Assembly (NCBI GenBank): GCA_030295235.1
Contig: AP026137.1
Coordinates: forward strand, 1,054,001-1,118,000
Direction: 5' to 3'
Length of the DNA stretch: 64,000 nt
DNA from: Fistulifera solaris
Lineage: Eukaryota
The first letter of the stretch is position 1. Every line of letters starts with the position of its first letter. Under the pieces are notes generated by a model. It ran no database searches. It was given only the letters and a program-made list of their open reading frames with translations, and was not told where the DNA came from. A program made the position numbers and the translations under genes. Shown one piece after another: positions 1 through 64,000 of this stretch.

Positions 1-878
1 TCGACCCACTGATTAAGGAATTGGTGTCCGGTTCATTAGGCAAATCGATCTCATTAGAAGATGGTGTGGCAGCTGCTGCAGTACAGACGGCAACTTTAGA
101 AGCTTTAGCGGCTGTTTTGAAAATGGGCGGCGACAAAGCCAAGCTTCCAGCAAGTATACCGTCGGCGCTAGAGGCGGCTAAGGAGTTGGTCCTCAATGCT
201 TCTGACGAAGGTATTCGTAATAGTGCATCAAAGGTGATTGGAGAATCTTGCAAATTGCTGGGTGTAGAAGTCACCTTGGAAGTCATGAAAGATGAAATTC
301 TCCCTTCATGTACCAAGGATGCGGAGATGCGCCATGGCGCAGCATGCGCTATACGCCGCATCATGTCATCTGGTATAGGCCCCGACTTGTCACCCATTTC
401 TCATGAGTTGCTGCGCACCACAACCAAAATGCTCGATGATCCAGTTGATTCTGTGCGACAAGCAGCTGTCGTTGCTTTGTTGGCAACTATCGGAGGCTCG
501 GACAACAAAAAATCGAATTTTAAGTCAAGTGAAACGGCGCTTTTGAAGATTATGAATAATTCGCGGGAAACGTTGGATATGCTCATTGCCGTCGGTCGCG
601 GATTTTGTGTTGCCCTCATGCTTATAGATCCTTCTGATCGAATAGACACCATGGGTCTTCCCCTGATCGACGCATGTGTGAAAATGGCTATGAGTGGTGC
701 ACAAAAGGTCCAATTTGCCTTCAATGACGTTTTATGGCTTGTTCTTGATGTTGACGGCGGACAGAGCGGCTTGGATAAATATTCCAGAATGACAGAGTTT
801 GAGAATGTTCGTGCCGTGAAAAGCCTCGAGTCAAACGTCTTGAGTCGCATCAAGGAAGTCTCGGTATCGAAAGACTAA
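1..878 (+). CDS. GCN1: 3' end of GCN1-like HEAT-repeat translational activator (partial, starts upstream of window)
   Basis: Frame is open from the window edge (DPLIKELV...). Helical HEAT-like repeats resemble the GCN1 C-terminus. Confidence 0.7.
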   Translation, partial: DPLIKELVSGSLGKSISLEDGVAAAAVQTATLEALAAVLKMGGDKAKLPASIPSALEAAKELVLNASDEGIRNSASKVIGESCKLLGVEVTLEVMKDEILPSCTKDAEMRHGAACAIRRIMSSGIGPDLSPISHELLRTTTKMLDDPVDSVRQAAVVALLATIGGSDNKKSNFKSSETALLKIMNNSRETLDMLIAVGRGFCVALMLIDPSDRIDTMGLPLIDACVKMAMSGAQKVQFAFNDVLWLVLDVDGGQSGLDKYSRMTEFENVRAVKSLESNVLSRIKEVSVSKD

Positions 879-1098
879 ATAGGTTCATGCACTCAAACGT
901 TACTTAAAGCTTCTTCTGAAGTATCATTTACTCTAAAATCTATAGCTGGCAATGGAATGTTCGAATCGTAGCAGATCAAGCGACACGGCTGTCTCTGGCA
1001 AATGCGCATTCACATATCTGTGCCGAAAGCACGTGCCTTGGTGTTTACTTTGCGCGGCACAGACATTGCAGGGTAGGTTCATCGATGTTGCGACTTTC

Positions 1099-2135
1099 TC
1101 ATCCCAACAAAGATAAACTCAAGATAGAGTTTTGTATTTGATACTGTGGCGTCAGCATCAATGTCAGATTGTAAAAGAAAGTTCCAGTGGGTTGCATAGT
1201 ACGCCCCGTCAATACCAGTAGTGTTTGATAGTTTCCACAGTCTTGTGAAGTCCAGCCTTGACATTCCCAAAACGGTTGCTGTAAAGCTTTCCATTGCTGA
1301 CTCCGTTCTTCGGGACTCGAGCAAAGCGCATGAGCTTGGCCCACCATCAAAGTCGACGGAGCGCGTTCCAAATAAAACGCTAACCACTGATCTATTTGTC
1401 CTTTGGTTAATGCCTGAATGAAAGTCGTTGCTACATGAGCACTGAGATTGGCAGTATTGGTTGGATCGGTTGGAAATGAATGTAAATTGGGTTGCGGCGG
1501 GGACTCGGTAGAAGTCGACGAAGTCGACGAGAGGGAAAACCTGCCCCGGAGCTCTTTCCGCCTTTAGCGCGGGGGTAGGTGAGTTGCCTTTTATCGTTTT
1601 CGAAATAAGATGCGAATCATAGGGAATAGAATCGCTGTTTCTGGGAGACGAAACTTCTGAAACGGTAAACCCGGGAGGAGGGGCCGGATGGAGACTACCG
1701 CTGCTTCGTTGGCTTATATTGGGCGTTTCCTCTGCCTCTTGCTTTGTGTCTCTATTCTCGCTGTGTATTAATTCACTATAGTTATGATTCGAATCACTCA
1801 CATCGTCGTGGGGAAGCGACCGATCACGGGAAACTCCTAAATCGTCGAGGATCGACTCATCGTGCTGCTTGCCTTTCTTTCTTCGTTCCTTCTTTTGTTG
1901 CTTAAACATTTCCCAGAGACGCTCTTTCTCGTGCTCCCCAAACCGCGGTAATTGATTGCCTGTCATAGGAAGTTGCCAGACTATCTTCTTTTTTCTTGTT
2001 GAGGCGGGGAGGAAAGTTCGTAGCATTGACTTGCAAGGTATCTACAACTTGCCCTCGACGCAGGACTTCGACTTCCCACGTCAACGTTTCGCTTTCTTCG
2101 ACTAAACGCGGTATAGAAAAACAATGAGAATCCAT
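1099..2135 (-). CDS. Hypothetical protein with a possible NTF2-like C-terminal domain; two apparent frameshifts
   Basis: Three overlapping frames join into one plausible protein: MDSHCFS..., ERLWEMFKQQKKERRKK..., and ...QWLAFYLERAPSTLMVG...YQIQNSILSL. Confidence 0.5.
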
Positions 2136-4039
2136 TTTGAAGTGATTTTGATTAAAAAGATGCAAAGAATTCAAGCAGTGAAGACTTTTGATTGCAATGA
2201 ATGAAAAAGGTAAGGAGCGTTCGCATAACAACAATAGGTTTACGGGTGTTCATTTTTATCCGCGGTTGTGATCCCTCTATTATTTGACGAAGGACGGACG
2301 ATATGACGTGGCAAAAGATCTCGTGTCTCGGGAAGCGTTTTCAGTCGTGGAAGAGAAAGACCACGCTTTTGTTATACTTCGTGAATTTATCGCTGGACTT
2401 TAGTCAATAAAATCTAAAGAGAGGTACGCAGAAATAATTTTTCTTGTAAAAATAGAAAAAGAATAAAGAAAAGTTTTTATGAACTAAAAGTTCTCATCTA
2501 GGCTAGTGTCTCTAAAGAAAGGGGGGTGATAGGGATAGGGACAGAGGAATGACTCAAATAACGCCCTAGAGAGCTCTCTAGTCTAGACCTAGAGCTAGAG
2601 TCCTAGTCTGGGGCTCGACTGGAAAGAATCAGGATTGAGGAAAGAGTGACGCTTTGATCTTTGATCCTTGGTGCGCTGGCCTACGGCTCATCCCTAACCT
2701 TTTCTGTCTCCATAGGCTTGGACGTCATCTCCACGTCAGCTTGACACCTGTCTTGCTTCAGTCTTGGGAGCGCGGGAATAAGCAAAGGTATCACACTTTG
2801 TGGGAATCTTCGTTGTTCCTAGCGAATCCTTCCGGATTCCGGATCCGCTCGTCAACTAGAATAATCATCTTTAGCTCATTATTTTCATTTCGCAATTGCA
2901 CGGCACTTGGCCCATGACTTTATACTCGTAATATTTGTATCACTATAGTCTCTACTGGTTGAACAAGTCCTCGATAAAAAGACTTCGCACTCTTGTTGCT
3001 ACTGGATGAGATGTAGAAGAGACAAAAAACTTTTTAATTCTTTGCTTTGTAGGTAACTACTAGTCTATAGTAGACTATAGACTATAGAATAACAGCTACG
3101 AGCAACGAGCATTTGGCAACTCTAGAGCTCTACTACTAGAGAGTTTAGAGAGAGCGGAGAGAGACAGAGAGACAAGAGACTCTTGTTCGTTGCCTGCAGT
3201 ATTGCCTAAGGCCTAAGGCCTACGTTTTCGTCTTCGTCTTCGTCTTCGTCTTCGGCCTTCCCACTTCCCACGCTCCCATCACCCCATCACCCCATCACGC
3301 CTCGTCGACCTCGGAAGTCGAGATTCGACATTCGACTCATTCGAGACGAACGGCAATGGCCACCAGCCACAGCCACAGCCACCAGGCCACCAGGCCACCA
3401 TCGACCATCGACCATCGAACGATCGAACGTCGAATGTCGAGCCATCAAGCAATATCCAATACGGAGTACCTGGTAGTAAATAATGGCCTTTATACACTTC
3501 TTAATCACTATAAGCTATGAGTTAGGGATTAGGGAGTGAGGAGTGAGTCCATGTTCAAGCTCACTTGGCAAAAACCGAGCACGGCATGTGAACGGTCAAG
3601 AACAATATTTCTTGTGATCTACGATGTTCTTGAAAATTCTTCGTTTTTGTTCTTATCTACTTTATGGAAGACACAGATTTGAACACACTAAACAGATCTT
3701 TAAGGGAAAGTCTAAAGTGTGTGTCAACTACTATAGAGGCTCCAACCTCCAACGGGTTTGAAGTTCGAAGTCCGGAGTGACTATTGCCTGTTGCACTTGA
3801 CGCTTACGTAGTATCTTCAAGGTGTTCTTCACTCACGGCTGCTAAAGTTTACCCACGTGAAAAAAATCGACGTCGTCCTGCAGGCCATGTTTCACCCATT
3901 CGCTGGTATAATTTGGTTCCGAAAACGTTCGACTACGCAAGGTGACAGCAAGCTGCAAGAGCTCATCAAACAATATTTACTTACTATTTGCAGAATAAAT
4001 CTTTTGTCTCGTCAGCGTCTCTATAAGCCTCAACCAGCC

Positions 4040-5239
4040 ATGAGAAGAAATACTTTTACATCAGAAAGCAATCGGCCAGAAAGCAAACGCGCAAAGGTCG
4101 AACAAAGCCAACCGCCAAGCAGACAGTCAGATCAGAATACTGCGCTGGTTGAAAGTCTTAGGAGACAAAATGCTGCTTTTACTCGTATTGCAGGCCTTGC
4201 TTTAATAAACTCGTCCCCTATCAACACTCAAGTCACTCACTTGCCAGCTAGCGTACGGCATAACATGGGCTTTGATTTGCTTCAGCACACAGGTCAGCAA
4301 GTGCCCATCGATCAAACTAGAAGTAATTCGCTTGGTTCACAAGACGACCTGTTACGAATTTTTCTGCTTGAACAACAGCTTCGGTCGTCGTCTTCTGGTT
4401 ATACTAGTAACTTACCGAGGACATCTTTAGTCCATGCGACAGGCTTGATCGACCCTTCAAGTTCATACAATCGTGCCCGGCTGAACTGTATAGAATCATC
4501 TAGGAACCTTTCAGCTACTAGTGCTCAGCACTTAGTGGACCGTTTGCTTGCACTTCCAGTGCAAATGAACATCGAAAGACTGAACGGATCCTTACTTGGT
4601 ACGGAACTATCCCATCTCAATGGCTTGCAGCGACTTCCTTTTTCGACGTCTCCTGCTGTACAGTTGAACGATCGTATACAATCTCATCTCCTCGCTACAC
4701 TAAACTCAGACATAAGTGTGCCAGTAGCTAGAACGCCAATGATCTCTCCGAAAGGCTTCATAGGTCACAGCAAAGAAGGCGACCGTCTCTTTATTCTGGC
4801 CATGGACGCAGAACACTTGGTAATGTCAGAATATCAATCTCTACTTCGGCAACAGATTGTCTTTGTTGAATCCACAGCTTCTGCTAGCAATAACAACGGT
4901 ATAACTCAGGGGCGAAATAAACCCATCATAAATGGCCAAGTGGGGATACTCTGTCGACACTGCGCTAGTCTGCCGCCCGAAGAGCGCCCTCGTGGTGCTA
5001 TCTACTACCCTGCCAAACTAAATCGAATTTACCAAGCCGCCCAAAATATGGCACACAACCATTTCGCGTCGAGCTGTCTTCGCATTCCCGAGGAGACTAG
5101 GCAAAAACTATTGTCCCTGAAAGAAAAGAAGATGGTGACAGTCGGCGCAGGGAAAGAGTATTGGTATACGGCTGCAATGAATGTCGGTATTCGCGAAGGG
5201 GAAGATAGTCTATACTTTTGCAAAGAAGCACTAAATTAG
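4040..5239 (+). CDS. Diatom-expanded hypothetical protein with a conserved Cys/His C-terminal domain
   Basis: Low-complexity N-terminus followed by RNKPI..GQVGILCRHC...YYP.....IYQAAQNM...H....C...GKEYW, a motif common in diatom proteins. ATG at 4040. Confidence 0.75.
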   Translation: MRRNTFTSESNRPESKRAKVEQSQPPSRQSDQNTALVESLRRQNAAFTRIAGLALINSSPINTQVTHLPASVRHNMGFDLLQHTGQQVPIDQTRSNSLGSQDDLLRIFLLEQQLRSSSSGYTSNLPRTSLVHATGLIDPSSSYNRARLNCIESSRNLSATSAQHLVDRLLALPVQMNIERLNGSLLGTELSHLNGLQRLPFSTSPAVQLNDRIQSHLLATLNSDISVPVARTPMISPKGFIGHSKEGDRLFILAMDAEHLVMSEYQSLLRQQIVFVESTASASNNNGITQGRNKPIINGQVGILCRHCASLPPEERPRGAIYYPAKLNRIYQAAQNMAHNHFASSCLRIPEETRQKLLSLKEKKMVTVGAGKEYWYTAAMNVGIREGEDSLYFCKEALN

Positions 5240-6071
5240 ACTGATTAGACATTTCGAACGACTGTTCACTAGATTTGAAAGGCAGAAACGTTTTCAAATT
5301 TGGTGAAAGTTAACGAATACTCAAGAATTCATTTCCTTCTTTAAAGAGTTCTGCCACTTTGCGTTGAAAGTATTTAGTTTGACACCTTCTCTCTCATAGA
5401 GCTTAGATAATAGCTGAAGAGCTGTTTTTGCCTTTTGCCTTTCGCCTTAGCCGTTTCCCAACCTAACTTTGAACTTAATCAGGTCATAGTCATCGATTAT
5501 CTTGGTTTCGATTTTGAACACGAGTCTACTGTGAACTGTATTGTCGAAATACAACGAAAACAGAAATCGGAAAGCAGACTCTCTATAATTCCGACATCTC
5601 ATGCGTCATGTTGGACAAGTCACGAATAACGTTATGTTTTACATTCTATACAAAGTAGTCGCTCGGTTTAGTAAGCTAGAATCACAAATGCGAACCGTCA
5701 ACGATTTTGAGCCAATCACATTACTTCGTTGTAACTGGCGCAAGAAGCGACAATGAACACTGAACACCTCCCGAAAATAATTACGTATTCCGAAACACGA
5801 AAGTGAGACTCATTTTGTGACAAAGGTGTGACAAATGAGAACGCTTCCGATGCCAAGAAACCGATAAAAATGAAAAACAGCATCGACCAAACGTAAAACG
5901 TATGTGTTACAAATGAGAACATCTTCCATTCACCATGCAGCACCCGAAATCGCAAGAAAGCCCGTGCAAGTTCGTGATGGCCATTCTATTATTCATTTTG
6001 GTAGAGCAACCTATACGCTACATTCTTGATCCTGGAGGTACGAAAGAAAAGCTAATTAAAAGAAAGTAACA

Positions 6072-6675
6072 ATGAAGAGAGTAGCCAGCTGCAATTCAAG
6101 CGACTCTGATGGTACTTGCTACAAACGAATGAAAATAAGTAATGCAAAGGACAAGAAACCTGCCTTGGATTTACGAGCTCCCGAAACTACTCCAAACGGC
6201 CAGCTCTTGCTTAACCCCAATTTAACCATGGACGAGGCTACTCTCTTTGCTAAGAGAGAATACAACCGTCGGAATGCGGCTCGAGCCCGATACAGAACCA
6301 AGGGCCTCCAAGATACTCTTCAACAGAAAGTCTATCGACTAGCACAGGACACCGAAAAGCTCCAAAAGGAGAGAAAAGAACTTGAGAAATTGATTTCCGA
6401 TTTACAGACACAGAACCGTCAGCTAATAGAAGACAGGACGACCTACGACAATCGAAACTCATTCTCTTTTTTTAGCCGACGCTGCTGTGCCTAATCACTT
6501 GCTGTGGACAGCACCGAATACCTCTCAGGATCACCGGGAATCTCCTTTCTTGCACAAACTGCAAGACATTAGCTCGATAAATAATAGGGAACAGGCGTTG
6601 GCTGTTGATCCCCTCCGAACAGCTATAATGATTCTCGAATCAATGTCACCCAGACTCCATCTCGGTTCCTTATGA
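6072..6675 (+). CDS. bZIP transcription factor (frameshift in T run near 6467-6473)
   Basis: Basic region KREYNRRNAARARYRTK plus a leucine heptad. Removing one T joins it to the 6487..6675 frame. Confidence 0.8.
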
Positions 6676-6791
6676 ATAAAGTGAAAAGCCAAAGTCGACA
6701 TTTGTACATTTATAGAATTAACCAGCTCGCAGCTGCTCGCTTCGTGCTTTACATAAAAAACATTCTTTTTATTAAATTTGCTATTACATTG

Positions 6792-9700
6792 CTATTCAAG
6801 CACCGAGTCGTCACGAAACTTTCCATTCTTCGCGAGAAGATTGCGGCAAGCTTGGATATCGTTTTGGATTCTACGCTCGAGCGAATCTGCGTTATTAGTC
6901 TCATCGACAGCTGAGAGGTTCTGTTGAGCCATTTTAAGAATGTCGAGCTGGGATTTAAGATCATTTTGTTGATGATAGACGCGGCTCATCTTGTACAAAA
7001 GAACAGTCTTCGATCGCGCTGACTGGCTAGCACTAGAGAGCTCGCTAGAATGGAGCTGATCAAATAAGACGCTGTAGATACGCAAGGCATCTTGAGTATT
7101 GCCGCTGTTGGTGTATGAGTCCGCAAGATTGTCAAGCGTCGACAATAACGTAGCATTCGATTTTTCTAAAACACGTTCCTGAAGGTCGACCGCTTCTTGC
7201 AACACAAGGCATGCTTTTGCGTGCATATCACGATAACGATATAAATAGCCAAGATTGCAAAGTGTGGTCGCCATACCAAGTATGAGAGAGCCGCTGTCAG
7301 GTTCATGGCACAAAGCATTTCTCTGGACGTCGAGCGCAGCTTCAAATGCCCGGCGCGCTTCCTGGTATTCGTTGAACTCTACATGTACGCAACCTATATT
7401 GTTATGAATCCGAGCTGTTGAAGGATGAAGAGTACCAAGAGCCCTTTGCGTATATAGAGGGCCTCCCGAAAAATCCAAAGAGCCTGATCGAAACGATGCA
7501 TGAGCAGGAGACAAATCCCAACCTTAACCATTGAAACCTAGCTCATATCGACAAGCTATTCTGTGAGTCACCGAACAAGATTTCATAGAGAAATCGCAGT
7601 CAGATACTTACGGCTACCAAAGGGTGTTCATCGCCGAGGGATCCTTTCCTAATTCTGGCCGCCTCTTCAAATGTTGCCAAGGCATCGGCGTGGCTACCGG
7701 CTCGAAGCTGGGATATACCAACATTATGAAGCGCCGACGCCACATCCGGATGGAGTGGGCCGTGCTTATCTCGCTGACACTGCACCACTACCTCGAAGAG
7801 ATTCCAAGCATCTAGGGCCAAGTTGTTCTGACGTAAATGTGAGAATGAACCATGTTACGCAAAGCTTGTGCTCAACTCCGATCTCACCTTTAAAAGCATT
7901 GCCGCTTCAGCATGAATGGCTGCTAGATTGCTGGTAGGGTTCGCAAGGATGTTGTCTAATGATATTTCCCCTCGTTCATCGAAGGGCGATGGCCAGTATC
8001 CACCGAGGGGGGCCACGCCGTCGTCCATAATCTCGTCGTCCAGTGTTTCCTGCCTCCGATGATCGCGTGATACCTGGTCAACGTCAGTGTGTCGTCGAAT
8101 GGTATGCTGCGATGAAGAGTTATTGGTTGTTTTGCCATCGTCAATGCGTTTGTCTTGAAAGCTTTCGCTGAGCTGATGGGCCGCGAGAAGATCTCGTGCC
8201 CTTTTCATGACATCGTTACGACCAGAATTTCCAGTAGAAGCAACATCAATCCCGTTATCAAGTGAGTTGCGCGACGTGATTCGGTCAACGTCTTTCCCGT
8301 GCCGATACGGCCTTGTCGCAACGATAGCTGGTCGATACGCTCCGATTTCCAAATGTTCGAGAGTCATGCCTGCCTGGTTTGGATAATGAATTTTTCCATG
8401 GCGATTGTACCCGTCGCTGTCTCGCAGCATGAAGCTTTCCTCATCGTCGTACCCAAACCTTTGCTGCTCGGCAGTCTCATAACTTTTGTCTGTGTACACG
8501 TGCTCACGTTCCGAGAAAGGCCCACCCATGGCGTCATTGCTCTCGTCGTGTAACCGATCTTTAATCGGTGACGTTTCGGGAACGAAAAATGGTTCGATTC
8601 GAATGCGTGCGTTAGTGTTAATCTCTCTTGATGATCGTTCAGTGATGGCTCTGTATTTGGACCCATTGTTGTCCACCCTCGACCGATAATTTCCTAGTTG
8701 CTGCCTCCTATGGTTCTCCGGAGGTTGATCGTCATCATTATTGTGCGAGCCGTTTTGTATTGCGTTCCCTGATCGTTCACCCTGGTTACTAGTCCGTCTC
8801 AATCCATCCGTGTATGAATCCGAGTAGCGCTTGTTTATCAAGTTCGTGCTGAGGGCCATTTTGAATGATCATCGGTGATAGACCGCCTTTCACGCCCGTT
8901 GGGACCTTTGATTGCCGATGAAGGACTCGGAGTGGAAACCGAGCGAGCCATGTCAATAAGTGATTGGATCTGTACTACAGTAGGGTCGTTTGGTCCAAGA
9001 ACTTCTGACCGAATCTAAATCAAAAGCGGGGATGTTAGAAAGCCGCACTCAAATCTATGGCAGACAAGAAAACGTACATTCCAGGCTTCCTGAAAAACTG
9101 AGACTGCGTCCTTGGCTCGACCGACATGAGGTCCTTCCCTACGGATCCATTCTAAACATAGACCCCCGATATTGAATAGTGTTTCCGCTAATTCAAGTCG
9201 ATGAATCCAAGCGTTTTTGTATTCTCTAGGACCATGTGCCGCTGAATCTCCAACGCCTGTTCCAATTGTTGCTTTCCCGCTTCAAAATCTTGCAAATGCA
9301 TATGACAAACACCGAGATTATTGTACAGATTGGCCACTAGACCGTGTTTAGGACCGTAACAGACCAGTCGAATGCGTAGCGCTTCTTGAAAAGTCACCGT
9401 CGCATTTGTGTATTGTCTACTTTGCAACAACAAAAACCCGATACGAACCAAGGAAACGGCGACATTGGGATGATTCTTTCCCAAAGAGTCACGTGCTACA
9501 CGCGCCGCGGCTTGGAAACATTCTAAAGCCTGGGAGCGGCAGTGCTTTTGGGACCGGGAATCTTCTTTGAGCAGCGCTGCTCGCTTGGTGTGAACTGTAC
9601 CCAGATTATGATACGCACTCGCCACCGTCGGGTGAACATCACCATGTGCACGCTGTTGTATTTGAAGCACTTGCGTGAATGCAACTAGAGCTTGATCATA

Positions 9701-10840
9701 GTCTCCACTTTGAACATGCTCCATGGCGAGAGCATTGATTGTATCAAGATCATCTCTCGAGTCTTCCTTCTCGGAGAAATTGGTTGAGCCCTTTCTTTGC
9801 GCGGAATCACGCGCATGACCGACAGCGGCGGCCGCAGCAGCCGCTTGTTGCGCCGCGCGACTCAGACCCGGCGATTCCGGTGACACGACAGCGGGTTTGG
9901 ATGGCAAGGATGATGCATTCAAAGGAGCATGCCAGTGACGAGCTGGCGTGTTTGTTTGTGGGGGAGTGGGAATGAGATCTGGCATCATGCGTAAAATGTC
10001 GTCGTCTGACGCAGTCGACTCCACATCTGAGAAGCGCACAGGTTTTCTGTGAGTAGTGGGAACACGCGGCGCTTTGGAGTCTGTTGACTGCACGGCATAT
10101 CTAGCTTTCGGCGAGACTTGTATCGATTTCCGTGCCCGCCCATATTTTGCTGTAGCCCAATCAATACTGCTCCGCGAGGGTGTTGAAATTTCATCTGATG
10201 AGTCATTCCTCTGTCGCACTATTGAAGGATAGCCATAAACGTGTGATGATCGTGTAGGAGGTTCAAAAGAAGTTCGTATAGGGGGTGCACCTGGCGCTTG
10301 AAAGTGTGTCTTTGCATTTTTGGAGACGACGGCTTCTTGTCCACGCACACCATCTGGTTCTACTTCTCCGTCATAAATCCCAGGCCTCAGTCTTCTGTGC
10401 GGATTTTTGGGAGATCGATTGGTTGGTACGGGTGGCATCAAAAGGGATTCGACAGAATTTTGTATGGGTTGTTGCTGCAGTTGGGGAGAATCGGAAGAGA
10501 CATTCGGCAGATCCATAGTGGAAGTCGGAGAGTGATCGTGCAAGTATTGAGGATAGTGATTCCTTTTCGTTTGCTGCCATGCTAGAAGAGGCGCTTGATC
10601 ACTGAGTAATGACTGCGAATCGTCCGATTGATCCGAGCTACTGACACTACGCCGACCAGAGGTGTTTTTTCTCCGCCTTGTTGATTGCGAACTACTACTG
10701 AAGGATACAGAAGGCTTCTTTGGAAGCCGCAACACAAGACAAGATCGCCCTTCAGTGTCCTCCCGAATACTCGTGGGCGTCAAAGCAGCGGCAACAGAGC
10801 TTTCCCGCCGAGACGACTTTTGTTGCATTCTCTCGACCAT
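6792..10840 (-). CDS. Large TPR protein (kinesin light chain/nephrocystin-3-like repeats), multi-exon, with homopolymer frameshifts
   Basis: Repeated HP.VA..xHNxG and F.EAL.IR TPR motifs across four ORFs. GT-AG introns near 9020-9075, 7830-7890 and 7540-7610. Missing A in A-runs near 9213, 8860 and 7445. Confidence 0.8.
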
Positions 10841-11568
10841 ACTGTTGGTTGTGTAGCTAATAAACGACAAGCTAAGTTTCCCCAGAGGCCTCCCTTGCTC
10901 TTTTGCCTTTGCTCTCTTTTTTAGTGAATCAAAGAAGAGGAAAGGGGCACAAGAATATCAACAGCACTCTAAGAAGTGTCGATGTTCACTGTTAAATGCC
11001 TTCCGACTACCGTAAGCTATTTGTCGTTGAGTGCCTTTTGTTGCTTTTCGTTGGGTTTTGGTGTTGGCTGCGCAAACAGTACCGCAGAACGTGACAACTT
11101 CTCATTCTATACCAGATTTCCTATAGTCCATGTCACGATGAGTTTCTGATGTATGACCCCCAAGAAGCATTTACAGTTTGAAGCCAGGTCACTTAGACGC
11201 CAGAAACCGTTGAGAAATAGCATGACAAGTACACAGACGTTTGGATTCAATACCGGTTCGATTCCGGAAGCGTTTCGAAAACCGACAACGAAAGTTCCCC
11301 GAAAAGTAAGGGGCGGGAAACTCTAGAGAGACTCCTCTAGGTCTAAGGAGCTGAAAAATAACGCTCCAAGAAAAGTAAAACAGAAACTCATCCTCCGGAT
11401 CAATTACACTATAGTATTGCTGCTCGTGCTCGATCATAGTTGAATAGATTTCGACGAGTTGTTCAATGTCTATAACCTCTTTATTATGGCCCAACTACTT
11501 CTACAAACTGATGCATACGTGAAAGATCGTCACTTGAGTATAAGCGGATTGCTTGATAAAGAGCGTGA

Positions 11569-12210
11569 TCACATTTCCGGATGCAGTATTGGATTTTTGG
11601 CTTCTCCATGCTCATCCGTCAAAACCAGTTCCTCCAAAAGATTATGCCAGTGATCATCTTCCAACTTCCCCACCAGGGGATATTTGTCATGCAAATGAAA
11701 GAAACTAAGCCATCGTTTCCCTTCTTTCTGTTGTTTTTCCGTTAACGTGTCTATGGGTTGATCTAGACACTCGACTGTTTTGCACCCCGTACTTAAACTA
11801 TATGTCACATCATGCCCGGCAAAGTGCCCGTACGCTCCCGAAGGACCGTAGAATTTGTGCCCCAAAGATACATCGTAGACCCGACCGTACAATGCTAAAA
11901 GAATCGGTCGTCCTTCTTGCCCGTCGCCGAATTCTTCGAGTTCATCTAATGTAAATGTCGGTAGGTCTTGAGTATTTTCTGGAGCATCACTCCCATCCAG
12001 GAGAAGTAAATCTTGCAAAGGATCATCCTTTTGTAACAGGGTTTGCAACATGAGACCTTTTGTATTCGCCATGCGACGTTTCTTCGCCTTATAACGACCC
12101 AAATCACGCACGAGACCCATGACGACGTTGTCGACTTGCCGAGGAGCTATGAGTTGAATTACTCCGATCGATGCTGCTCCTATGAGAATTGGCCAGATAA
12201 ATGGGGGCAT
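11569..12210 (-). CDS. Cytochrome b5-like heme/steroid-binding protein (MAPR/PGRMC/neudesin family)
   Basis: N-terminal TM helix; FTLDEL..FGDG...PILLALYGRVYDVS.G..FYGPSGAYGHFAGHD...KYPLVGKL. Confidence 0.9.
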   Translation of the reverse strand: MPPFIWPILIGAASIGVIQLIAPRQVDNVVMGLVRDLGRYKAKKRRMANTKGLMLQTLLQKDDPLQDLLLLDGSDAPENTQDLPTFTLDELEEFGDGQEGRPILLALYGRVYDVSLGHKFYGPSGAYGHFAGHDVTYSLSTGCKTVECLDQPIDTLTEKQQKEGKRWLSFFHLHDKYPLVGKLEDDHWHNLLEELVLTDEHGEAKNPILHPEM

Positions 12211-12542
12211 CGTTCGAAATGGTAAAGTGTATTGTCAGAGTGATATTTAATGATTAGGTAGTATAAATAGCAAGAGCGAGCGATGCAAACAAGTCAAATA
12301 AAGCTGGCATGCATGCACAAATAATAGGCGGCGACGATCTTTTACTCGCGCTTCGATCCAGACACGATTGTTTTCAGTCACGGTAAATCCAGAAAATTAC
12401 AAATACTGGAGTATCAATCAAATAATAGACCTATTGAAATTCTAGACCTAGACAACAGAGCTTTTAAACTTCAGATACATCCATAACGATACTCTAATAA
12501 CCTTCACAACAACTGTAGAACACAACACTAGAGAGAGGCATC

Positions 12543-13088
12543 TCAATCAAAAATACCAGTCCTTGGTTTGACAGCCGAGGGATTCTCCTCATCGAAACAG
12601 CCTTTCAAAAAATGTTCCCAACTTATCCATTCCCTCGTCTCGGTATAATACTCTTCTGGTCGTTTTGGAATATACGGAGTTCTCAAATTCCCATTCGCCA
12701 CCAAATCGTCGTATTCTTCAGCCGTGTCGCACCCTAAATTCGCTTGCACCCACCGTCGGGCATCTTCGTACGGCAACTTACGAGGCTTTCGTTTCAAGAA
12801 AGACTGTGTGTTGGCACTTTCCAATTTCTCTCTTGCTTTTTCAATCTGAATTGCATTGTGCCGGTCTTTGAGGTGTCTTTGCATCTGTTGATCTTCAATG
12901 TCGTCGTCATTGTTGTATACGTCCTCGGATGGGTGAGAAGAAGATGCTGACAATAAGGGGGTTGTAACCGCAGTTCGCCGAGAAGAATACGAAACGAAAA
13001 CGGTCGGATTGCATTGAAGTGCGTTGGCTGGTATCCGAATTGCACAGAGATAGAGATTGAGCGTCAACATTTGCCATTGAAAAATCAT
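12543..13088 (-). CDS. Hypothetical protein with a likely bipartite targeting presequence and a small helical C-terminal repeat domain
   Basis: Signal-like and Ser/Thr-rich N-terminus. LPYEDARRWVQ...YIPKRPEEYY....WISWEHFL resembles the integrase-repeat-unit-like motif. Confidence 0.65.
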   Translation of the reverse strand: MIFQWQMLTLNLYLCAIRIPANALQCNPTVFVSYSSRRTAVTTPLLSASSSHPSEDVYNNDDDIEDQQMQRHLKDRHNAIQIEKAREKLESANTQSFLKRKPRKLPYEDARRWVQANLGCDTAEEYDDLVANGNLRTPYIPKRPEEYYTETREWISWEHFLKGCFDEENPSAVKPRTGIFD

Positions 13089-13328
13089 CTTTTGATGTAG
13101 ATTGGGTTTCTTAGACTCGTTCTAGAATTTTCAAAAGATTGGTTGGTAATTTTAAAAAGGGGAAAGAAGTTCTCAGCTTCAACAGTTCTGATGGGCATTG
13201 GCATTTTTTCGAACAGACGAGGTGAGGAGAACTCCTCGAATGTTTCGCTTTGTGCGTCTTCTCGTCGTTGCAGAATGCAGAATTCTTAAAGACCCCGTGA
13301 TTCGAACTAGTCCCTATTCATTCAACCT

Positions 13329-13655
13329 TCCCAGGAAATCTGGGAGAGTGGTATTTACACTGGTCCAGAAAATCTGGACTAGTTGTATTTTCACGTTCCC
13401 AGGAAATCTGGGCGAATGGTTTTTACACGTGGCCCAGGAAATCTCGGCGAATGGTTTTTACACGTGCTCCAGAAAATCCAGACCAGTTGTAATTTGTAAT
13501 TTTACTTTCCCAGGAAATCTGGGAGAGTGGTATTCACAGTGCTCCAGAAAATCTGGACCAGTCGTATTTTCATTCTCCCAGGAAATCTGGGCGAGTGGTA
13601 TTTACAGTGGTCCAGAAAATCTGGACCAGTCGTAATTTCACTTTCCCAGGAAATG
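13329..13655 (+). repeat. Degenerate 69-bp double-hairpin minisatellite (~4-5 units)
   Basis: Recurring CCCAGGAAATCTGGG and TGGTCCAGAAAATCTGGACCA. Reverse complement of the 53.0-54.0 kb array. Confidence 0.9.
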
Positions 13656-13736
13656 ACAGAGAAATATGAAAATGTTTGACGTTTGAGGTTGCTGCGCCAT
13701 TGCATACCTAACATTGTATTTCTTCCTTTGGAAAAG

Positions 13737-14582
13737 ATGATCATGCATATTAAAAGCCTTTCTTCGCTTTTTTATCTTATCAATGTTGCGGTTTTCATCT
13801 CTGTTTCTTTTGCATCGTCATCCGTAAAGACGACGCCGGTGACGAATTGGGAGACATCCTTTGCCGCTTCTTCACTTCAAGGGACCGTGGTCGTTATTCC
13901 CTGCAAAACAGAAACAGAAGACGCTTTACAAAATGAAAATGCTTTATTGGTTCTTCTTCAAAAACCTTCTAATGCCGTGCCCTCCTTTACTATTCTGGAT
14001 CGCGCTTTTGTGGCTTGGACGGGCTTTGCGGTAGACGTTGAATGCTTAACGAATGAGCTTTTGCAATTTACGGACGATCACGTCTCTATTTACAATCAAG
14101 GACCGAAGAATGTTGCTACGTTCCTGGCGTCACGCGTTCGCAAAGAAGCTTTCTATCAATCCGGACGACCGTATGCGGTACAAACGTTGGTAGTGCAACA
14201 ACAGCGTGTCTGGACCATCGATCCTTCTGGCTCTTGTATCTTGTGGAGTTCGGGTGCTACGGCAATGGGAAGGGAAGCGGCAGCTGTAAGAAAGCAACTA
14301 CATAAGGCGCTACAAGCGCATGCGACAATTCCTACGGTAACACAAGCACTTCGCATCGCGCTCGAAGCATTGTCGAATTGTAAAACCTCAACAAGAGAGA
14401 TTGATTTGCCTCGGGTGTTTTTGTTGACCGAAAACAGAGAGCCATCGACGGAGTCCAGTTGCTTACGTGTTGAAATTATTAACGACCACATAGTTCGACA
14501 ACAGCTACAAGATCTTTCTCAAAAGAGCAGCGACGACGACGACGACGATAATAACAAAAGCAACAACGCGAGCAAGATGTAA
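13737..14582 (+). CDS. Divergent 20S proteasome alpha-type (Ntn-fold) subunit with an N-terminal signal peptide
   Basis: AWTGFAVD, SGRPYAVQTLV, WTIDPSGS..W..ATAMGR motifs. Hydrophobic leader SLFYLINVAVFISVSFA. Confidence 0.7.
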   Translation: MIMHIKSLSSLFYLINVAVFISVSFASSSVKTTPVTNWETSFAASSLQGTVVVIPCKTETEDALQNENALLVLLQKPSNAVPSFTILDRAFVAWTGFAVDVECLTNELLQFTDDHVSIYNQGPKNVATFLASRVRKEAFYQSGRPYAVQTLVVQQQRVWTIDPSGSCILWSSGATAMGREAAAVRKQLHKALQAHATIPTVTQALRIALEALSNCKTSTREIDLPRVFLLTENREPSTESSCLRVEIINDHIVRQQLQDLSQKSSDDDDDDNNKSNNASKM

Positions 14583-14682
14583 GCAGGTACAATTTTCGCT
14601 TTTCAGAAGCATGTAATTTTAACTTCAATCGCATCTCTCGATGCGAATACTGTGCTTCAAGCTACTTTCTGAAAGTGCGAAT

Positions 14683-16236
14683 TCATATTCGGAAAAGATC
14701 CAGACATTGCGGGCATTTGCCAACACAATTGTGCCACGCGCAGCGTTCTTCCCAAGGAATGGGATCGCTATCTTTGCAGTTTGCTGGACAAGTTTCGTTG
14801 GTGACGCACTCGGTGCACTGTGCACACGAATCCCAGCCGCATTTTACCTTCCACTGCTCTTCGTTTATGCGGCACCAATCGCGACAAAGACCGTACTTCG
14901 ATATCAAAAAGGATCAAATTGCACAAACTTTTTCGTGTTGGGCCAGTCTTTCCAGTCTACGGTGATGGGCGTTCGGAAGTGGCACAAATGGACGACGTAA
15001 AAGTCGCGCAATACACTCATGGTGAAGCCGGCACGATGGAGTTCTCGGTACCACGATTCTTTGTCGTATCCGTAACCCCGGAACTCAGTCCAGAAGCGAG
15101 GCACGGCTGACAGGTAACCAATCACGTAAGGCTCGTATTGTTCTTGCCATTCGATGGGATAATCAGTCGATTCGGTGAAGGTGTACCACTTTTCGGCGTT
15201 ACTCGCTCCCTGATTGAGCACATGCTCATCGGAGTAAATAACCCACGCCGTCTTTTCTCCTACCATGCGAACAAGGTCTTTCTTCGACTCGGGTAAATCG
15301 CTCTCAGAAGCTTCGATTTCCGGTGCTGCACTGACGCCGCCAGGGCACACTTCGAAGGCAGGTAAAACGAAAAGATGTCGGTTGTGACTCATCGCGCGGA
15401 GCATGTCAGGATGATTCTCAAACAGCTCACGCGATTTCGCGAAGGAATCTGGAGGAACAATGAGGTCCACGTCGAGCAACAAAAAGTAATCTGCGCCGAT
15501 GTTCTCCAAGCCGAGATTGCGTAATGAATTGTAAGGATAGGTCCACTGCATAGTGGGCTCCGGGTACGGCGAATAATCAACAATTTTTTCCATGAAAATA
15601 TGCACGTTGCTTTCTCGCAAAAACGACGCAATGGTGTGATTGGCAAGCCAGTCTCCGATCAACTCGACATCTTCGGCGCTCTGTATGTAGAGGGCAATCG
15701 AACCGGGCCCATTCCATTTTCGCAAATTGGTTATCAAGTGCGACAACTTGTTATGATTTGCCGACGCGTGCATAGTAATGACGACTTGTTGAGCATTCTC
15801 CACTTCAACCTCCCGTGCAATGAAATTGACAAACGACTTTGCTCGCGGCGTGGAGCTTTTTGTGGCAAGCGCGTGAGCTTCCAAGTCGATCCAGTGCTCC
15901 ATCAGTTGTTCTTTATAAGAACGTCGTTTCGTCGTTTCGCCTCGCGGGCGGAACATTGAACGACCTTCGAGCGCACCAAAGCGCAAGATTATTACATCGC
16001 TTAGAATAATGGTGAACACCGCTACGATCAGCAACTTCAGCGTCGTCAACCTTCGTTTCGGCGGACCTTTTGCGCTTTGTAGCGACTGTCTTTTGGGAGA
16101 CAGGGTCGAAAGACACGAGGAGGTCTGTCTCATCATAGCTTTCCGTTTCTGTGCACGAGAACGTTTCATCATCATGAACTTCCTCGCCACTTTTCGTTGT
16201 GCGAGAATCGGGCGGGCTAGTCCGGTTTAACGACAT
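14683..16236 (-). CDS. GT49-like (LARGE/B4GAT1-type) type II membrane glycosyltransferase with a C-terminal Cys-rich repeat
   Basis: W.GP.SIA, YPYNSLRN, LLLDVD (DxD), LFVLPAFE, YEPYVI, FRGYGYDK motifs. Homopolymer indels near 16095 and 14905. Confidence 0.85.
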
Positions 16237-17579
16237 GGTTTTTAGTAAAAAAAAAACAAAAGTAACTGGCGAGCAACAAGAAGTTATTGATCTGTGTGAT
16301 AAAAGGTTGAAAATATCTTCTTGTTTAGAACTTCGTTGGTTTAGAAAATATTGCAATATTGCGAATGTTGAATGCAAGATGCATGATGCGACGAGGAAGA
16401 ATTATTTTTGACAAGGACGAAGAACGAAGAGCTTGGAACTTGGAACGACGACGAGAAACCTTATCAAATCTTACTGGAAACTTGTAGACACTCATACATA
16501 CAGTAAGAAATTTCGCAGTACTGTCTAAGAAAACACTATAAATTTTGTATATGTATTACACATCATACATCATACGTTCATAGTTCATAGGTTACAGGTT
16601 ACAGTGATCAAAACCTTAAGAAACGACGCGGAAACGGTCTGTAAAAATTATGCGGGGCAGTTATAATGCGCTCATTTTTATATATGATTATTTATGCCAC
16701 TTGGAGTTGCCCGTTGCCCGTTTGGGAAACGAAAACACAGTACACAGTACATAGTAGATAATAGAAAGTAGCCTCCTACACGACACACGACACACGACTC
16801 TCAAAAATCTTACAGAAATGCCTTTACTTAGACTCTCTAGAGTAGTCTACTGGAACTCCGTATTTCTTATTTTTCATAAGAAGCGCGAGTAGACAAGATA
16901 CAAGATGCGAGGCAATGAATGCGAAGAAGTCAAACATATCTGTAATCTGTAGCCCCGCAATGAAATTGATGCAAATGTATTTGGGCAATGTTTTCTTTGC
17001 ATTACGAAGGAGGGCGAAGTATTATTCGGGGCCACGTTTGAATGTAGGTTGACGTTCGGTTTCGACTTCTCAAATTTCGGGCATGATGTCTCCTTAACAA
17101 TGTTTGAAACGTTTAAATGAAATGCGATGATACCGCTGCTACAAGTAACACACACTGTCGCTGATAATTTCAAGTGATAAAGCTGTTGGTAATTCCATTC
17201 TGAGGACCAGGTTGCTGCCCTTTTCGAAAATACGAAAAAGCTGATTGTTTGCTTCAGGGAAACACGAAATCACGCACCTTCGACACCGCCCATTTTCTTA
17301 CATCATCACCGACGAAAATTGATAGAATGAGTTTGCAATTGTCAGCACCGTATTAAAACAACGAAATTACAACGGAAGCGACTTTGTTTAGTAGAGAAGG
17401 TGATGAATTCGCCTCTCTTTCCATGCGATTGAAATTGTGTTACGCTTACGGCGCCGCGAGAATGAGGTCTACGAACGCTTCGAAAGATGTGAGTACGTTA
17501 CCAAATCTTTATTGCTTAATTTGTTACTTTTTACTGATCAAGTCTTTTTCTCAAAAGCTATCGTTCTTCCAATTTCATT

Positions 17580-20312
17580 TTAAAAGAATTCCAAACACTG
17601 AGGACATTTGCCAACACAGTTGGTCCAGGCACATCGTTCGGCCCAGGGATACTCCACACTGCTTTTGCACTCCGCTGGACATGTTTCGTCCGTAATACAC
17701 TCGCTGCACTGTGCGCACGAATCCCAAACGCATTTGGTGGGCCATGGTTCTTCGGATGTTTGGCACCAGTCGCGACACACTCCGTATTTCGACATTAGGA
17801 ACGGATCGAATGCCAAGTACTTTCTTGTGTTGGGCCATTCCTCCCATTTCACGTTAATGGGTGTTCGCGCGTGGCACAAATGTACGACATACAAGTCGCG
17901 CAATACACTCATGGAAAAGCCGCCACGGTCAAGTTCTTGGAACCATGAGACTTTGTCGTAACCGTAACCCCGGATACCCGTCCAGAAGCGAGGCACTACC
18001 GGTATGTAACCAATCACGTATGGCTCGTACTGATGCTCCCACTTGATGGGATAATGGGTCGATTCGGTGAAGGTATACCACTTTTCAGCGTTACTTGCTC
18101 TCTGATTGAGCGGTTCAATATCAGAGTAGATGACCCAGGCCGTCTTCTCCCCTATCATACGAACGAGATCTTGCTTCGACGAGGGTAAATCGCTTTCGGT
18201 GGCGTCCACTTCCGGTGCTTGACTCACGCCGCCGGGGCACACTTCAAACGCCGGCAACACAAACAAACTTCGACTGTGGTGCATGTCTTGAAGCATCTGA
18301 GGGTTGTTCTTGAACAATTCGCGCGTTGTGGCGAAAGAGTTGGGAGGAACGATTAAATCTACATCGAGCAACAAGAAGTAGTCTGTACCAGTATTTTCCA
18401 TGCCAAGATTGCGCAATGCGTTATAGGGATAAGTCCATTGCATGGTGGGCTCTGGATACGGCGAAAAATCAACAATCTTTTCCATCAAGATGTGCACGTT
18501 GCTTTCCCGTAAATGCCACGCGATGGTGTAATTCGCAAGCCAGTCCGCGATGAGTTCGACATCTTCGGTGCTCTGTATGTACAGTGCAATAGACCCGGGC
18601 CCATTCCATTTTCGCAAGTTGATGATCAAATTGGCGAGCTTACCATGACTTGCTGAAGCTTGCATGGTAAGGACCACTTGTTCGGAGTTCTCCACGTCAA
18701 CTTTGCGAGGAATGAAATTGACGATTGACTTGCTCAGCGGCGTGGTCAAATTCAACGAATACGCATCGGCTTCTAGCTTCTCCCACTGTTCCATGAGCTG
18801 GTCTTTGTACGTGCGTGGAGTCCAGACCTTTTCCGTCAACATTTTTCGCGCCACCAGATTTCCCAATCTTTCGTAAGGCTGCGATTGGTCAAGTCGTGAA
18901 TGGTCGCTTCCATAGCTTCCACAGACGCCTGACTTTTGGTCTTCACAGTATCGTGAGTATCTCCATCTTTTGTCAAGCGACTGTCGCAAGTGGCGCGGGC
19001 CCACCAGTATTCGGTCTCGTACTTGACCATGATGCCTTTATGCTCCCTGGCCGCCGGCGAAAAAACCATCTATTTGTTCACGTGGTGCGAATAACAGCGA
19101 ATGCGTGAGACATGCTTTGCATTTTGTCAAGGGGAAGCGCACACCCAACGGCTCATCAATCATCATGCTACTTACAAGGAACGTCACCCGTGCGCCTCAT
19201 ATCTCCATCCTTCGCCATGCACGTGAACATATTGCGAGGCGTACGACTGAGCTTCAGATTGTGATAATTCCAAGCCGCCAGGAGCAAATGCTCGGGTGAT
19301 TCGATTTCGTAGAACGTTTCGTTGGAATATTCATTTCGTAGAAACGGAGGAAGTACATCCAGAGCACTGAGGATATCGTTCTTGGACGCCACAAAGTTGC
19401 GATCGTTGATAGCCCCCAGTCCTCGCCTTCCGGTACAACGATGGTGTCTTTCGGCAAAGTAGAAAGATCGTAAGGACACATGTAAAACTGATCGGTGCGT
19501 GTCACAACGAAGCGGTCGTATTGCTCCAGCATGTTGTGCTCTACAATGTGCTGCGCTAACCAGTAGCGCATCATGTTCTGGATGGCTCCAGACGTTTTAT
19601 GGCCCTTGACACCTCCCAATACACCAGCTTCTCTCGCCCTTCCCTGCACCCGAGGTTCCACTTCCTCTCTCCATCCTGGGATATTCAAAGTATCTGAACG
19701 TCAACAACATTACGAAATCGTTAGAGACACGACGGTAAATTAAAAGTAACTCGCAATCATAGCAATACGTACCGAGAGCATCACCCCAATCTTCATATTC
19801 CTTTTCACGAAAGACATATTTGGCTCGCTTCCACAGAGATGCATCGTTGTATTTGTCGTCACTGGAGCCCACAACAAGCCCTAAATCAGCACTATTATAA
19901 TCAAGAACGTTCTTGTAGAGCGATTCCCACGCCGGTTCTCCGCAGCGAAGATTACCGATCAAGAAAACAATAGTGCGATTGCCTGGAACTCTTAGAAACC
20001 GTTGTTTCTCAATAACACCACTCATTAGCACACCATGGCTTAGAATAGCCGCAATTCCAGTTATAAAGAGAACTTGCAACAACATAAACCGACGTTTCGG
20101 TGGCGCACGCCTCTTCAGCGGCGATTGCTCTCCTAGAAGATGTCTGCGCCGACGCAGCGGAGAGGAAGGAACTTCCGAAATGATTACATCTTTTCGTCGT
20201 AACTCTCTGTTTCCGTACAACACATTGTTTCATCTTCCTCGTCCGTCTTTTTAGGATCGTTTTTGGGACTATGGTAAGATGATGGGCTGTTTCGTTTGGG
20301 AATCATCATCAT
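17580..20312 (-). CDS. Two-domain glycosyltransferase-like protein: unclassified GT-like domain + GT49 domain + Cys-rich repeat
   Basis: TM helix, then RTIVFLIGNLRCGE...YDRFVVTRTD...EDWG.INDR...KY..EY, then the GT49 ORF. Introns near 19695-19772 and 19070-19175. Several homopolymer indels must be assumed to join the frames. Confidence 0.65.
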
Positions 20313-21000
20313 GAAGGACAGGCAAAAGTAATCGATCGAGTGGATGATTATTCGACTCCGCCTATTATGCAGAATAAAGTCGAATGAATGGGGAGCAGGT
20401 TTTATTATAAAAAAGGAAAGATATGTCGATGGACGATGGAGTTTGTGTGCAATGTGCAGTGCAATGTTCACGTTCACGAACATGAAGAAGGAGTCTGTTT
20501 CGCGCATTATTGCCCCACTTTTTACCATAAATCTTGAAAGGTCCACTGTGGAATTAACTGTAAGCTGGGGACAGTACTGTGCTTTTATGTAAAATGTAAA
20601 CCGACTTACATACTACTCCGGAGTAACTAAAAACAGGTATAAGTTCGGCACTTCCGACAACAGTTCCGACAGCAGGCTCTTCTGTACAAAATTGTATTGC
20701 CCACTTGCCCTCCATTCACGAATTCCGTTTCCCGCCTTTCCTGTTTGTTGATAGTAAGTACCACAATCAAAAATACGATTATCCGTTTCGGATCGTTGTA
20801 AAACGTCTGAACTGTGAAGAACGAAGATTTGCGGATGCCCTTGACCGCTGACGTGGACCGAAAGAGTGAGGGAGTGGGGAGTCGCGAGTCTTGGAGTCTT
20901 GGAGTCTTTCTTTTCTCCCTAACATCTACTTGTAACCTAACACCTAACATCCTTCTGTACACATTCACGTGTTTATTAGGCTCTTCGCTAGTATTTCGAG

Positions 21001-21619
21001 TAGGGTTCTGTACGGGTTTAACCCTTCATCCGGTGTAACCCTTCATGAAGGGGTGAAGGCCTTCACGGAAGGGTTGTCCGGTCTAACCCTTCCCGTGAAG
21101 GGGTACTCATAACCTATTTTTTTTAAACAACTAACACAATCCTAAATATTTATTCCTAATTTCCTAAAGTCCGAATGAATTTTCTCATTCGACTGAATTT
21201 TCCACTGTTTTTTCTCTTTTGTAACAAATATTCCGATTCCAATTTGGCATTTTGTCAAGTGAGTTCTAGGACTTGAGAGCCCTAGTGCTAGTGGAGGGCA
21301 AGCCCGGAACCCGTTTCCCAATGAGGGGGGAAATCGTCTTGGCATTCCTTCTCTTGGATTCCGAAGAAGCATACTAACCGACCGAACCAGAGAAAGACTC
21401 ATGCGCGCTCTGATGAACCCACAAATCTACTATTCTTTTTGACACTCAAAACTCCACGTGGAACAACATCAAAGGGTTGAAAGTTCAGTCACGCTCGTTT
21501 TCGGCTCGGGACTGAACCCTTCTCGAGAAGGGGTACGGTACATGAAGGGTTCGAGTGTCCGACGGACCCTTCTGAAGTGAGGGTTTGAAAACTGAAAACC
21601 CAACCCGTACAGAACCCTA
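21001..21619. mobile_element. Non-autonomous hAT-type DNA transposon, family 1 (619 bp)
   Basis: Perfect 18-bp TIR TAGGGTTCTGTACGGGTT. 8-bp TSD ATTTCGAG at 20993-21000 and 21620-21627. Subterminal AACCCTTC/GAAGGG motifs. Confidence 0.95.
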
Positions 21620-21829
21620 ATTTCGAGGCATAAAATAATAGTGTAGGGTCTAGCTAGAGAGGTGACAAGCGACAAAGCCTTAACTAGATTTTAGACTACT
21701 TGTATCCTTTTGAGTTTTGAGATGACAAGTGACAAGACTAAGACAAGGTGAGTGACGAGTGAAGAGTGAAGAGCATCCAACTGAGCTGACAACCGAACTT
21801 TGAATGTCGCGGTCTTGACACTCAGCTCC

Positions 21830-22129
21830 TGGAATTCTAAAAGGATAGAGTAGATTGACGTGGGGAGGCCATCGATAGAAACCAGCATCACGGAGTTCAG
21901 TACGCGCACGCGTAAGTATTTGCCATATGCGTTCTTCTCGTTCCGGCGGAACCAAACAAACTGTGAAATGATGAAATTTGGGAGGAGATTCGGACGTCGT
22001 TGCTGTCATCCGTCGGATGCTTCGTTGTGCCGTTTTGTAGGCAACTTTGGCAACGAAAGCACTAGAAGAAGGAATGACAGATACTAGACGGCCGTAAAGC
22101 AAAATTAGAACGAATAAGACAGGTTGCAT
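21830..22129 (-). pseudogene. Truncated 2H-phosphoesterase (2'-5' RNA ligase-like) gene fragment
   Basis: Presequence, then CLVPP...R...D..FYRWPPHVNLLYPF. Similarity stops abruptly and simple-sequence DNA follows. Confidence 0.55.
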
Positions 22130-22349
22130 AGAAGCGAGAAAGGAAGAAATAAATAATAGTAATGAAAGATAAATGCATTGAAGGAAGGAATGAATAAATT
22201 ACCGGGATGCGCGGCATTTATTTGTTGAACGGCAAAACAATCCCGCCAATTTAGTCACGTGTAAAGTTAAGAAACTATAAATTCTACTCGGTATAATCTA
22301 TTATTTGTGTTAATAATATTCCAAACTAAAAGGCTCGGACGGGGAAGTC

Positions 22350-23540
22350 AATATCGGAACCCTGTCTTATTCTTCTCTTTTCGTTTCAGAGAATCAAGTT
22401 GAAATGAAAAATCCGGGGCAGGTGAAAATGACATCCTCAGTTGCCGGTTTCGGAGTACTGGTACTAGATTCGTCGAGATCCGCAACTTCCAAAAACTCGC
22501 ACAATACATCCACATGTTGTGACAAGAACAATGCAAGATAATGTTACGTTTTCAGTTTCTGTTCTACCAACGTCGTCGCCACCAGCACTCGTCGCAGTGT
22601 GGAAGACGACTCTTTCAAAAGGTTTACCGACTGGTGGTAGAAGCTATTTAGCGCATAGAGATCGTCGATGCCAGATCCATTCGAAATCCTGTCTTTTAGA
22701 GGTTAAGAACATCAATGCTCCGGTTGCGCGAAAGTAGCTTTTCAATCCAGGAGTAAAGAGGGTGCCATGGGAGATTAGAATCGTCGTCCTCGTCGTCGGA
22801 GGTATAGTCATGGGATGGAAAGTTCACGAGAAAGGTTCGCAGAGATTTGTGAAGATCCTCCAAATGAAGACCCCAATCTAGATAAAAATGACTATCCCGC
22901 AAATCAAGACACGTCGAGTTTGTATTGGCCTTGACTGCACCGTTCAACGCTGCTGCAACAGAGGTGAGGCGATCAATTTGGAATGCATCTTTGTCTTCCC
23001 CTTGCCAAAATTGAATCGAAAGGGACAGCCGTTCGAAATGACCCAAATGGGCCACCCTTTCCAAAAAATGAAACAAAAAGACAATCCCAGTCTCTCCACT
23101 CATGCAATTGGATCGTGAGGCTTAGATCCTTTGTCACTTTGTCGAGCCACTGGAAATCCTCGGGCTGAAGTAGCTCGAAAGAACATCGTATTGTTCTAGA
23201 GCTTTCACGTTGGCGGAAAGTGGCAGCAGCTTGAGTTTCTTGTCAAGCACAGGTATCTCCAACACTTCAAATATATCCGGTTGTTACAGCCGTCGCATAT
23301 TGTCTGTAGTGAAACCCATATTTTTGGGATAGAAAACAATCTTAGGGAACCAAAGGATGATGTTCGACGTTCCAATGTATTGACAAACGCTGTCCGCCGT
23401 CGGTGAACGCAAAACCATTCGCCGACGAGGAGTGATCGTCTTTGCCGAGTTCCAGCTTCAATGGGTACGGTCTTGACGTAAAACGACGGACTGTTGCGGG
23501 TTAAAGGTACCCTTCTCGAATGAATTCGAACATTCGTCGT
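22350..23540 (-). pseudogene. Degenerate member of a diatom-expanded RNI/LRR-like hypothetical family; 5' part missing at the satellite
   Basis: Fragments in shifting frames: SRPYPLKL..GFAFTDGG.AFV..LERR.SSFGSL, LGHFERL, LLSRNR.I.V, ID.LY.LN.FY, H.DVLCEF. Confidence 0.6.
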
Positions 23541-23544
23541 TTTG

Positions 23545-25566
23545 ACGAAAGATGCAACGCTTCGGAATGTCTACGTAGATTTCACGTAGCGCTCGTAAGG
23601 AAATTTAGCGACAGAGGGGGAACCCGGATATGGGAAAAATTCGATACACCATTTTCCAGGTCTTTTGGGCATTAACGCCATCATCGCTTTCACCGAGATC
23701 TATATATCGTCCCAACAAACAATTATCGTCATTGAAGCGACTGTAATACATAAAAACGCACGAAAGGTGCAACGCTTCGGAATGTCTACGTAGATTTCAC
23801 GTAGCGCTCGTAAGGAAATTTAGCGACAGAGGGGGAACCCGGATATGGGAATAATTTGATACACCATTTTCCAGGTCTTTTGGGCATTAGCGCCATCATC
23901 GCTTTCACCGAGATCTATATATCATCCCAACAAACAATTATCGTCATTGAAGCGACTGTAATACATAAAAACGCACGAAAGGTGCAACGCTTCGGAATGT
24001 CTACGTGGATTTCACGTAGCGCTCGTAAGGAAATTTAGCGACAGAGGGGGAACCCGGATATGGGAAAAATTCGATACACCATTATCCAGGTCTTTTGGGC
24101 ATCAACGCCATCATCGCTTTCACCGAGATCTATATATCGTCTCAACAAACAATTATCGTCATTGAAGCGACTGCAATACATAAAAACGCACGAAAGGTGC
24201 AACGCTTCGGAATGTCTACGTAGATTTCACGTAGCGCTCGTAAGGAAATTTAGCGACAGAGGGGGAACCCGGATATGGGAATAATTCGATACACCATTTT
24301 CCAGGTCTTTTGGGCATTAACGCCATCATCGCTTTCACCGAGATCTATATATCGTCCCAACAAACAATTATCGTCATTGAAGCGACTGCAATACATAAAA
24401 ACGCACGAAAGGTGCAACGCTACGGAATGTCTACGTAGATTTCACGTAGCGCTCGTAAGGAAATTTAGCGACAGAGGGGGAACCCGGATATGGGAATAAT
24501 TTGATACACCATTTTCCAGGTCTTTTGGGCATTAGCGCCATCATCGCTTTCACCGAGATCTATATGTCGTCCCAACAAACAATTATCGTCATTGAAGCGA
24601 CTGCAATACATAAAAACGCACGAAAGGTGCAACGCTTCGGAATGTCTACGTAGATTTCACGTAGCGCTCGTAAGGAAATTTAGCGACAGAGGGGGAACCC
24701 GGATATGGAAAAAATTCGATACACCATTTTCCAGGTCTTTTGGGCATTAACGCCATCATCGCTTTCACCGAGATCTATATATCGTCCCAACAAACAATTA
24801 TCGTCATTGAAGCGACTGCAATACATAAAAACGCACGAAAGGTGCAACGCTACGGAATGTCTACGTAGATTTCACGTAGCGCTCGTAAGGAAATTTAGCG
24901 ACAGAGGGGGAACCCGGATATGGGAAAAATTCGATACACCATTATCCAGGTCTTTTGGGCATTAACGCCATCATCGCTTTCACCGAGATCTATATGTCGT
25001 CCCAACAAACAATTATCGTCATTGAAGCGACTGTAATACATAAAAACGCACGAAAGGTGCAACGCTTCGGAATGTCTACGTAGATTTCACGTAGCGCTCG
25101 TAAGGAAATTTAGCGACAGAGGGGGAACCCGGATATGGAAAAATTTGATACACCATTTTCCAGGTCTTTTGGGCATTAACGCCATCATCGCTTTCACCGA
25201 GATCTATATATCGTCTCAACAAACAATTATCGTCATTGAAGCGACTGCAATACATAAAAACGCACGAAAGGTGCAACGCTTCGGAATGTCTACGTAGATT
25301 TCACGTAGCGCTCGTAAGGAAATTTAGCGACAGAGGGGGAACCCGGATATGGAAAAAATTTGATACACCATTTTCCAGGTCTTTTGGGCATTAACGCCAT
25401 CATCGCTTTCACCGAGATCTATATATCGTCCCAACAAACAATTATCGTCATTGAAGCGACTGTAATACATAAAAACGCACGAAAGGTGCAACGCTTCGGA
25501 ATGTCTACGTAGATTTCACGTAGCGCTCGTAAGGAAATTTAGCGACAGAGGGAGAACCCGGATATG
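23545..25566. repeat. Tandem array of a 215-bp unit (9 full units plus one ~85-bp partial)
   Basis: TGCAACGC(T)TCGGAATG recurs at 23553, 23768, 23983, 24198, 24413, 24628, 24843, 25058, 25272 and 25487. Only a few SNPs between units. Confidence 0.98.
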
Positions 25567-25817
25567 CCATCATTTTTTTTGTGCGCTGCAATGACAAAAA
25601 TGGAAAACGCAGCGAGACGCCATTACCAGGTACCTGTTATACATTAACTGTTTTATCTCTTGTCTATAATGATTTATCAATTAAGATAAACATGTAGATA
25701 TGCAATTCTCCTTCTGAAAGGATCGCCTGCTTTTGTAACGAAAACGAACGTCCTCATTACCCGTGTACATTTTGCAGGGAACGGTCAGTCATTCGGCTGC
25801 TATCAATGCTCTACTCT

Positions 25818-26791
25818 CTACTCGTGATGCCCATGATGATAGTCTTTATGATGCCCGTGGTGATAATGCTTATGCTTGTGGCTGTGTTCGTACTCATCTT
25901 CGTGGCCATGCGCGTAATGATGCTTGTTGCTGTGACTCTCATGTCCATAACTGTCGGTATCCTCGACGTATTTCTTGTGACCTTGCGTCTTCTTTCCTTT
26001 GCCGTGGTGCTTGTACCGATAAGCGTGCTCAGTTTCCTCATCAGCGCTGTATTCGTACTTGTCGCTGCGCTTACTTTCATCATGATGCTTGTATTCATCG
26101 TGGTGCTTATCCTTTTGGCGTGCTTGTTTTTATTGTAATGTTCGTACTTTTCGCTGTGCTTGTCCTCCTCATGGCGCTGTTTCTTGGGGGCTTTCTTGTG
26201 CTCATTGTCGTATTTATAGCTATCATGGTATTCGTACTTTTCACTGCGCTTGTCCTCCTCATGGCGCTGTTTCTTGGGGGCTTTCTTGTGCTCATTGTCA
26301 AATTTATAGCTATCATGGTAATCGGACTTGTCGCTGTGATCGTCGTCGTGGTGGCGCTTTTTCTGAGGGGTGTGCTTTTTCTCATCGTGGTATTCGTACT
26401 TTTCGCTGTGGCGGTCCTCTTCATGGTGCTTTCCCTTTCGAGTGTGCTTCTTTTCCCTGGGATAGTTGTCCTTATCATGGTGTTTCTTCTTTTCATCGTC
26501 GCGATGCTTCTTCTGAGGACGGTGCTCGTTTTCGCGGTCTTTCTCTTCTTCGCGCTTGTTCTTCTGTTTTGGAGTATCCTTATCTTCTTCATAGTCTTCG
26601 TGGTGTCGATTATGGCGATTGTGCCTGTTATGGCGATCATGGTGACGATGGCGGAGATTGCGCTCTTCTAAATCGCTCAACGGTTGTTCTGGAACAAGCG
26701 AAGAGCTGGCTGCCCATGTAGTAGCCGACCGATAGTTTCCCATCCCGGCCATTGCAGCGACGAAGAACATCAAGGAGAGAAGAGGATTCAT
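25818..26791 (-). CDS. Secreted His/Lys/Glu/Asp/Tyr-rich low-complexity protein with an RXL motif
   Basis: Signal peptide, then EERNLRHRHH, then a 30-aa internal repeat. Restoring one A near 26113 gives a His-rich tail ending KDYHHGHHE* (stop at 25818-25820). Confidence 0.8.
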
Positions 26792-27667
26792 GGTGATGGT
26801 TGCAATTCTCTGAATTCAGTGAAACATAAGGTGTGAGGTCGAAATCATGCCATGTTGAAACTCCAGAGGCCGCATCTTTTGTCCATCGCACTTGCCTGAA
26901 TGTCCGTCACTTGTTTTTATTCTACTGACTATCGAAGCGAGTGAAATATCAATGCTTCGAACGGCAGATTAAATGAATTTGTAAGAACTAAGAGAACAGA
27001 CCCTTTTCTTGAACAACTACATCCGAAGGGAAAGCGAAACGAAGAGAGACATGAGAATCAGTTCACGAGATGATTCATGCGAAACATTATTATCCCTAGC
27101 TCATGTAGGAAGATCGGGTTTTGTGGTTTGGAACTAAGGGCCCACAACACCATCCGCGACCTCCGGCACCTTAGCTTGGAGATTGGGGGCCATTTTTTCC
27201 GCGCCGGCAAAACGCCGGCAAGGTCTGTCATTGGATGACACGACTGAGAACGTGCGGAGTGTCTTACGTACTTTTGGTAGCACACTACAAATCGTGTTCA
27301 TGTCTTCGATCGAATGTTCTTCTCTCAAAAGAGACGCGACATTGTGATTCTGCAAGTAGTCGACGTTCTCGTCATTTTTGTGAGATGCATGATGGTGTTC
27401 ATTTCTCATGTTCTTGTGATTCTTAATGTTGCAAGTACACCACAATCCATCTAAAGCAACATTATGCCTTTTGATCATGCTTAAAGCAAAACGATCGACT
27501 CAAGCATCGACTTTCTAACAGTGAAGGAAATCGAATTCCTTGTTCGTTCACTTTGCACCTTGCTTTGCACACCTCATTCCTCCGCTCGAACGTTTCAAGA
27601 GAACCAAACGATAGAATCGAATCTGCATTTTATTCACCTGCGAATCTTGGAAGCCACGCTGTAGATC

Positions 27668-28552
27668 ATGTCGCCGTCACAGCAGCGAATGACGTTCGGA
27701 GCCATTTGGAAAGATGTGATTTCGAATTACGCATACCTCATCACTCCGGCAACAATTCTGATCTTATTTGTGCATCTTGTACGAGTTCTTCTTTTAGCGA
27801 CAAGTCAAATGTACCACGCCAGCTACAATGCTGAGCAAGGTGGAAATCAAGACACTTCCTGGTCGCCTATTTATCATTATCATGATGACGAAAGCAACGA
27901 CTCGCGATGGTTCCGCGCTGAACCGCAAACATATTCACGATCGACGCTGTACTGGACGGTTTTAACCGGCTTGGCCTTTGCTATGGAATTAGTGTCGCGC
28001 TTTCATATGCACGCCTTCCTCGCACGCGGTTGTGCGGACATTTACAATGGCAAACAAACGGACTGGATCGAGATCTGCAGAACCGTTCATTCGAAATGCG
28101 GTGTCGCTGGCATGATGCTCCTCTTCCTGGTCACAGTCTGTCACAATAAACTGTACGGCGAAACATTCTATCTGCTATTAGCCGCGCTCGGTTCCAGCTT
28201 TCAGAAGGGTCACGGCGATACGCTCAACGACGAGTTGATTTTCTTGCTGTTGGAACTGTGCATGCTCGTCTATTTCATCGGTCCCATGCTTCTCGTTCTA
28301 CCCGTCTACATGAACGAGAACGACGATTCCATGACGTGTTGGAAGGCCACGCGACGTGCTTGGCAACTGGCGTCGGGATACCGTTGCTATTTGTACACCT
28401 ACGCCACTATCATCATGTCCATTTCGGAGATTGCGATCAATTCCATCAACTACGTCGCGGTCTTGTGGCTGTTTGGAAAGTCCACAATCATTGCGAACCT
28501 GTTGCACGGGCAACTTCAGCATATTGTGCTGCCCCCACTAACCTGCATGTAA
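27668..28552 (+). CDS. Multi-pass membrane hypothetical protein (may continue after the GTAAGT donor at ~28549)
   Basis: 294-aa ORF with several hydrophobic helices. Confidence 0.55.
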   Translation: MSPSQQRMTFGAIWKDVISNYAYLITPATILILFVHLVRVLLLATSQMYHASYNAEQGGNQDTSWSPIYHYHDDESNDSRWFRAEPQTYSRSTLYWTVLTGLAFAMELVSRFHMHAFLARGCADIYNGKQTDWIEICRTVHSKCGVAGMMLLFLVTVCHNKLYGETFYLLLAALGSSFQKGHGDTLNDELIFLLLELCMLVYFIGPMLLVLPVYMNENDDSMTCWKATRRAWQLASGYRCYLYTYATIIMSISEIAINSINYVAVLWLFGKSTIIANLLHGQLQHIVLPPLTCM

Positions 28553-29225
28553 GTTTGCTCAGTCTGATCATTGTTTTTGTTTCCTGGTCAAAGTCTTACG
28601 AAATGGTGTACGCAATGATAGCGTGGGATCGGTGTTGCATCATCATATTCGTGAACAGAAAGATAGCGAAGCAGCGGTGGCTAGCAAGCAGAGATCCTCT
28701 TCGACTGTAATACCTGTTCTTCAGGCGACTCCCGTGTACGCAACCACGTTTTGAATGTTCCTCTTTGCAATGCTGCACAGCCGTAATCTACTCTTTTGGT
28801 AACTTTTTGATATCTGACCTACAGACAGAGATTGGCAAGTTGTTTGAATGCGTTCATGGCCCAGTTTTTGTGCTCTAGCTTGTGAGTGTGATCAAAATGT
28901 AGAATAACGCTTTAATTTGTTTGTTTTTAAGCCTCGACGGCTTCTTCTTACTTGAATATTCCGTCCAGCTTCGTGCTTTAATCCATCCTGTTTGGTCGGA
29001 CGAGTCGCCGCGGACGTCTTCGTACCTGGTATGCTAAACGAGAGTCGTCGTTATGGTGCGATGCGCCCTTGGCTGCGAACCAGGTAAAGAGTTGTCATTA
29101 TCGCTCGGTGCGACCTTGGCTGTGAAAGCTGGTTCTGCATTCCGTTTAAATCCGATGGCTATTGCAGAGTCATAAATAAAAATAATAACCAGCTATTTAT
29201 GTATGTAATCGGGACAAACTGATGT

Positions 29226-30596
29226 TTACGCGATCGCTCCACGCAAAGAGGAAGCGACAGCCTTATCGCAAGTCACTCCGATCTGCTGCGCCATTTCCGC
29301 CTGCTCTGCATTCAAACACAAGTTACCCATTCCCTGAATATCGCAGAACTCACAAGCATTGCCATCCGAGTCTGTTGCAGCCTTGCAGCCATCTTTCGTC
29401 GGGTTCTGCAAGAAGGAAAGAGCACACATCGGATCGTAGGGGTCCTCGACAGTTTCTTCTTCCACTGTCATGTTCGACGAGGAGTCGTCGCAAGTAATTC
29501 CAATACTATTAGCGATCTTTGCCTGTTCAAGACTGAAACACCAAGGGGTTCCTTCCAAGTTGCAGAATGCACAAGTGTTTCCATCCGAATCAGTCGAAGT
29601 CCTGCACGCTTTTTCCGTAGGATTCTGAAGGAAAGCTAAACCGCATGCAGGATCGAAAGGGTTCTCAATAGCCTTTCCTTCATCTTTGATACTTGCGATC
29701 GACGAATCACAAGTGACCCCGATCTGCTGCGCCATTTCCGCCTGCTCTGCATTCAAGCACAAGTTACCCATTCCTTGGAGATCACAGAATTCACAGGCAT
29801 TGCCATCCGAGTCTGTTGCGGCCTTGCACCCGTCCTTTGTTGGGTTCTGCAAGAAAGAAAGGGCGCACATCGGATCGTAAGGATCTTGTGCCTTTACCTT
29901 CTGTGAATCACAAGTCACTCCGATTTGCTGCGCCATTTCCGCCTGCTCTGCATTCAAGCACAAGTTACCCATTCCTTGGAGATCACAGAATTCACAGGCA
30001 TTGCCATCCGAGTCTGTTGCGGCCTTGCACCCGTCCTTTGTTGGGTTCTGCAAGAAGGAAAGAGCGCACATCGGATCGTAAGGATCCGCGACGTACAAAG
30101 AGTCTTCATTTTCCGTGTTTTGATTCTCCTCTAGATCGTTCGCTTCGCAATCAAACCAATCACTCTCTTTCGCAGCATCCGCCGAAGGACCCGTCATACA
30201 AACTCCAAAACCTGCTTTTGTCTTACACCAAGTACACTCGGCAGCATTACAAGCGTCGGCAGTCTTCTGCAACAAGCACTTCCAGTAGTTATCAGGGATC
30301 GTATCATCCGAAGGACTGACACCATCATCGGTTTCGGGCGCCGCATCATCGTTACCGTTCGGTCCGTTTCGTTCACATTGTACTCCCGGGACACTCTTTT
30401 CCATCGATTCCGCTTGTCCTTCATCAACACAGAAACCAAATTGCGAGAGAGAACACCAGACGCAATTTGATCCGTCATCATCCTTGTGACTCAAACAATT
30501 CGGTTCGTCGGTAGCGGAGAATGTGCAGGCAAACTGCGCGTTGGCTACTTTGCTTTGCAAAAAGAGCAGAACGAACGATGAGACAATGAACTTCAT
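29226..30596 (-). CDS. Secreted acidic Cys-rich repeat protein
   Basis: Signal peptide; four ~60-aa DPYDPMC...QIGVTCD repeats, three of them near-identical; ends SSLRGAIA. Confidence 0.9.
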   Translation of the reverse strand: MKFIVSSFVLLFLQSKVANAQFACTFSATDEPNCLSHKDDDGSNCVWCSLSQFGFCVDEGQAESMEKSVPGVQCERNGPNGNDDAAPETDDGVSPSDDTIPDNYWKCLLQKTADACNAAECTWCKTKAGFGVCMTGPSADAAKESDWFDCEANDLEENQNTENEDSLYVADPYDPMCALSFLQNPTKDGCKAATDSDGNACEFCDLQGMGNLCLNAEQAEMAQQIGVTCDSQKVKAQDPYDPMCALSFLQNPTKDGCKAATDSDGNACEFCDLQGMGNLCLNAEQAEMAQQIGVTCDSSIASIKDEGKAIENPFDPACGLAFLQNPTEKACRTSTDSDGNTCAFCNLEGTPWCFSLEQAKIANSIGITCDDSSSNMTVEEETVEDPYDPMCALSFLQNPTKDGCKAATDSDGNACEFCDIQGMGNLCLNAEQAEMAQQIGVTCDKAVASSLRGAIA

Positions 30597-30869
30597 GATA
30601 GCTACAACAAGTTTCTAGCAATAGAAAGAGAAATAAGGATTGTGCGAACACCACGAATGAAACAAAATCTTTCCGCTGCGGCAAGTCTTTTCTTTCGCAC
30701 TATTTGCTGTCAACGCAAGAAAGCTGGAGGCATTTTCTTTCCGGTTCCGTTGCGTCGTGATTCGTGATGATTCGTGATATCCACGTATACAATATAAGCG
30801 TACTGTAGTTATCTACTATACTACAGAGAGTCCACTTCTTGTTGCTGGCGTCACCACTCACAATGCGAT

Positions 30870-31355
30870 TATAGATCCAAAGTGTTGTCCGATTTCGCCA
30901 CGACTGCACTGCAGTCACGAACCAATATTCGTTTGAGCGACAATGCTGCCTAAAATTCGTTCGTTCGGCTTAATTTTTGAGCTTATCTTGTCGGCGTTGC
31001 AATGAGATAGGCCCTAGCAGCATTCTCATTACACGTCTTTGTAAATTACGTCGAAGAGCCTTTGCCAAACGTTTTTCCGTATTTACTATAGACCCAAAGT
31101 GTTTTCCGTATTTCGCCACGACTGCACCCAGTAAAAATAAATAAAAATTGAGCGACAATGCTGCCTACAATTCGTTTGTTCGGCAAATATTTTGAACCCC
31201 TTTTGTAGTCGGTTGCAATGAAATAGTCTTTAGCAGTATTTTCATTACATGTTTTTCTAAATTGCGTCGAAGCGCCTAGCGAAAAGCATTTTTCCGTATT
31301 TACTATAGACCCAAAGTAGTGATAGTTCAAGGAGACCACGACTGCATGTCAGTCA
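30870..31355. repeat. Diverged tandem repeat, 217-bp unit, ~2.2 copies
   Basis: TATAGA(T/C)CCAAAGT at 30870, 31087 and 31304. Shared TTGAGCGACAATGCTGCCTA. Confidence 0.85.
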
Positions 31356-31424
31356 GGAGTCATGAATTATTTTATTTGTCCGAGCCAGATTTTGACATCA
31401 CCAACATTCAATTACCGGTATTTA

Positions 31425-32667
31425 CAGCTGGTGTCCGATCGTCTCAACTCCATGTAGCCCTCGTAGAAGCCTACCACAACGGAAAAAACATGATTTGAGT
31501 ACCGGTCCAAAAACTCCTCCAAACTCTTTTTATCGCGACAAATTTCGTGTTGTTTTGACGATGCCGATCATACCATTCGATCACTGATAACTCGTTCTAA
31601 ACATCTCACCTCGTGGATCTAAAAACATATACTGTGTAACTTTTAATTTCGCGTCGAACGGTATAACTTGATCCACGAGATCAGATCATGACGGACTTCA
31701 AAAACATCGCAAGAACAAGGCACTCACTTGTTGGTCAAGTTGAATTGGACGATTGTCATGAATACGTTGATCTGTGACGAAATTTTCTTTCCGTTTCTTA
31801 TCAAATACAGCCCATTTTCGGCAATTACGTTCAAGAGGGACTTTAGACGTGCCAATTTTGTCCGATCAATCCTATTCGAAGTCCCTCATTAAATGCCTCA
31901 TGTTGGTCTTCCGGAAGTTTACCGTAATCAAATCAAGGTATTATGACCAAATAAAGAAAGCAAGCGCGCGGTTCATTATAACTTCGGCAAGCTCTTATGA
32001 AGAGAGGACTTGGGGCGATGGCAATCATAAACGACCTCGAAAAGATAGTAAAGAAGTTAAAGACTTCCGCTGTGTCATGAATTTTGACGGGTGTTTCGTC
32101 AGGGCAGTGGTGAATACAAAACGCAAATAATCTTTGATGAGAAAGCAGCTTGAGACATCAAATGAGTGGAGCGATTACCAGCCATCAGATAGAGAATTTG
32201 ACGAGGAACTGGCATAACTAATAATTTTATATACTAATTTGTCAATATTTACATCGTGTTTGCTTACTGGTGATAGAGTTCTGCTTCAGACTGAGTAAAC
32301 TATTAAATATAATTATGAACAATGATGTATTTTAGTCAAACAAACCTATACAAGTGGGAATCGTCAGCCTGCATAACATAGTTAACATGACTCATGACTG
32401 ACTAGTGACTGAGGCGAAAATCTAGGTTAATCTCATTTCAAGGTCAAGAAAACACGAAATCGAACCAGCTAACCGTAGATTATATTCCTACATGTGTAAA
32501 ATTGTCAACAGAAGGAATAAAATGTAATTGAAATTGAGTTCATGATTATTCTTTCTTAGATTCTTTACTTTCAATTGACTCCTACGGAGAAATGGGACGT
32601 AGAAAATGTACTACACGTAGATTTTCGTACGAGGGTAGATGGTGCTGTGACGATCGGACACCAGCTG
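31425..32667. mobile_element. Tc1/mariner-type non-autonomous or decayed element (1243 bp)
   Basis: 19-bp perfect TIR CAGCTGGTGTCCGATCGTC extending imperfectly to ~50 bp, flanked by TA on both sides. No intact transposase is visible. Confidence 0.9.
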
Positions 32668-32728
32668 TACAAGTATGCAAGTTTGATTTCCTTTTGCTCT
32701 CTAAGAGGTACAGCGTACAGTACAGCTA

Positions 32729-32912
32729 CAGCTGGTGTCCGATCGTCTCAGCACAAAGTAGCTCTCGTACAAACATACCACGACGAACAAAAAATGATTT
32801 GAGTACCGGATCAAAAACTCCTCCAAACTCTTTTTATCAGCGACAAGTCTCGTGTTGTTTTGACGCTGCCAATCATAGCATTTAATCATTGATATTTCGT
32901 TGTGAACTTCTA
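32729..32912 (+). mobile_element. Second, truncated left end of the same Tc1/mariner-type element
   Basis: ~185-bp direct similarity to 31425-31605, starting TA|CAGCTGGTGTCCGATCGTCTC. Confidence 0.85.
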
Positions 32913-32920
32913 GTCTCGTG

Positions 32921-33499
32921 CCAATGTCATTCAACTGCGAATATTGATTGTAATTACGAGTAAATAAAGTTGCAACAACGATGATTCTGATTTATTTGTT
33001 AAATTTTTTTTATTTTCACGTCGAAAAGCCGAGGATCGACACCATGATTTTCCACTATAAAACGGAGTGTGGGTTTACGCCAGCCAAGACTGGATTGTAC
33101 AGTAGTCATGAACCGAACAACAAAAGGTTCCGTTTTGCGTCTCTCGCGTCCGTCCAATGTCATTCAACTGCAAGTATTGATTCTAATTACGAGTAAATAA
33201 AGTTGCAACAATGATGATTCTGATTTATTTGTTAAAATTTTTTTTATTTTCACGTGGAAAAGCCGAGGATCGACACCATGATTTTCCACTATAAAACGGA
33301 GTGTTAGTTTACGCCAGCCAAGACTGGATTGTACAGTAGTCATGAACCGAACAACAAAAGGTTCCGTTTTGCGTCTCTCGCGTCCGTCCAATGTCATTCA
33401 ACTGCAAGTATTGATTGAAATTACGAGTAAATAAAGTTGCAACAATGATGATTCTGATTTATTTGTTAAATTTTTTTTATTTTCACGTCGAAAAGCCGA
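32921..33499. repeat. Tandem repeat, 233-234-bp unit, ~2.5 copies
   Basis: CCAATGTCATTCAACTGC at 32921, 33154 and 33388; units near-identical. Confidence 0.95.
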
Positions 33500-33671
33500 A
33501 CAAAACTCCACCATGGGCGCGACGGCGACGATAGGGGGGCGACGCGAGGCAAACTTGAGCAAACAAATGCTAATAATGTAAGTCAATAATCTTTATCTAT
33601 TCGCTATCTGTAATACAAGCAATCTACGCAATAAGATGTTGATCAACGAAACAGCAATGAACTAAATGAGG

Positions 33672-34840
33672 TTACAAAACTACTCTTTCTTTTCGATTAT
33701 GAACGTCCTCCTCGCGTTCTTCTTCCTGCCTTGCAAGCACCAAACACGGCGTCGGCGGTGTTACAGGAGCAGAAACCGGCTTAGGGACAGGAGCATTCGC
33801 AAGTGTAGGTGAACTGACTCCCACTGTACATGAATTCCCTTTGCATTTAAGACCGTTGCAACAATCTCGATCGGATTGACATCCCCAAGACAAGGCGTTG
33901 CAATTCGTTAAGGCGCCGTTGGCTAGCCAAATGAAATCGCCGTCGCAAGCATTGCACGTTGCCTCTGTTGTACCACACCAAGATGCATCGCAGCTTTTGA
34001 AAGAACTCGAGCAACAACCTGTAGTCGGAGAAGCGACCGGTGATGACTCGACGGGCGATGAAGCCGGTGATGTGACGGGGGAACCAGCCGGAGACGAAGC
34101 TGGTGATGTGACAGGGGAACCAGCCGGAGAAGTCGCGGGTGACCGCTCGGGCACACAGGAACTGCCACTGCATCTAAGTCCGTCACAGCAATCTGTATCT
34201 TTGTAGCATCCCCAAGTCCTCGGGTTGCAGTTCGACATGGGTCCGTTCCATAGCCAGGTATAATCGATGCCGCATGCCTCACAAGCTGCTTCCGTCTCTC
34301 CGCACCACTTTGCATCGCAATCTTTGAAAGAGCCAGAGCAGCATCCGGGCCCACTAGAGGGAGGGAGAGGCGAAGAAACTGGAGAAGTTGCTGGACTGGT
34401 GGGTGCTGTAGGACGATAGGACCCACGGGGCAATCGTACTCGGTGCACGCACCGTCGGGACCTCGACAGTAGGGTGGTGTACTAGTGCTCGGAAACAGCG
34501 GAAAAATTTGAATCGAATATTTTTGAACCGGTTTTGGTCGAATCGGTTTTGAAACCGTTTAGTCAAATGTCCCGCAACCACCGTAGAAATAGCCAAAAAC
34601 GTCGTCTTTCCACTTTCAATGACGCCGAATAGGGCAAAATGTACTCTTTGGATACCGCTACGATCACTCCGGTACTCGATAAAATGAAACGGTTTCAAGA
34701 AATTCCAACCAATTTCATAATTTTATGGGTAATATTCGGTTTGAAACGGTTTCGCCCCAAACCGTTCCGAGCACTATGGTGTACACTCGCACTGACACGT
34801 TTTCCCGTTGAACTTTCCAAACACCAGTCGCATGACGTCA
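33672..34840 (-). pseudogene. Partial paralogue of the CE4 gene C-terminus (EGF-like plus two Cys-rich modules), disrupted by a MITE and an 8-bp insertion
   Basis: Removing the MITE gives FGKFNGKTCQCECTPPYCRGPDGACTEYDCPVGP, matching FGQFNGETCQCDCTAPYCRGPDGACTEFVNCPVGP of the neighbouring gene. Confidence 0.8.
34483..34776. mobile_element. hAT-type MITE, family 2 (294 bp)
   Basis: 12-bp TIR TAGTGCTCGGAA; 8-bp TSD TGGTGTAC; subterminal AAACCG/CGGTTT motifs. Confidence 0.95.
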
Positions 34841-35426
34841 ACCTGATACAAAACAGTAGTGAAGTTTGCTTTTTCACAGAAGTGTGTAGCCTGTCACTGC
34901 CTTAAATGCAGTCACGACCGTGCGAAAAGATATCATTATTTAAGATCCATCATATTTTGTGTCCTACATTTTTAGCCATCAGGACTTAAAGCGCCATTTA
35001 AAAACCATCTAAGTCTACATCATCCTTCGTAGAAAACGGGGAAGATCCTAATTGAGTATGAAGTAAGTAGTAGATTTATCTCCGTTGTAAGTTGTTAAGT
35101 ACAGTTCTGTGTACTTTGGACGAGATAACTCAGCCAATCCCGATTACAGTTTAGAGTACAGTCGAAATGTAGTCTTGTTTGTTTGTAAAAGTTCTTTTGG
35201 TACTGGAAGACATTTTGATACTTTATAACGGTGAGACATGTGTTTTGTGTTTTGTGTTTTGTTCCACAACAGGAAATCTCAACAGCTTCGCAACAGTTAC
35301 AAAAATACAGTCTTTGAATCATATTCGTTTCATTTCTAATATTCATTTATTGTTTTGATTTATAATATAAGCAGACTCTATCAGCGGATACGATGAAAGA
35401 AAAGGAATGACGGGTGCGGCATTCGA

Positions 35427-36877
35427 TTACTCGGACGTACACGAACTTCCAAGGCATTTGAGTCCTTCACAGCAATCTTCATCAGCCGAACATCCCCACA
35501 ATTTGGCTTTGCAATCATCGTTTAAAGCGCCTTTCGATAGCCATTTCATTCCTCCAGTACAAGCATTACACGCTGCCTCGGTTTTTCCGCACCATGTTGC
35601 ATCGCAATCCTTAAAAGAGCCAGAGCAGCATCCTTTTACACTGGAAGGAGAAGTGACTGGTGATTTATCGACCGGAGAGGTCGCTGGACTGGTGGGTGCT
35701 GTAGGACCCACGGGGCAATTGACGAATTCAGTGCAAGCTCCGTCGGGGCCTCGACAGTAGGGCGCAGTGCAATCGCACTGGCAAGTTTCTCCGTTGAATT
35801 GTCCGAACATGCAGCCCGTATCACGAGGCGCAAAGCATAGCTTTTGTTCAGGGCAGCTTTGCACATATTGCGATGCCGGAACCGGGTTTTGCATCCACTG
35901 CAAAGTTTCATAGGATGTGACAAAGAAGACATCTTCGTAGGTGTCCATGATTTCTTGAATCCAAGACGCAAAGACGTCCCCGTTTGCCACCAGCCACGAT
36001 GCATGGAAGAAGAGTCCAAGAGGCGCTCGATTTCCGTTGTAGCGTTTCAAGAAATTGGGATGAATCAAATCGGTGATGACGGCGATTCCGCCTTTGGGAT
36101 TGGGATAGTCCATGGGGATCTCGGCTTGATTGTTCGCGTCGTACAGAGACCACATAGGTATCTCCCAAAGACCAGGAGCAGGGGATATTTGAACGCTTGG
36201 TTTGACGGTCTGAAACTGATCGATGTTTGGTTGTTCGAGAGTGAAAGGCCACGTGTGATTGCGGCCTCTCTGATTTGCCGTATGATCGACCGGAGCTATC
36301 GACGAATCGTAGAGAAAGCCCAGCTGATGCAAGTTTTGGAGCGTGCTATCATCCCAGTTAAGGAATGGAGTCCGGAAGCCTCTCATTTCTTCCGCGGGGA
36401 CACCGCATTCATCCGAGAGCCAATCAACAGCCCCCTGAATCTGTGTCATATTCGGCAAACCGATATGATTGAGAGTATGCGTCGCGATTTCGTGTCCTCC
36501 CTGTCGCAGTCCTTGCACGTACTCGCATTTTGTGTTGGTCCCTTCAATCGAGACGTAGAACGTCGCTTTCAATTTACAGCCCGTATGAGGATCTTTCGTT
36601 TGAGCGATTTTCGAAAAGAGAAAGGAAGCGTACGGAGTTATCGCGTCATCAAACGTAATTGCTAAAAACAAAGGAGTGTCTTCAATTGCAATTACATCGG
36701 AGAATGGAAGGCGAGAAATGGGGAAAGTCACTTGAGCCTGTTATGTTTTATTAAACAGATGCGGAATACAATGAGATACTTTTCTTTGTGAAAGCTACAT
36801 TCAGAATGCGATTGGTGTGTAAATACCTGAGCAAAACATCCTAAGATGATCAATAGCAGTGAAGTCATGAAGCTCAT
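35427..36877 (-). CDS. Secreted CE4 polysaccharide (chitin) deacetylase-like protein with a Pro/Ser/Thr linker and a Cys-rich C-terminal module
   Basis: AITFDDA, HEIATHTLNH, GFRTPFL, LYDSS, NRAPLGLFFH motifs. Signal exon MSFMTSLLLIILGCFAQ; intron 36738-36826. Confidence 0.9.
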
Positions 36878-37867
36878 TGTCTTTGTTGTTGCTGTCATAA
36901 CTTGTGTGTGTGTTTTGTTCTCTTTTTGTTGGCGGGTTTGAATTGTTCGCAAATACTAAAAAATGAGCAGTACCGGTATCTTTGATTGCTAGCTAATGGT
37001 TGCTCGCTGCTTGATTTTAAATCATGGGCGTCTTTAAAGAAACAGCAATCAGGAAACGTTTTGGGTTTTGAATTACATTGGATTGTTGGTCTCAGGAAAA
37101 ATGAACGAATATATAAAGCTAAATGAGATCGTTCAATGTATTAAGGCTCTATACACTCCATCTTGACTTAAGCATGCTCGTATACATAAGATCGTCCGAT
37201 ACCAGTTTCCGTTTGTGTTTTAAGTTGGTTGAGGAGTCTTTATCCTTTGATTGTTTGCGGTTAAGGCGCGATACTTATGCCTACATCACAACGAAACTAT
37301 TCTAAGAGTAAACCACGCTTTCGTTCTCTACCTGTTTTGTGATTCGTACTCGTGAAACACTATAGCATAACTGTAAACTCTGAATTCAAGTCAGTTCATC
37401 GTCTCGCAACGCAAAGTTACCATCAAGGGGATTTTGTTATCTGCGAAATTGTCGGCGACAGAATGAAGGGTCAAGAAAGGCTTCTTCGTCAAATTAGTAA
37501 TGATTTTGAGCCTGTCGACATCTCGTAGGCGATACAGCAGCAAATCTCGTCTGCAGTAACTCTGTGTTGCCCTTATCAAAGCTTCATCGCTTATTGAAAT
37601 GAATATAATACACAAATGGAAATGAATGATGAATATGATGAACATAAATTTGTGTTTGTCTCGTGACTGAAATTTTTTAATTTAGCCGGGAAAAAAGTAA
37701 TCTACATTTTGACCTATAGTGCTTTGTGTGAAGCCCTTTCGAACGGAAAGTCGACGCAATTAACCGATCGGCGATCGGTCACTTGCAAGTGGAAAATGTC
37801 AACAAAAAGGATGTTTACGCTCGTCTCAAGCATGATGACAACCATTTTAAACTCCAACCACGAGAAA

Positions 37868-37957
37868 GACAACAGATGCGACGTTTCGAATGTCTACGCG
37901 TAATTTACGTAGCCGCCGTAGGAAATTTATCTCTATAGGAGAACCCGGATGTGACAT
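37868..37957 (+). repeat. Solo diverged copy of the ~90-bp core of the 215-bp satellite
   Basis: AGATGCGACGTTTCGAATGTCTACG...ACGTAGC..CGTAGGAAATTTA...GGAGAACCCGGATGTG aligns with the array core. Confidence 0.8.
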
Positions 37958-38133
37958 AACCGTGATGTATGCTTCCGGCACTCACAACGGACATTGTTTG
38001 TCCGTTGTTATCGCCTTGTCCGCCGTAATACATCACGGACGACGACTACTTGTAATTTTGTCAAAAGTTCTCTCGTCTCTTTCTTGTGATTATTTGTCTC
38101 TGAATACATGTATCGTCATAAAGGAACGCTCCA

Positions 38134-41100
38134 ATGACGACTCTATCCTCTTTAGGATTTACGATGGTCGGCGCCGGCGGAATGGGAGCTATCGCGGTTA
38201 CTTTATTCGGTTTTGCCGTCAAACGGAGATCGCCCTTTATTGCCCCTCGCGCTACGGCACGCCCCGCTTCTGTTATTTATCGCGGAGAACGTAATCCTTG
38301 GACGGGATGGATCCCTGAAACAATGAACTGGACGTATCATGAAATGCTGCAAGGAGTTGCTGGAACAGGAACAAGAAAACAAGGAGAGCATGGACGATTG
38401 TTAAATGTCACGCTCGATGGAATTGTTGTGCTGCGATTTCACGCCTTGTGTATGCGTGTTGCCTTGTTTGCGACTGTTTTATTTCTATTCATACTGCTGC
38501 CTCTTTATGCGACAGCAGGCTGTGCGGATGCGCCGCAGTGGAAGGGTTGTGCCGGCACAAACGGCACTTTTACGGATTACGAACGCCTCACAATGGCCAA
38601 CATTCCTTCCGTATTCACACCCACCTATTCCAACAAAACCACAGGAACACCCGATGTCACCAGTGTCCGCGCTCGACTATTTACGGTTGTTTTAGTCTTT
38701 TGGGCGGTCGTCATTTACACTTGTTGGCAATTGCGCCAGGAATGGCGAGAAATATTGGCAATGCGCAGAGTATACTATCTTGAACACGATGTTTGGGGAG
38801 CCAGGCAAGAAGAATTGAAGGAAACACTTTTATATAAATCTACGGAACCAGTTCATCACAGAAGCAATAAATCGAGCAGTACGCACTGTGATCAAGATGA
38901 ACCGCATTTAATCCATCGTGATCCGTGGATTCCTCATCCGGAACCAAGAGAAACGGTCCCCAACGTCGCATTGTACAGTTTGTTAGTCGGATGTTTGCCT
39001 TCTTTGCCGGATCATTTGTCGAAACAGCAGGCATTGCAAGCTGAACAAGATCAGCAGCAGCCATCGTCGTTACTGGATTGGCAACTGGAAATGGCGGTCA
39101 CTTTCTTTGACCATTGCATACCCAACAATCCTGGTTTCAGCTCCAGCGTTGCTGCGGTCACTATTATGCCATCGCCACAATTGTTAAGTAAAGCATGGCG
39201 AAAATGGTACACAGCAGCGGCAAAATTGCGACGGTTGCGGTTCATACGTGATGTAATTGCGCAAAGGAGGAAATACGAAATTGCCATGCATGCACGAGAA
39301 GAGGCTGATATTGAAAGAGGCGACCGATCAGACGACCGCGGAATAGAACAAGCCAAAGACGCTGTCTATGATCGTGACGAGCAGTGCGACGGCAATGATG
39401 ACCTGGGTATTGATTCAGAGGATACCTTTTCACTTCCATTCGATCTGTATGGCGATGATCCAAGTAATCCCAACGCTGGTATTTATCAAGACCCCACTCG
39501 TTATAAAGACTACTACCGTGCAGTATTGGGAATACTCGATGAAAATGACGATGTTTACGAATTTTTAAAGTTTGGACCGGAGCAAGCTGCTGTGTACAGC
39601 CGCGAGTTCGCTCAAGCTGCTGCACCATGCTGTCCACGGGGCTGCTTCGAATCGTACATTCGTGACAGCATGAGCATTGATGAGCTTGTCGATTTGGAAC
39701 AAGACTTGGCTGAGCAAGTGCATGCGGCAAATCTGGAACTAAAACGAGCGCGCCAAAAAGCTGCTGCCCTGCAAATACCCGGGAATTCACCGAGTCAACA
39801 AGCTGCCTTGATCCAATCGAGCTCAGTTTCTCTACCAACGTTGAATTTAGAAGGCAGTAGACACTTCCAAGACACAATTTTTCGTAAATCTGAGCGTCGG
39901 TCTAAGCCCGCTTGGGACTATTTTGTTTCGCGTGACAATACACTGGAATCAAAGTTATATCAGAAACGAAAAGAGAAGTCTCAAGCTGAATTTACGCCCA
40001 ATTATAAAAGCAGCGCAGCGTTGCGAATCGAAACCATTCCCAGTGTCGAAAGTGCGGTGTCGCAAGAGCAGCAAGATGTATCAACCTCGGAATGGGATCA
40101 AGTTGTTGCATTGTTACAGGAACAGCAACAATCCGTCCGCAGCGGCAGCGGATCCATGAGACTTCCTGATGGTCGGTGGCAGTGGCCATCCTGGAAAACA
40201 CTATGGGGAGCGACACGAAAAACTCCAGCAAAAGCATGGCGTACGAACAAAGCTGTAGTCGAAAGCTTGTCACGAGATTCGACGTATGCAGTCGTAACGT
40301 TCACTTCGCGGCAGGCAGCCATTGCGGCGCGCCATTGTCTAACCGATGGTCGCGCCGCAAACCGATGGCTGACTTTGAAAGAACTGCCGATCCCTCCGCT
40401 CGCCGACGCACCGTCTTGCAATATAATGGCATGTAGAAACTGCTGTCGTCCGCTGGCTCTGGGTGCGAATGAAAGGCAGAAAAACATTCGCCTCATGATC
40501 GCCTTGGCAGTGTTGGCGGTTATCTACACACTGTACACGATTCCATTGACGGCGGCTTCGGAATTCTTTTCCCCTTCCCAATTGAATATGTTGTTTCCTG
40601 AACTCAAGGATTTGTCCGATCAATATGGATGGCATTTGTCTGGGTTACTATCTGGTCTTATCAGTGCGATTGTTTATACAACATTCTTCGCGTTGTGTCC
40701 ACTTCTATTCAAAGCCATTGCTAATTTTGGAAGTAAGGCTACCAGTGTTGCGGGCGCAGAATTCCGTGCACTTCAGTACTATTGGTGGTTTATGGTCTTG
40801 ACTGCTTTTTCCGGACAGATTCTGGCCAAGATGACGCTCAGTGCATTCAACGAAGGCTTGAACGTTGGAAGCGATCTTCAAAGTATTGTCCGAGATATTT
40901 CGCAAACGATTCCTTCTAAAGTTGCTCCTGTGTGGCTGAACTGGATTTTTGTTTCGGATGCTGGCAGTGTTGCCATTCCAGTACTTACTCCAAGTGAACA
41001 CGTTTCTGTTTTCCTTTTTCCGAATGCACTGCTGTGCACGAATGGTGATGGGAGGCGGCCCTGGTTGCACCATGCCCTATCGGATCTACGTCGATAGCGG

Positions 41101-41935
41101 TGTGGTTTTTATGTGCATTTACGCATTGGGACCCGCAGTGCCTCTCGTAGCCCCAGCAGCCTTCGTCTACTTTTTTGTCTGTCAGCCATTGTTACGAAGG
41201 AATTTAATCTATGTGTATCGACCCAAATACGATGGAGGCGGGCTTCGTTGGCCATTCTTGTTCGACATGATCATCTCTTCGATGATGCTGGGTAGCATTT
41301 TACTTGCCGGACAAATGGGACTAAAGGAAGGCCTTGTACCTGCTGGATTAGCAGCTAGTACTATGTTCCCAATCTTGCTGTTCCAGCGTGATATGCAGAA
41401 ATCTTATCTACGAGCCTTTCAAGATGCCGCGCTGTTGCAAACAAGTTTGTTGGATGGCTGGAATGCGACTCAGACGTCGAGTATGAGTGAGCGTGAAGAG
41501 TTTCGCCGGTTCTTAGTGGATGCGCACAAAGCTGCATACGTGCCCGTTTGTTTGGCAGCTACCGACACGGATGACTTCCTCACAGCTGAACCGGCTTTAG
41601 TGGTTCCATTGGAGACGGACTCTGATGCCCCTATGCCTAAAGCTACGCCACCAGCTTCATCGCCATCGGAGAACAGTATCTTGTTTTCACCCGACTCGGC
41701 CAGCGTGGATTTGCTTGAGTTTCGATCAAATTCCTTACAACGTCGGTCCTCACAACAATTCGGAGCAACTCTCCGACGCATGCCTCTCATGGCTTCAACA
41801 CAACAATCTAGTTTCGCCGAGAGCACACCCCGTCATTCGTCCTCGTCTCAGTTAAGCAATAGACCCAGGATGTCATCGTTCAGTTTGCCGAAACCAGTCG
41901 AATCATCATTCAAGAAACCATTGAAGAGCGTGTAA
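38134..41935 (+). CDS. OSCA/TMEM63/CSC1-family mechanosensitive cation channel (one extra T near 40953)
   Basis: LDGIVVLRF, TMANI, YAVVTF.SRQAA, PL..P...YF, LIYVY...YDGGG.RWP motifs. Deleting one T gives WIFVRMLAVLP. Confidence 0.9.
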
Positions 41936-43733
41936 GATGTTAATTTGCTTGCTCTGGTTGTGGACTTCAAAAGGCTGAGTTAATAGATAAAAGCTATTGA
42001 AGCTTGATAAGTTCTAGTTAAAAAAGCATTTTTGCCTGTCTTAAAGGAAGGTTTCGATGCTTTGTCGATCCCTTTCCATCATCGAGGCGTGCAATCACTC
42101 GAGCTACCACGATTCGAGACGCATGCTTTGAAACGCGATGCCCTTTTCACATATGAGTTCGTATATGGAGCCAGCGAGTGCCTTAACATTCCATCATTAA
42201 TTGTTCACGAAGCTTGAACACCATGATAAAAGGATCAAGCGACAAGAGACGAGAGCACACGAGATACGAGGCAAGCGATTAGATGCTGTCAAACACCTTC
42301 ACATAAAGTTACGAGGACGGAAGGACGGAAGTAGGCTTTAGCTTCCTGAAAAAAGATTGGTGTCCATTTTTAGTGATCACTGATTGCGACCCGTGAATGG
42401 GGCACGATGTGCAATGATGCACAACGATCGCTGGAACTGTTGCCGACGAACTGCAAAACAGCAGATGGAAAACTGAAACCAAGAACTAACACGTGTGTTC
42501 TTGAGCGTCTTTGAAAGATAACTTGTTCTTTATAGAAAGTCGGCTCACAAGATGCACAGGATTTCATTGGTCTCTCGTTTCTTTCGCGTTGCTTTAGCTC
42601 TCTCTCTAGCTAGAAAGAAAGAAAAAATTCAACCTTTGGTTTTTGTGAGAAGCCTTGTGTTTTCACGATTAAATCTGCTACAGTAATGCGGACTTTGTTG
42701 TTTCTAGACGTACAGACGTACACTATATAATTATAGAAGCGATGACACAGAAGTGTAAAGTGTATAGCTTTTCTAGAATATCCGGTACTCCCACCGTCAA
42801 ACGTCAAACTGGAAGTGGTTTCTTCCTTTTTTACATACAGTAGGGAAGACGCCATTAAGTAATCTCTTCAACTCTTCAAGGTAAATTGCAAATTGCGGAA
42901 CAAGAAGCAGGCTTGGAGGCTTGGCGCTTGCGGTGAGCGGCGAAGTACCTGGTCACCTTATAGCCTGTAAGTTACTATGAGTTAAACAGTCGACAATCGA
43001 CAACGAGAAAATCTATGCAATTATGCAATATTTATATTTCAAAAAGCCAGTTAAATTTATTTGTGAGAAATTGAAGATAAACAATGATAAAATCTGTCGA
43101 AAGTCAAAATTGCATTCTGACTTTAGGAAAGAAGGAATAAATATTAGGATTATTAGTATTATAGGGAAAAACAACTGTTTCACTTTTCGTTGTCCATCCT
43201 GGTCGAACCGGAGAGTCCGAATTCCGCAAGACTACATGTTTACTACTAACGTGTGTGTGTACCTTTTTAATCCGTCATCCGTCATCCGTCAAATAATAAA
43301 CGATAAACGATGCCCATCGCAATTCTTTACTGTATGGGCTAAACTACTATATGATCTACATTGTACGCGTTCCGAAAACAAGTTCCGATTCGCTACGGTC
43401 GTGATTGAAAAAATTTGAAACGACGATGACTATAGTTACAGAATGTACTCGATTGACACCTGTGACATATGCGATAAGGTTGCAAAAGCCGAAACCTTTT
43501 TGTTGTCACGAAAGGTTTGCTTACCAAATCACGAACTCACGTTTTAGTTACTCTCTATACCAAGAATCGTGATTCGAAATAGAAAGAGACAGAATAAATA
43601 ATGATGGAACATTGGTATTTGCATGTCCCATGCCAAGATCCGCGAAAAGAGAAAGGCAAAAGCGGCTCACAACTTGATGAGCGCTCCTCTTTCATCTCAT
43701 CACACAATTTTCTTTTTAAAAGCAAGAGAGATC

Positions 43734-46700
43734 ATGAAATTCTATCATCTTTTAACGTTTGTGGCAGCGTTCTCCTATGGAGTGAATGCTGTAAGTGTTT
43801 CATTGTTGAGTTGTGTCGCGCGCAACGCATTGCTTTTTCTGAATTTTCGTCCTCACAAAACGCAAACCATCAGGCCGTCTTTCCTCCATCTCGCTTTCCA
43901 TTCAAAGATAAAATGGATACTAAAGATATCCCACAAATGATCACAATTACATTCGATGATTCTTTGCAACATGCCAAGTTTGCGACCATTAAGAAGTACG
44001 TGTTGGATATTCAAGACAAGAGAGGATGCCCGCCGCGCATCACCCACTTCACTTCCTTTGACTGGACGCAATGCGAGCCGGTCAAGTTCATGTACGACAC
44101 TGGTGCCGTCGAGCAAGGCCACCATACCGGCATGCACACGGGCACACCGACCGTGGCTCAGATCAAGAGCGCCATGGATCAGTTGGAAGGTTGCGGTGTC
44201 CCTCGATCCGAGATCACTGGTTTCCGCACGCCCTTTTTGGCCTACAATGAGACAACGTTGGTCAATCTTAAGAGCCTCAATGTTATTTACGATACGACCC
44301 TGATTCAAGACGATGATGTCGCGTCCGGATACGGTGTCAACAACACGTGGCCTTTCACTTTGGAGAACGGTTTCACAGGAAGTATCAAATGCGGTGTTAC
44401 CGGCTCGTGCATCAACCAATCTTATCCGAACATGTGGGAAATTCCAATGTATCGCTGGTACGACTCAAGCAACCGATTGCTCAACGATATCATGGACTAC
44501 CCCTCGTTCACGACGGATGTTCAGCAAATGTTTGATCGCCACTACAACGGAAACCGAGCTCCTTTCGGAATCTACTTGCATGAACCGTGGCTCAACAAGA
44601 ATGGTGCAGCTCTCAAGCAGTGGATTGAAAAGATCATGGCAACCTACAACGACGTTCACTTTGTCACCAATATGGATTTGTTGGAATGGATGCAGAACCC
44701 CGTCCCCAAATCTCAGTATGTTCCAAAAGCCTGCAAGAGTCGCGCCGAGATGTTTGGCTGCTTACCACCGGCGCCTGGATACAAGTGTGATGGATACGGT
44801 CAGTTTTTCGATTTTGCGACTTGCAAGTGCAGCTGCATGCAGAACTTTTGCCCCATCAATGGCGGCCCCAGCAATGGAGGCGCCTGCACGGACTGGAATT
44901 GCCCTACCACACCAGTCGCTCCCATACCCGTCGCTGCTCCGGTTCCATCCCCACCCGTTGCTCCGTCTGCCCCTGTTGCCCCAGTAACACCCACTCCCCG
45001 TGCCGGCACCGATTTGGAATTATACTTTGGTAAGTGCAAGCTTGTGTATCGTCGACGAGTCATTTGTGATCGCAACAAGCGCCTAACCGCGTGTTTCCTT
45101 CGCAACACAGGACCCCATGACGGATTACAAGAAGAACCTCGGATACCCTCTTCAATATCCCTTCGAACGTCTCTTTTCTGTTGAAGAAACTCCGCAATTT
45201 GCAATTATAACGATAGACGATGGTGTTAGCGACAGCCGCGTCAAGCCCACGGCCGATTACCTCATGTCGATTCAGAAGATGGACTCCCGCGGCTGCACGC
45301 CGAAGATCACCATGTTTGTTTCGTTCGATTACACCATGTGCGGATTGTTGTACGAGCTTTACAAGGCGAAGCATGAGATGGCAACCCACACTCTAAGTCA
45401 TGAAGGTTACCCCAGCAAGGCCCAGATCGATGGCGGTTTCAAGAGTCAAGTTGCCTGTGGAACCCCGGCCAACGAAGTGATCGGTTTCCGCACGCCTTAC
45501 CTGACGTACGATCAGCGCGTTCTCGACGACCTATACGCTTTGCAAGGTGAATACAAACGTACTTTGTATGACTCTTCAGTGGTGGTTGACGCTTTTGGTC
45601 CGACTGACTACGGACGCAAGAACTTCTGGCCTTGGAAATGGGACCACGCGCAGAAGGTGACCTACAACCGCGCAACTCCTTACGCCACTCCTTCGCCTCA
45701 CATCGAGTGGAAGAACTTTGATCCAGTTAAGGCCTCGAACATGAAAGGAATGTGGGAGATCCCTATGCCCTTGTACTTTGAGCCCGGAAAGGATGTCAAT
45801 TATTACCAGAACATGGATTACCCTTTCAGTCACGAGATCATGTGGGACAACTTTTACCGACGATACAACGGCAACCGATCTCCTTTCCACATTAATATCC
45901 ATGCTCCATGGCTCGAGAAGAACGGCGCTTCTTTGAAATTGTGGATTGAAGAGTTGTTGACCAAGCATGATGACGTTTTCTTCATTACCAACAAGCAGCT
46001 TCTCGAGTACATGGAGAACCCTGTTCCTCTTTCGGTTTACAAGCAACAGCGAATCTGCGATGCTCCCGGTTACGACGACTCGTACTGCTTCCCTAAGAAC
46101 TACGCTTGCAACTGGTGGTCCGAAGATTGGGATAATGAGAGCTGCGCTTGCACTTGCAAGGCTGGCTTCTGTCGCCGCGATGGTACATGCACCGACTGGA
46201 ACTGCCCCGTTCCCACAGCTCCTGTCGCTCCTGTTGCACCAGTAACACCTCCATCGGCTCCTGCACCCGTTCGAGCTCCTTCACCCGTGACAGTTCCGAC
46301 CGCTCCTGTGACAGTGCCGACCGCTCCAGTGACAGTTCCGACAGCACCTGTTGCGGCTCCTGAGGCTCCTATTCCAGCTCCGGTCGCTCCTCCGGTTTAC
46401 AGCGGTCCTGGTTGCTGCTCGAACGATTTCAAAACTTGCATTACTTGGTGCGGCACAACGGAAGCTCAATGTAATGCTTGCGGTGTTTCGGATCCGAAGA
46501 TATGGCTGGCGGATGGTGCTTTAACGAACAACAATTGTGCTCCTCGTTGGAATGGTTATGGATGCACTTCGCACGATATTTGCTGTCCCGGACTCGCGTG
46601 TTTGGCCAACAGCGATGGCGTCAGTCGTTCGTGTCTGCCGGGCGATCGATCTGCTCCAGTCCCGGCTCCGCCAGTCGCGCCTCCCGTGCAATCACCTAGC

Positions 46701-46940
46701 ACAGCGATCGCCGTATGGGGACAATGCGGAACAACACCCAGTGGAGGAAACTTCGGAGTCAACTGCACTAATTCGTATTGTGCTTGGGGCAATGAACACT
46801 GGCAATCCTGCCAACCGTGCAGTCGAGCTCCTTTGAATGCGTTTGATTGTCAAAACTATCAGCTCAAGTGCGGCAGCACGAGTGCGTTTGCCGTTTGCGC
46901 CAAGAGACGTACGCTTCGTGGAGTCAATGAATCAAATTAA
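43734..46940 (+). CDS. Secreted protein with two tandem CE4 deacetylase domains, Pro-rich linkers, a Cys-rich module and a CBM1-like tail
   Basis: Signal exon MKFYHLL...; introns 43791-43873 and 45030-45110. Motifs TITFDDS/H.TGMH/GFRTPFL and ITIDDG/HEMATHTLSH/GFRTPYL; AVWGQCG tail. Fusion needs a C-run indel at ~45113. Confidence 0.8.
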
Positions 46941-47125
46941 AAGAGAGGATATACATATACACTATGCAAGCAATAGCAACATTAGCCCTTTATTTGAACA
47001 TTAACAAAATATTTATTTAGTAGCTTTCATGTTTTTATTCAATTGTGTGCAATCAAAACTTTGCTTTGAAATGTGGCTTGAAAATGCGAGTCAAAAGGAT
47101 GAATTGAGCTCGATAGCTTGACAAA

Positions 47126-47674
47126 TCAGGCTCGGAAGACCGTTGGAGGAGCAGGCAGTACGGCTAGAGCCTTTGTGTTTTCAATAGCTCTATTTGTCTT
47201 GCCCGCTGATGATTCACTTCTTGATCGGGGTCGTGTACGAGAGGGCATGATAGGTGCGAAATCAGAAGATGATTCACTTTTTGAAAAGGAAGACCATCGC
47301 ATGCAAGATGAACTGTCGTGTCGATTTCGAACCGGCATGGAAGGAGAACAAGAATTCGAACGAGGCCGAGTGCAAGGAACTTGTTCTGACGACCATCGTA
47401 GTTCTTTTGCTTCCTTTTCCGGTACAGGACAGCCACTTTTGCTGTCGTTGCTTTGGCAATAAAAGCCGTAACCGTCATCATCTTCGTCTTCATCAAAAGT
47501 ATTCTGATGGAGTGAAGGAGAATGACTGCCGATTGTAAGATCGTCGTCGTCCTCGGTGTGGCTCGATTTCTCTTCCGTTTGCTTGTGAACGACAACAATG
47601 AATTGAATAGGAGCTGCTGTTGGCTTCATCTTGCTAGTAACACTGTGAATTGAATTCTGAAGCGGAAGGATCAT
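47126..47674 (-). CDS. Disordered hypothetical protein with RW..S / P.MP.R motifs
   Basis: Repeated RWSS, PSMPVR and PIMPSR motifs typical of small diatom proteins. Confidence 0.55.
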   Translation of the reverse strand: MILPLQNSIHSVTSKMKPTAAPIQFIVVVHKQTEEKSSHTEDDDDLTIGSHSPSLHQNTFDEDEDDDGYGFYCQSNDSKSGCPVPEKEAKELRWSSEQVPCTRPRSNSCSPSMPVRNRHDSSSCMRWSSFSKSESSSDFAPIMPSRTRPRSRSESSAGKTNRAIENTKALAVLPAPPTVFRA

Positions 47675-48338
47675 GATAAATTACTGCAATTACTTACAAA
47701 ACGGCAGGTGATGGGCAGATAATAAGACTTTGAAAAATGCAGCCAAAAGCAAGAAGAAAGGCGAAAAGGGGAACGAAAAACCGCTGTACAGTACATAAGA
47801 CAGTACCAGGTAAGGGCCTTCGCAGCCGCAAGCCGCAACTCACGCTCTACTCTTTAGTATGACAACGCACTTTATTACATGACGTAAAGTATACTGATTG
47901 AATACGCTTAGGGTAAGTGAGACGATTTTTACCTAAGGACTTAAGGACGAGAAAGAGTCAAAAGTGCGCAAACTTCCGTTCACAACAACTTCGGGCGCGG
48001 AAGTTGGGCCATTTTTCGAGTCGCGAACTTCCTAGAATTCCGCTTCTCGTTAAAACTTCCGATGCTCGGCTAAAGCCTAAAGTTGACGAACGACGAGCTA
48101 TCTGTTGAGTTGTCCGTTCTTACTTCTTACTACATCGTGAATCGTGAACCATGATTCCTCTCTCCTCTCTCTGTCTCGACAGTAGCTAAAGGGCTTTACG
48201 TTTTACGTGGTACTGTAGGGACTTGCGTTTTGCGTTTTGCGTTCCGGGTTAATCTTTTACTCCGTACCATTTACTGCGTATCATTTACCTGGTACCTGTA
48301 GCTGGTGGCTGGTAGCGCCGTCAAACAATACTGGTAAT

Positions 48339-49320
48339 CAGGCCTCTATAAATCAGTGATTTTGGGAAAACAGTACGTTTTATCCTTGTGGAAGGTTCCA
48401 AAACACACTGAAATAAGATATTTCAGTAATTCAGGGTGGACCGAGTATCGTTTTCTGATTGGCCGAGAGGGTCTCAACCGGGACTGTAGAACAATCTGAT
48501 TGGCTACGTAAGGCTTGCTATGCAGATGGAATCGAAATTAATGATACAAAGCCAACTTAATGAACGTGCTCAGCACTTTCTTCACGTTTAAAAGCGTTAC
48601 TATCTCTAACATTTAACGATTGCAGTTTTAATAAAAAACTTGCTACCTATCTTTATGTCGTTATACGAGGTAAAGGGCGATATCAGTGCTAAGTGCTCCA
48701 ATCGCGGCAATCGCCTTCAGCAATCAAAAGACCTCAGTCATAATGATTAAGGCTAGAAAAATCGCTATCTTTCAATTTGAATGCTTTGATTACGGAAATT
48801 AGTCACCCACGTAGCGATGTAGAGATGCTGTTAATTGTTCGTCAAAACTCAATGATCTAGTCATCTAGTTCCAGAGAGACGGATAAGCTCCTAGTGCTCT
48901 AAAGATGAGCGACATTACCAAAGAAAAAAGTCAAACGCTGATTTGATGGAATTGGGCTCGAAAAGGACACGAAAATGCAACTAAATCCCATCTAAATCAC
49001 ATCTATTTTCCGTGACATAAATTCCAAAGAGGTACCATTTGGTACTCGTTTTCTGAACTTATTGATTCCTTGAATCCTCTAGGCAAAATTACGAATATGG
49101 TTTTGTTATATGACTCAAATAAGTGGTTCATTAAGCACTTTTTGTGCAATTGTCGCTAAACAGCCTTAGGAAAAGGTGAGGCTTACGGTATGGTAGGCTT
49201 TCTACGTAAGTCTACGTAATTTACCGATTTTAACGCATTTTTACTGTTTCGACCTTCCAAAACCCACTGAAATAAGGTAAATCCAGTAAGTCAGTGCGGA
49301 TACTGGATTAAAGAGGCCTG
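48339..49320. mobile_element. Non-autonomous hAT-type element, family 3 (982 bp)
   Basis: Imperfect 19-bp TIR: CAGGCCTCTATAAATCAGT versus CAGGCCTCTTTAATCCAGT. 8-bp TSD CTGGTAAT at 48331-48338 and 49321-49328. ~45-bp subterminal direct repeat at ~48396 and ~49255. Confidence 0.9.
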
Positions 49321-49970
49321 CTGGTAATGTAATGGGCAGTCTATTGTTGATTGTTGCAACTGCCAACTGTCAACTGTAAACTGTAAACTGCAGGAAGTCT
49401 ACTGGGTACTCAAAGTTGGAATAGCCCCAGAGACAGTTCTGTTTTCGGAATTAAGGATCAAGAATCAAGAATCAACAAGAGAGTTATCAAGAATCAAGAA
49501 TCAAGAGTGACGTGCAGAATGCAAGATGGAAGCGACAATCGAGACGGCATACGAAGTCCAAGTCAACCAAACATGCGTTAACCTGATCACCTAATTTGAT
49601 TAAAAACGGATTGGACGAGCAATGACAAGGGAAAAGGAGGTTATTGCTGTTCCTTGATACATCGAATCACAAGCAATGCATAAAACTTGTAACAGTGGCA
49701 GTTCGTCGTTTCTAGCAAATCGATCATGGCCACTAAGAATTTCATTTTGGTTTACGGAATGACAAATGAATCTATTTGTCAACTTTCTATTACTTTCAAT
49801 AGCAAGCGCTGTTCGTGTTAGTGTGTCACGTCATGTAGGTCCCAGAATTGACGCTATCCCCCCGAAGACCGAGCCCTCGCGTGTGGGAAGGGCGAGTACG
49901 AAAAAAAGCGCCCTCCTAGGTCTCTAGTCAAGAAAAGGAGCGCGTCGATAGTAAAGGCCGAGATTTTTTT

Positions 49971-50065
49971 TCGAAAAGCCTGCGAAGCGTTGCCTTTCGA
50001 TTTACTATGGACCCAAAGTGTTGGTTATAGGAGACCACGATTGGATTATTTCAGTCACCAACATT
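49971..50065 (+). repeat. Solo copy related to the end of the 217-bp repeat
   Basis: ATTTACTATGGACCCAAAGTG...GGAGACCACGA matches 31298-31341. Confidence 0.7.
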
Positions 50066-50410
50066 TTACTCATCAAGTAGTGTCAATCGGATTCCTGATT
50101 CCTGTGACTTTTTTCGCGCAAGATTCACCCGTCACGTCAATACACTTTACGTTAGAGTGACCTTTCTCGTGGAAGTGTTGCTTGTTGCTTGGTTGCGTTT
50201 CTGTGCTGCTGCGTCACGCCTCGTACTGACGACGGACAAACGTTTGTGTTCATCGGCACTCGCCGATGTAACTGTGCGAAAAAGAGAAGAGTTCGAGTTT
50301 GTGTTTTCCACGTCGGCGTTTTTTCCCGTCTCTTCCTTTGCTTGTTTGCATCTTTCTTTCTCTTCCTTTCATTCATTCTCTTCTTATTCAAATATAATCA
50401 TTTCGTTGCG

Positions 50411-51866
50411 ATGCCGCCGGATGCTGATAAACTTCGTCAACGCCATGTAACGGCGCAAGACGACCGTGCTACAACAACAACGACAATTCGCTCGGTAAAA
50501 GATTTGAAAGGCAACGAAATTGTCATTGACGGTATCATTTACGATTTGACGAATTTTTATCATCCTGGAGGAGAACAAATTAATGTATTCGGAGGAAATG
50601 ATGTTACCGTTCATTATAAAATGATTCATCCGTATCATACGGCGAAGCATTTAGAAAAAATGACCGCTATCGGCAAAGTTGATGACTTTCGTACCGAGTA
50701 CGTTTATAAAATGTATCAAAAGCGTGGGCTTTTTTCGGCATAAAAACTCATTCATTTACGCATTCTGCAACAGATATCAATTCGATACAGATTTTGAACG
50801 AGAAATCAAACGGGAAGTCTACAAAATTGTTCCCCGAGGACGTGAATTTGGGACACCTGGATGGTTTTTTCGTGCCTTTGGTTACATTGCTCTCTTCTTT
50901 ACCTTGCAGTACTTTTGGGTTGTTTCGGGTCCGACGGTACTTTTGGCTATCGCTTACGGCATGTCACAAGCTCTTATCGGTATGAATGTGCAGCATGATG
51001 CAAATCACGGAGCAGCTTCCAAGAAGGCTTGGGTCAATGATATCCTTGGATTAGGAGCTGATTTCATCGGAGGAAGCAAATGGCTCTGGCAGGAACAGCA
51101 CTGGACGCATCACAGTTATACCAATCATGCGGAGAAAGATCCTGATTCTTTTAACGCTGAGCCGATGCTTCTCTTCAATGAGTACCCCGCAGGAGATAGT
51201 CGCCGCAAATGGTATCACAATTTCCAGATTCTCTTTTTCTGGCCCATTCTTTCCGGATATTGGTTGAGTTCTGTATTCAACCCGGAAGTCCTCGATCTCA
51301 ATCATCGCGTTAGCGCCGGTGTCGGTGAACGCTGGATTAGTTCGCACGTGATCTCGTCGCGCAAGTTCGCCATCTTCTTGCGAGCTCTCTACATTGGGAC
51401 CAACGTCGTGGCTCCCATTTATTTGCACGGTTTGCGAGTCGCCCTGCTCATCCTACTCATGGGAATCGCTGAATCACTCCATTTGGCCATCCTCTTTTCC
51501 CTCAGTCACAACTTTGAGACTGCCGATCGCGATCCGACTCTCAAGGCGCGTCAGACAGGACAACCAGTCTGCTGGATGAAATCGCAAGTCGAAACTTCTT
51601 GCACGTACGGTGGTTTCATCTCGGGATGTTTGACGGGTGGTCTCAACTTTCAAGTGGAACACCACTTGTTCCCTCGTATGAGTTCCGCGTGGTATCCGTA
51701 CATTGCCCCCACGGTGCGCAAGGTGTGTGCGAAGCACGGAGTGAAATACGCGTATTATCCGTGGATCTGGCAAAATTTGTGGTCGACGTTCAAGTACATG
51801 CATGCGGCAGGAACGGGATGGAGACAGAAGTTGGCGCGAGAGAATCCTTTGAAAGGACAAATGTAA
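50411..51866 (+). CDS. Front-end delta-5 fatty acid desaturase (cytochrome b5 fusion)
   Basis: MPPDADKLRQR start closely resembles P. tricornutum D5. HPGG, HDANH, QHWTHH and QVEHHLFP boxes. Intron 50698-50773. Confidence 0.95.
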
Positions 51867-52035
51867 GAAAGGCGATGAGAATGAATGAATGGATATGTGC
51901 ATGCATGACCGAATGATCAAGATTATGTAATTCGACACTATTAGGAACTATTGCCTTAAAATTACTTGTAGCATGTACTACGCGATGCGTGCTCTCTTTT
52001 GTTACTTCGTATTACTTTTTCGAGGCCGATGCATC

Positions 52036-52452
52036 TTAAACTTTACTTGTCGGTTCCTTCTCGTTCTCTAAATCATCACGAAGTATCGGCAATTGCAAAC
52101 CAGCACGAGCCGCAGCTCGTCGACTCATTTCTTTCGCATCCAATTGATTCTCAGCACCTGTATCCATCGCGTATAGTTCGGCTCGTGCGTGTAAATCCTT
52201 TTGCAAAGCATGAAATCGCTGCAGTAATAATAGCTGATTGCTGTTGTTGCTGCTGCTCTGCTGATTTTTCTCACGAATCGATTTCAGCACATAGCTTTGA
52301 ATAGCATTGTAACGTGCTGCTGTTGCGTGTTCTTTGTGAATTGCCTTGGATTGTAAGTGAGGCGCAAGCGGAGGTGTCTTCAAGAAGCGCAACAAATTTC
52401 GTAGAGTCGTTTGTAATGTCGATTTCGAGGCCGTTGCTACCATTGGCGTCAT
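52036..52452 (-). CDS. FMC1-like (LYR-related) mitochondrial ATP synthase assembly protein
   Basis: N-terminal LRNLLR.L and C-terminal ELY....GAE......SRRAAARAGLQLP pattern. Confidence 0.55.
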   Translation of the reverse strand: MTPMVATASKSTLQTTLRNLLRFLKTPPLAPHLQSKAIHKEHATAARYNAIQSYVLKSIREKNQQSSSNNSNQLLLLQRFHALQKDLHARAELYAMDTGAENQLDAKEMSRRAAARAGLQLPILRDDLENEKEPTSKV

Positions 52453-52583
52453 TTCAACAATTAAAAAAAGATTATTGCTTCTTGTCGTGTTTGTAAGGAA
52501 TTAGGGTATGTTATTCATTGATTTATTCATTGTAAACAAAGAAATCATCGACTATCGCCGCTTTATACTCGTCACTCGTCCGC

Positions 52584-52990
52584 CAAGAGGAAATTAATGG
52601 GGACCGCGCTTTGTCAGTCACGAGGACGGGCTACTGTCCCCGCTCGTTGATGCCATCCGTTGCTTTTCACGCACAAACAAATATTTCGAAAAGTAAGACA
52701 CTTAAGCACGTACCTTTTTATTTATATTTATAGGAAGAGAATATTTCTTCAAGTAGCTTACTTTCGACTTGCAATTTTATATATTCAATGACAAAGATCG
52801 CTCTATGCTCCGCCATGAAATGCACTGAAAATAAGAGCGGACCTCGTGGTCGGAGGCTGGCTTACACAAAAGGTGAGAGTGGCCTCCCGAGCGGCACTCA
52901 TGATAGCGGGGACACTAAGCCGTCACCAGGAAAAAGCACGGGCGCATCGCGTGATACTGAAGTAGCGCGGTCCCCATTAATTTCCTCTTG
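52584..52990. mobile_element. P-superfamily-like MITE (407 bp)
   Basis: Perfect 27-bp TIR CAAGAGGAAATTAATGGGGACCGCGCT; 7-bp TSD CGTCCGC at 52577-52583 and 52991-52997. Confidence 0.9.
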
Positions 52991-53000
52991 CGTCCGCAAC

Positions 53001-53970
53001 AGGTCCAGATTTTTTCTGGACCACGTGTATACACCAATCTACCAGATTTTCTGAGGACTTGAAAATACAACTGGTCCAGATTTTCTGGACCACGTGTAAA
53101 CACCCTCTCCCCGATTTTCTGAGTACATGAAAATACAACGTCCAGATTTTCTGGACCACGTGTAAACACCCCTCTCCCCGATTTTCTGCGTAGGTGAAAA
53201 TACAACTGGTCCAGATTTTCTGGACCACGTCTAAACACCACTCTTTCAGATTTTCTGCGTAGGTGAAAATACAACTGGTCCAGATTTTCTGGACCACGTA
53301 TAAACACCCTTCTCCCCGATTTTCTGAGGACGTGAAAATACAACTGGTCTAGATTTTCTGGACCACGTATAAACACCCTCTCCCCGATTTTCTGAGGACG
53401 TGAAAATACAACTGGTCTAGATTTTCTGGACCACGTATAAACACCCTCTCCCCGATTTTCTGAGGACGTGAAAATACAACTGGTCCAAATTTTCTGGACC
53501 ACGTGTAAACACCACTCTTTCAGATTTTCTGAGCAAGTAAAATACAACTGGTCCAGATTTTCTGGACCACGTATAAACATCCCTCTCCCCGATTTTCTGA
53601 GCACTTGAAAATACAACTGGTCCAGATTTTCTGGACGACGTGTAAACACCACACTCTTTCAGATTTTCTGAGCATTTAAAAATACAACTGGTCCAGATTT
53701 TCTGGACCACGTGTAAACACCACTCTTTCAGATTTTCTGAGCTGGTGATTTTCTCACTCATGCGCATCGGTACCCAGTCTTTAAGTAAAATTAATCGTTA
53801 CATAGTCTAGTCACACCCGTTTACCACACAGTGATTATACAACTGGTCCAGATTTTCTGGACCACGTCTAAACACCTTTCTGCCAGATTTTCTGAGCAGG
53901 TGAAAATACAACTGGTCCAGATTTTCTGGACCACGTGTAAATACCATACACGCCCAGATTTTTTTCCTGG
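53001..53970 (-). repeat. 69-bp hairpin minisatellite, ~13 units, with a short insertion
   Basis: CTGGTCCAGATTTTCTGGACCAC recurs every 67-71 bp: 11 units to ~53742, then 2 more from ~53837. Confidence 0.95.
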
Positions 53971-54145
53971 TGGAACGTGAAAAATCGCTGAAGCAAGCTA
54001 CTAACTAACTTAGCCGATTGAATCATTGTTAAAACCTTCAAAATATTAAATATATTATTCATTCGTCAATACACAACGTGATTTAGGATAGTAGTACACA
54101 GGTTGAGCATTAACACATCCTTGACGTGCATCGTTGCTTTCGTGT

Positions 54146-55435
54146 TTATGCCAAGTTTCCGCCGGCAACCAACGACTGAGATCCTCGCTTAATCTTGCGG
54201 TACAAGAAGTAAGAGTAGGCTCCGAAAGCGATAGTGGTCATGGCAAAGATCCAAGCGAAAGCCTTGGCAGCACCGTTGCGGCCGCCACCGTAGACACCGC
54301 TGCTCTTGCTGGCACTGGTGAGACGAGGCAAAACATTTCCGAGGAATTCGCATCCGCTGGTGTCCTTGTTGGCAAAGGCCATTTTCGTCTCACACTTGAC
54401 AGCCGACTGGTAAGATTGAGTGCAAAGATCAGTGACGGCGTAAACTTCCTCGTAAGAGCCGTCTTCGTTCTGGACCTGCTGGTTCTGGTTGTTGTTGTTG
54501 TTCTGAGTGTCACGGCACGACATGCATCCCGAAGTCTTGATGATCGACTGGCTGGTGAAGGGCAAGTTGGATCCAGTGCGAGCAGAGTACAAGTTGTTGG
54601 ATGCCTTGTTAGTGCAAGTATTGTCGTAGAAGACACCCAAATGGATGGATTTGCCGTTGTTAGCGCAGTAAGGACCAACGTAAAGGTTTCCGTAGTATTG
54701 ACCGTTGTTGTTTCCGTTGTAGTACTGGTTTCCGTTCTCGTTGTTGGCGTTGTTGTTGTTTCCGCCCTCGATTTCTGGAATTAAAAAGAGAGAAAATCAA
54801 AGTGAGACATACCGAACGTTGATATTAGGTGAAGCAGTCTGCGGCGGCACATGATGCATCAACTTACCTCGGCATTCCAAGTATCGCTGAATCTGGAACT
54901 CGGCTTCTCCCTCAGCTTGGGCGCAGTTGGTCAAACCAGCATTGCTGTAGCAGGCAGACTCGCACGCTTCGGCATCATCGGCGTTGTCACAGACGCAGTT
55001 TTCACGAGCCATTTCGCAAGCATAGGCTTCTTCCGAAAGCTTTGCCTCAGTGTAGGCGTCAACGAATTCAGCCATGTTGACGGCATACTCTCCGCCTCCG
55101 TTGCAAGAGTTGCAGGAGTTGGCCGGGCAAAGAGCAAAGCGAACCAAGTGTTGAGTGTACAAGATTCCTTCGTTCTGGTTGTTGCCGGCTTCACGGTTGA
55201 GCTGAATCAACGAGTTGCATCCCAAATACTTGATCTCATACTTTCCGAGGTAAGCAGCGTTTCCTTGGTTCTGGTTGTTTTGATTCAAGTGACGAGCAGG
55301 CTCGATGACGGTGGCCTTTCGCAACAAAGCTTGGCCCATGGCCGAGTCCAAAGGAACGCTTCCCTCCGTAGAGATTTCCATGGCGTTGACTGCCAAGAGA
55401 GTTGTGAGCAAGAAGGTAGTAGCAAAGCGGAACAT
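54146..55435 (-). CDS. SIN1: Silicanin-1-like silica deposition vesicle membrane protein
   Basis: Signal peptide, RXL (ARHL), N/Q-rich Cys-patterned luminal domain (LVRFALCP..C, YVGPYC, LGVFYD..C), C-terminal TM helix and short basic tail. Intron 54775-54867. Confidence 0.88.
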
Positions 55436-56770
55436 GATGCAAGTTCTTAATATGAAAGATTGGATGCAATGGAGACGGCAATCTTGATTGTGAGCCTCAA
55501 ATTGAAAATGGACGATGAGGAAGCAGTCCTTCGAATGGTCGCTTTTGGCTATACGACCGCCAATGCGGAGGCGCGCAAATTTCACTGATACTTAGAAGTG
55601 GCGATCTTTGCGATAATTTGTTTAGGAAGACTGTGACCGTTGCACGTTTACTTATGTCTAAGTACTTGTAAGCAAGCTCGAAGAAACGGATAAATACTTA
55701 CGGATACTTAAATGATAAAGTCCTCTATACGCGATTCATCCTATGATTATTTGGAACGAAAGAGTACTCGCCGCAACATTTTTGTAGTCTCCAATGATAC
55801 TCGCCACGTCCCGCCAAAATCAAGACGACGTGCTTTGTGTCGGAGCGTTACGCAAACCAATAACATTGTGAAAAACCTAATCCTTATTGTGTTGCGGGTT
55901 GTCCATTCCTGAAAATGTGAGCTAAAGCGAGAGAATGTTTACGTACGGTTGTTGAGAACTAAACCAAAGCTACTCCAAAATAATGCGGCTTAAACAAATC
56001 AAGCATGAAGCCAGTGTTCTAGAATAAAAGCTTTTAAAAGAAATATATCCGGACCCAGTCATTTTTATTCTAGAAAAAGTCAATCGCTTTAACTTCCGGA
56101 ACATCAACTCGCCCTAGATCTAAAAATTTTATATCCTTGTCAATGTTGATCGTATGAGGAAAAAATGATGACTCAGTACAGCTTGCAGTGTGCCTATCTC
56201 ACAAACTTTACACGAAGTAAACACCGGCTACAAAGGTTCTTCTCAAGAAACAAGAGACACAATGGAGGATGCCCGATAACGATACCCGATGAAGAATGAG
56301 CAATGAGCGATGAGGCACAAAGCAAGATACTCAACAGTCAACAGAATGCACACTACAGGAATCAAGCTTGCGAGGAGTCACTGGCTCAAGACTCATGAGA
56401 GCCTTAGTCAACAGTCTTCGTAAAGCCAACTCTAGAGTCTAGAGAGCTAGACGCTCTAGAGAGACGTCATTCCGCTTGGCCCATGGAGTAACAGGACTTG
56501 CCATTTGCTCTATGGACCCATGCCCTTGGCTCTTGCATTCTTTTGTTCTGTTTTCCGTTTAGTGTGCGATAACCGTTCTCCGCGAACTGTCGATGTTATT
56601 GGTTATTGTCTACTTTTGATTATCCATTCTTCTTGTTTTTCGTACAACGAAATCTTGGCAAAAGACAATGCTACCAAAGGTACGAATTGACTCAGGACAA
56701 AATAGATCCAGGAGGTTCGGTTGTAGGTTGCATTTGCATGTCTTGGTTCTTGTGTGTTGTGTGTTGTGTG

Positions 56771-57067
56771 TAGTGCTCGGAATGGTTTGGGGCGAAACCG
56801 TTTCAAACCGAATATTTACCATAAAATTATGAAATTGGTTGAAATTTCTTGAAACCGTTTCATTTTATTTAGTACCGGAGCGATCTTACCGGTACCCAAA
56901 CAGTACATATCGTCTTATTCGGCGTCACTGAATGGGGGGAAGATGACGATTTTCAGCTAGTTTTACGGTGGTTGGAGGACATTCGATGAAACGGTTTCAA
57001 AACCGATTCGACCAAAAACCGGTTCAAAAATATTCGATTCAAATTTTTCCGCTGTTTCCGAGCACTA
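56771..57067. mobile_element. hAT-type MITE, family 2, second copy in opposite orientation (297 bp)
   Basis: Same TIR TAGTGCTCGGAA; own 8-bp TSD GTTGTGTG; reverse complement of 34483-34776. Confidence 0.95.
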
Positions 57068-57912
57068 GTTGTGTGTTGTGCGCTATGTTCCTTAGCTAGT
57101 TTCTCGATAATTGTGTGTTCTTTCTGATTTTAGTGTAAGATCCGCTAATCGTGGAAATAGGCATATGAATAAAGTACATTCTGTCTTACCAAGTTTGACC
57201 TTTGCCCCTTGCCAAGGCATCCGATTTTCGCTGGTCAACATCTACGCCCTCGTGATTGAAGCGACATTTCTGTGTTCTTCGTTCTACTTTTTCTCTTAAA
57301 GCTCATTCACGATATTTCCTATCATCGACTTGCACCTCGCACCTTGCACGTGGTACTTGGATCAGTGATTATCTAATTGATTGCTACTGAATCTTTCAGC
57401 GCGAAATAAAGACGAATAGCCCTAGACAGAATCGGGGCAATTAGCTATCCCAGTCTCTGAGAAGTTTTTGTGTATGTCTTAGTCAAGATTTCTATGTCTT
57501 TCGCCAGTTGTCTGTAGTGGCGCGACTGGAATAATAGGCGCAGTTCTGTGACATTGGCAAGAGCATAATTTTCTCCCTGATCGTGAAATGTCGCTTGTAT
57601 CTGTTAGTTTGTACCTTGGATGTCCCGAATTCCTCATGGGATGGATAAATAGGTACCAATAACCGTACGTGTGAGTAGAATAAACTGTAGAAAGTCTTTC
57701 CCGGCCACGAGGCAATAATTTTGATCTTCCCCTCGGCGATGTAAATGAGTGGCGGTGCTTTTTGGACGAGATCTTTGATAGACAACATCTGTTGCCGACC
57801 TGTTTCTCTTCCTCCCACCGCCTTTTCATAATTTTCGTCGACCTGCTTCCAACCAAACCGCGATCGACAAAAATCTTCAGAACGCAAAACAGCTTATCAA
57901 GAAGAGAGAAAG

Positions 57913-58944
57913 ATGAACCAAAACATGATGTATTCGACTCACAGCCATAATATCAACTACGTTGGCATGAATATGGAGTCTTCGAAGATGTTTAACGAGA
58001 AGAGATTCTACGGAGCTCAACCAGAGTCGCTTTTCAGCATGGCGATGTACGATCTTGACGCGACGCCTATCGAGTCGATGGAGCCTCTTCCTGCTCATCA
58101 GCCAAGCTCCGCAAGTGCTGCTTTTCATCCCGTCGATGAATACAAGGATATGAGTCTTCGAGAACTACTCGATCTCACGGACGACTTTCTCTTTGATAGT
58201 CAAGCCAGCGCTGCCGATGTTCTTGCTCCTACGCCTCTCAACATTCCCGACTGTCAAACAGTCGCACAAATCACGAGCATTTATTCGGAAAGGCCTACGA
58301 TGATCTCTCCTCCGCTAGCTCCGATCTCCATGAATCTGGCTACAGTTACTCCCGATGTCATGAAGTCAGCGGAATCGAAGAAGCGACAGCGTCAAGTCGA
58401 AGAAGAGGAAGAAGAAGAAGACGACGGCGACTTCGATGAAGACGGATTGAATAAAGAAGGACGCTTCCGCTCTTATCAAGCAGGGCAATGGTCGGATCGA
58501 TTTGATGACCTTGTCGAATACCGCAAGCGCACGGGAAACTGTCTCGTTCCTCACACGTTCGAAGAAAACCTTCCCTTGGCTCGCTGGGTCAAGCGACAGC
58601 GCTATCAATACAAGCTCATGATGGAAAAGAAAGCTTCCACAATGACAGAGGAACGAGTCAAGGCTCTTGAAGAAATCGGCTTTGTTTGGGACTCGCAAGG
58701 TGCTGCTTGGGGAGAGCGATTGAATGAACTCAAGGAATTCCGTAACAATGTAGGTCACAGCAATGTGCCTTCTAACTTCACCAGCAACCCTCAGCTGGCT
58801 ACTTGGGTCAAATGTCAAAGACGCCAGTACAAGCTCTACATGGAAGGAAAGCCGTCGAACATGACACAGGCCAGAATTCAGGAACTCGAAGACATTGGCT
58901 TCGAATGGTTGCTGCGATCTTACAAGAAGACGCGCATCTGCTGA
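57913..58944 (+). CDS. Helicase-associated (HA) domain protein with two HA repeats
   Basis: W..RF..L..Y....GNCLVP.......LARWVKRQR.QY...LEEIGFVW occurs twice. Confidence 0.92.
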   Translation: MNQNMMYSTHSHNINYVGMNMESSKMFNEKRFYGAQPESLFSMAMYDLDATPIESMEPLPAHQPSSASAAFHPVDEYKDMSLRELLDLTDDFLFDSQASAADVLAPTPLNIPDCQTVAQITSIYSERPTMISPPLAPISMNLATVTPDVMKSAESKKRQRQVEEEEEEEDDGDFDEDGLNKEGRFRSYQAGQWSDRFDDLVEYRKRTGNCLVPHTFEENLPLARWVKRQRYQYKLMMEKKASTMTEERVKALEEIGFVWDSQGAAWGERLNELKEFRNNVGHSNVPSNFTSNPQLATWVKCQRRQYKLYMEGKPSNMTQARIQELEDIGFEWLLRSYKKTRIC

Positions 58945-59967
58945 AACCTCCCAACAAACGAATGAATCGATTTTGATCGCGCGCCGTCCTATTTTCATAT
59001 CAATTATGCAAGGCAGCGAAGTCCCATAATATGTTCTCATTAATAATCATCACTAACAATTAGTTCAAAAAAAGAATCTAGCTTTACACGTTCTCTCTTA
59101 GCTGCAACTCCATTAGTTGCTTTAATTAAAACTGTAGACGTTCGATTATCTTGACAGATGCAAGAGCTTTGTCACTCTAGCAGGTAAGTCTAAGAGTCTA
59201 GTCCTGGGGTCGAGATTCGGTAGTCCCTCTCTCTCTTGCCTAACTCTTGTGTGGGTCGCTGCTCGTAGCTAGCAAACATGAAACGCGTTTGTACCAGCTA
59301 AGCTGAATGGCGAATGGCCCTTTCGTCCATCTCACAATGACGTATGTGTCGTTTGTGTGATGTGGTCAAAGTTCAAGACTCGGACACTTGAGGATTTATT
59401 ACAGTCTTGAGAGTTGAAGTGGATAGACGTTGAGCGGGCCGTTCGAATTGAACAATCAATTAGACTGTACAAAAAAGATCAAGCGCGATCCGTTGCTTAA
59501 CTTCAAACTTCCAACCTTAATGGGGTGCAATGAACAGTCTAGACTGACGAACTACATGCTGGGTTAAGGTTTCAAGACATTCAGATTTAGCCATTGTCAT
59601 TCTTGTATCCAAAAAGTCAGAAGACGCAATAAAGTCATCAGATGCACTTTTTATTCATGAAGCGGGCAGTTTCAATGCGATTGGATAAGTCGTATCAAAA
59701 GAATACTTTAGATTTAGGACAAATTTACGGTTTTATCTCGCACTCGCACCGCTGAATCTTTTGAAACCGACTTTATGCTTCTATGGGTTGGAAGGTAGTT
59801 TGGATGTGCGATCAGATAGCTCACCGCTTTGATTTTTTGGTTTTCAAAGCAAACCGTTGCGCATTTTTCCCTATTCGACGTCATTCTCCAGAGTATCACA
59901 CACATCACACATCACTTATGAGCAACACAACTGTTCGCTAATATGACTGAATTTATAGGCTAAAGCC

Positions 59968-60318
59968 TTAGCTCAAGCATTTCCGTCTTACTGGCATGAT
60001 TGGTTGTGAGTCGTTCAGTGAATGCGATGGTTGCCATCGCGATTTTTTGATCTCTTCTGATGATATTAAAAGAACACTGTCAAGCGTGATGTCGTCTTCG
60101 TCTTGATTAAGACAATGAGCGCTGTGTTTGTTTACAAGTCTTGAAAGATTTACCACTTGACCGCTCTTCAAGTCATTGCAGAAAATGAGGTCTGGTGGAC
60201 ATAGTACGCTAACGTCCCCGGTGGTGCGGATTTCGTTCGGCGCAAAGATTCGGCCGCAGCCACTTCGGTGCTTGGAATTGATATGGACGGCTTTAGGAAA
60301 AGTTTTTGACATACACAT
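59968..60318 (-). CDS. Small hypothetical protein with an RW...P.MP.RR motif
   Basis: C-terminal SRWQ...PIMPVRR resembles the 47.1-47.7 kb ORF. Confidence 0.4.
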   Translation of the reverse strand: MCMSKTFPKAVHINSKHRSGCGRIFAPNEIRTTGDVSVLCPPDLIFCNDLKSGQVVNLSRLVNKHSAHCLNQDEDDITLDSVLLISSEEIKKSRWQPSHSLNDSQPIMPVRRKCLS

Positions 60319-61041
60319 CTTCAAAGTAGCTCTCCGGTCAATTTGTGTTATGAACGAAATGGAGCAAAAGATGGGATGAATGATGTGTTCGTATTTGCGA
60401 CCCAACATCAAGCTCACTTTCTTGTATGCCACCGGATAAAAGGCGCAAAGCGCGAAGCTCAAGCGCACATCACGTGAGAGGGTGAGAGTGAGAGGACTAC
60501 ATCCTACATCCTACATCCTACATACCGTACTGTAGCAGAAAGAACGTGGAAGCTTTTTTAGAAGGCCCGAAACGGAAAATATACGTCGCTTTACTATTGA
60601 AAGGAAAGTAGGTCATTCTAATCCTCCCTACCGAATGCCGAAAGAACACTAAAAAGATAGAACACGGAACACGGAACATAAAACATAGCAAAAGTGAAGA
60701 AAAATGCACATTCTTACCAGTATCGAGAGTAGCGCCAAATCGAACAACTCACGGATGTCAATTCAATCACAGATTTGCCTATGCTATGGAGGCTGAAATC
60801 AAGACACCAAAAGATTCCCCAACGTCACAGATTTCATAAGCTTTACCTTAGACGTAGAAAATGCAAGAGAGGCAGCAAGCAAGGTAATGAATGCTTTTCG
60901 AAAACAGTTTGTCGTGGGTAATCTCACATCCGTTCGAGCATAAATTTTTAAATATGCATGGAATGGAGTGCCTTTACTGGATAAAGACGAAAAGGTTGCA
61001 AGGAACTACTTAATAGACGTTCGGTTCTTTGTTACTTGCTC

Positions 61042-62878
61042 CTATTTCGGATTCTTTTCTAGAATGGTGGCCAAAATACCGTGGTCACTCGGAAAGTCCA
61101 GTGTTGGGAAGGCCATATTCTCTGTGTACTTGGCCTCGCCTGTATTATCTTTCCAGGTTTTTTGAATCGAAAAGGTCTTTTCTGGAAACAGAATGAAATC
61201 CTTCGGGTTGACGTCGCCTTTGCTGCGTTTCTCCGTGGATCGGCAGCCCTTCTGCAGTTGCGGTTGTAAGAAGGTTCTAGCATTGAACGTGGTATAGTTG
61301 GACGGGTTGACCGTGTCGCCCCAACACGAGGTCAGATGCAGTTGCGAAGAAAAGAACTGCGCGAATTCCGATACGTCTTGAGTTTTACCAGGCTTTCCCT
61401 GTTCATACGTATTCGCGTCCAACCCGAAGATCAGTGTATGCCCCGCAGGAACTATAGCGTTCACGGCTTCAACAACCGGTTTTGTGGCTAGCCCATTCGT
61501 ATCACCATGGAAGGAGGCAATGAGGTAGCGATCGCCTTGTACATTTGTGGCCGTCATCGCAAGAACATCCCCTACCGCAACTGGCACATTCTCATCGAAC
61601 TGCTTCATGACTTGGCTGGTAATCTCTTTATCGATACCGGCGGGAAACGACTCTTTGTTCAGGAATATAACCGAGTTTTGATCGCGTACCGGATCCAAAT
61701 ATTCCGACGAAACTAGAATATGGAACTGTTTCCCGAGGATAGGGTGTTTCCGAGCTAGCTCGACTAAACTCATCGAGACTTCTTGTAGAGTGACAATGTC
61801 GGATTTCACATAGTGCGACTCTGCGAGAATATTCAATGTTTTGCTCGTTTTCTGTTTGTTGAGTTTCTCTACCATCGTTTTCTTTAATGCCTGCCATGCT
61901 TGGGGTGACGCAGCACACTCGTTCATCATGTGAACGAGGATGGCATCAAAGATGGCACCGCAAAGCGTTTGTAAAGGAAGCGAGTCTTTCGCTTCTTGAG
62001 GCGTGATATCAGGATACTTGACCGGACTAATGGGTTGCAGCATCTGGTAAGGGATTTGTTGCACAGTTTGTCCGGTCTTATCATTGATGGAGAGAGTAGT
62101 GCGAAACATGAACTCTTTCCAAGCACTCCACCACTGTTGTTGATTGTCTAACGATCCCTGATACATGTTAATGACAGTGGGGCGGAACACGGCGTCACCA
62201 TTGGCGAGATTGATGGTGTTGGTGATACGATCTGGCATACTAGCGAGCCGCTTGGAGCCGAGCAGAGGATCTTTCAAAAATTCTGACACAATCTTACGAT
62301 TCGCAAATTCCTTCTCCCAATATTCTGCCACAGACTTCCATTTCGCTGTTTCCGTCAATTCACGATCGAGCTCTTGAAACATATCTTGCGTAAATACTTT
62401 ATGCACTGGAACATCTTGCGCCTCGGTCGGTGTGTTAATGAATTGCTCAATTTGAATCATCAGTTTCTCGTACTCGTCATTATAGGTAATCCAATACTCA
62501 AAGGGATTGTTGTTGATGGCAGCCACGTTCCAAGTAGTAACCTGGAGAGTCCCAGCTCTTGCTGCTGCTGAAGTAATCGCCGATGACGATGTCATTAAAT
62601 AATGTCGAGCTCCTCCTGTCGAGAAAATAAAGTAGAAAGCGTTAGCAAACAATAGAAACATTGAGCGTGAATGAATCACGGTAAGAAACGAATGCACTAT
62701 TGACGATGAACGAACCAGATTGATAATAGACAGCCGTATACAAGACCATGGCAAATAGAACGCAAGCAATCCGTTGAATATCACGAGGAGGAGTTCGATT
62801 TGCCATTTCTCCTCCTGAGACGTTTCGAGCGATCAAAGGGCGACCATTAATGACTTTACGAGCGAAAGCACTCGACAT
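61042..62878 (-). CDS. Endonuclease/exonuclease/phosphatase (EEP) family protein with an N-terminal TM anchor
   Basis: TWNVA, DIVTLQE, SFHGD, GLDAN, KDFI, PSDH motifs. Intron 62616-62715. Confidence 0.88.
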
Positions 62879-63062
62879 TGCGTCTCTTTGTCGGTGTAGT
62901 TGTAGATTGATTGTCAAGAGGAAAAAATATTGATAGAACGAGGAAGAGCGATTGCAACAAAACGCAATAGCAGGAGCAACAGCAACGGCTACCGAGTATA
63001 AAATTTTGAGCGAGCCCCACATTTTGCCTGCGTCACGACTGTGGAACAAAAGCAAACGGGAC

Positions 63063-63332
63063 TCAACGAAAAAACAAACAGACGCTTTTTTCGTTTTGCA
63101 TCGCAACGCGGCAACACGTACCTACACCAATTCCTACAACAAAGGCAAGCATTACAACCCAAGTCAATGGGGAATAAGAAGATGTGCTGTTCTTTTTCCT
63201 CTTATTTTCGCGACTGCGTGAGCCAGGAACAATCAAGGGGGATTCGTCGCCGCTTTCTTCGTCAAATTCTTCGTCTTTCTTGGTGTTGCGGAGCATCAAA
63301 TCTTTAGAAGTATGACGGTGTCTTACAGTCAT
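63063..63332 (-). CDS. Possible small membrane protein (3' end uncertain)
   Basis: Charged N-terminus and one TM helix; the end may be affected by homopolymer indels. Confidence 0.35.
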   Translation of the reverse strand: MTVRHRHTSKDLMLRNTKKDEEFDEESGDESPLIVPGSRSRENKRKKNSTSSYSPLTWVVMLAFVVGIGVGTCCRVAMQNEKSVCLFFR

Positions 63333-63665
63333 GACACACAAAGAGCACGAAAACGATTAGAAGGATTTGATTTCGAGTTCGCTTGATCAAATCGCCGCCT
63401 TTGCTTCACAATAACAATCGATTATCGATTGCTTTGCGAATGCGCCTCTCAACACTCAACGGACATCGTCGATCCGTCTTCGTGTCTTAGCATCATACAC
63501 CTATTGGGAACTAGGAACAGCTAGAAAACGAATAACTTAACTACAAAATCTAGAAAGAACGGGTTTAACTTGGTGATCATGGAAATGATTCTTTAGTATA
63601 CGAATGTAACACACTATCTATACCCAACAGCCACTCTAATAAGCATCTCATTCTTTAACTAAAAC

Positions 63666-64000
63666 TTACTTCTTGGGACCACTACCTGCAGTTTTCATCG
63701 CATCTAGGACAAAGTCAAACTTCTTGTCATCTTTCTGCACAGGACGTGCGTCGGCAGTAGTCACCGATTTCATGACCGGCGGGGCCATGCCAGGGAAAGG
63801 TAGAACCATTCCAGGAAGCAAGGCGCCGCGTTGCTGTTGCAAAAGAAGAGCCATTTGCATCTGTTGCTGTTGTTGCATCCACATATTTTGTTGGTAAGCA
63901 ATAGCTTGCATTTGTTCCGTCGATAAACTCATAATTTTACGTTGCGCGGTTTTCGGAGTCATATTCTGAAGCGGGTCGAATACAGGAATGGCGCCAGCGT
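63666..64000 (-). CDS. 3' end of a Q/M/P-rich protein (starts beyond window)
   Basis: Poly-Q, Met/Pro-rich tail ending KFDFVLDAMK. Confidence 0.6.
   Translation of the reverse strand, partial: AGAIPVFDPLQNMTPKTAQRKIMSLSTEQMQAIAYQQNMWMQQQQQMQMALLLQQQRGALLPGMVLPFPGMAPPVMKSVTTADARPVQKDDKKFDFVLDAMKTAGSGPKK

Follow-up and report, generated by a model that had tools for sequence, protein, structure and literature searches.

In Drosophila, the euchromatic Rsp-like and 1.688 satellites form small arrays in genic regions with a young repeat entering older clusters (Sproul et al. 2020, PMC7403614), and wtf genes have spread to dispersed 5S rDNA loci that were already present (De Carvalho et al. 2022, PMC9562144). 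Both provide precedents for the mode of spreading proposed here for an intergenic repeat family of the diatom Fistulifera solaris, in which a core (A) alternates with a spacer (B). As with Rsp-like/1.688, interlocus conversion or circle reintegration with local expansion by unequal exchange may have been at work; here, however, invader and target belong to one family, the target is a conserved core of about 85 bp, and there is strict polarity toward gene starts, which is not reported in the parts of the Drosophila account used here (PMC7403614). The likeness to wtf and 5S rDNA lies in A-B-A arrangements at sites that hold a solo A in the sister lineage, in paralogs nearer than orthologs and in the same synteny test (PMC9562144), whereas the diatom repeat carries no coding cargo, its core corresponds to no known RNA gene and up to 14 cores stand in tandem (locus L124).

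Sites for the yeast general regulatory factors Rap1, Reb1 and Abf1 stand at the upstream edge of promoters (PMC6602560). Like them, the core lies hundreds of bases upstream of housekeeping genes, where it could limit divergent transcription and phase nucleosomes, but repression by Rap1 is orientation-independent in that report (PMC6602560), whereas the core is directional and its binding protein putative. GC-ARS of Pichia pastoris is also a directional motif near gene starts, with an A-rich tract on its 5′ side and few occurrences in convergent intergenes (PMC3945215); this is an analogy only, the yeast motif being a single one of 20 bp without tandem period, and no sequence homology is claimed. 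In an allopolyploid Fistulifera diatom, subgenome-biased promoter motifs have been described, and those listed in Table S4 as TCCGGGTW, RCTMCGTA and ATTTATCG resemble pieces of core A (PMC5935921). There they appear as separate short motifs, not all under the same subgenome, and no repeat is recognised; they would derive from the core A repeat. A literature search with subscription journals outside its coverage found no description of the repeat, and the supplements of bioRxiv 10.1101/2021.11.10.468027 (Figs S5, S7 and S16, of which S16 concerns unnamed intergenic repeats) may be relevant to any earlier description.

The window is the whole stretch analysed, 64,000 nucleotides of contig AP026137.1 (positions 1,054,001 to 1,118,000, forward strand), and its features are as follows.

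21680..23121, minus strand: gene 5′ of the array and directed away from it, with a 2′-5′ RNA ligase-like domain in 21683-22198; its 5′ extent is inferred from open reading frames and homeolog alignment
23000..23544, no strand: left flank, host DNA that can be aligned with the homeolog as far as 23544
23545..25566, plus strand: A(BA)9 array of the monomer (A1-only) subfamily, units 97.7% alike
23545..23632, plus strand: first core A, keeping the family-consensus AGATG that is lost in the inner copies
23570..23589, no strand: palindrome and CTACGT-N7-ACGTAG inverted pair, conserved, without covariation
23633..23759, plus strand: first spacer B (about 130 bp); between loci the sequence turns over and the length is kept
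25479..25566, plus strand: last core A, in which CCCGG at 25557-25561 aligns with CCCGG of the homeolog flank
25811..26815, minus strand: open reading frame on the 3′ side of the array, its end facing the array, with no Pfam match
35427..36740, minus strand: polysaccharide deacetylase open reading frame on the 5′ side of the solo core, pointing away from it
37868..37957, plus strand: old solo core of subtype A2, sharing 79% identity with its ortholog at G000:C18:926110-926201
38122..41097, plus strand: OSCA/TMEM63-type (RSN1) channel open reading frame on the 3′ side of the solo core

The array was called as 9.4 x 215 bp with 97% matches, and the A(BA)9 layout with core A at both ends, first noticed in a sequence-only reading of this DNA, was confirmed as 10 cores and 9 spacers. 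The palindrome (23570-23579) and the inverted pair (23571-23589) are present as that reading described them and form a possible bipartite protein site. It had further taken the outer junctions to differ from all inner ones, and the differences are real, with AGATGC in the first core against AGGTGC in the remaining nine and GGAGAA in the last core against GGGGAA in the other nine, but they are not diagnostic, each being flanking host DNA, the consensus of the family or a variant that recurs. The left outer G at 23544 belongs to the host, as alignment with the homeolog extends to that base, and the junction there was also found in an independent run. Within AGATGC, GATG is the consensus of the family (124/337 full cores, at 54/82 loci), and the rare variant is GGTG (17 copies at 6 loci). 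The right-end variant common to solo and array end, GGAGAACCCGG, is indeed uncommon (8/337 cores, at 6 loci), but the match hinges on one base, and the variant also occurs in internal copies of other arrays. The CCCGG shared with the homeolog flank is either microhomology or a relic of an old core, and the array bases after it align weakly with that flank. A go-back joint in contigs is as compatible with tandem DNA as with circles.

The solo core is a genuine match to the array core (E about 2e-9). Its proposed role as the array's empty site was rejected: it is of subtype A2 and only 75% identical to the A1 cores of the array, it has its own ortholog on C18, and the array's site in the homeolog shows no core, none having been detected in the 5.4 kb between the array's flanks.

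The family as a whole is old, dispersed and intergenic, with hundreds of copies at a period of about 213 bp. Exact searches with two patterns gave 309 and 361 matches and none with the reversed patterns; C2 and C4 had no match among the first 100 listed for either pattern. The short tandem arrays are dispersed among genes, as in a euchromatic satellite, and the young units are mostly A1-B1-A2-B2 dimers, the array of the window being an A1 monomer. Of 54 arrays, 30 have their start between unit positions 15 and 60 and 37 their end between 60 and 120, an A-bias that is partly an artefact of spacer decay. Starts and ends tend to lie in or beside A, but there is no single fixed break point, the commonest start accounting for 3/54 and the commonest end for 4/54.

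Decayed cores lie at the same spot in the other subgenome at 12 of the 19 loci compared, a tally made by hand that covers loci other than L031 and L032 (homeolog sites unplaced) and five on the repeat-poor side; for young-family arrays alone the count is 7/13, and off-target core clusters number 2 in about 418 kb of homeolog DNA. The remaining 7/19 sites, at which no clear core was found, are that of the array at 23545-25566 and six others, two of them with weak relics. Homeolog flanks continue into the outer cores of arrays. Copies of the repeat-rich subgenome resemble unlinked paralogs more than their own orthologs: spacer identity is 0.53-0.63 to orthologs against 0.61-0.93 to the best paralog in 6/6 pairs, and cores are nearer a paralog in 11/12 pairs, although best-paralog values are inflated because they are maxima over many copies. 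Old copies match the young consensus at 0.75 in the core and 0.61 in the spacer, and spacer identity in the repeat-poor subgenome (0.56 against 0.51 shuffled) is near the alignment floor, yet neighbours in old arrays are still 202-240 bp apart in 17/17. The repeat has been homogenised within one subgenome, and its cores are conserved in position between the two. Ectopic recombination probably introduced young units into cores already in place, where they then expanded, a direction of change (young over old) that we infer from the two subgenomes alone.

The polarity of the family relative to gene starts is strict and is new here. The gene on the 5′ side points away from the core in all 33 Pfam-confirmed cases, as against 24/37 on the 3′ side (p=8.7e-5), and a companion count gave 66/70 against 44/67. 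The core lies 65-1068 bp from the nearest start codon (median 339, a broad distribution), and an A-rich bin precedes it at -40 to -20. The 3′ block of the core may resemble a Reb1 site. As a candidate function, the core may bind protein as a directional module on the promoter side, itself subject to molecular drive.

The reading that we favour, with somewhat better than even confidence, is that of an old dispersed intergenic repeat of fixed polarity beside gene starts, in which young units would have overwritten resident cores and which may act as a directional promoter-side module. In one parental lineage, ectopic gene conversion or the reintegration of excised circles would have placed copies of young units in resident cores, and sometimes at sites without detectable core, and unequal exchange between flanking cores would then give A(BA)n with mosaic outer ends. 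Such recombination into dispersed A sites predicts young arrays at old-core sites of the other subgenome; this part of the sequence-only reading stands for the family, given the A-biased ends and the old core at most orthologous sites, but not with this solo as the empty site. The odd outer ends of A(BA)n are also expected from unequal exchange between two flanking cores. Persistence of the core would reflect a directional, nucleosome-spaced, protein-binding module, and an element-encoded enzyme would be unnecessary.

Conversion by itself could keep cores alike without selection, and a functionless selfish satellite, its polarity arising from break or template-switch behaviour at promoters, is an unlikely alternative. 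Spread and A(BA)n require no function, and the orthologous sites without clear core imply that the repeat is dispensable there; against this, core blocks and spacing survive in the repeat-poor subgenome where the spacer has all but decayed to the floor, and the gene starts tolerated on the 3′ side argue that polarity is not mere avoidance of one orientation. Quite improbable is a promoter-linked replication origin like GC-ARS, with excised circles that carry it, replicate and reintegrate at homologous cores. The layout is similar, in that the motif is preceded by an A-rich tract, a gene starts on its 5′ side and it seldom falls between convergent genes (PMC3945215), and two 9-base blocks are shared in the same order with a published diatom centromere/ARS motif, but compared with shuffled sequences the resemblance is marginal (34, 755, 98 and 9 of 1000; old cores 13/200), homology was rejected on this account, and the published motif is located in a retrotransposon-like tail.

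A rolling-circle or site-specific recombinase element, as the sequence-only reading had suggested, now appears very unlikely, even as a non-autonomous mini-element that would be nicked or attached at A. Array ends cluster in A, cores serve as landing sites and the unit has small potential hairpins with GNA-type loops, but no fixed terminus was found among the 54 array ends of each side, no target-site duplication, no covariation and no match in viral contigs. A profile search for tyrosine recombinases (PF00589) gave 0 matches with its control positive in 14/14 prokaryotes, although divergent eukaryotic enzymes could escape it, and a tyrosine-recombinase element was rejected on this result and the lack of a fixed crossover site. 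Helitrons have fixed termini plus a 3′ hairpin, and TRIM elements and solo LTRs have fixed TG...CA ends and a 5-bp target-site duplication; the repeat shows neither set, and a Helitron family search found no match, its control also being silent. Replitrons, with short terminal direct repeats at defined ends, do not fit the variable ends and are undetected in diatoms (PMC10288648). A carrier element with shared flanks was rejected, with just a few composite copies, and the one match in a metagenome scan, in AT-rich bacterial-looking DNA, is a chance one. Least probable is a structured RNA, retrozyme- or SINE-like, retroposed from a divergent transcript of the neighbouring promoter. The polarity is compatible with divergent transcription and one RNA-library contig spans the unit alone (23555-23741, depth 4.5), but that contig may be DNA, and there is no duplication or tail. 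Rfam gave 4 weak matches far under gathering scores, a tRNA search of the core none, and aligned cores no consensus fold; single strands fold no better than shuffled sequences do (z 0.41 and -1.48 as RNA, -0.8 to 0.5 as DNA), and two-sided change in 1/11 pairs is reached by 491/500 shuffles. A retrozyme or ribozyme array was rejected for want of a known fold or covarying stems.

To our knowledge, few diatom cis-elements or replication origins have been defined by sequence. The repeat supplies a directional, conserved candidate cis-element of about 85 bp at many promoters, together with a natural control in which the same genes in one nucleus have a decayed core or a renewed array, which opens homoeolog bias and molecular drive in regulatory DNA to direct tests; the young family is also a marker of one subgenome. 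The repeat may thus combine a regulatory role with its own spreading. A bolder and rather doubtful reading makes the repeat a functional cis-element with a direction, either a promoter boundary or an origin of replication, present at housekeeping promoters in their hundreds. It would also propagate itself, new versions being targeted by homology to old copies and amplified there at nucleosome spacing, and one parental genome would have rewritten its promoter-side DNA wholesale. If true, such an element would bias homoeolog expression or replication timing in cis throughout the genome of the hybrid.

The contigs of the assembly (G000) come in pairs, and the window, on contig C17, aligns along its homeolog C18, with the OSCA genes of the two identical at 334/435 four-fold sites. 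The features compared are:

Window 23545-25566: array of 9.4 units of 215 bp, that is ten cores (A) and nine spacers (B).
Window 21114-21435, minus strand: 5'-truncated non-LTR retrotransposon-like copy with a restriction-like endonuclease C-terminus.
G000:C18:912224-917616 (loci L086 and L087): homeolog-only stretch of 5.4 kb at the array site, with a phosphatase/nuclease-like paralog (85%) of a gene at C17:724k, a 34-bp repeat array and a Copia-like remnant (these three identities assigned by eye), and a 230-bp duplication.

The array units are 97.7% alike, and the A(BA)9 layout with odd outer junctions described in the sequence-only reading is borne out, AGATGC in the first core and GGAGAA in the last each differing from the other nine cores. 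The tandem joint 23759 -> 23545 was present in two sequencing runs, and a contig from run X2 spanning 21971-23620 joins the left flank to the core, such that the left junction is no assembly artefact. The C18 alignment reaches 23544 and picks up again from about CCCGG at 25557, indicating that the outer G is host DNA and that the trailing bases probably are. GATG is the consensus (124 of 337 full cores at 82 loci, with GGTG rare at 17), while GGAGAACCCGG occurs in 8/337 full cores at 6 loci, array interiors included, and the outer bases thus lose the diagnostic value once given to them. The solo core at 37868-37957, proposed as the array's empty site, proved not to be so: it is of subtype A2 and the array of subtype A1 (75% identity), it has its own C18 ortholog, and no core A was found in the 5.4 kb between the array flanks on C18.

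Further tandem duplications in the window (29704-30086, 30870-31317 and 32921-33499; periods 201, 216 and 234 bp) have no match to core A, and tandem paralogs at 14904-19037, 33576-36740 and 43598-45184 are two glycosyltransferase-49 genes and polysaccharide deacetylase genes. A second intergenic family, dispersed and made of 34/69-bp units, lies at 13331-13654, 52997-53741 and 53837-53962; it also adjoins or replaces A arrays at L034, L038 and L043 and occurs in homeolog gaps.

Strict core patterns gave 309 and 361 matches in G000 with none for the reversed-pattern controls; among the first 100 matches listed, all were on C1, C3, C5 (and C7) and none on C2 or C4. The commonest array type alternates A1 and A2 as a dimer of ~425 bp, A1 monomers such as the window array being a minority. 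In 54 multi-core arrays, with 4 duplicate or mis-anchored rows removed, the start falls at unit positions 15-60 in 30 and the end at 60-120 in 37, with 21 starts and 21 ends inside the conserved core, an excess over uniform phase (p 7e-5 and 3e-4) that is inflated by spacer decay. The expectation of non-random array phases held as a bias towards core A and failed as a fixed boundary, no single start or end base recurring >4 times. First copies differ from inner copies mainly in the 5' half (110 vs 44 differences, 22 arrays), with a less clear 3'-half excess in last copies (78 vs 66, 20 arrays). One composite block, a partial A1-B1-A2 between fixed flanks of unrelated sequence, recurs with 2 to about 10 cores at L038:1430-2045, L092 and L146, indicating that parts of arrays also travel as larger blocks. 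C55:17.5-22.5k and the C4 end (L091, L093) share 99% identity, A array included, possibly by duplication or homeologous exchange, and C3:2.673 Mb matches C18:0.812 Mb at 87% (L121/L138), departing from the usual contig pairing, possibly by translocation.

Comparison of the homologous allele, suggested in the sequence-only reading, gave a coreless site for the window array and shared sites for much of the family. Of 19 repeat-rich-side loci with placeable homeolog flanks, a diverged core occupies the same homeolog position in 12 (the solo, L040, L043, L065, L078, L080, L095, L141, L142, L146, L147 and L169) and is lacking in seven (the window array, L034, L041, L045, L046, L094 and L145, of which L034 and L094 show weak relics). 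An old-type pattern had been used to choose five of the 19; without those and the solo the figure is 7/13. Off-target core clusters numbered only 2 in about 418 kb of homeolog DNA (hand tally), and four more pairs located from the repeat-poor side all had cores on both members. In several pairs the flank alignment enters the outer core and picks up again past the last core. Cores were nearer a paralog than their ortholog in 11/12 pairs and for spacers, in 6 pairs, identity ranged over 0.53-0.63 with orthologs and 0.61-0.93 with the best paralog, the best-paralog values being maxima and hence inflated. The same pattern of paralog-over-ortholog likeness at shared old sites is described for Rsp-like repeats in 1.688 clusters and for wtf at 5S genes (PMC7403614 and PMC9562144, each in part). 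The core family is dispersed, its old sites are shared across subgenomes and its copies are homogenised in one subgenome.

The cores are also polarised and regularly spaced. By codon model at 88 loci (7 homeolog duplicates dropped; nearest gene per side), the nearest gene points away on the core's 5' side in 66/70 callable cases and on its 3' side in 44/67 (p 2.5e-5), with tandem intergenes split 14 to 1. An independent check, using Pfam on the longest ORF per strand per side (ORF minimum 90 aa vs 110 aa), found a match on the 5' side at 33/84 loci, the nearest pointing away in 33/33, and on the 3' side at 37/82, pointing away in 24/37 (p 8.7e-5). Since many 3' sides also have a gene start, the rule amounts to the need for a start on the 5' side rather than the avoidance of one orientation; it holds for both the window array and the solo. 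The genes concerned are largely of housekeeping types, and the first core lies 65-1068 bp from the start codon (median 339; first exons that were missed inflate these distances). On repeat-poor contigs, the distance between adjacent cores (up to 1.5 kb considered) was 202-240 bp in 17/17 cases; old units there (n=15) have 0.75 identity to the young consensus in the core and 0.61 in the spacer, and their spacers are 0.56 alike, shuffles giving 0.51.

The repeat matched no Rfam family and no viral contigs; it yielded no tRNA, no consensus RNA fold and no covariation in its three hairpins. Target-site duplications of the arrays were not found, the integrase family search gave no match, and nor did a Helitron search of the genome, run without a working control. 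Replitrons have short, defined terminal repeats and none were found in diatoms (PMC10288648, in part). A literature search whose scope excluded the supplements of bioRxiv 10.1101/2021.11.10.468027 returned no account of the core repeat. The short promoter motifs with subgenome bias in Table S4 of PMC5935921 read like core fragments.

Searches of Pfam and PDB gave no match for the element at 21114-21435, which we take to be CRE-like. It shows what may be a 5-bp duplication, and run X1 contains an empty-allele joint for it. Its tail bears 'centromere/ARS' motifs 1 and 3 of bioRxiv 10.1101/2021.11.10.468027, and of 39 exact motif-pattern matches in G000 five coincide with copies of the element. 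The published motifs may be the tail of a dispersed retrotransposon. By analogy the cores may be replication origins, their layout resembling Pichia GC-ARS (PMC3945215, in part), but their likeness to the published diatom ARS motif is marginal and that motif itself sits in the retrotransposon-like tail.

Young units would be copied at cores by ectopic conversion or circle reintegration, followed by unequal exchange, which alone would be enough for A(BA)n with mosaic ends; the window array would be such an unequal-exchange expansion where the homeolog shows no detectable core. More tentatively than conversion and exchange, the core itself may be a directional cluster of protein sites with nucleosome-like spacing.
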